Under the pieces are notes generated by a model. That model made no database searches. It saw only the letters and a program-made list of their open reading frames with translations, and had not been told where the DNA came from. From positions 1 through 45,136 of the forward strand of contig CAJFCJ010000089.1 of assembly GCA_904063045.1 (NCBI GenBank): a stretch of DNA of 45,136 bases, in the 5' to 3' direction. Below are positions 1-45,136 of the stretch, piece after piece. This DNA is from Dimorphilus gyrociliatus (taxonomy: Eukaryota; Animalia; Annelida). The translations under genes were made by a program, and so were the position numbers. Each line of letters opens with the position of its first letter. Within the stretch, counting starts at the first letter, position 1.

Positions 1-109
1 TAAACATAATTGTTCACAAAATAAAAATTATATTTGTCATATTTACCAATTCATAAGTACTAAATCTATCTTCAAGTGAGACACAATGCCTTTAGTATGA
101 CTACCTTAG

Positions 110-145
110 AATGGGCCGAAATGTCCAAAATGGGCCGAAATGTCC
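110..145 (+). repeat. 17-bp direct repeat, probably a transposon-end remnant
   Basis: AATGGGCCGAAATGTCC at 110-126 and 129-145. Confidence 0.6.
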
Positions 146-359
146 TGACCCCCTGATGAGCCAGGCCTGTTTGCAGTGGCTCATGTTTGGCATGTGGTCC
201 TAATCTTAGCATTATATTTTATATATGTGATATAACAAGTCTTTAATATTTTTGTTACATGAGAATTATGAGACCATCAGATTTGAACTTTGTAATCCTT
301 TGACCACTTGAACCCAAGCTTTGGGAAATGTATAAAAGGAAATGCATTTCCCCAGCTTG

Positions 360-965
360 TCAGTTCAGTTCTTTAACTGTTAACTGGTTGTTTAAACTTA
401 CTTGTTTAGAACTAGAAACTCATTTACTCAATACATATTCTTTGGATGAAATACTGGTGTTTTGTTGAATTATTTCTACCGAAATTACAATTGTTAAGAC
501 TATTTGTGGACAAACTTGAAAGGTTCTAGTTGATTGAGTACTTTGGTAAATTGATAAATAATTGGAAAGGACGATTACTGTTCTGAAGAAGCAGAAATTC
601 CTACAATTACAATACATCAAAGTACAAATACATTTACAGTATATTCAAACTAAAACAAATAAAGTTTTACCTTGAAATTTATCAATAACTTTGTGTCAAT
701 TGTCCTTTGTTGTATTGTAATTATAGGAATCTCAAGCTTATCAAATTCGAATTCGTCCTCACCAATCATTTACCAATGTACCAAAGTACTGGTCCAAAGA
801 GAACCTTTCAAGTTCGTCCACAAGTTGTCTCAACAAATGAAACTTTACAAGAAATTTACCAACAAAACACCAGTATTTCATTCAAGGAGTATTTATTGAG
901 TAAATGAGTTTCTAGTTCTAAACAAGCAAGTTTTAACACCAAGTTAGCTGTTAGAAAACTGAACT
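360..965. repeat. Long imperfect inverted repeat (foldback) with ~270-bp arms
   Basis: The reverse complement of ~360-630 aligns colinearly with ~697-965 (e.g. AGTTTCTAGTTCTAAACAAG in both arms), and the mirror ORFs 420..620(-) and 707..907(+) are homologous. A third partial copy lies at ~11535-11630. Confidence 0.8.
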
Positions 966-1651
966 GCCTACTGATAAATTCATAGGCTTTATATATTTTT
1001 CCAAAAGTTGACAGTTTACAGATAAAAATATCTACACTAAACAAATGTATGATTATGGATAAAAGGAAAGTTCAAATATGGTTCCATATTTGTTGACTTT
1101 GCTTTGTTAAGGAAAACTGTTGTCAGTAGGTCAGAAAATTGCATAAGATGTAACAATTTTTGGTAAATGTTGGATTGGTTCCAACACACAAAAATAGACA
1201 GAGGTCATCATAATGCTGTTTTTAAATACCACAAATTATTAATAATAATTGTTTGTCAAAAGTAAAATATTTGAGTATAAGTCATTGGCAGAGTAAGGTT
1301 AATTTCACTTGACCATCTACAATAGTATTGTGCTTACAATACTTGTTGAAGTGACAATGAACTACACACTTCAAATATATATGAAATAGTGTAAGATACA
1401 ATTAATGATCATTAAATATGATGTGCAAATTAATAAAAACTAGAATTTAAGTTTAGTTGTAAGTATATTCTACAACTACCTTTAAATAGTATAAATTGAA
1501 CATGCTTACCAATAGTAAGGAAAATATTTACAAAATTATAGATTATGCTAAGAGAATATAAGATAATTGTATTATGGAAATACATTAAAAATATTTATTG
1601 ACACAAAGTTATTGATAAATTTCAAGGTAAAACTTTATTTGTTTTAGTTTG
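646..1651. repeat. Perfect 55-bp inverted repeat pair bounding 1006 bp (possible TIR element or inversion)
   Basis: 646-700 (CAAACTAAAACAAATAAAG...TTTGTGTCAAT) is the exact reverse complement of 1597-1651. No TSD is evident. Confidence 0.6.
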
Positions 1652-3335
1652 TAATTTTATCTTCACCCTGCAACCCTGTTCTATTATTCTCATTCTTCCT
1701 AATCCTTGGTTTCAACCCACCTGATTGCAATTAACTCTTTTTATATTTGTCCTAAACCTGCATCCAATCCAGAATCTTACATCAAAACTGAGCATATTTC
1801 AACAGCCAATGAGAAATTTTAGAAATCATTTATCATACATCATATATTCATATATTTTATTGATTATGATATAATTATGAGTGTTACAAAAATGTCCATT
1901 ATATGGGGCATGTTATTACCAATCCCAGCTGACAATAGGCCTGTGTCATACAAAACAATCACCTCTGTAAATAATCACACAAGCAAACAAAACAATATAA
2001 AAGAAAGATATTTCTAGTCTTTTATAAAAAGATGCTAATTTGTAACACTTGCTTTACTTGATCCTCACTCTATTCTATTGAATTGTCTTCTCTGTTTGGA
2101 CTGGTTTAATGGTAATCAATGTCCTTGAACTATTTCAAATACAATATAAAACACAACAAAAACATTCTTTATACTATTTTATGGAAAGATCAACTTCAGA
2201 GGCTAAGTGGGAGTTTTTGTGAAACTGCAAATTCACAGATGTTTTTAATTGCATACAATCAAGAATTGTAAGGTCAGCTCTAATTAAATGCTGTGTTTGG
2301 ATTTTTCATTTATCCTAACCATAATTTTTAAGGTAGGCCTTATCTAATTTTAAAGTAATATTAACCTTTCTTACCTATCACAGCAACTGGAGACTACTTT
2401 TGTTTGGATCTGTAAATTTCCAATTCAAAGCATTTTTGTTACAAAACACTGTAAATATGTATGAAATGTATAGATAATAGATATTAATAATATAAAAACT
2501 GCTTATTCTATTGCTTTTCTTGCTAACAAATGGAAAAAAATTGGCCAGTTACAGAATAAATATTGTATTCAATATTTATTTTGACTTTTCATTGAAAAAC
2601 ATCAGATCTTAAAATATTTTTAAATCATTCATCATATGTAATAATATTTATAGTCATTTTCCTGTTTGGAAATTTGGCATGGATACTAAAGGGAAAAGAA
2701 ATTATCACAGTCAACTACTGAACAAATTTGAATTAATAGATCAGTTGAAAGTGTTTTGTATTGATTATGAAATGTGTCAATCCTCTAGTTCACCAAGCTT
2801 GATGTTAATCAACTAAGAGACTGTTTCTCACTCATCTGAAGAAAGGGGAATACTACCCACAAATTGCTAATTTTCATCTCAGTTGAGGAACATAGACTAC
2901 TGCAATTCTCTTCACTCTTTTTGAGAAGTTCAATTTGCTGGTAGAAGGGACACAGTGATAGCCTAGTCTGATTTATCACTCTAAACAGATCCATAACCAT
3001 CTCATTCCCTCCTGACCAATTTTCAACCCAAAATAAAAAAGAACATACAGATGCAGGTACAAGTACAGTTTGATCTCTTACCTGTAATATGCTCACACTC
3101 TAGTACACTTTGTGTGGTATTTATTTATAATCAAATTAATTAAATTAAAATATTATCTTTCAGGTTATGAAAGAGAATACACTGAAATATGATAAATAAT
3201 GAGAGATTTTTTTAATTCCCTTTTTTTTTTTTTACTTTTTCATTAATTTTGATACAAACCATAAAATATAAGAGAGCTTAAAATTCAAAAATATTTTCAT
3301 TTAGCATTTTCACTCTGTATCTATCTGAAGAAGGA

Positions 3336-4291
3336 GTGAATAATTCAAGTGTATTTTCCTTCCCAGGTGTTAGTTTTGAATGGTATCTTAGTGTTGGGGT
3401 AATTAGTGGAATTATTTTAATTTTTGGTCTTTTTGGAAATGTTGCAAGTTTTATTATATTTGAACAGAGTAAAATGAATGGAACAACAATGTCAATATAT
3501 CTTCGAGCATTGTCTGTGGTTGATAGTTTCCTATTGATAAGTTGGTTCGCTACCACTATTTTTGATATAGTTGGTGTAGTTATATACAAAAATGAGATGA
3601 ACTTTTTTAATAACAAATGTAGATTTGTAAATTTGGCAACTAGATCTTGGCAACAAATAAGTACACTTTTAGTTTGTGCAATGACCATTGACAGAAGCCT
3701 TTTAATCTTTTTCCCAACACAGAAAAGAGTTTCTAAAACTAAAACACTGTGGATTGTAGCATTAATCATTGTTATACCATGTGCTCAATTTTCAATATAT
3801 ATTTTTATGTATGAAAAGGCCATTATAATTCAAAATCCTACTAATAAATGGGCATTTCTCCCTGTCTGTATACCTAGAAAGGAATGGAAATATCTTAACA
3901 ACAAAGTTATACCTTTCTTTGAAATTATTATAGGTTTTCTACTGCCAGGTGGAATTTTAATATTAACAAATTCTTTGATTTTTCATTCATTACTGAAATC
4001 AACTAGACAGAGAAGAACTTTAACCAGTCAACAAGTTAAAATTGATAATAAAGGACAAAATTCTTCCATAATACTTATTTTCTTTTGTCATCAATTCCAG
4101 CATATGCATTGTTTCTATATGTTAAATATTATTTAGTAGATCCTACATTAAAAGATGGAGCTTTCATACAAAAGTATGCCCTACTTTCAGATATTGTTGT
4201 CAGGTTAAATTGTGCACTTAATTTATATTTTTATTGTTTAAGTGGAAAAAGATTTCGAATTGAATTTCTTAAATTATTTAAAGGCAAATAA
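3336..4291 (+). pseudogene. Rhodopsin-class peptide-receptor-like GPCR, frameshifted in TM6
   Basis: TM1 GLFGNVASF, TM2 LRALSVVDS, TM3 MTIDRS and TM7 LNCALNLYFYCLSGKRFR are present. It is paralogous to 26512..27579. Alignment to that paralog shows a ~16-nt deletion at ~4072 splitting ORFs 3336..4136 and 4085..4291. There is no in-frame ATG after the upstream stop, so a 5' exon is probable (AG at 3303-3304). Confidence 0.85.
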
Positions 4292-4391
4292 CAATGAAAT
4301 TCTTAATTTTAGTAGCCAAAGCAATTGAACTTAGATGTATTGTATTGGTGGACTAGGTGACCATTGATATAAGTTACATGTTGTATGAATA

Positions 4392-4615
4392 GATGCATCT
4401 GGATGTGGTAGAAAATGGCCATAAATCTATGGTTTTACCCTAACCCTAACCCAGCCCTTGTTTTTGTCTAACCTTTTTGAATACCCCTAACCCTTAGATG
4501 GGACCCTCCTAAGAACATATCAACAGTTATCTTATTCCTCCTAACCATTTCCCAGGCTGAAATCTAACTTTCAAATATTTCATTTATGGCCGTTTTCGAC
4601 CAGTCCCGATGCATC
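4392..4615. mobile_element. MITE with internal CCCTAA repeats
   Basis: Imperfect ~34-bp TIRs (GATGCATCTGGATGTGGTAGAAAATGGCCATAAAT / revcomp GATGCATCGGGACTGGTCGAAAACGGCCATAAAT) flanked by TA on both sides. The body is homologous to 5901-6108. Confidence 0.75.
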
Positions 4616-4699
4616 TAATTTAAATACATTTTATTAACTAATTTATATTGTTCAAATATAAAAGGAGTGAATTGCAAATTTATTTATATAAATTCCTTT

Positions 4700-4935
4700 A
4701 TATTTCACACAATTCCAATGTGTTAGCAAATCATAAGGCCATTTCTTCCTTTAGACAAGAAGATTCAGAATTAAGTTTCTCTAAGGCATCTTTAGACATT
4801 TTAAATCCATTACAAATGTCAATAAATCCATCTTCCATGTTATATTTCCATCCGAAATCTATTTCTTTTAGTTTAGTGCATTTTAAAAGAAGTTCTCCCA
4901 AATATACACATATACAATCTCCATATTTCTGTTTT
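4700..4935 (-). pseudogene. RI-like LRR remnant
   Basis: The minus strand reads GELLLKCTKLKEIDFGWKYNMEDGFIDICNGFKMSKDALEKLN, matching the LRR unit of the arrays at 20-37 kb, then hits stops. Confidence 0.6.
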
Positions 4936-5900
4936 CTATAGTGTATTTTACTTTTTTTGTGAATGAATCAAAAATGCTTGAACTTGACTATATCTATTGG
5001 AGAAGGCTAATCATTTACATAATATAACCTTCAAATAAACATAACACCATTGACTACTTTGGGAGTTTTGTATTTTTGTTCAATACAAGGAGAAATGTAC
5101 TAATGATAATAAATCATCTGGAAAAAGAATTGCAGATGACATCATCTTAAAATATTAAAGTAGAAATTCTAATTTACATTTTAATCTAATCTTCAGCTTG
5201 AAGGATTTCTTTCAAATTAATCCAAGTAAACCTATGTATTTTTTTACAACTCATTTTATAGGAACGATACACTTTCTGTCAACAGTAACATGTATAACTG
5301 ATTACATTAGTAGAGTTGAGAAATCCACACACATGGAGAGATGAGGATTAAATGTTTAGAGTTATTAACCTGGACTTGACCTAATTAATTCTATATGAAC
5401 TTAGCATTTTCCATATTTGATTAGAAAACAAATTTTCAGTCTATTTATTTTGATTTCAAGATAAAATTTCTCATCATCCAGAAACATGAAATAAAACAAC
5501 AGATGTCATTTTATATTTCTCACTATAGACAGGATTTCCAGACAACACTGAAACAATATCTCCTTCTTCCAGTTGAAGTAGTCCTGTTCTACTCATAATG
5601 TGAAAGGCTGGAAATACATTTCTTACATTGAACATTCTCAATTTTATCTCATCATTTACAAACACTTCAACAAGTGATTGACTATAAGGATGAATTCCAA
5701 CTGAAACATCAATAAAGTATAGGCCAGCCACAGCAACATGGTACACATTATCTGATGAACTCCAAGAGAGTGTACTATCCAAGGCAATGGTATCATAGGC
5801 AATTCTTGTTTTAGACACAATCTGTTGAGTAGATGTTCTAAAAGCAAAGAATGCTGGATATTCATCAGTTACATTCAACTTGAATCCTGTCATATATAAA

Positions 5901-6108
5901 TGGGGCTGACAGAAAACGTCCCCAAATGAGATTTTTGAAAGCAACATTTTGGATTGAAAAATGGTTAGGAGGGGTAAAGTAGCTTTTGATTTATAGTTAG
6001 GGGGGTTCCATCTAAGGGTTAGGAGCAATCAAAAAGGTTAAGGAGAGACAAGGGCTAGGTTAGGGTTAGGGCTAAATCATGAATTTGGGGATGTTTTCTG
6101 TCATATCC
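5901..6108. mobile_element. MITE inserted in the C1q gene, 8-bp TSD TATATAAA
   Basis: Inverted repeats TGACAGAAAAC(G/A)TCCCCAAAT at 5907 and ending at 6103. TATATAAA occurs at 5893-5900 and 6109-6116. It contains internal TTAGGG repeats, and its removal restores the frame. Confidence 0.8.
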
Positions 6109-6664
6109 TATATAAACTTATGTATCTGTTCTCTATTTGACCACTTATAAATTTGTAACCAATTTTATCAAGGGCTTCCAACTCAACAAGAAATCCTCTA
6201 GTTACCTGACTTGAACCAGTGTCCACTCTGTGTCCTTTACCTAGACAATATTCAGGTATAATTGTGTCATTATTTATGACAAGACCAATTTCAACAGAGC
6301 TATGTACATTACCTGCTCCCATGTTTATATAGTACCAACCCTTAGTTGACACAGATAAATAGAGTTGATTTTCACCATAGCTAACACCACACAAAGAAAC
6401 AGCATTACTAAGGGATACAATAGTTGGGTGAACTATTGCGGCATTGTTATAAATAAAGAGGACATTGCTTGTTTCATAGCAAAAAGCTAGCCAAGATGTC
6501 TCATTGCCTTCAGTTGACCCAATTACTGATGCATTGATATCAAGTAATGTATGGATATCAGTTACAAGTCTATAGTTAAAAACTCCAGTTTGAGATAGTG
6601 TAAATGAACTTTCTTCATGATGCTTAAAAACTGCAAATGATTCCCTTGGCTTTGTTCTCAGTGT

Positions 6665-7299
6665 TGTACAACTTTGGTTATATTTTACATGCTTGAACTC
6701 TATTATTTTATGCAACATATACATGTACATGTTAAAACCTATGCAAGAAAATGCTATAACATTGGCCAAACATAAGTCTGATTAGTCAGCTTGAAGGCTC
6801 ATCTTTAATCACCAATAAAGGTTTGGCCAAGTTATAATCTAATTAACTTGCCTAGGGTGTGGCCAAGTTATAATTCAATTAACCTTCCTAAATGTTGAAC
6901 CTTGTAACATCCTGTTACTAAAGATAAATATGAACTACACATTTCGGCAACTGTAAAGTGATGATTGGATTTCAGAGGCCAACCTCAAAGTATATAAATC
7001 CTCACTATTCTCATTTGGCATGCGGCTTCCATCTGGATCCAAGGACCTGGGAAGATAACCTGGAAACAACCTCCACTGGAACCTTCCATCTACTCCTCAA
7101 CATTGGAAGACAGTTTGGTAATTTGGCAACTTGCTATTACGAACTATCTACTCTGCTATTGAACTCTCATATTGTTACTTGCTTAAGTATTATTATTGTG
7201 AATAAACTGTTTAAATTTAAACATTTGTTTAAAGGTTTGAGTAGAACCAGTAGTGTTATAACTTGCAAATGCATAGATTTTGCCAGCAAGAGCAGTACA
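6665..7299 (+). mobile_element. Solo LTR (635 bp) of the Gypsy family, TSD GTGT
   Basis: Termini TGTAC...GTACA, with GTGT at 6661-6664 and 7300-7303. About 24 substitutions versus the LTRs at 18224 and 38100 (~96% by eye). Confidence 0.95.
6991..7206 (+). promoter_or_regulatory. LTR TATA box and polyadenylation signal
   Basis: TATATAAAT at 6991-6999 and AATAAA at 7201-7206 lie in the expected U3/R order and are conserved in all three LTRs. There is a duplicated GGCCAAGTTATAAT motif in U3 (~6825-6875). Confidence 0.55.
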
Positions 7300-8559
7300 G
7301 TGTGATATGTCTGCTGCCCATGCTGCCTGTTGCAGTCAGGGACATAAAATAAAATCCAGGCTCCTTGACCTTTAATGAATTTGTTGAAATATTAAACATT
7401 TCATTATTATTAATATTAATTCTTTGCCATTTAAAATGTTGAGAAGCAATCACTGACTCTCTAACAAATGATACCATAAAAGATGGATTTTTGTATGCTG
7501 TGCAAGGTGTACTGGAACATATGTCTATATCAACTGAATTGCCAGAGCAGTCAGCACCTCCATTTGCTGGTGGTGGATTTGTACAACTTCTTGAATGAGT
7601 TTTAAGACCAGTACCTCAAGCTGGTCTACAACTAGACCATGCTGACCATTGAGACCACCCACCAGCCAATTCACATTTAGCTTCTTCATGTCCAACACAC
7701 ATCCTTAAATTACAATCTCTGACATTTAATGATGGACTGAAATAATGTCCTGTTGGACACATTTGTGGCCAGGAGACATTTTGGTGGCAGTGATAATATT
7801 GTCTGCAGTCATTAAAATTTGGATAGGTTCCATCTTCTTTACTTTCACATTCTGAATTTTTCAAATAGCAGAGTTCATTGCTGTTGCCATTTTTAGAGCA
7901 TTCCACAACATTTTTCTTATTTATGATAGGTGGAAAATTTTTCCCAGGACAATTAGCCAGTTCTGGTTGTACACAAGCTGTACATTGGCAATTGTATGAA
8001 TAGATGGTAAAAAATAGTCCAGGAGGGCATTGCTGCATATGAGAGGTTCCATTGATGCAATGATAGTAGACACTGCAGTAATTTGGATCTCTAAAGACAC
8101 CATCAATGGGTTTTAGGTTTGAATTTATAGGACATTGAAATGCTGAATTAGTTGAAAATGCAGATGACAGAATTACTGTAAAAAACACATATAAGTGAAT
8201 TTTCATATTGTCTAATTGTCACCTGAATCCAATTTGAACAAAACAAGTCAACAAAACATTATTTTCTAGGCATGAATTGTCTATCACATGACCTCTAATC
8301 ATTAACTAAAGAAAAAGTGCAGTGTTGTAATACAGGTTGTTTATTTTTTGATCCGTGTGTCAAAAGTATTTGTTTTCCCTAGATAAAAGAATTCTTATAT
8401 TTATTTTCAGATTATAAATGTGTCAAAGGTTAAAAGTAAGTGTTATGTATATAATACAATTAATTGTTACCTTGAAAAATATCTTTATAATAACTCTAAT
8501 TAACAATCTTGGGAAAATTTAGGTGACAATTTCTCTTTGAAAGTATTCATTTGAGTCAT

Positions 8560-8955
8560 ATTTTGCAATCTGAGTATGTTGCCTTGGATAAAATTGAAAT
8601 TCTTAGCAAAAGAGGAATGTTTTACACCAGATACAGAAGAAAAAGAAGAAGAGTACCTATTAGCTTGAATTTTAATTTCTTCTATAAATGTAAGTTACAA
8701 ATTGAAAATAATTTTGGCACAACATGGTGAATAATCAAGTGCATTCAAAAGGCTCATTCTACATATTAGTGGATGAACTGAAAAAAGAGGGAGATTTGAT
8801 CATTATCTATGAAAAGGTGATGTCTGATACACAATATATAGATATTAGAGAAAAAGATATGTGGAGAGAGAAAAATAAATATTTGACATTTGGGATGAAT
8901 ACAAACTAGGAAAAATATTAGCAGATGAATTATTACTACAAACATCTGATATATA
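8560..8955 (+). mobile_element. Degenerate MULE-like transposase C-terminal remnant
   Basis: WHNMVNNQVHSKGSFYILVDELKKE resembles the MULE GWHxxLN...xLIxxLKxE motif. 8855-8960 is homologous to 9675-9785. Confidence 0.4.
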
Positions 8956-9194
8956 TGCTCCATAGATTTTACCTACATTTCATATTCTCTTTTTCTTTTC
9001 ATTTCATTTTTAATTCTTTTAATTTTTTAGATAAATTTATGTTTATATATTTGACTATAGACATTACATCAGTATAACATAGATTTCATTACCACAAGTT
9101 TAATAACATATATACTAAATTAACAATATGTGTGATTTAGCCCAGGTACAGTTTAACCTGGGTACGGTTTAACCCCCTAGTGGGTATAGTTTAA

Positions 9195-10000
9195 TGAATA
9201 GGGGTGAAACCATACCTGGGTGAAATCGTACCTTGATGAAGTTTTAACTGTCAACATGAGAAAATTAAGAAATGAAATAATTAATTTATTTGTTTTAATA
9301 AATTTGTGATATAAAAGTACCAGTTTTTTTCAGGTCAGCCATTTTGAATTTGTTTGTTGATTACTTGATAAGAGAATCTTGAAATTGTATTATAAATATT
9401 TGTTTCAAAGTTTTCCACTGTTTTTCAAATAATAAATTAAACATTTCAAATCTGCACATTTTGAAATATGGCAATCAAGTGCAAAAATTGCAAACTTACT
9501 GTTTATGGAAGACAGAAGAGAAAATTCTGTTTGCTATGTAATGAGCTTCTTCATGAAAAATATATCATTAGTAAGAATTTTGTAATTCATTTGGTCAATT
9601 GTAAATATACAATTATTTTTGGTTTGTATTTATGAAAAGCTTCTCTCTGAGAAGATTATCAAATATCAGAGAAAAAAATATGGTGATATAGAGAAGAAAG
9701 TATTTGAAATTTGGAAAGATTATAGGCTTGGAAGGATATTAGCTGATGAACTATTAATCCAAAGTTCTTATATTTATACTCCATAGTTGTTATTATCTAT
9801 TCTTTTCTTTAGTTAACATATAGTAGAATAGCTCTTCAATACATACATTTTCATATTTTTTTTATTTCCATATGCATCAACAGCAGTAGTTTTACTTGGT
9901 CATAGCAAGGATTCACCCCTATTGGGTACAGATTCACCAGGAATGGGTACGGTTTCGCCTGTCTCCTGGTTTAACCCAGGTATGGTTTCACCCCTATTCA
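9195..10000. mobile_element. Non-autonomous DNA transposon (MULE-like) with 27-bp inverted repeats
   Basis: TGAATAGGGGTGAAACCATACCTGGGT at 9195-9221 has an exact reverse complement at 9974-10000. There are subterminal GGGTACGGTTT(C/A)ACC-type repeats and an internal transposase-like remnant. No TSD was found. Confidence 0.65.
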
Positions 10001-10003
10001 ATT

Positions 10004-10120
10004 TCTTTTTTGTTATAAATGACATTAGTGCGCCAGTATCACATATTGCAATTATTTCTCTTCCATTATGGTTTTTCAAATTGAACATCTTCTCTCCCTA
10101 ACTTGATTGCTAACACTGAT
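10004..10120 (-). mobile_element. Remnant of a retroelement second-protease (PR2) domain from a diverged family member
   Basis: FNLKNHNGREIIAICDTGALMSFITKK aligns with FRLKNQKGQEVIALCDTGALRSFITEK at ~42085-42165. The DTG motif is at 10032-10040. Confidence 0.7.
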
Positions 10121-10679
10121 GTACAGGTTTGGTATAATTATTATAAAACAAGTATGAATGCATTTAAATAGATCCACTCCACCACTGGTTAATACTCTTG
10201 TTGATGATCTGTGCAGCCTGACAATTGACCCATTTTTTCTCTTAGTATCTGAAAATTACAACATCCTGTGCCTGAAAGATAAATATCATTGGGCATATCA
10301 AGAATTTAACTATCTCATTAATAAATGAATTTGAAATGAAAGGTCTTAATCATTTCTAAAAGAGAATATAAGCACCAAAGACATTTTATGTTTTTCCCAT
10401 TGAATTTATTAAGCTTAGTTAGAGGACTGATGTAAATCTTGCAAACTGACCTTGTGTATTGTATGAAACAATTGTCTATTCATACACTTCAAACAATATA
10501 AAATCATTGGATCTTTGCAATTAATTTTTAAATTTCGATTGTCTTGAATTAATGATGTATAGTTTTTGTGTGGAATATTTAAAATAGAATCAAATGGATT
10601 AGAAAAATTATTGAATTTAGTTTGTTTTCAAATGATAATATGAATATAGGAGGGAAAGGAAAAGTATAGTTCTACTTAC

Positions 10680-11178
10680 TGTCGATTCTTTTGTAAAAAT
10701 TAGAACTCATTCTAGCAGTCCATGGAATATTGTCAGAAGCTTGTGTCAAGAAATAGCATGTATAAATACTATCATCTCTAGCAAATCCCCTAAAAATATT
10801 TAAAAACAAAAACAACTATTCTTATTTTATTTTCTTCCTTACCTGCAATTTTCAATATTAATGGTATTTGTTTAAAGGCCATCAACTATTTTTACCTGCA
10901 ATCAGAAAGTTCTTCACAAGTTATTTTGCATGAATTTATATTGGTATTTTCCTTCTTATAGTATATGGCCACGTTAACAACTTCTGTGTCCCTCTTAATA
11001 GTATATGTACATGCTGTAAAAAAGAAACAATTAGTTTGCAGTGGAAAACTGCAAAAAAAGAGAGAGAAAGACAAATAGAAAGAGCAGAATCAAATATTTT
11101 TTCCATACCCTGCTCTGACATTCCTATAATTGACATTGATATCACCACCAAAAAGGATAAAATGCACAAAAAATACAT
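10680..11178 (-). CDS. Secreted PAN/apple-domain protein (first three exons; 3' end unresolved)
   Basis: Exons 11178-11109, 11013-10896 and 10789-10680 have GT-AG introns of 95 and 106 bp in compatible phases. Product: signal peptide MYFLCILSFLVVISMSIIG followed by ACTYTIKRDT...SCKITCEELSDCRGFARDDSIYTCYFL. Confidence 0.7.
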
Positions 11179-11679
11179 TATAACTTAATTCAAACATCAA
11201 TTTAATATAATTTTTTTAAATTGTAATATGAAGCAGAGTGACCATGATTTTTATATTAGCCTCTTTGTTAATAATTAACTGGTACTATTTATGAAGTATT
11301 GTACTTCTTTTCTTCTCTTTTTCAAAACAAATTTAACATGTCATAAGCTGTACAAAACCACATATTATTATTGCAGCAAATGTTAACATTTTGAAGGTCT
11401 TGATAACTTTTTTAAATGTTTACACTTTTTCATAGATTTAAGCATAACTTTATACTGTTTATGTTCTAACCTTGAAAATTTACATATGTCACTTAATAAT
11501 TCAACAAGAATGCTAAGCAATTGAACTTTTTACTTGTACTTTGTTGTATTGTAATTGGAGGAATTTCTCTTTCTTCAGAACAGTATTCGTCCTTTCCAAT
11601 GACTTATCAACTTACCAAAATATTCACAAATTTAGTCAATATTGGACAGGAGAGGAACAAATAATGTTATCACCATTTT

Positions 11680-12035
11680 TTTATAGAGGACAGAGATTCA
11701 GGGACTAGAACTGATATGCTTAACCTCGATACAGTTTTTGGTAGTTTAAATTATGAAATAGAAGAATGGAAAGATGTTTCTAAAAATAAATTAATAGAAA
11801 ATATCAAACATTTCTAAATGATTGATTGACAAGAAAGACAACTAAATTAAATCCCTAATAGTAGTTATTCATGGAGGAAATAACTGTATTTTACTAAATA
11901 ATGATGATATGATATCATTTAAAGATCAATTAAGGCAACTTGGTTGAAAAAAATTCCTGATCTTGTTTTAATACCTTACGTAAGCTATCTAGGTGTTCCC
12001 AAAGTTTGCCCTCTTTCAGCAAGGGCTAAAAGGAA
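11680..12035 (+). pseudogene. Degenerate caspase-like (p20) remnant
   Basis: Fragments in shifting frames: RDSGTRTDMLNLDTVFGSLNYEIEEWKDVSKNKL, LIVVIHGG (catalytic His context) and LGVPKV(C). It has stops and frameshifts, and the QACRG motif is not intact. Confidence 0.5.
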
Positions 12036-12612
12036 CAGACTGACCGTATTAAGTGTTTAAGCAGGAACCATGGTACAATAATCCATTTTCATTTTTGCAA
12101 TCTGTGTTATTGATTGATTGATTGATTGAGTACTACTCAATTATGGTTTTAAGGGTTAGTGTTAGGGTTAATATGTACTCTTTGATAGGCGTCTTCTAAA
12201 ACACAAAATAATTGGATGAAAATGTAATTTATATGTTTCAAACAATATTTTGCTAAAGATAAAATATAAATGTAACATTTAAATATTATTATTACAATAT
12301 ATAATTCATAGATTTACTATTTGCAAATTTTCAACATCTTTAAACTGTCAAGGTCAAATTTGTTGTTTTTCTTTTTTTCTCAAAAAAATTACTACTAGAG
12401 AATAAAAGTGAATTTTTACCTTTTGAGGAGCTTTTATTATTGTGCAATTTTCTAAATTACTACTCTCTTTTCACAATATGGAATATAGGAAAAATGGAAT
12501 ATACATCCCAGTGTGACGGGAACTTAACCTTCCATGCTCAAATCCGAAATGTTTACAAGCAGTTTGAATGACATTTGAATATAAAATACTTCATATCTGA
12601 AAATTAAAATGG

Positions 12613-14105
12613 TTAACAATCTATTTTGCAATGGAAAATACTTGTAAAAACATTCAATTTACTATCAACTAGAGGATTTGTTTTAATGCAATAAGTTATG
12701 AATGCAATCGAAGATGATTGTGACCAGGTAGGTTTGCACTTCTGAATTTCATTTCCTGTATTCCATGTACAATTTGATAATGAAAATTGGTTAGAGAAAC
12801 TGTATGGATTAAACACTGGTTTGCATCTATCCTAAGTAGAAAAGGAAAAAATGAAAAATTAAAATTGACTTTTTTCAAATTTTTTTTCGCTAACCTGTCT
12901 GTATGGATGCCAAGTATTTCTATAGACTTTGCGGATGGTAAGTCTTGAATATAATCTCATATTCAAGTCTCCACAAATTGAACTCATAGCTTTATACAGA
13001 TCCTATTTTAAGCTGAATGAATCCGTAAGTTTTCGACTCATAGTAGAAAAGTATCCCTTCTGTATTCAATATCATTTTTTCAGGTCTAAGACCAAAGAAT
13101 AATTTATAAAAATCATTAGCCAAATTCCTTTGAACATCTGTAAAGAAATGAACAAATAATTGATTTGATAATTCAAGTTAAAACTATTCACCTTGTAAAT
13201 CCTAATAGCTACATTCAATTCCTCTATAATTGTTAGTATTGTCATGAGAATAGAACATCTTTGATTGATTATAATCGAATCCAATTTCTACTTTAGAGGA
13301 GATTCTTACTGAAAAAAAAAACAAAATAATGACTATATTGGATTTGGCAAAACGCCAAAAACAAAAAAAAAAACAAAAAATACTTACTTCTTCTTTTCAT
13401 AAAATATTCACCTTTATTGCAAAAGTATTTGATATCTTTTATTTTTGTTATAATCTTGTAGAGAGTGTTGTTGATAGATTTCTTGTATAGTTGAAAAGTT
13501 TCCAGCTTGGTTGTCAAGGTCACCAGATCTAATTAGTTAAAAAAGGCAAATAGAATTAAGGAGTAAGAATGTGATTTAGGGTTAAGATTAATAGAGCAAC
13601 AAACATTCAGCCTCCTTTTTAAAGCAGGTCAAACAAAGCAATGAGAAAATAAAGAGAAAAAAAATAAATCTTTTCTTCATTGAAATAATTATTTTTTATT
13701 TACAAATGTCTATTTTCTCTAAAGATGAGAGCATTTGTCCAATTTGTAATATATTTTGCTGAATCATCAAAAAATAAAAAATAATAATTGAGAATGAAAA
13801 AAGATGTCTGTAATGCAGGCTATCTAACCAGAATTTTTATCACATGGTCTTACTATAGAATGTAATCCATGGTAATTCAACATTTTGCAAAAATTATTAG
13901 TATATTTAATATTCAATTGCAAATGGACAATGAAATATTCATTCTGCAAAATTTTGCTGTAGACTTTTAACATTCCATAAGATTTTATTGAATCGGAATG
14001 AATTGTTTGTAGGCTATAACTCAGTTGAGTATTATCAAAAATATATTGATTTTCAATTGAAGATAATCTACCGCAAAAAATATTTAAAAGAATGACAATT
14101 TTCAT
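12613..14105 (-). pseudogene. Multi-exon secreted protein with divergent SRCR-like domains, damaged
   Basis: It has a hydrophobic N-terminus. The segments YGMLKVY...NNFCKMLNYHG, EGILFYYESKTYGFI...SSICGDLN and CKPV...SLSNCTW...QKC...ITYC resemble SRCR motifs. GT-AG sites bound the segments. There is at least one stop and one frameshift. Confidence 0.45.
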
Positions 14106-14203
14106 ATTTATTTTATTCTATTAGAATATTGAATAATTATTCACTTTCTGTCAATTATTTAATATACAAAAATTTTAATTGATAGAAGAAAAAAACCAAT
14201 CAT

Positions 14204-17200
14204 TTAGTTTGTATTGATTTCCTTCCTCACTTCTCTATTTCTTCGTTCAACTAGTCCATTGCTCTGGCTTCTATAAGCTGTTGTTTGGATTTTCTCAATA
14301 CCTAATACCTTCATAAACTCTTTAAAAGCTTTACCAACAAAGTTTCTTCCTTGATCTGTCAACATTTGTTTTGGAATTCCAAAAATGGGAAAAAATCTGT
14401 TGAAAAGAAGGTTTGCAATTTCTTTACTGGTTTGCTGTTTGAGTGCATATAAAACTGTGTATCTACTGAAATGATCCACTATCACAAGTATGAATCTGAA
14501 TGACTTAACCATGGGTAAGGGTCCCATTATATCCATGGCTACCAACTCCATTGGTGATGCAGGGTGAAAGGTTTCTACCAAAGGGTATACTCTACTCCTA
14601 CCATTCATTTGTTCACACAAAGTGCAATCCTTTATTGAATTCTCAATCATAATCTTTAATTTTGGGTGCCAAAAGGTCTTTGTAATTATTTGTAATGTCA
14701 TTCTGGGTCCATGGTGATTGTGAATTTTATTTTTATGGAATTTAGGGAGCAGAGTTAGCATCAAATGGTCAGGTAAAACCAGAATGTTTCTTTCTTCAAG
14801 GATAATCCAGATCATTTCCTTGTGAACAAACATCTCCATTATGAAAGGTGTAAAAGTTCCAAAATAAGGAATAGGTAGCTGACCATCCAATGTTAAATAT
14901 TCTTTAATTGATTTTAAATTCACATCTTTTTCTTGCTCTGACTGTAAGTCAACAGAAGACAAATCAATTTTCTCTTCACTGTTATCACTGGTAGCTACAA
15001 AAGTTAACTCTGGTGTATGTTCATACTGTTCCATTTTAACTGAAATAGAGGGAGAATTCTCCTTTTTGATCTTTCCATGAATTAGCTCTTCAAATGTTAC
15101 TTTCCTTGGGGGTGTATATTCTTCTAATCTTGTTAATGCATCTGCTCTATTTTTTCGTCCTGTCACATAGTTAATTGTAAATTTTAAATCCATTAAAGCC
15201 ATGACCCATTTTGCTGTGCTGACATTCAATTTGTTTTGCTTAAATGTTTGTACTAGACTCTGATGGTCAGTATATAAAAAGAATGGCTTGTCTTGAAGGT
15301 AATGTAAAAATTTCTTTACAACCCAGTAAACCCCAAATGCTTCCTTTTGATAGGCTGCATATTTCATTTGATTATTGTTGAATTGTTTTGAAGCGTAGGC
15401 AATGGGTTTCATTGTTTTCTTCCCATTCTCATCTACATAAACTTGTTCAAGAACTCCTCCTACAGCTACATTCGATGCATCTGTTGTTAAGTGAAAATCT
15501 TTAGCAAAATCAGGTAGTTGTAATACAGGAGGGTTAATTACTGCATCTCTCAACTTGAAAAATGATTGCTTGGCTTCCTCAGTCCATTGCAATTTATCCT
15601 TTTTCCCATGTAGTTTCATTAACATATACAGAGGTTTAGCTACTCTTGCAAAATCTTGTATAAATTTTCTGTAATAGCCACAAAATGCAACAAAGCTTAG
15701 TAGTGAATTTGCAAACACTGGTGGCTGTAAATTATATAATTTATCTGTCTTGGACTTATCTGTTTCAATCCCCTTTTCTGATACAATGTGTCCCAAGAAT
15801 TGAACTTGTTCTTTCAAAAACACACATTTACTTAGTTTAATCTTAAAATTGTACTTTTGAATCTGTTGAAGAATGGTCTCCAATGCTTCCCAATGTTGGT
15901 CCAGCGACTTGGTAAATATTATTATGTCATCAAGGTAGTTTAGGCACAAATGCTTTACATCCTTTAGCACAAATGAATTCATTACATAACTAAAATGAGG
16001 AGGGGCATTGGTTAATCCAAAAGGCATCTTAATAAATTCAAACAAGCCAAAAGGTGTAATAAATGCTGTTTTAGACCTATCTTCTTTCTTGATGTTAATG
16101 TGGTGGTATGCACTTGTCAAATCCATTGTAGAAAAGAATTTATTTCCTCCTCCCAAATGGTCAAAAAGATCATCTTGATTTGGCAGTGGATACTTGTTTT
16201 TAACTGTCATTTTGTTTAGTTTTCTATAATCTACACACATTCGTAGACTACCTTCCTTCTTTCTTACGAAAACAATTGGTGAAGCCCAATTGCTCTTGCT
16301 TGGTTGAATAACTTTGCTTTTTACCAATTCAGCTATCTGTTGCTTACATTCTTCTTGTTTTTGAGGAGGCATTCTATATGGCCTTTGTCTATATGGTGTT
16401 GAACCTGGTTCAAGAGTTATTTCCAAGGGTGGTACCTCTGGATTACCAATATCAAATCTGTCTTCTGCAATAGTTTCTTTATATTTTGCCAGAATTTGGG
16501 TAACTTTGTTCTTCATCTCGGGATTTTCTTGTTCAATTGTTGTCTGAAGGGTATGTATTTGACTCTCATTCTTTTTCATAATAAGAGGAACTGGGTAAAA
16601 CCCTTTGAAAGATAAGTGTTGTGTTCCAACAGGGTAATTCTTTTCTGTACCTGGCTGGAGTATAATCTGTCTCTTGCCAAAGTCAAGGGTAGCTCCATTT
16701 TGTTGTAGAAAGTCACACCCAATAATACATTGTTGTGTAATGATTTTGTTGATCAGAAAGTGTTGTTTAATAATCTTTTCATTAAAATAAAGTCTGAGAA
16801 TGATTTCTCCACATATCTCGATGCTATTTCCTGAAGCATCTCTAGCATTTTTCACAGTTTGTTCTGGGAAGGATGCTTTTCCTTGAACTTGTCTTAATAC
16901 CTTTTTTGAAATGAAAGATCTGTCACTACCAGAGTCTATCAAGGCATCAAACTTAAAACCAGTATTAGTTTCAAATTGTCCAATAAATGTTGAAGCATTT
17001 CGCTCAGATTGTTTGCTTTGTAACAGCTGACAAGTGGATTCGTCACTATCTGAAAAACAGAGAATATCTTGAACTTCGTCGTTTTCTGACATGCTTTCAT
17101 TGTCTAATGTTTCTAATTTTTGTAGCTTAGGTTCCTCTTTCAGTATCGTCTTTGCTGGTTGATTTTTCTTATAATACCTATTTGTTGTAGTTGGTGCATA

Positions 17201-18163
17201 CTTTTGGACTTTTTGGCTTGAAAACTTTTCTTTAGTAGCATTTTTGTTGTCAGGTACATGCTTTCTATTCCAGAAATTTGGGGTTTCTGTAGAAGCATCT
17301 TTTCTGATTACCTGGGTCTTTTTGGTCTCTTTTCTTTGTTGAGTTTCCAATTTTGACACCATTGTGATCGGTTTTCTTTGAGTTAGTTTTAATGAAGTTT
17401 CTGCTTGCTTAGCAGCCTCATATAGTTCTGCCAATGTTTGACATTTAGGATGTAAGGTGTACACTAAATGTAGAATATCCTGTTGTAATCCTCTTTGTAA
17501 AACTTCCATCAGTTTTATTTCTTTCATAGTTGCAAGCAATTGTGGTTCCATTGGTCTAGGTGGAGAAAACCTCTTTATCAATTTCTTTGCTCTATTAACA
17601 AACTGAACCACACTTTCGCCATTCATTTGCTTTAAGTTAAGCAATTTCTCCTGATACTCCAAAGGATCTAGATCAAATTCGTCATGGAGGGCTTTCCATA
17701 TTTCCTCCACAGTAGGCTCTCCATCCAGAGCCAACACCAAATCCTTTGCGGGACCAGTTAAATAATCTAAAAGATTTGCTTTCACAACATCTTCTCCTAT
17801 CCAACCATAAGCATAACATGCCTGATTAAAGTCTTCTTTGAATTTTGAACACTCCTTGCTTCCATCATACAACTTGAGAATAGTTCTTTGAGGGCGGTCC
17901 CAAGCAGCCCTTAATGCTTGAATTACTGTTGTGATATCAACATTTGGGTTCTGTGCTGGGTGATGTGTTCCATCTCCATGATCTGTTGGAATTGTGATTC
18001 GATTTCTTTTCATTTCACTCACCAATCTATCATAGTCTTCAATTAGTCTTTGTTGCCTTTCTGACATTCCTGCTGGCTGAATTGTAATTGTTGGAGTTGC
18101 TGGGGTTGAAGGGTTAGAGTCTGTAACTGCCCCAGTGGCGTTTCCATTTCCTCCTTCTGCCAT
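14204..18163 (-). CDS. gag-pol: Gag-Pol polyprotein in a single frame, truncated just after the integrase catalytic Glu
   Basis: ATG at 18163 (MAEGG). It contains a retrotransposon-gag capsid, PR (LIDSG at 16928-16936; IIGCDFL), RT ([11 protein letters not shown]; YLDD at 15926-15937), RNase H (TDAS..E..TDH..D) and IN (HHCC; D,D35E). Confidence 0.95.
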   Translation of the reverse strand: MAEGGNGNATGAVTDSNPSTPATPTITIQPAGMSERQQRLIEDYDRLVSEMKRNRITIPTDHGDGTHHPAQNPNVDITTVIQALRAAWDRPQRTILKLYDGSKECSKFKEDFNQACYAYGWIGEDVVKANLLDYLTGPAKDLVLALDGEPTVEEIWKALHDEFDLDPLEYQEKLLNLKQMNGESVVQFVNRAKKLIKRFSPPRPMEPQLLATMKEIKLMEVLQRGLQQDILHLVYTLHPKCQTLAELYEAAKQAETSLKLTQRKPITMVSKLETQQRKETKKTQVIRKDASTETPNFWNRKHVPDNKNATKEKFSSQKVQKYAPTTTNRYYKKNQPAKTILKEEPKLQKLETLDNESMSENDEVQDILCFSDSDESTCQLLQSKQSERNASTFIGQFETNTGFKFDALIDSGSDRSFISKKVLRQVQGKASFPEQTVKNARDASGNSIEICGEIILRLYFNEKIIKQHFLINKIITQQCIIGCDFLQQNGATLDFGKRQIILQPGTEKNYPVGTQHLSFKGFYPVPLIMKKNESQIHTLQTTIEQENPEMKNKVTQILAKYKETIAEDRFDIGNPEVPPLEITLEPGSTPYRQRPYRMPPQKQEECKQQIAELVKSKVIQPSKSNWASPIVFVRKKEGSLRMCVDYRKLNKMTVKNKYPLPNQDDLFDHLGGGNKFFSTMDLTSAYHHINIKKEDRSKTAFITPFGLFEFIKMPFGLTNAPPHFSYVMNSFVLKDVKHLCLNYLDDIIIFTKSLDQHWEALETILQQIQKYNFKIKLSKCVFLKEQVQFLGHIVSEKGIETDKSKTDKLYNLQPPVFANSLLSFVAFCGYYRKFIQDFARVAKPLYMLMKLHGKKDKLQWTEEAKQSFFKLRDAVINPPVLQLPDFAKDFHLTTDASNVAVGGVLEQVYVDENGKKTMKPIAYASKQFNNNQMKYAAYQKEAFGVYWVVKKFLHYLQDKPFFLYTDHQSLVQTFKQNKLNVSTAKWVMALMDLKFTINYVTGRKNRADALTRLEEYTPPRKVTFEELIHGKIKKENSPSISVKMEQYEHTPELTFVATSDNSEEKIDLSSVDLQSEQEKDVNLKSIKEYLTLDGQLPIPYFGTFTPFIMEMFVHKEMIWIILEERNILVLPDHLMLTLLPKFHKNKIHNHHGPRMTLQIITKTFWHPKLKIMIENSIKDCTLCEQMNGRSRVYPLVETFHPASPMELVAMDIMGPLPMVKSFRFILVIVDHFSRYTVLYALKQQTSKEIANLLFNRFFPIFGIPKQMLTDQGRNFVGKAFKEFMKVLGIEKIQTTAYRSQSNGLVERRNREVRKEINTN

Positions 18164-18201
18164 ATTTACTTTCTCAAAACTTTTGAATAAACCAAAAGAA
18201 T

Positions 18202-18219
18202 ATCCTGTCGACTGCGCCA
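18202..18219 (-). promoter_or_regulatory. Primer-binding site, tRNA-Ser
   Basis: TGGCGCAGTCGACAGGAT lies 4 nt downstream of the 5' LTR. Its complement ATCCTGTCGACTGCGCCA matches the 3' end of invertebrate tRNA-Ser(AGA/CGA) as I recall it (ATCCTRCCGACTGCGCCA), with one mismatch. Confidence 0.8.
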
Positions 18220-18223
18220 AATT

Positions 18224-18858
18224 TGTACTGCTCTTGCTGGCAAAATCTATGCGTTTGCAAGTTATAACAATACTGGTTCTACTCGAACCTTTAAACAAAT
18301 GTTTAAATTAAAATGGTTTATTCGCAATAATAATACTTAAGCAAGTAACAATATGAGAGTTCAATAGCAGAGTAGATAGTTTGTAATAGCAGGTTGCCAA
18401 ATTACCAAACTGTCTTCCAATGTTGAGGAGTAGATGGATGGTTCCAGTGGAGGTTGTTTCCAGATGATTTTCCCAGGTCCTTGGGTCCAGATGGAAGCTG
18501 CATGCCAAATGAGAATAATGAGGATTTATATACTTTGAGGTTTGTCTCTGACATCCAATCATCACTTTACAGTTGCCGAAATGTGTAGTTCATATTTATC
18601 TTTAGTAACAGGATGTTACAAGGTTCAACATTTAGGAAGGTTAATTGAATTATAACTTGGCCACACCCTAGGCAAGTTAATTAAATTATAACTTGGCCAA
18701 ACCTTTATTGGTAATTAAAGATGAACCTTCAAGCTGACTAATCAGACTTATGTTTGGCCAATGTTATAGCATTTTCTTGCGTAGGTTTTAAGATGTACAT
18801 GTATATGTTGCATAAAATAATAGAGTTCAAGCATGTAAAATATAACCAAAGTTGTACA
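18224..18858 (-). repeat. 5' LTR of copy 1 (635 bp)
   Basis: TGTAC...GTACA termini, about two substitutions versus 38100-38734, adjacent to the PBS. The outer flank is GTGA. Confidence 0.95.
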
Positions 18859-19002
18859 GTGAAGGTTAAGGGAAACTATATAAATTTTATAGTCTCTTTA
18901 TCTCGTAGTTGCATAATAGCACATTTTCGTCATTGTTACATCTTTTAAAACCCTTAAAAGAGAATATAAAGAATGATGAATTTATTGCATTCATACAATT
19001 GT

Positions 19003-19065
19003 TGATACCTCACAAATTTTGAAAAGGGGTGAAACCCACTAAGGGGTTAAATTTGTGAGGTATCA
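19003..19065. repeat. Hairpin with a 17-bp perfect stem (mini-MITE-like)
   Basis: TGATACCTCACAAATTT at 19003-19019 pairs with AAATTTGTGAGGTATCA at 19049-19065. The loop contains AGGGGTGAAACC, as in the 9195-10000 element. Confidence 0.6.
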
Positions 19066-20064
19066 TCAATAATAATTCATTTACCTTTGTTTTATTTTGG
19101 ATAGTTTCCCAAAATAATATTTCACTGAGAATTCTGTAGAATCAATATCAGAAATAAATGAAAATGTCTGACTTGAAATGAGTACAAATATTAAAAACTG
19201 GTATATTCTAAGTAACAAAATATTATATATAAAAATATAATAATAATAATATTTTGGCATTAATTCTATCTTCTATTTATTGAAAATTTGAATATTCAAA
19301 ATGCTTCAATTTTATTAAAAGCTTGGTGTACAGTTTAAATTGTCAATAAAGGTTAAAATAGAAGCAAAGAAAATTTGATCATTTTCTAAAATCTATTATG
19401 AAATCTGTAACTGATATTTAATTGATGCTTAATAAAAAAAACATTGAACAACACATGCTATATCTGCAATCATCCCTTCATTTTATTTTCCAAATTAGAG
19501 ACAAATGACGTCTTTGTTTCTAAATATACCATATGAGAAATCAGAAAAAATGTTCAGAATACCTCTCAATAACCACAATCTTAAATATCAGAAATATCTG
19601 GAAGCCTTTTCCTAAAGAAAGTTTAATATCTAATAACAACAAAATCAAATTATGATGAAAAACTTAAGAAAAAATCTTGATAAGAGTTTTTCAACAAACA
19701 AGAAAAATGATGAGAAGAGTATGATAAATGAAGAGAAAATCAAAATTAGAAAAATTTCAGCTTTGTGGTTCAGAAAATGACAGAAACACTTCCAGAAATG
19801 GCAAATGTCTTGAAAAGAAAATTGCTGAATGAGATTTATATGTTCATATTTATATATTCATTATTCATCTTGTCAAATCAGATGAATAGAATGAACTAAA
19901 TGAACTACCATATCAGTCATATGTGAAAAATTTGATAAAACATGCAAGTGTAGTTTTAAAATGAAATTAAGCTTAGAAAGTATGCTCTATCACCCTCTAT
20001 GGATATTGTTAAAAAACCCCATAGTCTTTCTGGTTTTACTTAAATCATAAATGAGACAGCCTAT

Positions 20065-20830
20065 TCAACATCTGATGCTTAAACTTTTGTTATCCTTTCC
20101 AAGAAGAGTTTTTAATGTCTGTTCTTCATAACCCAAACCACAGTTGTTGACATAAAGAGACCTCAACCTTTTTAGTGATTTTTCAGATATTTCAAAAATA
20201 TCCAAAATTCTATTTTTCATATTAGAATTCTCTGCTAAACATATTGTTTCCATTTTAGAACATTTTTGCAGAAGATTTCCCAGTTTTATGCTTTCTTCTG
20301 TTTCCAAAGAGCAGTTATTAAAGGCAATAAATTTGTAATGTTTCTGATGTTTGTTCAAGTCCTTCATTATTTAAGTTCCTTAAATAATCCATTTCTCAAG
20401 AATTCCCTGATAAATTATTTTTTCTATTTTAGAACTTTTTTCAGAAGATTTCCAAGTTTTGTGCAATGATGTTGTTCCAAAGAGCATTGTTGTAAATCAA
20501 TATACTTTAATGTTTGCGATGATTGTTCAAGTCTTTCAAAAATATCAAAGAATCCATTGCGTTTTGTATCATTATGTGATAAATCTATTGTTTCTATTTT
20601 AGTGCACTTATTAAGAAGATTCCCAATTTTTTTGCTCTGTTTTGGTTTCAGAGAATATCTGCTAACGTCAAAAAAAATCCACCCCCGGTTTCATGAATTC
20701 ATGATAACATTATTTTGGAACAATTTTTTAGAAAATTTCCACATTGTGTGGCTTGTCTTTGATTCAGACAGCAGTTGCTAACATCAATATTCTTCAATGT
20801 TTTTGCTGATTGCGCAAGTCACTTACAAAT
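20065..20830 (-). pseudogene. RI-like LRR array, frameshifted
   Basis: Units such as FIAFNNCSLETEESIKLGNLLQKCSKMETICLAENSNM, with several frame breaks upstream. Confidence 0.75.
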
Positions 20831-21339
20831 ATTAAGAAACTTTTTTTCTTGGTTTTACTACTAGTTCTATTCATTGTTTCCTTTGATCTCTAACAAAAAA
20901 CAATTTCAAGAAACTTTTCTTCTTTGATTTATATTGAAATATAAGATCTTCCTTGAATTAAAATATTTATTGAGATATATTTCAGCTTTCAAAAATTTGT
21001 AGTTCTAGAGAGATTATAGCAACAGCAACCATGCTAAAATTGTTGTTGTGACAAAGGTTTTAGAAAATGTAAAATTGTGAAATTAAAATATCTTTCCAGA
21101 TGAGGATTGACTTTGCCATTTAATATCAACTATCTTTCTGTATTCTATTGTCGTTATCTTAATTTTTATTAGCAAATAAAAGATATTTGTCAACAAGTTT
21201 ATATTAAACTTTCACAATGAACATCAAGATTTGACTAAATATGATATGTATTGAGTATTCTGACCTTTTATCTCTCATCAAATTAGCTAGAGTATTTCAA
21301 TCTTCTATATCACTTTTAAAAATGTTTCTTGTTTTTTGT

Positions 21340-21750
21340 ATATGGTTTGCTGTTATGGTTATAACTTCTATATATCCATATTGTTTCCTTACAAATTTGT
21401 AGAAAATAAAATAGACTGTTCTAAATGTAAAGACAAAATGATAGTAAAAAGAGGAAATACATGTTTAATTCCAAAAAATAATTTTAAAAACTCTTTTAAA
21501 AGGTGATATCTGATGATGAAATATGTAAAAATCATGGAAACGAACTATCAATTATTATAAAACTCACAAGGTAGACAACCTCTGTATAAAATGTTTTGAG
21601 GATGAACATTTAAACTGTCAAATGAGCACAATGCAGATTAAAAAAGAAGAAAAAGAACTTTTAGCATCCTTTTTCAAAAAGGAGAAAGATAAAAAGGTTT
21701 GTGTACTAAAAGATATTGATGCAATTGAAAAAAGTGTTTTGATAAGTTAA
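21340..21750 (+). pseudogene. Degenerate RING/B-box/coiled-coil (TRIM-like) remnant
   Basis: A RING-like tail (CYGYNFY...NKIDCSKCK) is followed by a B-box-like CKNHGNELS/YYKTHKVDNLCIKCFEDEHLNC split by a frameshift, then a K/E-rich helix. Confidence 0.45.
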
Positions 21751-21924
21751 GAACAGATTTAAAGAAATCAATCAGAAAGTGATTAAAATTTTTTCAAAGA
21801 GACAGATTTTATTAACTGACCTTCTAGCTCAAGAAGACAATAAAAATGATTGGTTAAAAACTACAACCTGACAAACAGAATAATTGCAGATGCTCCAATT
21901 ATGTTTGATGGTAAACATAACATG

Positions 21925-22480
21925 TTCAAAAGCTGCCTAGTAAGGTATGGGAATGTTTGATACAGTGGAGTAGATTAGTGAGAAAAGTTTGAGCTGCTCC
22001 AGCCAACTAAGCAAACACATTAAGAAAGAAACAATTCTTTATGTGGTCTTTAATTGTCTTTAATTTTGGATGCCAGAAGGCTTGTTCTAAGGTATGAATT
22101 GTTATATCAATACCATAATGCTCAAATAGCTGATGTTGATGAATTTGTCCAAGTAGGTTGGTTAAAGTTGATAGTGGTATTACAAGTAATGGTTGACAAC
22201 CATCTAAATACCATACTAGATCCTCTTTAACAAACATATTTTCAATGAAGTTTATATATTCATACAATGCTTCAGCATCAACATTTTCTCCCTCCAATTT
22301 CTCTACAACTTTCATCAGTGGAGTGTCTAAAATTTGTTCTGTATAGAAGTCTATTTTAACAGTTGTAGTTTTTAGTTTCATAACTTTAAATTGATTTTCA
22401 ATTGTTTCTTCATCATACTCATCATCTAAAGTATCATCTGAACAATCATCTAATTCTTCTAGATCCTCTTTATCGATATA
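21925..22480 (-). mobile_element. Diverged Gypsy pol remnant (connection region and integrase zinc-binding domain)
   Basis: FIENMFVKEDLVWY...LLVIP...IHQHQLFEHYG...AFWHPKLKTIKDHIKNC aligns with FIMEMFVHKEMIW...ILVLP...FHKNKIHNHHG...TFWHPKLKIMIENSIKDC of copy 1. PLYQTF follows downstream. Confidence 0.65.
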
Positions 22481-22540
22481 AAAGCATTTAAGCAGGGAGC
22501 CAAGTAAGAGCAGTACAATAGAATTTGTATAATGTTATTA

Positions 22541-22743
22541 TGAATTTATGGTAGGGGTCTTTAGTTATATTATGTTTCAGTTTTGCTTCCTTCTTCATCT
22601 GCTTTTTAGCCATTTGCATGTGTAGAGTAAAATAGATTCCTTCATTTGTAATCTTAAATTCTCTGGCTGGTAGTCCTTTATACCATATGCCCAATGTTGG
22701 TAATACCTTCTTTTTGATTCTTTTCTCACTGTATACATATTTT
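22541..22743 (-). mobile_element. env fragment from an older subfamily
   Basis: Clear nucleotide homology to ~39797-40000. It reads VYSEKRIKKKVLPTLGIWYKGLPAREFKITNEGIYFTLHMQMAKKQ in one frame. Confidence 0.85.
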
Positions 22744-22829
22744 TTACATTGGCATCTAAATCAAACCCAAAGTGGACAGCCCATCAGGTATTATATAATT
22801 CTGGTATACTTATATCTCTTTCTCTAACA

Positions 22830-23494
22830 ACAGTGAAGCAGGTATGACAAAAAAATAATTTAAATGGAAGAATTGCAGTAAAAAAACCTGCTTTATCCAA
22901 GAGGCAGATAATAAGTAGGAAAGAGTTCTGTAGAGAGAGAGAGAAAAGTAGGGGATTAAAAATTGGAAAAAAGTAATTTTTTCTGATGAATCAAAGGTTG
23001 AGCTGCATCCCAAGAGAAGGGAGTTTGTTAGGAGGCCACCAGGTAAATGGAATGACCCCAAATATACCACAAAAACAGTAAAATTTGGAAGAGGGAATAT
23101 CATGGTGTTTGGCTACATCAAATTTACTGGAGATAGGGGCCAAATTTTGAGCAGTCATGTTGTCCCAAACTATAGGAGAGGGGAAATTTTCCAGCAGGAT
23201 GGGGCTAGCTGTCATACAGCAGATAGAACAAAATCGTACCTCAAGAGAAAGGGAGTAGAAACACTGGATCCATGGCCAGCAAACAGCCCAGATCTGAACA
23301 TAATTGAGCAAATATGGGGCATGTGCAAAAAATGTTTAATGGCACATAAGCCAAGAAACAAGGATGAGCAGTGGGAGATGTTCAGAGAAGAATTTTTTAA
23401 AATTTCAGAAGTGGAAATTCAATTCTTATATGAGACAATGGAAAGAAGGCTTAGGGCAGTTGTAGAAGCTAAGGGTATGCACACAAAATATTAA
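22830..23494 (+). mobile_element. Tc1-like transposase remnant (DD35E spacing)
   Basis: GRIAVKKP, WKKVIFSDESK, TVKFG.G.IMVFG, FQQDGASCH and WPANSPDLNIIE motifs are present. There is a frameshift at a GA microsatellite and an internal deletion after TGDRG. The 5' end is missing. Confidence 0.9.
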
Positions 23495-23544
23495 GGCATT
23501 AAAAAATATAATATCCTGTAAATAACAGTCAAAATAAGAACAAA

Positions 23545-23745
23545 AAAAGACTTATATTTATACTCCATAGTTGCTAATATCTATTCTTTTCTTTAGTTAA
23601 CTTATAGTATCATACCTCTTCAATACATACATTATCATATTTTTTTTATTTCTATATAACTCAACAATAACAGTTTTACTTGGTCACAGCAAGAGATTCA
23701 CCACCAATGGGTACGATTTCACCCAGATACAGTTTCACCTGTTAC
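23545..23745 (+). mobile_element. Right-end fragment of the 9195-10000 DNA transposon family
   Basis: Colinear homology to ~9770-9960, including GGGTACGATTTCACC-type repeats. Confidence 0.55.
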
Positions 23746-23779
23746 CAAATACTTTGTGTCTATTTGATTTTGTAAATAA

Positions 23780-25468
23780 TTAACATGTTATTTTTACTTT
23801 AGTATTTTTGTTTTGCAGTCTTAAAATATATGATTGTTGATCCTTTGTTTGTTTACAGGCTCCAAAATTAATGATTCTTATAGTTTTAGATGATTGAAGT
23901 CCATCACAAATTTCAGCAAGTCCATTATCAACATTTCGATTTCCAAATAGAGAAATGACTTCAATTCTAGAACAACATTTTAACATTTTACCAATATTTA
24001 TACATTGATTTTCACTTAGATTACAATCACTCAAATCAATTTCTTTTAAAGTATTGCGTAATGATTCAGAAATTGTATCACAAACAATCAATAATCCATT
24101 TCCTAGTTCTCTATTGCCTGATAAATTAATTATTTCTAATTTGAAACAAACTTTCAAAACATTTCCCAAGATTTCACATTCTCTACTCATTATTTCACAT
24201 CTACTAAAATCAATCACTACCAATGTTTTTGATGAGTGAATCAGTCCATCACAAATTTTTAAAAATCCACTTTTCATGTTCAAATTCATTGATATATCAA
24301 ATATTTCTATATTATTACAAGCATTCAGCATATTTCCAATAAAGGTACACATTGTTAATTGACACTTTTTAAAATTTATCCTCTGTAAAACATGAGATGA
24401 TTGAACAAGTCCATCACATATCTCTAATATTCCATTTCCCATATTATTATTCCAATGTAAATCAATTGTTTCTATATTAGAACATTTTTTCAGCAAATCT
24501 CCAACAAAAATACAATGAATTTTTGTCAGATTACATAAACTAAAATCAATATATTTCAATGTGTTTGATGAATTTTCTAATCCATCACAAATCTTTGATA
24601 TTCCATTTGATATTTTTATATTATTAATTAATAAAATTGTCTCTAATTTAGGACAATTTCTCAAAATATTTTCAACATCTATACACTGATTCTCCGTTAT
24701 ATTACAATCACTAAAATCAAGATATTTTAAAGTGTCTCTTGATTGTATAAATCCATCTTTAATCCCCAATAATCCATTAAATATATTGAGATTACCAAAT
24801 AATTCAAGTGTTTCCAAATTAGAGCAGTTTTTAAGAAAATTTCCAAAATTTTTACATCCATTCTCTGTTAGGCCACAATGGCTAAATTGTAGTTTTTTTA
24901 ATGTTTTTGATGATTTCGTTAGTTCATCAATAATCAGTACTAATCCATTTTCCATATCTCCATTACCACATAAATCCATATTTTCCATTTTGGAACAAAA
25001 ACTCAACATTTTCACTAAATTTATTGATTGTTTCTTATTTAGGTTGCATGAATTAAAGTTAACATTTTTTAGTGTATTTGATGATTGAACAAGTCCATCA
25101 CAGATATTTAAAATCCATTTTTCATATCCTGATTCCAATGTAAATCAATTGTTTCTACTTTCCAGCAATTTTCCAGCATATTTCCAATACTTAGAGATTG
25201 TTTTTCTGTTAAGTTACTTTCGCTAAAATCAATATAATGTATCTTTTGATTGGGCGAGTCCATTACAAATCTCAGAAAATCCATTTCCCATTCTTTTACT
25301 ATTACAAATTTTTATTGTTTCTAGCTTCGAAAATTTGAATAACATCTTTCCAATATTCTTAATCTGCTTTTCAATGAGATTACAATCACTGAAACAAATA
25401 CAGGTTAAAGTATTTGGTAATTGAAAGAATCCATTGTGTATTTTTGGAAGTTCATCATTCATTTTCAT
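23780..25468 (-). pseudogene. RI-like LRR array (57-aa A/B units); 452-aa open segment with two upstream frameshifts
   Basis: About eight units of the pattern LxKCSxIExIDLxxNxxMGNGxxxICDGLxxSSxxLxxIxFxxCxL. Frame breaks at ~25105 and ~25230. Paralog at 35443-36604. Confidence 0.85.
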
Positions 25469-25835
25469 TTAAAAGAACAGTATGATATTGTCAAATATAA
25501 TTGGAGAGAGAGAGAGAGGAGATATGAATGAAGAGAAGAAAAAAACACATAAATTTTGCAATTCTTTTAACTCTATCCCAGAAATGGTTTAAAATTCTAT
25601 TTATAGATATTTTATACTATATATTATTTTATGTTGGTAAATAGGCCTACAAGACTTCAAAATAGAATATTGATAAAGGATGCATTATGCATCCCATCAA
25701 TATCTAAACTGTCACATTTAGTACATCAGCATATACTATATACAACAAAGTACATTAATCACTGTAGATAGTTTTATAAATCAATTATATAATTCAAATA
25801 AAGTAAATTATTTAACTAAATTTTTTTGATACAAA

Positions 25836-26510
25836 CTAATAGACATGAAGAAATCTTCAGGAAATAAGATATGAAATGTCAACATCATCAACATGAAAAT
25901 TTTTTTTAAAAAGGTGAAATTAATGCAAAACAGCTTCTTTAATTGTGCTTAGAATTGTATCTATTAATTCAAATTAAGATTACTTTAATTAAATGCCTAT
26001 TATGCTTTCATTTGAAGTTTTAGATGACATGCATTATTTAGACAAGGATTGGAAGAAACCATACCAAATGTTAATAATTATAATGAAATTTAATCTCCTA
26101 CTGTACTCTTTGAAGAAATTCTTTAATAAAAAATAAATTTGATTTTACATCAAAAATATCTTCGTCTAACTACAAGTTATTTTTTAGGGGACTTCTTCAA
26201 AAAAGTCTGTAAATGAGATCTAGTATAAAAAAATTTGTTTATCAGTGTCATATTTCAGTTTAACAGAGATTGTATGAGAAAACTACATGTGCAAACTTGA
26301 AAAAAGCCATTCAAATTTTGGCTTGTGTGGAAATTGCCCATGAAAGATTATTAAGTGTTCTTGTATATTTTGGGTCTTCTATAAAGGGGAAATATACCCA
26401 AGATTGAGAGATTTCGTTCTTTCCATATCCATGAAGAGGTAGGCAGGTGGAGATATTTATATATTTGTTTTCAATGAGTCTATTAAAAAATTATGCATGC
26501 AGCACGTGTT
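25836..26510 (+). repeat. Segment duplicated at 37635-38099
   Basis: Three colinear blocks are shared (ATAGACATGAAGAAATCTTCAGG..., GATTACTTTAATTAAATGCC...GGAAGAAACCATACCA, GGCAGGT...AAAATTATG). Confidence 0.8.
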
Positions 26511-26511
26511 A

Positions 26512-27579
26512 TTACATTCCAGTGCTTTTAATGTTTCTGATAGTGTTGCTTGTAGTCAATGAGGTTTCGGCCATTGAACTTTTGGATAAGTGTTTGTTTT
26601 TGTTAAATAGCTTGAAAAATTCTTTCCGAAATTTTTTGCCACTTAAACAGTAACAATAGAAATTAAATGAGTGATTTGATTTATCAAACAAATCGCAGAA
26701 TAGGGCAGCCTTCTTTAGGAAGAGTGCATCATCAATTGTTGGAGCTGTTAAAATATATCTAACATAGACAAACAATGCAGAGCTAGGGATTGAAGAGAGA
26801 ATAAAATATATGGAAATTATTATTAGGATAATTGAAGAATTTCTCATTTTATCGGATTGTTTGGAATTTGCGGTAGAAGAAAGGTTTTGTCTCTCTTTTC
26901 CTGCACTGATAAGAGCTCTTAGTATTAGGATGTTAGTTATAACAAGGATAATTCCAGGTATAAAGGTAGTAAAGACTATTTCCAATGTTGGAGTGATTTT
27001 TTTTAAATAATAATCCCATTCTTTTGTTTTTGCCAAACAAAACAACAGTCCCGCCCATTTATTCGATTTATTACTTATCAGCCACACTCTATCATACATT
27101 AGATAAAACACAGAATTAGCTGCCATTGAAATGAGAGTTATAGCTAGAATAATAAGGTAAGTTCTCTTTTTGTTAACTAGGCTTTGTGCTCTTGTCGGCA
27201 ATAGAATGTAAATGCTCCTATCAACGGTCATAGAACACAGAAATAATACACTAAGTTGTTTTGCAAACTTGGTAAAGTAGTTTTTACTCATGCAAACCAC
27301 ATATAAAACTATCTTCGTATTACTGTAGAATGTTTCTTCAACTGTATAAAAGAAATCTAATGTAAACATAACAATAAGAACTAGCGTGTCTGCCAAAGCC
27401 AAAGCTCGAAGATAGATTGATGTTGTTGTTCCACTCATATAACTTTTTGCAAATATTGCATAACTGCAAACATTACCAAAGATACCCATAATGACAAGAA
27501 GAGATCCAACAGATTGTCTTCCATAAAACCAATCTCTAGCGTCCTCGTAATAAATTTTGGTAGCATTGCTATTATTCAT
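26512..27579 (-). CDS. Intact intronless rhodopsin-class (peptide-receptor-like) GPCR, 355 aa
   Basis: ATG to stop, an N-terminal N-glycosylation site, seven hydrophobic segments, GIFGN, LRALALAD, TVDRS and NHSFNFYCYCLSGKKFRKEF. Confidence 0.93.
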   Translation of the reverse strand: MNNSNATKIYYEDARDWFYGRQSVGSLLVIMGIFGNVCSYAIFAKSYMSGTTTSIYLRALALADTLVLIVMFTLDFFYTVEETFYSNTKIVLYVVCMSKNYFTKFAKQLSVLFLCSMTVDRSIYILLPTRAQSLVNKKRTYLIILAITLISMAANSVFYLMYDRVWLISNKSNKWAGLLFCLAKTKEWDYYLKKITPTLEIVFTTFIPGIILVITNILILRALISAGKERQNLSSTANSKQSDKMRNSSIILIIISIYFILSSIPSSALFVYVRYILTAPTIDDALFLKKAALFCDLFDKSNHSFNFYCYCLSGKKFRKEFFKLFNKNKHLSKSSMAETSLTTSNTIRNIKSTGM

Positions 27580-28319
27580 ATTTAAAAATATTATGGTAAT
27601 ATTCTAAAACAATTTACTGACAAATTCTTAGTCCTTTATAAGAAGAATGATAGGCCTAAAGTTCATGAAACACAGTAGTTTTTTTTACTCATTAAGGGTA
27701 TTTGCAGAGCTTAAAAACAATAACCTCAAGGAGCCGACAGATATCACTTTACAATTTAATTCTATTTATAGAAACAACAGTATTATAAACTCCTTTATTC
27801 TTTTACATGAACATAAAAAACATGAATTCATTTATTGATAATTACAGAATAAGAAAATGTTCATTGATTATAAATAGACTATGCCATTTTTCTAATTAGG
27901 AATCTTTTTATCATTTATTGCTGTCTTATTTAAGTTTTAATTGTTTTCGCAAAGAATACATCTTTATGAACCAACTGGTTCATAAGTTTGGTTAGGCAAA
28001 AGGCAAAAATAATTAATAATTTATATTTAAAATTTTCTGATTTTTTATTAACATCATAAATAATTACATCACTATTTTTGTATTGACATGAAAGAATCCA
28101 AACTCATCAAGAAAGTGCACACCTATTGGATAAAATGACAATCCTGGACACACTTATGGATATTTTGCACATCTACTTCTCCCTTATTTCACATTTAGGT
28201 TGAGGAAAATATTGGAAAATCACCCTGGTAGGTTATATAAACAACTGCCATTTCCTCACCTTTTAAAGTTTACTTATAGGCTACAATCTTGAAAATAGAT
28301 TACATTTGCTAATGTCAAA

Positions 28320-30890
28320 TGGGAGGGATGCTATATATTGTCCCAAAGGTACAATACCATGCAATTCAACTGGAACATGTGTCAGTCAAATGTGTATTTG
28401 TGATGGTGTATTTGATTGTTTAAATGGTGAAGATGAGTCATTTTGTCGAAACAATCAAATCCATTATTTCCATTGTGATAACAAAGAGAAAATTGCTTAT
28501 CAACACCTTTATAATCATATAAATGATTGCACCAACAAACTAGATGAATTGTATTGCAGTAAGGAGACATTTTATCTTTGAACTGTTATCAATTAATTTT
28601 AAAAACATACAGCATTCCCATCTTGTAATGCCAATTTTAGGTTTAAATCTTTGTTTTCAATGTTTCAATAAAAGTTCAAATATTTGCAAATCTAGGTGTG
28701 ACAATGGTCAATGCATTAATGAAGCATTAATATGCAATGGTGAAAAAGATTGCTTTGATGGCTCAGATGAAGCTTGCTTCATTCCTCCTAACAGTAATTT
28801 TATCTTTTTTGGCTTTGGGAGATGGCGATCATGGAAAAAGTCTGCAGAGATACGGAAAACATCTATAAAGTACACTTTTTTCCCCCCAAGTCTCAAATAT
28901 TCTATTATGTAGATGTAGATTTCTACATTTCTTCATTTTTATATAAGTCTGCTTCATGTTTTAACTTTTGAACAATGGCATAATTTGAAATGAATTGAAT
29001 GATCTAATCCATGTATCTTAAGCTTAGACAACTCATTACATTCTTGTAGGTGATCTTTTATAATTTCAAACATCTTTTTGATGTATTCTGATGGTAAAAC
29101 TGGTGAAAGAATGTCTAATTGCAAACCATTCTCCTATCCATTTTTGTATTATGTGACTGTTTTCCTATTTCTTCTATTAGTTTTTCTTTTTACAATTTTT
29201 TCGTGCCGCCATTTTGAAAGCTGACGTAATAGCTTAAAATAAGAAAGAGTAATCCTTTTGCATTTTCCTAATATACAATTCTTAAATTACTAACCAATAA
29301 AGAAAAAACTAGTGGTTGAAGAATTTTTCAAGTAATCAACCTCTCATTGGACGTTTTCCATTTTGAACTTTTTCCATGATATCCATCATTAACCCTAACC
29401 CTCAAAACCTATGGAAATGTTTTATCTTTGCCACACTCACTATTCTATTTGTATGATGATAAGTGTGAATTTTTCCCTTTTTTCTGTTCAATAAAATACA
29501 GGTTGCAAAAGACCAGCTGAGCAGTTTCACTGTGATGATAAATGCATCAAAGTCATAGATATGTGTGATAATGTCAAGCATTGTAATGATTTTTCTGATG
29601 AGATAATTCAAAATTGTGTAGAAAGACAAGGATTTAATTTTAACACAGCAGAAAAGTTGTATTAATGTGTAGTAAAATATGATACTTTTGGTAATTTACT
29701 CTCCAAAGTACATTCACCTTATGAAGATTTATTTTATTGCCAACAATTCAAGTGTCCTGACGATCATTACAAGTGCTATCTTGCTGGTTATTGTATTTCG
29801 ATCGAACAAGTATGCGATGGTGTTGGACATTGTCCCAGAGCAGATGATGAAATTGACTGTGACAATTTTTATCCATCAGGATATTTCAAATGTCGCCATG
29901 ACAGACATTTCATTGATATTAAAAGTTATTGCGATTCTAAAATGGATTGTATGATGGGAAGTGATGAATTGCTATGCTCTCAAATTCCACCATGTCCACC
30001 AAAATGTTTTTGTTTTCCATTCCATATAGTTATGTGTGATTTTCAATTTCAGACACATTTCGATATAAGTGAAATCCAGAATGGAATGTATAAGACAATC
30101 TGTACAAAATCTGGATTAATATATTCACCAAAAGAAAGATTTCAAAATTATTATTTAACTAAAATTCTATTTATAGATTCACAATGGATAAATTTAATTG
30201 ATTTTTCATATTCCTTTCCAAATGTTGTAAATATTACCTTGATAAGAAGCAACATTACAAATTTTTATACTATTTTTAAATCTCCAATGAATAATTTGCT
30301 ATTTTTATATTTAACTGATAGGGCAATAACCAAATTACACTTTGGATTTCATTTATTTCCAAATTTGAAGATCCTGGATTTGTCTAGAACAAACATTAAA
30401 ATGATTAATAATGAATTTTTCAAAGGAATTACTAAACTTTCATCTCTTTATTTGACAGAAAACGACTTTCAGCATATTCACAAAAGTGCATCCAAATATT
30501 TGAGAAATATCTCTGAGTTGTATATGAATAATACTCAGTTTCCTATTGAATCAATTTTTCATTTTATGAAGGAGTTAAAAAATATTAAGATATTGAATAG
30601 CATATTTTTTGAATCTTGTTGCATTGCCAAGAAAGTTTCAAGTAAATTGAAAAATTGCCAACCAAGCGAAACATTAATAAAATCTTGTGAACATCTCTTG
30701 GCTAACGATTTATTAAAATTAATTGTCTGGATAACTGGTTTACTTTGTATTTTACTAAATTGTTTGTCAGTATTCTTTAGGATAATCTTAAAGAGGAAAA
30801 ACAGAAACTACACATTGCTATTATTAGCTGTATCAGATTTCTGTGTAGGAGTTTATCTTTTAACCTTAGCTGGAGTCAGCATGAATGAAA
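28320..30890 (+). pseudogene. GRL101-like LDLa-repeat/LRR GPCR, damaged and truncated after TM2
   Basis: Multiple LDLa repeats (CICDGVFDCLNGEDE, CNGEKDCFDGSDE, CDNVKHCNDFSDE, CDGVGHCPRADDE, CDSKMDCMMGSDE), then LRRs, a hinge (CCIAK..C.PS...CEHLL) and TM1-TM2. It has stops and frameshifts and ends ~80 bp before the mariner. Confidence 0.8.
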
Positions 30891-30970
30891 ATGGAAAATC
30901 CCAAAGGTAGTAACAGGCATTCAGTCCTGAATCAACTCCCTTAGTGAACAGGTCTAGTATTATTTTTATA

Positions 30971-32294
30971 TATTAGGTATGAATGAAAAGTTTTGGTCAC
31001 TGTGTGTTTTTTGTTAGAAATATTTGATGAATGTGATTAATTTTTGTGTATGTTAAAGCCTAAAGTATATGCTACAAATATTGATAATTTAATTTTTCAA
31101 TAGTCCCCTCCTTTTTCTATACAAGCCTGCCATTTGCTAGGAAGTAGAGTGATGCCGTTCTGGTAAAACAAGGTTGGCTTTCTCCTCAGAAAATCTTTGA
31201 CATCTGTCTTCAATTCCTCCAAATTGTCATAATGGGATCCTCTGATATGGTCCTTCAATCTCCCAAAAAGATAATAGTCAGAGGGAGCCAAATCAGGACT
31301 GTAGGCTGGGTGAGGGCATAATGACCACCCTTGATCTCTTATGAAATCTGTTGTGTAGAGACTTGTATGCAGTCTTGCATTATCATGCTGTAGTATCATT
31401 TGTTTTCCAGGTCTAATTCTATGCAACCTCTTCCTTAGTCTCTTTAGGGTCTCAACATATTGTATTGAGTTGACTACTTCTCCATACTCCATGAATTCAA
31501 TGTGGACTAAACCAGAATAGTCCCAAAAAACTGAGCACATCAGTTTTTCTGCTGACTTGGCCATTCTAAGCTTCTTGTCAGGTGGAGATGATGTGTGTTT
31601 ATAAGTCAAAGAAGACCTTTTAGATTGTGGATCATAGAGGTGTACCCAGGTTTCATCTCCAGTCACAATTTTTTCTAAAAAGTCTCTTCCTTCTGCCATG
31701 TATCTTTCAAGTAGCTCTATACAATGACTCACCCTCACCTGCTTCTGGTCCAGATTGAGAGCATAAGGAATCCATTTTGCACAGATCTTTCTGTATCCTA
31801 GCTCCTTTATAATTTTCCCTACAGTCTGTTGACAAATTTCTATTTGTTGGGCAATTGCTCTCTGAGAAATGGTCTGATCTTCTCTGATAAGCCTGTCAAT
31901 TTCTTCTCTATTCTGACCTGTTACAACTGTGCTTGGACGACTAGATCTTGCCAAATCTTCAAAATTTTTTCTTCCTTTTTTTATGTCAGATACCCACCTC
32001 CTTATTGAACTTTCACTCAGAGTTTCATCCCCACAAAAGCTTTTTATAAATTTGTCTCGCAGACACCTTCTCATGCACTAAAAATGCTATGATTGGTCAT
32101 TGATCGGAATGTGTGCACATGACTTGCAGTTGCTTATACCAAAATAAATTTGTAATGCCTCAACAGAATCGAATGAAAGTTTGCACAGTGAAAGTTTACT
32201 AATTTCCTAAGATTATTGGAAAGTATCAATGATATTAGTTAAGCCGTTTTAAAATTACAGCACAGTGACTGAAACTTTTCATTCGTAACTAATA
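30971..32294 (-). mobile_element. mariner DNA transposon, full length
   Basis: ~34-bp TIRs (TATTAGGTATGAATGAAAAGTTTTGGTCACTGTG, four mismatches between the two), TA flanks, ~1.32 kb. Confidence 0.93.
31097..32074 (-). pseudogene. mariner transposase (DD34D) with a damaged N-terminus
   Basis: WIPYAL, VTGDETW, QHDNARLH and YSPDLAPSDY are present. The true N-terminus (DQ*PIIAFLVHEKVSARQIYKKL) is in another frame and carries an in-frame TGA. Confidence 0.88.
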
Positions 32295-32527
32295 TATATA
32301 TTTATATTTTTCCAGATTCTCTTCCAATTTTTACATTTTCTGGGTAATTGTAGGCCAATACATTGGAAAGATTGTCTAATCTTTAGAAGTGTTTTCAGCA
32401 TGAGGAATCAATATAGTAACAGCACTGCAATATGAATGACAATAACACAAAAAGTCTAAAACATTTCTTAAAATCTTGCATTAGCAAAAATCAGATATTC
32501 GACATTTTTGATGATTAACTATTTGTT

Positions 32528-34181
32528 CTACTTTCTAATTGAAGTTTTTACACAAAAGAAAGGATTGTAATAAATCCCCAACATTTTTATTGTTTGTCCA
32601 TCTATTGGAAAATAATTCAAAATTTCATCATTCTTATAAATACCATATGATAAATTTTTCATTTCTATTTTAGAGCATTTTTTTTGTAGATTTTCAAATT
32701 TTGCAATTACTTTTTCAACTAACGAGCAGCTGCTAACATTGATTTGCTTTAATGATTCTAATGATTGTTTGAGTCCTTCACAAATATCAAAAAATCCATT
32801 ACTCATTTTCATATTCCCAGAAAAAAATATTTCTTCAATTTTAGAACATTTTTTTAAAAGAATTCCAAGTTTTTTGCATTGATCTTCTTCTAAATTGCAT
32901 TGTTGGACATCAATACATCGTAATGTTTTTGATGATTGTTCAAGTCCTTCACAAACTTTAGAAAATCCATTTCCCATTATCTTGTTACATTTTAAATCTA
33001 TTATTTCTATTTTTGAACAGTTTTTTAAAAGATCCCCAAATTCTGTGCATTGGTTTTCTTGTAAATAGCATTTGTTAAAATAAATATACTTGAGTGTTTT
33101 TGATGAATTCTTAAGTCCATTACAAACATTGCTAAATTCATTCATCAATAATTTATTATCTGAAAGATCTATTGTTTCCACTTTAGAACATTTTTCTAAA
33201 AGATTTCCAATTCTCTCAATTTGTTCATATTTTAATAAGCAGCTTCTAAAATTAATAGACTTTAATGTTTCTGATGATTGTTTGAGTCCTTCACAAATAT
33301 GAGTAAAACCATTATTTATATTCCAATACTTAGATAAATGTATTTCTTCTATTTTAGAACATTTTTTCAAAAGATTTCCAAAATTTTCGCAATCCACTTG
33401 AACAATCACTAAAATTAATATAATTCAATGTTTCTGAAGATTGCGCAAGACTTTGACATATCTCAATAAATCCAGCACACATACCGTTATTCTCAGATAA
33501 ATCTACTTTTTCTATTTTAGAACATTTTTTTAAAAGTATTCCCAATTTTTTGCATTGTTCTTGTCTCAAATCACAGTTCAGAAATTTAATAGACTTTAAC
33601 ATTTCGGAAGATTGTTCAAGATATTTACAAATATAAAAGTTGCCATTGGAGATTCTTGTATTGTTTGATAAATCTAATGCTTCTATTTTAGAACATTTTT
33701 TAAAAAGATTTTCCAATTTTATACATTGTTCTGATTTTAGAGAACAGTTGTTGAAAGCAATAAATTTTAATGTTTCTGATGATTGTTCAAGTCCTTCGCA
33801 AATGTCAAAAAAGCCATTTTGCATTTCAGGATTGAATGATAAATCTATGGTTTCTATTTTAGAACATTTTTTCAGAATGTTTCCAATTTTTGAGCAATGT
33901 TCTTGTTTTAAAGAGCAGTTATTAAAGACAGTACAATTTAATGTTTTTGATGATTTTGCAAGTCCTTCAAAAATAATTTTGTAGTTGTCAGTTTTCTCTG
34001 GCATATTGTTTTTTTCTAACCAAAATACAATTCTAACAATATCTTCTCTTTTCCATAGATTGAAATATAAAATTAAAATTTTTGAATATACAAAACATAC
34101 AAATATAAAATTTGAAATATTTAGTTGTGAAGATCTTGAAAGAATAAAATGACTTTCAGAGATTTCTTTGACAAAAGACAA
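32528..34181 (-). pseudogene. RI-like LRR gene with one frameshift at ~33400
   Basis: ORFs 33354..34181 and 32528..33409 carry consecutive 57-aa units (LKKCSKIETIDLSFNPEMQNGFFDICEGLEQSSETLKFIAFNNCSL). Confidence 0.85.
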
Positions 34182-34729
34182 GATTGGATATCCAGTGAAT
34201 TTCTTATGTTTAAGTACTAATAATAATCATAAAAACCTTGTTTACATAGGACAATAACAATAACATTTTAGGCTTATGAAATGGTTATAATATCAGTCAT
34301 GTTTTAAATTCGTAATATTTGCTTGTATCTAAAAAACATAACGTAATATTCTTACTCAAAAATATCTTACAGAAGGAGGGAAGCCATAGTAATAACCACC
34401 ATTTTAAATGGGTAATTGTAGTTATAAACATTTTATATTCATAAATTTCTAACAGTCACTCTATTAATTTACTAACTTTTAAATGTCAACGAAGTTGGGG
34501 AGAAGTTTCCCACTCTGAAAAAGTCAGCACAAGTTAGTCCTTTCAGTAGCAGGAGTATGACTAGATTGATGAAAAAAGGAGTATGTTTTCTCTTGGATAA
34601 AGAAAACTTCCATGTTAGAAAAGGCATTAATTTCTGAAACAATCCTCCTAGTAAACAGATCTAGTATAACTTTAGAATACAGTTATATTATTCCTACGAA
34701 TTGGTTATTTATATCATATTCTCTCAATT

Positions 34730-35190
34730 CTATATCCCTTCCTAAGTGGTTCACTCATAATTTGGTGCAATAGTCTCCTGCAATCCCAAAGCAAGAAAGT
34801 GCAAAAGCCATCAAGGAATGTACAGTTTTAAATAACTATATTGGATGATTGCAGATTTTCCATCAATGGGTCTGACAATTTTCTTTTGTGGCATATGGTG
34901 AAATTAAAAAATACATGAAGAATCTAAACACAGCACAACAGTTTAAAGATATAAATGACTCAAAGAAAACCATTCAAAAATGCAGAAACTGGATCAAGTG
35001 CTGTAGATTTAACTCCTATTTATTTATACAAGATATTTGGGCAAGATATATTTTTCCCATCAGACTTAACTGGTACACTACAATCAATATATTAATAATA
35101 CTAATAATAAAAGAAAAAGAGCTGTTCAACAGAATTCAAATTATTTTGAGGACTCTTCCAGCATTTCAAGTGCATATGTCTTATTAACTA
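34730..35190 (+). mobile_element. Possible highly degraded hAT-type transposase
   Basis: Weak fragments resembling YIPC..HSLNLV, C.TRW and F.FL...W motifs across frameshifts. Confidence 0.3.
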
Positions 35191-35442
35191 GTATGCATTT
35201 AAGTTTATTTTAATAGTTGACAATGCTTTCACTTTTTGTATGCATTCAGATGAATTTGTAAAAGAAGAAAAGCTTGATTCAATAAATAATCAAGAATATT
35301 TTTCTATTGACATTTCTAAGTTAAACCAGAAACTACATTGACATCAACTTCTAATCCATGGCTACTTTTCAACTAAAAGTAACAAAAGCAATATTTTAGT
35401 TGTTGCTACAAATATTTTTTGTCTATTTGATTTTGTAAATAA

Positions 35443-36604
35443 TTAACATGTGATCTTTACTTTAGTATTTTTGTTTTGCAGTCTTAAAATATATGATTGT
35501 TGATCCTTTGTTTGTTTACAGGCTCCAAAATTAATGATTCTTATAGTTTTAGATGATTGAAGTCCATCACAAATTTTGGCAAGTCCATTATCAACATTTC
35601 AATTTCCAAATAGAGAAATGACTTCAATTCTAGAACAACATTTTAACATTTTACCAATATTTATACATTGATTTTCACTTAGATTACAATCACTCAAGTC
35701 AATTTCTTTTAAAGTATTGCATAATGAATCAGAAATTGTATCACAAACAATCAATAATCCATTTCCTATTGCTCTATTGCCTGATAAATTAATTACTTCT
35801 AATTTGGAACAAACTTTCAAAACATTTCCCAAGATTTCACATTCACTACTCATTATTTCACATCTACTCAAATCAATCAATACCAAGGTTTTTGATGAGT
35901 GAATCAGTCCATCACAAATTTTTAAAAATCCACTTTTCATGCTCACATTCCTTGATATATCAAATATTTCTATATTATTACAAACATTCAACATATTTCC
36001 AATAAATGTACACATTGTACTAGTTAATTGACACTTTTTAAAATTTATCCTCTGTAAAACATGAGATGATTGAACAAGTCCATCACATATCTCTAATATT
36101 CCATTTCCCATACTATTATTCCAATGTAAATCAATTGTTTCTATATTAGAACATTTTTTCAGCAAATCTCCAACAAAAATACAATGAGTTTTTGTCAGAT
36201 TACATAAACTAAAATCAATATATTTCAATGTGTTTGATGAATTTTCTAATCCATCACAAATCTTTGATATTCCATTTGATATTTTCATATTACTAACTAA
36301 TAAAAATGTCTCTTATTTAGGACAATTTCTCAAAATATTTCCAACATCAACACACTGATTCTCTGTTAGCTTACAACCACTAAAATCAAGATATTTTAAA
36401 GTGTCTCTTGATTGTATAAATCCATCTTTAATCCTTGATAATCCGTTAAATATATTGAAATTACCAAATATTTCAATTGTTTCTAAATTAGAGCAATTTT
36501 TAAGTAAATTTCCAAAATTTTTACATCCATTTTCTGTTAGGCCACAGTAGCTAAATTGTAATTTTTTTAATGTTTTTGATGATTTCATTAGTTCATCAAT
36601 AATC
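35443..36604 (-). pseudogene. RI-like LRR array, duplicate of 23780-24900
   Basis: Colinear high identity to the 23780 copy. CGA has become TGA at ~35600, and there is a frameshift at ~36300. Confidence 0.85.
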
Positions 36605-36890
36605 TACAAATTGCAACAACATCATAACTTTTATGATGGAGAAAGGAGGACAAATTGTCTGTGGGAATGAGGAAATTGAAATGGTTTGTTTTGTTTTATA
36701 ATTATGAAAATTTAATTTTCATATCTTTATTTTGCCATCAACATCATTTTGTATTGATATTGATTTATAAGTCTATGTTTACTTAATGACAATTGAAGTA
36801 GTACAGACAGTAGATTTTCTCTTTAAATTACAGTAAAATAATTCAAAAATTTGGTGTCTCTTTTTTATTTTTTTAGAATGAAAATTCAAA

Positions 36891-37615
36891 ATGTACTCAA
36901 CTTATTCTTTTAAATGGTACTATCATTATTTCTTTAACTCATGCATATTGTCATTTGTTTCTAATATTTTTTATCTTCTTTTTCACATAGATAAGAATAG
37001 AAACAGGAAGTTTTTCAATATTGAAAAACTATCTTATCTATTTGATAATGTAGAAGAATGGATTGTTGATACAAAAAGTGAACTTGAATTTAAAATTAAA
37101 AAGTTAAAGAGAGAATCTACTAAATTTGATGGTTTTATCTTCATTGAACTGCTCTTTAAAACAAGAACATTGCTCAAAAATTGGAAACATTCTGAAAAAA
37201 TGTTCTAAAATAGAAACCATAGATTTATCATTCAATCCTGAAATGCAAAATGGCTTTTTTGACATTTGCGAAGGACTTGAACAATCATCAGAAACATTAA
37301 AATTTATTGCTTTCAACAACTGTTCTCTAAAATCAGAACAATGTATAAAATTGGAAAATCTTTTTAAAAAATGTTCTAAAATAGAAGCATTAGATTTATC
37401 AAACAATACAAGAATCTCCAATGGCAACTTTTATATTTGTAAATATCTTGAACAATCTTCCGAAATGTTAAAGTCTATTAAATTTCTGAACTGTGATTTG
37501 AGACAAGAACAATGCAAAAAATTGGGAATACTTTTAAAAAAATGTTCTAAAATAGAAAAAGTAGATTTATCTGAGAATAACAGTATGTGTGCTGGATTTA
37601 TTGAGATATGTCAAA
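36891..37615 (+). pseudogene. LRR gene fragment containing an inverted near-identical duplicate of 33455-33922
   Basis: 37146-37615 is the reverse complement of ~33455-33922 with about one substitution, fused to a different 5' segment. Confidence 0.8.
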
Positions 37616-37634
37616 AAAAATTTTTTTGATAAAA

Positions 37635-38099
37635 ACCAATAGACATGAAGAAATCTTCAGGAAATAAGTTATGAAAGTCAACATCATCAACATGGAAAAA
37701 TTTTAAAAAAGGTGAAATTAATGCAAAACAGCTTCTGTACTTGTGCTTAGAATTGTATTTTCGAAAAATATTTGAACCAGTATTGTACTGTGCAGATAGC
37801 ACTGATAGAGACAACCAATATTGACCTAGTTTTGTGTAGGGTGGGGCATATACAATGCACTGCATAAATTCTATTAAAGATTACTTTAATTAAATGCCTG
37901 ATATGCTCTCATTCGAAGTTTTACACGACATGCATTATTTAGACAAGGAGTGGAAGAAACCATACCAATAATAAATGAGTTATTTCGCTCATTCGAAGAA
38001 TGAAATAATAGGCAAAACATATTCATGGAGAGGCTGGCAGGTTGAAATATTTATATAATTGTTTTTGAAGAGTCTATTCAAAAATTATGTGTGGAACAC
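37635..38099 (+). repeat. Duplicate of 25836-26510, interrupted by retroelement copy 2
   Basis: Homology ends exactly at the LTR edge (AAATTATGTGTGGAACAC|TGTAC). Confidence 0.8.
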
Positions 38100-38734
38100 T
38101 GTACTGCTCTTGCTGGCAAAATCTATGCGTTTGCAAGTTATAACAATACTGGTTCTACTCGAACCTTTAAACAAATGTTTAAATTAAAATGGTTTATTCG
38201 CAATAATAATACTTAAGCAAGTAACAATATGAGAGTTCAATAGCAGAGTAGATAGTTTGTAATAGCAGGTTGCCAAATTACCAAACTGTCTTCCAATGTT
38301 GAGGAGTAGATGGATGGTTCCAGTGGAGGTTGTTTCCAGATGATTTTCCCAGGTCCTTGGGTCCAGATGGAAGCTGCATGCCAAATGAGAATAATGAGAA
38401 TTTATATACTTTGAGGTTTGTCTCTGACATCCAATCATCACTTTACAGTTGCCGAAATGTGTAGTTCATATTTATCTTTAGTAACAGGATGTTACAAGGT
38501 TCAACATTTAGGAAGGTTAATTGAATTATAACTTGGCCACACCCTAGGCAAGTTAATTAAATTATAACTTGGCCAAACCTTTATTGGTAATTAAAGATGA
38601 GCCTTCAAGCTGACTAATCAGACTTATGTTTGGCCAATGTTATAGCATTTTCTTGCGTAGGTTTTAAGATGTACATGTATATGTTGCATAAAATAATAGA
38701 GTTCAAGCATGTAAAATATAACCAAAGTTGTACA
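38100..38734 (-). repeat. 3' LTR (635 bp)
   Basis: TGTAC...GTACA termini, preceded by the PPT. The outer flank is ACAC (GTGT in element sense). Confidence 0.95.
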
Positions 38735-38747
38735 ACTTCCCCCTTCT
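38735..38747 (-). promoter_or_regulatory. Polypurine tract
   Basis: AGAAGGGGGAAGT abuts the 3' LTR. Confidence 0.9.
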
Positions 38748-38765
38748 TTGTGAAGATGAGTCCCT

Positions 38766-41185
38766 TCATCTTGATTTAATGAGAATTACAGGTGGTTGTT
38801 CTTCTTCATTAGTTTGATGTTGACTAAAGCTACAACTTTGTTTCATTAGTTTTGGGTTTTCAGGAGAGTTATCTGTGCTCTCACTTGGGGTAGCAATTTC
38901 TTCTCTTTGTTTTCTTCTTCCAATAATATAGTTGAAAATGATGATACATACCATTGACACTACAATACTCAAACAAATATTTCGTATGATAACATAAAGT
39001 GTTTTCCCAGGTTTATAGTACCAACTATGGAAAAACTTTTTAATTCCAGATAAATTGGGTACAATGCCATTTTTCTCTGCAACAGTGACCATGTTATCAT
39101 ACCTTGCCTGCTTCTGTTCCAGTGAACTGATAACTTGCTTAATTTTTGAGTGCTGGTATGCAATATCCTTCTTTACCCCATGGTGGAGTAGATCAGCTAA
39201 TCTGGCAATTTCAATTTTTGGTTCAGAAAGGTGATTGTGGATATGTAACTGCATGGATTTTGCAGACACAGTGTGAAATCTGCATCCTCTTTCTGAATAA
39301 TACACATACGTTTTGTCTTTCATTGGTTGGTTTCTTATAGGATTTAATGGGTTGTGAGTTGTTTTGTAGAATAACTTGTTAGACTTACACTCATTATAGG
39401 TAATCTCTTCAGGATTGACTTGCTGTAAAACATGAGTAACTGGTTCTACTTGGAAAAGCAGGTTGTTCATGGTGACAAGTAAAAATTGAGAACATTTGTT
39501 ATTCTTTTTTATCATGCTTAAGTCACAAACTACTTCTGTTGAGGCTATTGGTGAACATTGTTTAATTATAGCTAATTCTCCCATCTGACTACTGTGCATT
39601 CCCAACTCATTTGTTAACACTGTGGTCAATTGAGGATCCAAATTTGCTAGTAATGCCATCATTCTGCTTCTTTGAACAAATTGATTGCAGAGAAGACTTG
39701 ACAGCTGTTGGGTAAACTTTTTTAAATTCTTAAAATTTGAATCAATACCATGTAGTAAGGTAGATGTTTGGGCAGCTTCTCTCATTTCCAATGGGAATTT
39801 GTGGTATGGGTTTTTACTTATCTTATGTTTCAGTTTTGCTTCCTTCTTCATCTGCTTTTTAGCCATTCTCATGTGTAGAGTAAAATAAATTCCTTCATAG
39901 GTAATCTTAATTCTCTGGCTGGTGGTCCTTTATACCATATGCCCAATGTTGGTAATACCTTCTTTTTGATTCTTTTCTCACTGTATACATATTTTGAAAT
40001 CGTGACAGATTGTCTTGTTGCCCTTGTCCAATTGACTGCTTGCAGCATTTCTTGGATATAATAGTTATCCAGCTCCCAGTAAGATGGACTAATGGGTTGT
40101 TGTAGATGATATATCACAACTTCCTTGAGTGTGCCTTTATTTCTCATTAGTTTATACTTTGTGTTTGTTTCTCTGTACCATTGGTTAAGACTTGGTAAGG
40201 GGTTGTTTCGCTTGTATAGTATAATTTGTTCTTTAACTTTATTGGGATAGTTTAATAGTCGTTTTTCTTCATTTTTGCCAATCTTCTGATATTGTAGCAA
40301 ATTGTATAGGTGTTCCTTGCTTGTTTCCTGTATTAAACTCTGTTCCTCCAGTGGTACTAGTACTTTTGTTCCAGGACCACCAATTCCATCAATAAACTTA
40401 TCTTGATAAGGGATGTCCAGAATAGAATACCCTGGACAAGAATAGTGACCAGCAAATTTGATACAACTAATTCTGTTGCTAATTTTTATCCATGGTGATT
40501 GTTGCCCAAGTGTGTAATTATTCTTGAGGTTCCTAAAGACAATAATTGCCTCTTCTGTTTCACAATAGGACTGCCCTGGTAAACAATCTTCCAGGTAGTC
40601 CAGATTAGTTGTAATTTTCATATTAGGAGGTTGCCAATATGCTTTGCCAAACTGGATAATTGTGGTGTATTCCAGCACCTTGGTCGTTGTTGGCCATGTG
40701 TAGGCAGCAGGAAACTGATCTTGGTGGATCCAAGTGTTTCTTTTCACCATTAAAGGTTTTCCTTGAAAAGATCGTTTGTCTTTTATCATCTGTCTGCATT
40801 GATCATGAGTTACTTTGATAACTGAGTTAACAATCCTCCTCTTCTTTGCTCCAAAGAAATAGTAAGTGTAAAAATTAGTTCTTAGATACACTTGACATTT
40901 TACTGCTCTTGTTTCAATTTCTTCCAAGTTCAATTCATAGATATCAGCTGTAATTGTCTTGGTTTCTTGTGATTCTATATTACAAGTTGGCTCATCTGCT
41001 AGATCAAATGCCTGGCTTGGTAGTTGGTTAGAACAAAAGTATAATGGTGGTTTAAATGTTAAGGTAATGTTTGCACTTGTAACATGGGCACCTTGGTAGG
41101 ATGGTTTTGGGACTGTTATTGAGTGGATGCAGCCACAGATCACCATTACAGTCATCACTAGTGGAAGCCACAACATCTGTTTCAT
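38766..41185 (-). CDS. env: Envelope-like glycoprotein (~806 aa), class III fusogen-like; 1-nt deletion at 39909-39910
   Basis: Signal-like MKQMLWLPLVMTVMVICGCIHS, a Cys-rich ectodomain, N-glycosylation sequons (NIT, NYT, NWT, NLS), TM ICLSIVVSMVCIIIFNYII followed by GRRKQR, and a short tail. The frame is restored by comparison with 22541-22743. Confidence 0.85.
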
Positions 41186-44100
41186 GTTAGCTCTTCCTGT
41201 GTTGGCTATAGTTGAATGGTTGAAAATTTTGTGTTGTTGTTCCACTCTGATAGTTATTCCATCTTCTAACTCTATATATTGTGGTTCCACTTCTTGTTGG
41301 GAATCTAATTGTTCAGAGATGATTTTAGTCTCATCTAAAAATATGACTGACTCATTGTCTGTGTCACTTGTATTTTCTTTCTCATCTTGGGATGAATCTA
41401 CCACTATGAGGGACTCATTATCTGAATGGGTTATGTCAATAATTTCACCTTCAATAATTATTGACTCATTATCCGAATGGGTTATATCAATAATTTCGCT
41501 TTCAATAATTATTGACTCATCGTCTGAACTAGATATTTCATCTTCTCTATCAGAGATAATGTTTGCCTCTGAATCTGTATTTTGATCCAGTTCATTATTT
41601 GTTTCTGTGTCATCACTTTCAGATGAGCTTGAAGGTTCATTGAGACTGTAATTACTGTCTGTTTTGAAAGTATTGCTTGTGTCATAACCAGTATCAGAAT
41701 TAGTAACTTCCATCTCTGAGTCATCACTATCTGAACTTTCTGATGAAGAGTCATGCTGTCCCATCATGGCTATAGTGACTTTGTTTAGTTGAGGTTGCCT
41801 TATTCTTTCAGCCAGGTTCCCTTTCCTTCTATCAAATTTGAGAGAACACTGTTTAGCTTCAAAATTGAGGTTTGCTCCCACAGTTTGTAGGAAATCACAA
41901 CCAAGTATTATTGCTATGTCTAGATTTTCCATAACTATAAATTCTTGTTCCATACTTTCTCCAGCAAATTGGATATTCAGCTTTACGCTTCCTTTTTGCT
42001 TTAAAGCTTTCCCATCAGCTGAAGTTATAATTGGTAAGCCAATTGTTTCTTTATCCATAATTGTAACATCCATTAACTTGATTTCTTTTTCAGTAATAAA
42101 GGATCTCAATGCTCCTGTGTCACACAAGGCAATGACTTCTTGGCCTTTTTGATTCTTCAAACGGAATTGGAAGTCATTTCTTCCTTCTACCTGAGAAAGA
42201 TATTGGAGGTGTGTTATTTCCTTCTCCACAAGGTGAAAGATTGTTGTTGCTTCTTTCCCTGTTTCCAACTTATTAGATTCATTGGCTAGTCTTAATCTGC
42301 TACCATGTACCAACTTGCATGTATTATCATCCATTTGTATTTCATATATCCACTTTTGATGATTGACTTTTGTTATTCGGTATGGGCCTAACCATTTTAA
42401 AGAAGGGATTTTTGTTATTGCAATTCTTGCAGCATCATTTCTTAAGAATACTTCATCATCAACCTCAAAATATTTTGGAAGATTGAGATTTCTATTCTTT
42501 CTTTCCCTATATTGTTCTTTTGCCATGATGGATTTACAGAAGGCTGTAGCTCTTAACTGTACTAATTGCTGCTGGTGATTGAATACAAATAGTACATTTG
42601 TTTCAGGAGAGGTAGTATGCATTGTTACATCAATCAGTGTTCTTGTGCTGGTGCCAAAAAGAAGTTCCTGGGGTGGTAGTCTTGTACTTCCTACAGGTGA
42701 TTGATTCAAAAATGCTTGAATCAAGGGTAGGTTTGCAACCCAGTTATGCTGATTTTCTTCCACCACTAATTTATTGATTTCCTTCCTCACTTCTCTATTT
42801 CTTCGTTCAACTAGTCCATTGCTCTGGCTTCTATAAGCTGTTGTTTGGATTTTCTCAATACCTAATACCTTCATAAACTCTTTAAAAGCTTTACCAACAA
42901 AGTTTCTTCCTTGATCTGTCAACATTTGTTTTGGAATTCCAAAAATGGGAAAAAATCTGTTGAAAAGAAGGTTTGCAATTTCTTTACTGGTTTGCTGTTT
43001 GAGTGCATATAAAACTGTGTATCTACTGAAATGATCCACTATCACAAGTATGAATCTGTATGACTTAACCATGGGTAAGGGTCCCATTATATCCATGGCT
43101 ACCAACTCCATTGGTGATGCAGGGTGAAAGGTTTCTACCAAAGGGTATACTCTACTCCTACCATTCATTTGTTCACACAAAGTGCAATCCTTTATTGAAT
43201 TCTCAATCATAATCTTTAATTTTGGGTGCCAAAAGGTCTTTGTAATTATTTGTAATGTCATTCTGGGTCCATGGTGATTGTGAATTTTATTTTTATGGAA
43301 TTTAGGGAGCAGAGTTAGCATCAAATGGTCAGGTAAAACCAGAATGTTTCTTTCTTCAAGGATAATCCAGATCATTTCCTTGTGAACAAACATCTCCATT
43401 ATGAAAGGTGTAAAAGTTCCAAAATAAGGAATAGGTAGCTGACCATCCAATGTTAAATATTCTTTAATTGATTTTAAATTCACATCTTTTTCTTGCTCTG
43501 ACTGTAAGTCAACAGAAGACAAATCAATTTTCTCTTCACTGTTATCACTGGTAGCTACAAAAGTTAACTCTGGTGTATGTTCATACTGTTCCATTTTAAC
43601 TGAAATAGAGGGAGAATTCTCCTTTTTGATCTTTCCATGAATTAGCTCTTCAAATGTTACTTTCCTTGGGGGTGTATATTCTTCTAATCTTGTTAATGCA
43701 TCTGCTCTATTTTTTCGTCCTGTCACATAGTTAATTGTAAATTTTAAATCCATTAAAGCCATGACCCATTTTGCTGTGCTGACATTCAATTTGTTTTGCT
43801 TAAATGTTTGTACTAGACTCTGATGGTCAGTATATAAAAAGAATGGCTTGTCTTGAAGGTAATGTAAAAATTTCTTTACAACCCAGTAAACACCAAATGC
43901 TTCCTTTTGATAGGCTGCATATTTCATTTGATTATTGTTGAATTGTTTTGAAGCATAGGCAATGGGTTTCATTGTTTTCTTCCCATTCTCATCTACATAA
44001 ACTTGTTCAAGAACTCCTCCTACAGCTACATTCGATGCATCTGTTGTTAAGTGAAAATCTTTAGCAAAATCAGGTAGTTGTAATACAGGAGGGTTAACTA

Positions 44101-44605
44101 CTGCATCTCTCAACTTGAAAAATGATTGCTTGGCTTCCTCAGTCCATTGCAATTTATCCTTTTTCCCATGTAGTTTCATTAACATATACAGAGGTTTAGC
44201 TACTCTTGCAAAATCTTGTATAAATTTTCTGTAATAGCCACAAAATGCAACAAAGCTTAGTAGTGAATTTGCAAACACTGGTGGCTGTAAATTATATAAT
44301 TTATCTGTCTTGGACTTATCTGTTTCAATCCCCTTTTCTGATACAATGTGTCCCAAGAATTGAACTTGTTCTTTCAAAAACACACATTTACTTAGTTTAA
44401 TCTTAAAATTGTACTTTTGAATCTGTTGAAGAATGGTCTCCAATGCTTCCCAATGTTGGTCCAGCGACTTGGTAAATATTATTATGTCATCAAGGTAGTT
44501 TAGGCACAAATGCTTTACATCCTTTAGCACAAATGAATTCATTACATAACTAAAATGAGGAGGGGCATTGGTTAATCCAAAAGGCATCTTAATAAATTCA
44601 AACAA
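39869..44605 (-). CDS. pol: Pol-PR2-Env polyprotein segment (RT/RNase H/IN/GPY-F/second protease/acidic linker/Env)
   Basis: 1578 uninterrupted codons with YLDD (44486-44497), D,D35E, KWLGPYRI, CDTG and the Env signal, all in one frame. Confidence 0.93.
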   Translation of the reverse strand: MFEFIKMPFGLTNAPPHFSYVMNSFVLKDVKHLCLNYLDDIIIFTKSLDQHWEALETILQQIQKYNFKIKLSKCVFLKEQVQFLGHIVSEKGIETDKSKTDKLYNLQPPVFANSLLSFVAFCGYYRKFIQDFARVAKPLYMLMKLHGKKDKLQWTEEAKQSFFKLRDAVVNPPVLQLPDFAKDFHLTTDASNVAVGGVLEQVYVDENGKKTMKPIAYASKQFNNNQMKYAAYQKEAFGVYWVVKKFLHYLQDKPFFLYTDHQSLVQTFKQNKLNVSTAKWVMALMDLKFTINYVTGRKNRADALTRLEEYTPPRKVTFEELIHGKIKKENSPSISVKMEQYEHTPELTFVATSDNSEEKIDLSSVDLQSEQEKDVNLKSIKEYLTLDGQLPIPYFGTFTPFIMEMFVHKEMIWIILEERNILVLPDHLMLTLLPKFHKNKIHNHHGPRMTLQIITKTFWHPKLKIMIENSIKDCTLCEQMNGRSRVYPLVETFHPASPMELVAMDIMGPLPMVKSYRFILVIVDHFSRYTVLYALKQQTSKEIANLLFNRFFPIFGIPKQMLTDQGRNFVGKAFKEFMKVLGIEKIQTTAYRSQSNGLVERRNREVRKEINKLVVEENQHNWVANLPLIQAFLNQSPVGSTRLPPQELLFGTSTRTLIDVTMHTTSPETNVLFVFNHQQQLVQLRATAFCKSIMAKEQYRERKNRNLNLPKYFEVDDEVFLRNDAARIAITKIPSLKWLGPYRITKVNHQKWIYEIQMDDNTCKLVHGSRLRLANESNKLETGKEATTIFHLVEKEITHLQYLSQVEGRNDFQFRLKNQKGQEVIALCDTGALRSFITEKEIKLMDVTIMDKETIGLPIITSADGKALKQKGSVKLNIQFAGESMEQEFIVMENLDIAIILGCDFLQTVGANLNFEAKQCSLKFDRRKGNLAERIRQPQLNKVTIAMMGQHDSSSESSDSDDSEMEVTNSDTGYDTSNTFKTDSNYSLNEPSSSSESDDTETNNELDQNTDSEANIISDREDEISSSDDESIIIESEIIDITHSDNESIIIEGEIIDITHSDNESLIVVDSSQDEKENTSDTDNESVIFLDETKIISEQLDSQQEVEPQYIELEDGITIRVEQQHKIFNHSTIANTGRANMKQMLWLPLVMTVMVICGCIHSITVPKPSYQGAHVTSANITLTFKPPLYFCSNQLPSQAFDLADEPTCNIESQETKTITADIYELNLEEIETRAVKCQVYLRTNFYTYYFFGAKKRRIVNSVIKVTHDQCRQMIKDKRSFQGKPLMVKRNTWIHQDQFPAAYTWPTTTKVLEYTTIIQFGKAYWQPPNMKITTNLDYLEDCLPGQSYCETEEAIIVFRNLKNNYTLGQQSPWIKISNRISCIKFAGHYSCPGYSILDIPYQDKFIDGIGGPGTKVLVPLEEQSLIQETSKEHLYNLLQYQKIGKNEEKRLLNYPNKVKEQIILYKRNNPLPSLNQWYRETNTKYKLMRNKGTLKEVVIYHLQQPISPSYWELDNYYIQEMLQAVNWTRATRQSVTISKYVYSEKRIKKKVLPTLGIWYKGPPARELRLPMKEFILLYT
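41412..41528 (-). repeat. 51-bp (17-aa) tandem repeat in the acidic linker
   Basis: Units start at 41412, 41463 and 41514. Peptide: (DNES)IIIE(G/S)EIIDITHS. Confidence 0.9.
41830..42180 (-). other. Second retropepsin-like aspartic protease domain (PR2)
   Basis: ALCDTGALRSFI (DTG at 42113-42121), a flap-like ITSADGKALKQKG and IILGCDFL (41888-41909), in the same layout as PR1. Confidence 0.9.
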
Positions 44606-45136
44606 GCCAAAAGGTGTAATAAATGCTGTTTTAGACCTATCTCTTTCTTGATGTTAATGTGGTGGTATGCACTTGTCAAATCCATTGTAGAAAGAATTTA
44701 TTTCCTCCTCCCAAATGGTCAAAAAGATCATCTTGATTTGGCAGTGGATACTTGTTTTTAACTGTCATTTTGTTTAGTTTTCTATAATCTACACACATTC
44801 GTAGACTACCTTCCTTCTTTCTTACGAAAACAATTGGTGAAGCCCAATTGCTCTTGCTTGGTTGAATAACTTTGCTTTTTACCAATTCAGCTATCTGTTG
44901 CTTACATTCTTCTTGTTTTTTGAGGAGGCATTCTATATGGCCTTTGTCTATATGGTGTTGAACCTGGTTCAAGAGTTATTTCCAAGGGTGGTACCTCTGG
45001 ATTGCCAATATCAAATCTGTCTTCTGCAATAGTTTCTTTATATTTTGCCAGAATTTGGGTAACTTTGTTCTTCATCTCGGGATTTTCTTGTTCAATTGTT
45101 GTCTGAAGGGTATGTATTTGACTCTCATTCTTTTTT

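Follow-up and report, generated by a model that had tools for sequence, protein, structure and literature searches.

Introduction

The Drosophila errantiviruses gypsy, ZAM and Idefix encode an F-type (class I) Env in a separate spliced ORF3, have a frameshift between gag and pol, and generate 4-bp target-site duplications, and the Env of insect errantiviruses is made from subgenomic RNA. Env-bearing Gypsy elements with a gB-type Env have been catalogued across animals (PMC13524379). A single polyprotein containing Gag, Pol and Env, with neither stops nor introns, is described for Atlas virus, a member of the Belpaoviridae of about 9.2 kb (PMC9094657), and the element Vesta1b lacks both a CCHC knuckle and a gag-pol frameshift (PMC5408684).

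In the annelid Dimorphilus gyrociliatus, the Dinophilidae Gypsy-like elements (Dingle) are Ty3/gypsy elements with a gB-like Env downstream of integrase (IN) and form the most abundant class of transposable elements (PMC7854359); a literature search for 'Dingle' found only this genome paper. The animal-wide catalogue lists Annelida_Polychaeta_Dgyr_errantivirus_1, which has a gB-type Env, 7 copies, a 635-nt LTR and a primer-binding site (PBS) 4 nt past the LTR, and which falls in RT clade E together with bryozoan and flatworm elements; it is labelled 'GAG-POL' and a chromodomain is reported for it by HHpred (PMC13524379).

We have analyzed a stretch of 45,136 nt of this genome (assembly GCA_904063045.1, contig CAJFCJ010000089.1, positions 1 to 45,136 of the forward strand), referred to below as the window. 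A sequence-only reading had proposed that it contains an env-bearing Gypsy element with a second protease (PR2) between IN and Env.

Results and Discussion

Copies of the element in the window

Comparison of the window with itself identifies a long terminal repeat present at two sites, together with a third, solitary copy and the expected priming signals:

18224..18858, minus strand: 5' LTR of copy 1, TG...CA, 635 nt, differing from the LTR of copy 2 at 2 of 635 sites
18202..18219, minus strand: PBS of tRNA-Ser type, 4 nt past the LTR, its 12-mer matched in the PMC13524379 supplement
38735..38750, minus strand: polypurine tract, preceding the second LTR
38100..38734, minus strand: 3' LTR of copy 2
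6665..7299, plus strand: solo LTR of the same family, with 24 differences and a 4-bp target-site duplication

Because the two LTRs are so little diverged, recent activity of the element is supported. Copy 1 (18858-14212, minus strand) contains the LTR, the PBS and an open Gag-PR-RT-RH-IN frame, and stops abruptly inside IN at 14212. Copy 2 (45136-38100) contains an open RT-RH-IN-PR2-acidic linker-signal-Env frame and is cut by the end of the window rather than being a 3' fragment. They overlap by about 2.37 kb (not ~1.9 kb, as previously estimated) at 99.7% identity (14212-16576 against 42772-45135), such that the window alone holds multiple near-identical copies. By length arithmetic the joined element is 9,319 nt long with about 2,652 codons, in agreement with the ~9.3 kb proposed earlier. 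The gag and pol features are:

16990..18163, minus strand: Gag, about 390 aa from the Met at 18163, without a CCHC knuckle (Pfam PNMA, E 0.0011, below the cut-off)
16655..16987, minus strand: protease 1 (PR1), DSGS ... IIGCD, catalytic Asp codon 16936 (domain search and alignment)
14212..16450, minus strand: RT, RNase H and IN of copy 1, ending inside IN
43333..45136, minus strand: RT and RNase H of copy 2, truncated where the window ends, with three frame breaks toward the 5' end of RT
42270..43333, minus strand: IN of copy 2, with zinc domain, core and GPY-type C-terminal domain (domain search)

The order PR-RT-RH-IN, the gypsy-type RNase H and the H2C2/rve integrase, along with the TG...CA LTRs, tRNA PBS, polypurine tract and short target-site duplication, place the element in Ty3/gypsy (Metaviridae). 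An RT tree of 35 rows, made up of database matches only and with no GyDB references, groups it with a D. gyrociliatus gene model at 100/100, the deep nodes being weak. As had been noted before, no CCHC knuckle was found in P0001, the product of copy 1; its Gag matches that of a related element, P0008, at 25% (E 4.5e-13), and its atlas neighbours are Retrotrans_gag clusters at 0.89, which we take as a lead only.

Identity of the family

Several measured features coincide with those of Dgyr_errantivirus_1. Measured between the final bases of the two LTRs, the published element (10983-2299) and the one here (9,319-635) both span 8,684 nt, and the 635-nt second LTR, the PBS offset of 4 nt, the PBS 12-mer and the HSV/gB env type are also the same. 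The 12-mer occurs in 26 of the 1,512 rows of the PMC13524379 supplement and is classed as Ser_AGA/UGA/CGA in 25, being listed for Dgyr_errantivirus_1, the only non-insect and only gB-type element among the rows that carry it. Among the seven matches to the PR2, linker and Env region that were looked up, the named proteins are all D. gyrociliatus gene models. Since LTR length, LTR spacing, PBS, env type and closest named proteins agree, the window element very probably belongs to the Dingle / Dgyr_errantivirus_1 family, an assignment made on these features. The suggestion of an undescribed lineage therefore does not hold up: the element very likely belongs to Dingle (PMC7854359), with the same host, Ty3/gypsy pol and gB-like Env after integrase, or to a subfamily of it, and it matches Dgyr_errantivirus_1 (PMC13524379).

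The published descriptions and the window element differ in some respects. Dgyr_errantivirus_1 bears a GAG-POL label and a chromodomain, whereas the frame in the window runs on into env, and no chromodomain, which is not a defining feature of Dingle, was found after IN by Pfam or with a 7-sequence profile. The text passages on Dingle are silent on a single ORF, a second protease and an acidic linker, and the word 'protease' appears once in the main text of PMC13524379. Neither the single ORF nor the second protease is described in these texts, although Extended Data Fig. 3d of the Dingle paper, a domain map with six frames, may show them.

Under the broad usage of PMC13524379, in which a Gypsy pol with an F-type or gB-type env makes an errantivirus, the element would qualify through its predicted class III fold. 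Under strict insect usage it would not, as that calls for an F-type Env in a separate ORF3. It shares with the Drosophila errantiviruses a Ty3/gypsy pol plus env, a tRNA-Ser-type PBS and a 4-bp target-site duplication, but they have an F-type Env in a separate spliced ORF3 whereas a predicted class III Env is in frame here.

Reading frame and assembly

The natural frames of the two copies, taken without joining them, are long. In copy 1 the frame runs from 18307 to 14204 (1367 codons, with the Gag Met at 18163) through Gag-like, PR, RT, RNase H and IN segments. In copy 2 it runs from 44653 to 39869 (1594 codons) through the C-terminal part of RT, RNase H, IN, PR2, the linker, the signal and the first half of Env, and a second frame at 39929-38766 (387 codons) encodes the remainder of Env and its transmembrane segment. 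There is neither a stop nor a shift at gag/pol in copy 1 or at IN/PR2/linker/env in copy 2. By comparison, 200 base shuffles of 39869-44653 gave a longest stop-free run of 99 aa on average and 181 at most.

We compared contigs from four of seven listed runs (X1, X2, X5 and X6) with positions 38000-45136; X1 and X2, from which the window itself may have been built, come from one study and X5 from another. A single 5,579-nt X1 contig spans 39761-45135, bridges every junction from RT to Env, and differs from copy 2 by 2 substitutions and 4 gaps, all at the breaks of copy 2. An X2 contig (39826-43054) bridges the IN-PR2-Env junctions, and X5 covers the junctions in two long contigs; X6 yielded only LTR scraps. 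X2 also joins RT to LTR over 1,647 nt, the same distance as in copy 1, and loose contig ends of X1 and X5 agree with the next bases of copy 1. The frame of copy 2 is broken at four places, three in the 5' part of RT (~44.64, ~44.69 and ~44.92 kb) and one in env (~39.9 kb). At each of the four, alignment of copy 2 with the main contigs of X1, X2 and X5 shows a single-base gap, so these breaks are either assembly errors or private to copy 2.

The indel-type breaks and the near-identical duplications in the window could be taken to mean that IN, PR2 and Env were wrongly joined in the assembly or form a chimera that arose only once. We regard this as scarcely credible and already largely refuted, as the X1 and X2 contigs bridge the junctions singly and X5 does so in two, and the element length agrees with the published one. 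The proposal of a Ty3/gypsy element with Gag, Pol, PR2 and Env in one ORF of ~2652 aa is borne out by domain order, LTR features and frame continuity, including the absence of any stop, shift or false join between IN and Env. Where it counted one single-base correction, copy 2 has four breaks, one of them inside env.

We examined 21 single substitutions taken from 40 listed rows (127 more exist), leaving out LTR rows, two adjacent pairs and one row in the C-terminal half of env. Thirteen are synonymous and eight non-synonymous, with all four in the linker changing the residue and none of the 21 falling in the PR2 core, although this is a small and selected set.

The acidic linker and Env

The features downstream of PR2 are:

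41186..41758, minus strand: acidic Ser/Thr-rich linker, 29% D+E, 26% S+T and 3% K+R over 185 aa
41105..41185, minus strand: Env Met and signal-like hydrophobic stretch (hydropathy), the only such stretch in the 1594-aa frame
38766..41104, minus strand: predicted class III (gB/rhabdovirus-G-like) Env, about 806 codons with the signal (Env model and Foldseek)

The product of copy 2, P0002, has one signal-like stretch (residues 1157-1183) and one transmembrane segment at the end of Env (~39005-38913). A similar signal opens six of the eight Env relatives in the alignment, and the Met that starts it has an A at -3.

An exhaustive search with the region from PR2 to the N-terminal part of Env returned 61 matches, those in the Env region being nameless; word-index searches with the PR2-Env region and, among longer proteins, with the Env alignment gave no matches, which is weak evidence, and a PDB sequence search with the N-terminal half of Env gave one chance match only. 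An Env model from a 9-sequence alignment reaches pLDDT 66-94 over residues 61-240 only (mean 56), and a single-sequence model has a pLDDT of 32. Foldseek against the PDB places Dhori virus GP and herpesvirus gB at the top (E about 1e-6), and from BFVD it retrieves glycoproteins of rhabdo-, chu- and herpesviruses (best E 2e-9); the TM-scores are low (0.2-0.3). On the strength of these matches, of two Env relatives that match Rhabdo_glycop_FD, and of an atlas lead to Monjiviricetes_fusion at 0.89, we predict that Env is a fusogen of class III (gB/rhabdovirus-G-like).

Three candidates were set aside. Phlebo_G2_C on the C-terminal half of Env has a Pfam E of 0.023, below the cut-off, and class III is preferred. 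A mid-Env R-x-x-R is absent from the sister P0010, so no furin site is claimed. Loci L001-L004 match over 51 aa at 33% with no other element domain, and we attribute this to chance.

The second protease

41834..42250, minus strand: PR2, DTGA ... ILGCD, Asp codon 42121 (Pfam RVP_2, 28.1 bits against a cut-off of 20.3, E 2e-6)

The D[TS]G and hhG-D retropepsin motifs of PR2 are both intact, which at the level of motifs is consistent with an active enzyme; a PDB sequence search returned only weak ASPRV1 matches (E 0.07-0.19). The stretch upstream of PR2 resembles a Gag/PR junction. PR2 is 27-28% identical to PR1, 68% to the D. gyrociliatus gene model P0005 and 47% to the protease that adjoins Gag in P0008; over the PR2 region the match to the Gag end and PR of P0008 is 42% over 110 aa, and homology begins about 45 aa before the Asp. 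The end of the linker matches, at 59% over 54 aa, a stretch just before RT in the D. gyrociliatus gene model P0046, although P0046 and P0005, as gene models, may be spliced chimeras. Since PR2 is much closer to the protease beside Gag in a related element than to PR1, it was likely captured from such an element, and PR2 and the linker together are likely a block from a related Gypsy family that carries this protease after Gag. It may also have arisen by an old duplication within the lineage: in a PR tree PR2, P0008 and P0005 group at 99/90 and PR1 joins as their sister at 90/89, albeit in a short tree with the bootstrap not converged.

The window also holds three relics:

22542..22745, minus strand: relic of the same family's env, 94%, with one frame free of stops over the site of copy 2's env break
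22025..22489, minus strand: next to the env relic, remains of the integrase region from a sister family (88% aa to P0046)
9999..10085, minus strand: short remnant resembling PR2, at 62-65% aa to it and to the P0008 protease

The chimeric two-family relic at 22.0-22.7 kb suggests recombination or nesting. With the foreign-looking origin of PR2, and with single-ORF env elements that lack it (P0088, P0108 and P0101), this lends something to the view that PR2 is a passenger of the recombination that brought env, open only because Env lies in frame downstream and without a role of its own. We consider this unlikely, though compatible with the other readings, because both DTGA and ILGCD persist while the nearest relatives have diverged by 32% and 53%, the PR2 core is spared the substitutions described above while the linker is not, and a second PR after IN is also present in two unrelated elements, P0092 and P0110.

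The proposal of the sequence-only reading, that PR2 is a dedicated protease that frees Env from the polyprotein, has in its favor the position of PR2 between IN and Env, its intact motifs, and a second PR adjoining a class III Env in P0092/P0118. It is nonetheless improbable, more so than a passenger role. With the signal-like stretch following PR2 and preceding the ectodomain, PR2 would be on the cytosolic side and signal peptidase would be enough, which makes release of Env by the element's own proteolysis the less likely course; moreover, the second PR of P0092 is on the opposite side, after the Env transmembrane segment, and the two second proteases are 23% identical and do not group.

Expression and processing

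The reading that we favor, by a modest measure, is of two young copies and a solo LTR of a Ty3/gypsy element, very probably Dingle / Dgyr_errantivirus_1, in which one frame joins Gag and Pol to a second protease and a predicted class III Env, and from which Env is likely freed by signal peptidase. Reverse transcription would be primed by tRNA-Ser. Translation of genomic RNA would yield a single polyprotein of about 2,650 aa, whose first 1,850 or so residues would be cytosolic and would be followed by an internal signal sequence that threads Env into the ER. The topology, with one signal-like stretch after PR2 and one transmembrane segment, favors signal peptidase over PR2 as the enzyme that would cut Env off. 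The cytosolic part would be cut by PR1 and probably PR2, and PR2, on the cytosolic side, would most plausibly detach integrase from the membrane-tethered acidic stalk.

One ORF implies a 1:1:1 ratio of Gag, Pol and Env, which tells against the one-polyprotein view, and the A at -3 of the Env-signal Met fits a separate env mRNA equally well. Env could instead come mainly from a subgenomic RNA, spliced or internally started, with the Met at 41185 as its start and the fusion to pol incidental or a minor route. That Met opens the signal stretch, there is one weak acceptor-like site at ~41404, and the stoichiometry problem would be sidestepped. We nevertheless think this doubtful, as about 360 codons of PR2 and linker are open in the main contigs of three runs, and no sense-strand intron joint occurs among the 15 of 26 joints listed (38000-45136, a range that lies outside the 5' leader).

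Skips and depth in X5 contigs

In contigs of X5, a run not recorded as RNA, 59-66 nt are skipped at three places; read on the plus strand, which is antisense to the element, the skips are bounded by GT..AG and fit the splice consensus well. The median intron of D. gyrociliatus is 66 bp (PMC7854359), and the skips hint at spliced antisense transcripts of the element. A deletion in the DNA as the source of the 60-nt skip would cost PR2 residues that directly follow its catalytic Asp, and would favor the passenger reading. In X5 the contigs are deeper over env than over pol, although contig depth cannot rank genes.

In-frame env and second proteases in other elements

As stated by the sequence-only reading, in-frame env is known from Belpaoviridae: Atlas virus, an element of similar length, has one polyprotein from which host proteases are expected to free Env, but it has a Bel/Pao RT and class II phlebovirus-like GN/GC, and passages of its description do not mention a second retropepsin (PMC9094657). 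The window element is set apart from Belpaoviridae by a YLDD rather than a YVDN motif, a gypsy-type RNase H and the predicted class III fold. The arrangement is not foreign to Gypsy elements, however. Among 51 long Pol relatives, four (P0088, P0092, P0101 and P0108) combine a single RT and a single IN with an env family in one ORF, and in two (P0092 and P0110) IN is followed by a second PR but by no further RT; tandem gene-model polyproteins, in which a second PR is followed by a second RT, and P0074, which has two RTs, were left out of these counts. On the chromodomain sheet of PMC13524379, 3 of 139 entries are labelled GAG-POL-ENV, one POL-ENV and three GAG-ENV-POL, labels that would mark fused ORFs.

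These relatives (P0092/P0118, P0101, P0088, P0108 and P0110) are unnamed ENA metagenome polyproteins and differ from the window element in layouts such as IN-chromo-Env-PR2 and Gag-Env-PR-RT-IN or in an F-type Env. Since neither their RTs nor their second proteases group with those of the window element (deep nodes being weak), separate origins of the second proteases and of in-frame env are suggested. Our search, with subscription journals, Repbase, Dfam and GyDB outside its range, found no published account of a second protease in an LTR element. A tentative generalization, which we hold no more probable than subgenomic expression of Env, is that in-frame-env Gypsy elements have more than once gained a working second retropepsin, and that one protease detaches Pol from the Env stalk; it draws on the layouts IN-PR2-acidic stalk-Env of Dingle and IN-chromo-Env-PR2 of P0092.

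Implications

As the family is already named, the window does not add a new lineage. The single ORF and the second protease go unmentioned in the text of either paper, however, and in PMC13524379 the stretch past IN is labelled a chromodomain. A working PR2 would make this a two-protease retroelement polyprotein, and it would illustrate clearly how an LTR element can acquire a fusogen with no need for splicing. The host can be cultured, and this class of element is its main, recently expanded transposon class, so that the choice between a polyprotein and subgenomic env, the function of PR2, and antisense silencing are all addressable on native material.

Related single-ORF Gypsy polyproteins

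A second retropepsin follows the integrase in the unnamed single-ORF Gypsy polyproteins P0092/P0118 and P0110 from the database. P0092/P0118 derive from ENA contigs of 11-12 kb, and the domain order of P0092 is IN-chromodomain-signal-class III Env-TM-PR2-TM. Another set of Gypsy-type database proteins (P0088, P0108 and P0101) includes single-ORF Gag-Env(class III)-PR-RT-RH-IN proteins, as well as a 3,599-aa Gag-Pol-F-type Env protein in which an acidic stretch precedes Env.

Insertion sites and genomic surroundings

The LTR flanks were compared at 18859-18862, 38096-38099, 6661-6664 and 7300-7303. An identical 4-mer flanks two of the three insertions and a similar one flanks the third, such that a target-site preference is possible (n = 3). 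Other features of the window include:

319-1007, fold-back (MITE-like) element of about 690 nt, arms 76-80% complementary
5474-8218, C1q, TSP1 and chitin-binding (CBM14) coding pieces surrounding the solo LTR
20134-20837, 23746-25434, 32528-34226, 35409-36610 and 37147-37615, clustered leucine-rich-repeat arrays
22952-23494, second DDE transposase, partial
30967-32298, Tc1/mariner element whose terminal inverted repeats measure 38 bp and whose transposase frame spans 326 aa

Because the TSP1/C1q frame at 7615-7256 extends into the solo LTR, insertion of the latter may have split a gene. At 22025-22745, an env relic of the element's family (94% DNA identity) lies immediately beside a relic of the integrase region from a sister family (88% aa identity to the D. 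gyrociliatus gene model P0046), and these adjoining relics suggest that the two families have recombined or nested.

Pieces akin to the fold-back element are present at 1597-1651 and 11531-11626. The leucine-rich-repeat arrays have a period of 171 nt (57 aa), and their cluster contains both a duplication (23746-24935/35409-36604, 95%) and an inverted duplicate (33452-33920/37147-37615, 99.8%). Two rhodopsin-family GPCR frames and one LDLa plus LRR gene occupy 3282-4136, 26512-27603 and 28544-30910.

Antisense skips over the element

Contigs of sequencing run X5 show three skips of 59-66 nt relative to the window, at 38414-38479, 39354-39412 and 42033-42092. Read on the plus strand, which is antisense to the element, all three have GT..AG borders and fit the splice consensus. 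Run X5 is not on record as RNA; the 60-nt skip (42033-42092) is in the main X5 contig. These skips hint at abundant spliced antisense RNA, and such RNA could possibly be a silencing precursor.

Follow-up and report, generated by a model that had tools for sequence, protein, structure and literature searches.

A predicted class III fusogen as the env of a young Ty3/gypsy retroelement in Dimorphilus gyrociliatus

What kind of membrane fusion protein does the env gene of a retroelement in the annelid Dimorphilus gyrociliatus encode, where does the protein come from, and how is it made? The gene lies on the minus strand of a 45,136-nt stretch of DNA, contig CAJFCJ010000089.1 (here, the window), and an earlier note on this DNA had proposed that its product is a class III fusogen of the gB/chuvirus/rhabdovirus G type rather than an errantivirus F-type protein, captured independently by a Gypsy lineage. 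Our analyses make it highly probable that the gene is the env of a young, multi-copy Ty3/gypsy retroelement, likely Dgyr_errantivirus_1, and that it encodes a predicted class III fusogen, through which virus-like particles would be able to fuse with adjacent cells. The element, its second copy and its remnants occupy the following positions.

42830-45135, minus strand: pol of the env-bearing copy, with RT, RNase H and the integrase zinc finger and core; runs off the window
Between 44600 and 44950, minus strand: three frame breaks in pol of the env-bearing copy
41185-38766, minus strand: whole env, from Met at 41185 to the stop at 38766, in two overlapping frames
39872-41185, minus strand: env N-terminal piece, 438 aa from Met at 41185, in frame with pol
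38766-39929, minus strand: env C-terminal piece, 387 codons stop to stop, with a candidate central helix and crown, TM and cytoplasmic tail
39869-39929, minus strand: overlap of the two env frames, the gene break of the env-bearing copy
38735-38750, minus strand: polypurine tract preceding the 3' LTR
38100-38734, minus strand: 3' LTR, 635 nt, TG...CA
14204-18858, minus strand: second copy of the element, cut off at 14212
18858-18224, minus strand: 5' LTR of the second copy
18219-18208, minus strand: primer binding site of the second copy
18163, minus strand: gag ATG of the second copy
6665-7299, plus strand: solo LTR of the same element family, 96% identical, with a 4-nt GTGT target duplication
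22542-22743, minus strand: env relic of 200 nt, 94% identical to 39795-39995

The order gag-protease-RT-RNase H-integrase, together with the LTRs, primer site and polypurine tract, is that of Ty3/gypsy elements. The best PDB match of pol is Ty3 Gag-Pol (E 2.7e-101), foamy virus (1e-33) and other retroviral entries being far weaker; with Ty3 Gag-Pol as its best solved relative the element is of Gypsy type, as the earlier note had held, and none of the 13 Pfam families listed belongs to what we take to be the BEL/Pao type. In the second copy, gag, protease, RT, RNase H and integrase form a single unbroken frame, and the two copies are 99.66% identical over their shared 2366 nt. Their LTRs agree at 633/635 positions, from which we conclude that the element is young. 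The solo LTR sits within a host chitin-binding/TSP1/C1q gene (identified by Pfam); the ORFs at 7256-7615 and 6101-6781 share a frame, and LTR plus target duplication amount to 639 nt, so that a coding exon has probably been interrupted. The GTGT flanks at 6661-6664, 7300-7303 and 38096-38099 stem from two independent insertions, and their identity suggests a target-site preference. The region of the env relic (22007-22743, minus strand) is a jumble of retroelement fragments, in which the relic adjoins an ORF that contains an integrase zinc finger (E 1.3e-06) as well as an acidic stretch.

In the env-bearing copy, env is not a free-standing ORF but the end of a frame of 1594 codons (44653-39872, minus strand), which carries RT, RNase H, integrase and the start of env with no stop before env. 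The gene break within env was checked, together with the three pol breaks, against contigs of four runs from two studies over 38000-45136; one of these runs, X1, may be the source of the window DNA. At the env overlap the length of the crossing contig differs from that of the window in 4/4 runs, and the same holds at the three pol breaks. The homologue P0002 aligns to both env pieces within one ORF. Since the break is missing from the crossing contigs and P0002 is a single ORF, we take the break to be either particular to the env-bearing copy or an assembly error.

The motifs on which the class III proposal had been built were all recovered on the minus strand in the places assigned to them, and with the predicted fusion domain they are arranged as follows.

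40906-40841, minus strand: AVKC...GAKK
40816-40784, minus strand: KVTHDQCRQMI
40708-40685, minus strand: AAYTWPTT
40024-40013, minus strand: RATR
39695-39681, minus strand: LLCNQ
39650-39546, minus strand: LANLDP...CSPI
40529-40915, minus strand: predicted class III fusion domain, env aa 91-219, from its structural match to class III chains
40853-40858, minus strand: candidate fusion loop 1, tip FF, env aa 110-111, in the turn between model strands 69-88 and 91-102
40688-40702, minus strand: candidate fusion loop 2, YTWPT, env aa 162-166, in the loop between model strands 130-140 and 146-164

The N-terminal piece thus appears to comprise, in order, a signal-like segment, a PH-like domain with an inserted fusion domain, and an insertion of ~160 aa. 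By hydropathy scan, a hydrophobic segment with a KD peak of 2.07 directly follows Met at 41185, and at about 38978-38922 there is a C-terminal TM (KD peak 2.69), so that the protein has both the N-terminal signal and the C-terminal anchor, the latter as previously claimed, that are typical of class III fusogens. There are 10 cysteines in the N-terminal and 9 in the C-terminal piece, and four N-glycan sequons. In a model of env aa 22-280, built from 5 sequences (mean pLDDT 60), FF and YTWPT form the tips of two long hairpins; both of the fusion loops that had been suggested from the sequence are therefore predicted to lie at aromatic hairpin tips, the arrangement seen in class III proteins. Model residues 50-69 and 199-259 align to gB domain II (4ot1; Z 4.2, rmsd 2.9 over 64), as well as to EVH1/PH folds (Z 3.0-3.8), which supports only one PH-like domain, and it is into this domain that the fusion domain is predicted to be inserted.

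Structural comparisons of the N-terminal model are consistent in pointing to class III proteins. All 37 matches listed by Foldseek against the PDB belong to gB or thogotovirus GP, with a best E of 1.4e-05 and TM-scores to gB of ~0.3, while the top matches listed from a viral structure library are mostly rhabdo-like, chu-like, herpes gB and orthomyxo glycoproteins (best E 2.7e-07). When compared with 48,161 chains, the model gives eight matches at Z>=5, all of class III (gB, rhabdovirus G or thogotovirus GP), the best being HSV-1 gB with Z 8.4 and rmsd 11.9 over 186, a Z near 8 being not rare according to the comparison tool's own note. The fusion domain by itself aligns with Chandipura G (Z 6.5, rmsd 3.9 over 113) and with MHV68 gB (Z 6.7, rmsd 4.2 over 129). 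A model of the homologue P0003, built from 7 sequences (mean pLDDT 50), matches gB with an E of 5e-09, and the top 9 rows of its structural comparison are class III, at best with Z 9.2 and rmsd 7.0 over 201. As modelled, env shares with herpesvirus gB, rhabdovirus G, thogotovirus GP and baculovirus GP64 a two-loop fusion domain within a PH-like domain, an N-terminal signal and a C-terminal TM; identities to class III structures in the structural alignments are 4-13%, and the env fusion domain, at ~130 aa, is of rhabdovirus size, in contrast to the 200-aa span in gB.

The candidate central helix and crown were not confidently modelled, residues 204-456 of P0003 having pLDDT <50. On these models and fold searches, the class III rather than F-type assignment is well supported for the N-terminal part of env, and we infer it for the rest.

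Sequence searches returned few relatives. With the C-terminal piece as query, HMMER found 7 matches among 1.84 billion proteins, two of them named D. gyrociliatus proteins. One of these two, P0007 (DgyrCDS14789), was dropped as an env homologue, being a chimeric public gene model that joins pol, env and LTR fragments of the element family to a TSP1/C1q host gene; the fusion is probably an annotation artefact. Two proteins align to the N-terminal piece as well, P0003 with 29% identity over 203 aa and P0004 with 27% over 232 aa; P0004 scores above the Pfam cut-off for Rhabdo_glycop_FD (25.6 vs 22 bits), P0008 is just below the cut-off for the rhabdovirus fusion domain (E 0.001), and the Glycoprotein_B match of P0002 is weak (E 0.022, below cut-off). 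The pattern Y/F-FFG[AV]K recurs in 3/3 homologues that reach loop 1 (P0003, P0004 and P0008), followed by a second loop with Trp. The window's env has ~160-200 extra residues before the candidate central helix, a region that is much shorter in P0003, P0004 and P0006. Word-based searches with the N-terminal piece, which covered longer proteins, yielded no further homologues, alignment A3 leading only to P0003 itself, and no relatives of the locus were found in the viral contigs or metagenome contigs searched. PDB sequence searches with the env pieces gave no fusogen match; in Pfam the window's own env pieces matched neither gB, rhabdovirus G nor Baculo_F, their only fusogen match being Phlebo_G2_C (E about 0.02, below cut-off).

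These results bear on whether env might instead be an F-type (class I) protein, as it is in most gypsy elements with an env (1291/1512 published gypsy envs; Chary and Hayashi, eLife 2026, PMC13524379). An Atlas feature search with the C-terminal piece does place Baculo_F-bearing clusters first (0.90 and 0.89, with 184 and 178 shared features), the top three clusters (0.89-0.90) carrying Baculo_F in 12-43% of their members, but shuffled proteins reach 0.9 in 4-10/100 cases, and the N-terminal piece gave no usable Atlas match. Against an F-type protein, Baculo_F was not matched in Pfam at E<=1 or 10, and no F protein is among the matches listed in five fold searches. F-type proteins combine a furin site with a hydrophobic fusion peptide, a combination that env lacks. 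The central RATR, which had been put forward as furin-like, did not hold up as such, and we rejected it as a furin site: it fits only the minimal R-x-x-R, of which at least one occurs in 52% of 5000 shuffles, and it is not conserved, as P0002 spans the region and is without RATR. The strict R-x-K/R-R is found neither in the env ectodomain nor in the 8 database proteins scanned, and the residues after RATR are polar and basic instead of forming a hydrophobic peptide. The F-type reading is largely refuted by the fusion-domain model, and we give it very little credence.

A class III env in gypsy elements is already in print, and the published cases very likely include the family of the window element. 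Of 1512 gypsy envs classified in PMC13524379, 221 are gB-type, and PMC7854359 (Martin-Duran et al., Nat Ecol Evol 2020) names the Dingle family, Ty3/gypsy elements of D. gyrociliatus whose env resembles CMV and HSV-1 gB (HHpred P>99). The view that gB-like env captures are found mainly in BEL/Pao elements is thus not sustained by these two reports. Like the window element, Anakin and related BEL/Pao elements (Dezordi et al.; PMC7642597, PMC10084718) are LTR elements with a class III glycoprotein, but the pol of the window element is of Gypsy type; the accessible text of PMC10084718 also describes Gypsy fragments beside chuvirus-like glycoproteins, with no clear capture.

The closest published counterpart is Annelida_Polychaeta_Dgyr_errantivirus_1, which is labelled ENV_HSV in Supplementary file 1 of PMC13524379 with 7 near-identical copies with env, and which is missing from the env sequence and cysteine-bridge tables of that paper as available to us. 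It has in common with the window element an identical 12-nt primer site (expected by chance 0.0003), a 4-nt gap from LTR to primer site, a 635-nt 3' LTR, a gB-type env and a Gypsy pol. Measured from primer site to 3' LTR end, both elements are 8680 nt long, a figure obtained for the window by adding the lengths of its two copies. The two differ in that the published 5' LTR measures 630 nt, vs 635 here, and in that the published family is listed with a chromodomain, which is undetected in the window element: after the integrase (42553-41804), Pfam gave no Chromo match at E<=10. From these landmarks (primer site, gap and length), and not from sequence alignment, the window element very likely belongs to the Dgyr_errantivirus_1 family. 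Dingle likewise resembles it in being Ty3/gypsy with a gB-like env downstream of the integrase. As originally posed, therefore, the finding adds little, gB-type gypsy env having been published; what is added here is an independent structural check, and the placement of the fusion loops, for an env that is labelled but not analysed in the tables of PMC13524379 that were accessible. The discussion of that paper raises the question of whether retroelement envs of gB type need herpes-like partner proteins for fusion.

With respect to origin, the earlier note had argued that the lineage captured its glycoprotein independently, which would mean from a chu- or rhabdo-like RNA virus, rather than inheriting an ancient gB-type env. 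The rhabdovirus-sized fusion domain would fit such a capture, as would the RNA-virus glycoproteins that head the predicted-structure matches, although identities to all viral matches are <=17%, so that no donor stands out. For nematodes, Sacco et al. 2022 reportedly argue for capture from an RNA virus. Judged from row order, Dimorphilus is apparently the only ENV_HSV case among 74 annelid rows of PMC13524379 (148 'Annelida' matches at two per row, the first two ENV_HSV rows being 15 and 88), a distribution that would also favour capture; yet the same paper reports gB-type env in gypsy elements of many phyla (cnidarians, ctenophores, tunicates, rotifers, arthropods, nematodes, bryozoans and flatworms), and its authors favour an ancient origin, near the base of animals. 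Taken together, we regard independent capture as rather unlikely.

If env is the class III fusogen that we propose, its action can be pictured from known systems. Following the model of rhabdovirus G and herpes gB, env would be taken into the ER by its signal segment, the protein would trimerise, its fusion loops would insert into the target membrane, and refolding around the central helix would drive membrane fusion; by analogy with Drosophila gypsy, particles from somatic cells may then enter the germline.

Env could, on the other hand, have kept the class III fold and no longer drive infection, the element spreading within cells and being held down by antisense RNA. The four frame breaks of the env-bearing copy would accord with such a state, but all four are missing from the crossing contigs in 4/4 runs, and the published family has 7 near-identical copies that retain env (PMC13524379). 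The loop aromatics and cysteines are, moreover, conserved in distant homologues. A role for antisense RNA is suggested by run X5, the type of which is not on record, where intron-like skips occur on the antisense strand, as follows.

42033-42092, plus strand: antisense skip in X5
39354-39412, plus strand: antisense skip in X5
38414-38479, plus strand: antisense skip in X5

These are 3/13 joints of that run; they skip 59-66 nt and have GT..AG ends on the antisense strand, whereas sense-type GT..AG ends are found in 0/13. The base rate of GT..AG ends is ~0.003 per joint without sliding, and the skip sizes fit the median D. gyrociliatus intron of 66 nt (PMC7854359). There are hints here of spliced antisense transcripts, the alternative being DNA deletions; should X5 prove to be RNA, antisense transcripts of the element are made and spliced, in keeping with host silencing. 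Overall, an env that has ceased to drive infection seems improbable, and we retain the reading of env as a fusogen acting between cells.

The unbroken frame upstream of env raises the question of how env is produced. Between integrase and env it holds two further features.

41837-42148, minus strand: second retropepsin-type aspartic protease (Pfam RVP_2, E 5.3e-07, above cut-off)
41234-41761, minus strand: Asp/Glu/Ser-rich spacer of ~175 aa, from the second protease to the env Met

The second protease follows the integrase tail after about 40 residues and has an intact DTG (42121-42113) and an ILGCDFL motif. Its protein is 31% identical to the gag-proximal protease, and at the DNA level the two match only over short stretches, on which grounds a recent duplication was rejected as its source. 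Over aa 976-1125 of the long ORF, the spacer contains 40-60% D+E+S per 25-aa block. A word-based search with the post-integrase region found no relatives.

With no stop before env, release from a polyprotein by an element protease is favoured; we lean slightly towards env being freed in this way, after which the internal signal segment would act. In Drosophila gypsy, env is translated from a spliced subgenomic mRNA. The window's env might likewise come from such an mRNA, starting at Met 41185, the in-frame fusion then being incidental and the second protease having another job or none. Position -3 of this Met is an A, AG dinucleotides occur just upstream, and the hydrophobic segment begins directly after the Met, all of which would suit a spliced message, but an open frame of ~370 codons has been kept from the integrase tail to env with its protease motif intact, and the DNA-type contigs of X1 and X2 run through the region unbroken and gap-free, with a single substitution. 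Near the env start, no sense-strand splice joint was seen in the X5 contigs, 6/8 loose ends being listed. Synthesis from a spliced mRNA is a tentative but serious possibility.

Beyond release by an element protease in general, a more specific proposal is that a giant polyprotein, gag-protease-RT-RNase H-integrase-second protease-acidic spacer-env, is made, from which the second retropepsin, dedicated to this role, frees env and exposes an internal signal peptide; the capsid-protease strategy of alphaviruses is an analogue. We consider this proposal doubtful, and in a bolder form of it both proteases, being part of one chain, could join into a pepsin-like single-chain enzyme. Were the giant polyprotein real, the element would combine two proteases with a fusogen that falls between rhabdovirus G and gB. 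The second protease would matter if env leaves the polyprotein through it, because that route to env is absent from PMC13524379 and PMC7854359 in their accessible parts. The main text of the former, as available, mentions no second protease, polyprotein or in-frame env and uses 'protease' once; in the latter the word occurs once in the main text and not in the supplements, and the domain map of its Extended Data Fig. 3d may show a second protease. We found no description of a second protease in gypsy elements in the literature as consulted.

Elsewhere in the window, a cluster of leucine-rich-repeat genes (20065-20850, 23780-25400, 32528-34226, 35599-36600 and 37108-37629) is built on a unit of 171 nt (57 aa) and includes duplications, both direct and inverted, that are nearly identical; an LDLa-LRR receptor-like gene lies at 28267-30910 (plus strand). 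DDE transposase ORFs, of Tc1/mariner type by Pfam family, are present at 31097-32077 (minus strand) and 22952-23494 (plus strand). A rhodopsin-family GPCR ORF is found at 26512-27603 (minus strand), with a similar-looking candidate ORF at 3282-4136 (plus strand).

Follow-up and report, generated by a model that had tools for sequence, protein, structure and literature searches.

LTR retroelements are normally described as having one protease, which is encoded ahead of the reverse transcriptase (RT). Retropepsins work as dimers, not in cis on a nascent chain. In other viruses, as with the alphavirus capsid autoprotease and the flavivirus capsid-anchor cleavage, a viral protease parts a cytosolic protein from the signal of a downstream glycoprotein, and internal signals are cut by host signal peptidase. 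The element described here, in which a second retropepsin domain (PR2) stands besides the canonical protease (PR1), raises the question of how an element with a single ORF can detach a secretory fusogen from the replication proteins, which belong in the cytosol, without premature capsid maturation.

Several described systems come close to it. Atlas virus (Belpaoviridae, PMC9094657) also makes a single polyprotein, from which an internal envelope precursor must be excised; this belpaovirus has an Env of class II that is phlebovirus-like, and the portions of that paper covered here mention no second protease. The GAG-POL-ENV errantiviruses of Chary and Hayashi (eLife 2026, PMC13524379) are likewise single polyproteins, again with no second protease mentioned in the portions covered. 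Supplementary file 1 of the same work tabulates Annelida_Polychaeta_Dgyr_errantivirus_1 (below, Dgyr_errantivirus_1), with a gB-type (HSV/gB) env, 7 copies of >98% identity, and an ORF labelled 'GAG-POL', not 'GAG-POL-ENV'. As far as the portions covered go, the paper reports no second protease, the word 'protease' occurring once in its main text and not at all in 7 supplement files.

Our element very likely belongs to the Dgyr_errantivirus_1 family, being matched on tabulated features and not on sequence. The 12-nt primer site is identical and lies 4 nt from the LTR, the published LTRs are about 630 and 635 nt against 635 nt here, and the published span is about 9315 nt against 9318 nt. A chromodomain is reported after the integrase of Dgyr_errantivirus_1; in our element Pfam Chromo gave no match at any E value up to 10, nor did a profile made from one sequence. 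The family has been mobile recently, as the 7 published copies are >98% identical and the LTRs of the two copies studied here are 99.7% identical. Thus the family is very likely catalogued already, while PR2 in it is without report in the literature searched. More generally, the search, which covered few subscription journals, found no paper on a retroelement with more than one protease among the titles and abstract openings listed.

A second retropepsin downstream of the integrase

The window, meaning the whole stretch of DNA analysed, comprises 45,136 nt of Dimorphilus gyrociliatus (GCA_904063045.1, contig CAJFCJ010000089.1, forward strand 1-45,136), and holds two partial copies of the element (Table 1). 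The long ORF of copy 2 runs from the C-terminal half of RT through RNase H, integrase, PR2, an acidic linker and a hydrophobic signal into the first part of env. The in-frame PR2 follows the integrase, with only ~35 residues between it and the SH3-like integrase module, and has the linker, the signal peptide and a class III (gB-type) env downstream. The element otherwise has LTRs, a primer-binding site, a polypurine tract, the order gag-PR-RT-RNase H-IN and a gypsy-type RT, and departs from the usual single protease upstream of RT by the second one after the integrase.

Table 1. Features of the element and its remnants in the window
Feature	Position	Strand	Remarks
Solo LTR	6665..7299	+	96% identical; 4-bp target duplication GTGT
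Isolated broken fragment of a diverged PR2-type protease	9999..10085	-	29 codons with DTG, flanks lost
Copy-1 ORF, gag-PR1-RT-RNase H-IN	14204..18307	-	cut off inside integrase at about 14212
PR1, canonical protease ahead of RT	16631..17011 (approx.)	-	DSG; IIGCDFL
Copy-1 5' LTR	18224-18858	-	primer-binding site at 18208-18219
Copy-2 3' LTR and polypurine tract	38100..38749	-	LTR 38100-38734, 635 nt, TG...CA
Class III (gB/rhabdo-G-like) env ectodomain and C-terminal TM helix	38766..41119	-	frame break near 39.9 kb
Env transmembrane helix	about 38916-39002	-	hydropathy
Copy-2 ORF, 1594 aa	39869-44653	-	no internal stop
Predicted internal signal peptide from Met1157	41120..41185	-	hydropathy
Acidic Ser/Asp/Glu-rich linker, ~190 aa	41186..41761	-	
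KVTIAMM motif immediately downstream of PR2	41762..41782	-	candidate cleavage junction
PR2, second retropepsin domain	41819..42187 (about 41820-42190)	-	~aa 823-945 of ORF 39869-44653
PR2 ILGCDFL	41888-41908	-	aa 916 of ORF
PR2 catalytic Asp codon	42119-42121	-	within LCDTG at aa 843 (42127)
Integrase	42284..43333	-	H2C2 zinc finger, rve core, GPY/SH3-like C-terminus
RT, RNase H and connection of copy 2	43334..45136	-	continues off window; frame breaks at 44.6-44.9 kb

A sequence-only reading had proposed a second aspartic protease downstream of the integrase that keeps the catalytic and substrate-pocket motifs, and this is borne out by the agreement of motifs, four Pfam cut-offs and predicted fold. 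PR2 has the same DTG, flap, ILG template and fold as the clan AA retropepsins (Ty3/gypsy PR, HIV PR, EIAV PR, Ddi1), and differs from them in being placed after the integrase, as the second copy in the same polyprotein. Its DTG lies at aa 845-847 of the ORF, and the catalytic D and G and a later G are invariant across a 38-row retropepsin alignment that includes it. By the flap and ILG template of clan AA retropepsins (PMC2642776, as far as covered), SADG falls on the flap column and ILGCDFL is the ILG-helix motif. PR2 alone exceeds the gathering cut-offs of four Pfam families, namely RVP_2 (31.6 bits, cut-off 20.3, E 1.6e-7), gag-asp_proteas (30.4 bits, cut-off 28.2), RVP (28 bits, cut-off 20.7) and Asp_protease_2 (27.3 bits, cut-off 24.3). 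In six frames of the whole window, a two-motif protease pattern matches PR1 and PR2 only. Against a profile of 60 other gypsy proteases PR2 scores 67 bits and PR1 78 bits, and PR2 does better than 15 of 20 members scored with their own family left out, this panel having been collected with a profile seeded on PR1 and PR2. GC3 and base composition of PR2 are like those of the remainder of the ORF.

An AF2 model of PR2 from a 38-sequence alignment shows a retropepsin fold with pLDDT 84.8, a fold favoured by the input since the alignment is composed of retropepsins. The single-sequence model was unusable (pLDDT 42.5). The top Foldseek matches of the model are Ddi1, EIAV PR and HIV PR (E about 1e-6 to 1e-5), while a PDB sequence search gave weak ASPRV1 matches only (E about 0.05). 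On the whole, PR2 is a real, intact-looking second retropepsin in a gag-pol-env element, and is likely an active protease.

The predicted structure of the soymovirus ORF VII protein (Caulimoviridae) also matches PR2, at rank 2 with TM 0.69 and 21% identity. The fold of this protein (BFVD P15634, 'uncharacterized protein 7') is that of a retropepsin, and blueberry red ringspot virus likewise has an uncharacterized protein that matches PR2 structurally. Unlike PR2, which sits inside a polyprotein, ORF VII is a stand-alone ORF of a non-enveloped plant virus; its function is described as unknown in the covered part of PMC3289790, and that of PMC13308828 holds nothing relevant on it. Going by these predicted structures, there may be reverse-transcribing viruses in which the Pol protease is not the only protein with a retropepsin fold.

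Both proteases in one element

Within the window PR1 and PR2 sit in different copies, and the window ends before copy 2 reaches a PR1 of its own. Where they overlap, over 2366 nt, the copies are 99.66% identical. A 5579-nt contig from run X1, possibly the source of the window, covers env, PR2 and RT and extends 202 nt beyond the window end, where it reads like the copy-1 sequence leading to PR1. An X4 contig connects RT to the LTR, and the 1647 nt between them is the copy-1 distance. Coverage in run X6 is limited to two short pieces. Because of the copy overlap and the X1 and X4 links, we take PR1 and PR2 to be parts of one 9.3-kb element.

The frame breaks of copy 2, near 39.9 kb in env and at 44.6-44.9 kb in RT, are absent from the X1, X4 and X5 contigs; copy 1 is open across the RT break sites, and a relative (P0009) reads through the env break site. 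These breaks are probably errors in, or private to, that copy. A programmed env frameshift near 39.9 kb was also considered, and was rejected on the continuity of P0009 there and the unbroken run contigs. The family most likely has a single gag-pol-PR2-env ORF within about 9318 nt.

Origin of PR2

PR1 and PR2 share 29% identity over 122 aa; a recent local duplication of PR1 is rejected as the source of PR2 on this low value, in accordance with the sequence-only reading. Outside the PR2 family they are nevertheless mutual best BLAST matches among 63 proteases (49.3 bits, vs 41.6 and 47.0), and among the 20 of 63 protease rows with G-x-D-[FW]-L, GCDFL is confined to PR1, PR2 and P0004, the only named relative of PR2. 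The retropepsin phylogeny suggested as a check neither supports nor rejects a common clade: PR1+PR2 appears in 0 of 200 bootstrap trees of the careful tree, and the free trees place the two apart, without firm support, whereas the tree constrained to the clade is 1.43 log units better (AU p 0.535). A 31-row set, from which 32 near-copies and long or surplus rows had been dropped, gives AU p 0.49. By these comparisons PR2 may stem either from an internal duplication long ago or, by capture, from a different gypsy lineage.

It had further been suggested that PR2 was captured together with env as a cassette. This may have happened, the sequences pointing neither way. In the only env relative with genomic context (L001), a gypsy element, env is an ORF of its own, and there is no protease before env and none after the integrase. 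An additional 476-aa ORF (L001:8694-10124) lies 3' of env in this element, whose env is gB-type.

Constraint on PR2-type sequence

The broken PR2-type fragment of the window, which was detected through protein similarity, has 65% aa identity to PR2, and over its 29 codons pS is 0.86 and pN 0.20 (Fisher p 1e-7), with differences of 8/3/18 by codon position. As read from this comparison, PR2-type sequence is shown to be under purifying selection; the three selection tests of PR2 against P0004, in contrast, were not significant (p 0.11, 0.17 and 0.26). Among run substitutions (40 of 150 rows listed), 0 of the 25 evaluated coding ones fall in PR2 and 6 in the linker.

Because the fragment has lost its flanks, the constraint concerns the PR2 lineage and not necessarily the post-integrase position; the selection may have acted earlier, while the protease still stood ahead of RT in a donor element. 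P0004, likewise without element flanks, is a gene model of D. gyrociliatus with 60% identity to PR2 over 102 aa. It holds the C-terminal part of a PR2-type protease, without the catalytic motif, fused to a TIR domain, a fusion that is probably an annotation chimera.

Searches for the layout in other elements

The best 120 RT relatives are at most about 43% identical, and the named ones are Ty3/gypsy. Among the 82 of them with a single RT and a single integrase, none has a protease after the integrase in the same ORF; only 5 of the 82 reach at least 270 residues beyond the integrase core, and separate ORFs are invisible to this survey. Seven database proteins with a protease after an integrase were rejected as concatenated gene models, having two RT or two integrase domains. 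In two relatives (P0072 and P0132) Pol continues in frame into a signal-like segment, an unannotated ectodomain and a TM helix, with no second protease, and this may be an env-like ORF that has not been described before. P0059, the closest RT neighbour in a quick tree (by a long-branch join), has its chromodomain at aa 1746-1799, between RNase H and integrase and not behind the integrase.

The stretch of integrase C-terminus plus PR2 was found in 0 of 591 candidates among proteins of 876-2790 aa and in 1 of 529 among proteins of 381-2000 aa, which is P0004. Scans of IMG/VR gave no relative, the ESM Atlas gave no usable match, and a JGI metagenome scan with the env alignment confirmed 0 of 595 pattern matches; a second JGI scan returned L001 and L002 only.

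The envelope region

Env has a signal peptide, an ectodomain and a TM helix, the signal and helix as judged by hydropathy, and is gB-type as judged through its relatives. Among 1.84 billion representatives the env region has 11 relatives. Three of these match the rhabdovirus fusion domain (Rhabdo_glycop_FD), one above cut-off, and two match Glycoprotein_B, one of them also Monjiviricetes_fusion; the env of the window itself matches none of these three families. Conserved across the relatives are cysteines and two aromatic loop motifs, and they start with signal-like N-termini. No R-x-K/R-R site was found in the env region. In the copy-2 ORF, the signal at Met1157 is the sole Kyte-Doolittle peak > 1.8. 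The linker before it has 30% D+E and 3% K+R (aa 965-1140) and includes a tandem duplication of 51 nt at 41412-41520.

A possible role of PR2 in processing

PR2 lies at the boundary between the cytosolic and the secretory parts of the polyprotein. Our leading reading, to which we give a probability of roughly 0.5, is that PR2 cuts Gag-Pol free of the membrane-anchored linker and Env precursor. The whole element would be translated as one polyprotein, which the internal signal would direct to the ER; host signal peptidase would then free the Env ectodomain, leaving Gag-Pol, PR2 and the linker tethered at the ER membrane. Crowding there could let PR2 dimerize and cut its own flanks, the KVTIAMM junction being a candidate site, so that Gag-Pol would be released early and PR1, which has to await capsid assembly, would be kept inactive until maturation within the particle. 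The counterpart of KVTIAMM in P0004 is KITVAMM, and the residues ahead of the motif diverge.

The sequence-only reading had PR2 cutting Env off the integrase and thereby exposing the internal signal peptide. A processing role near the integrase/Env boundary survives as the leading inference, but exposure of the signal by PR2 is unlikely, as ~190 acidic residues separate the two and a retropepsin has to dimerize. Host signal peptidase would cut an internal signal anyway, and PR2 is probably dispensable for this step. The alphavirus and flavivirus enzymes that make a comparable cut are serine proteases, and the alphavirus one cuts in cis beside the signal, unlike PR2 with its required dimer and its distance of ~190 residues. 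Against any necessity of PR2 also stand the fusions without a second protease in P0072, P0132 and, in the part of its description covered, Atlas virus, as well as a diverged X5 contig, described below, from which PR2 is deleted.

A full division of labour, in which PR2 acts early and near the membrane to uncouple Gag-Pol from Env while PR1 matures the capsid, is a tentative extension that we consider rather doubtful. If true, it would be a previously undescribed way to build an enveloped particle from one ORF, and the published invertebrate errantiviruses, roughly 1500 in number, may include further cases of the layout that have escaped notice.

The readings that compete with this one differ in what they make of Env and of the position of PR2. 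PR2 could be active and yet have nothing to do with the release of Env, which would start from its own Met, PR2 trimming the integrase C-terminus or cutting a host protein. A Met right at the signal peptide (Met1157, with A at -3) could indeed start Env separately, which speaks against a single polyprotein, as does the published label GAG-POL, taken from the covered portions of PMC13524379; moreover, the env relatives are called as stand-alone ORFs, that of L001 included. Purifying selection is compatible with any active role, and soymovirus ORF 7, of the same predicted fold, is a possible parallel. But in the window the frame is open from Pol through PR2 and the linker into env and none of the 25 run substitutions that were evaluated introduces a stop there, no pyrimidine-rich acceptor is found in the 400 nt upstream of Met1157, and no sense-strand splice joint occurs among the joints listed from the run contigs. 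We regard an Env-independent role as unlikely.

Alternatively, PR2 may be a passenger that is redundant with PR1 and kept in frame only because env follows behind; recombination or template switching would have brought it in, with PR1 or some other gypsy element as the donor and perhaps together with env. Both PR2-type relatives are without flanks, so the constraint may predate the present position, and the searches made found no other element with the layout. One contig also shows a derivative that does without PR2: in the diverged X5 contig 19 (about 85-90% identical) a joint at 41755/44772 leads in frame from gag-PR1 and the beginning of RT to linker and env, and RT, IN and PR2 are missing. 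Yet the motifs and profile score of PR2 equal those of canonical proteases, its composition speaks against a recent foreign insert, and the adjoining linker varies freely while PR2 does not; redundancy of this kind seems to us unlikely. Much less probable still is an assembly chimera or the nested insertion of a second element. The several frame breaks of the window copy and the place of PR1 and PR2 in different copies would fit it, but contigs of X1, X4 and X5, the last from another study, each span the IN-PR2-linker junctions, and the 9318-nt span is that of the published multi-copy element. A nested element around PR2 is rejected, no LTR, gag or RT having been found there. As for X5 contig 19, this derivative is possibly a non-autonomous Gag-Env form.

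Antisense RNA and other features of the window

The X5 contigs skip three GT...AG stretches of 59-66 nt that are antisense to the element (42034-42093, 39354-39412 and 38416-38481, +). In the major X5 contig, 60 nt inside PR2 are missing. Read antisense, these 60 nt have the form of a canonical GT-AG intron, as do the two other stretches, so splicing of an antisense RNA is a more probable cause than loss from the genome. This suggests that spliced antisense RNA is abundant and possibly a silencing precursor.

Copy 2 (flank 38099) ends in GTGT, as in the target duplication of the solo LTR, and copy 1 (flank 18859) is preceded by TCAC, which hints at a GTG/CAC target preference of the element. 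Decayed pieces of this element, or of a related one, lie at 22031-22745, the env piece with 94% nt identity and the connection/integrase piece with 31% aa identity. A tandem cluster of host leucine-rich-repeat genes occupies 20100-37630, with a unit of 171 nt (57 aa); within it, one segment has been duplicated recently (23746 to 35409, 97%), and another is present as an exact copy in inverted orientation (33452-33920 and 37147-37615). By eye, the ORFs neighbouring the element resemble GPCRs, LDLa-LRR and chitin-binding proteins, which suggests that the host is an animal. Those at 31097-32077 (-) and 22952-23494 (+) look, again by eye, like mariner and Tc1 DDE transposases.
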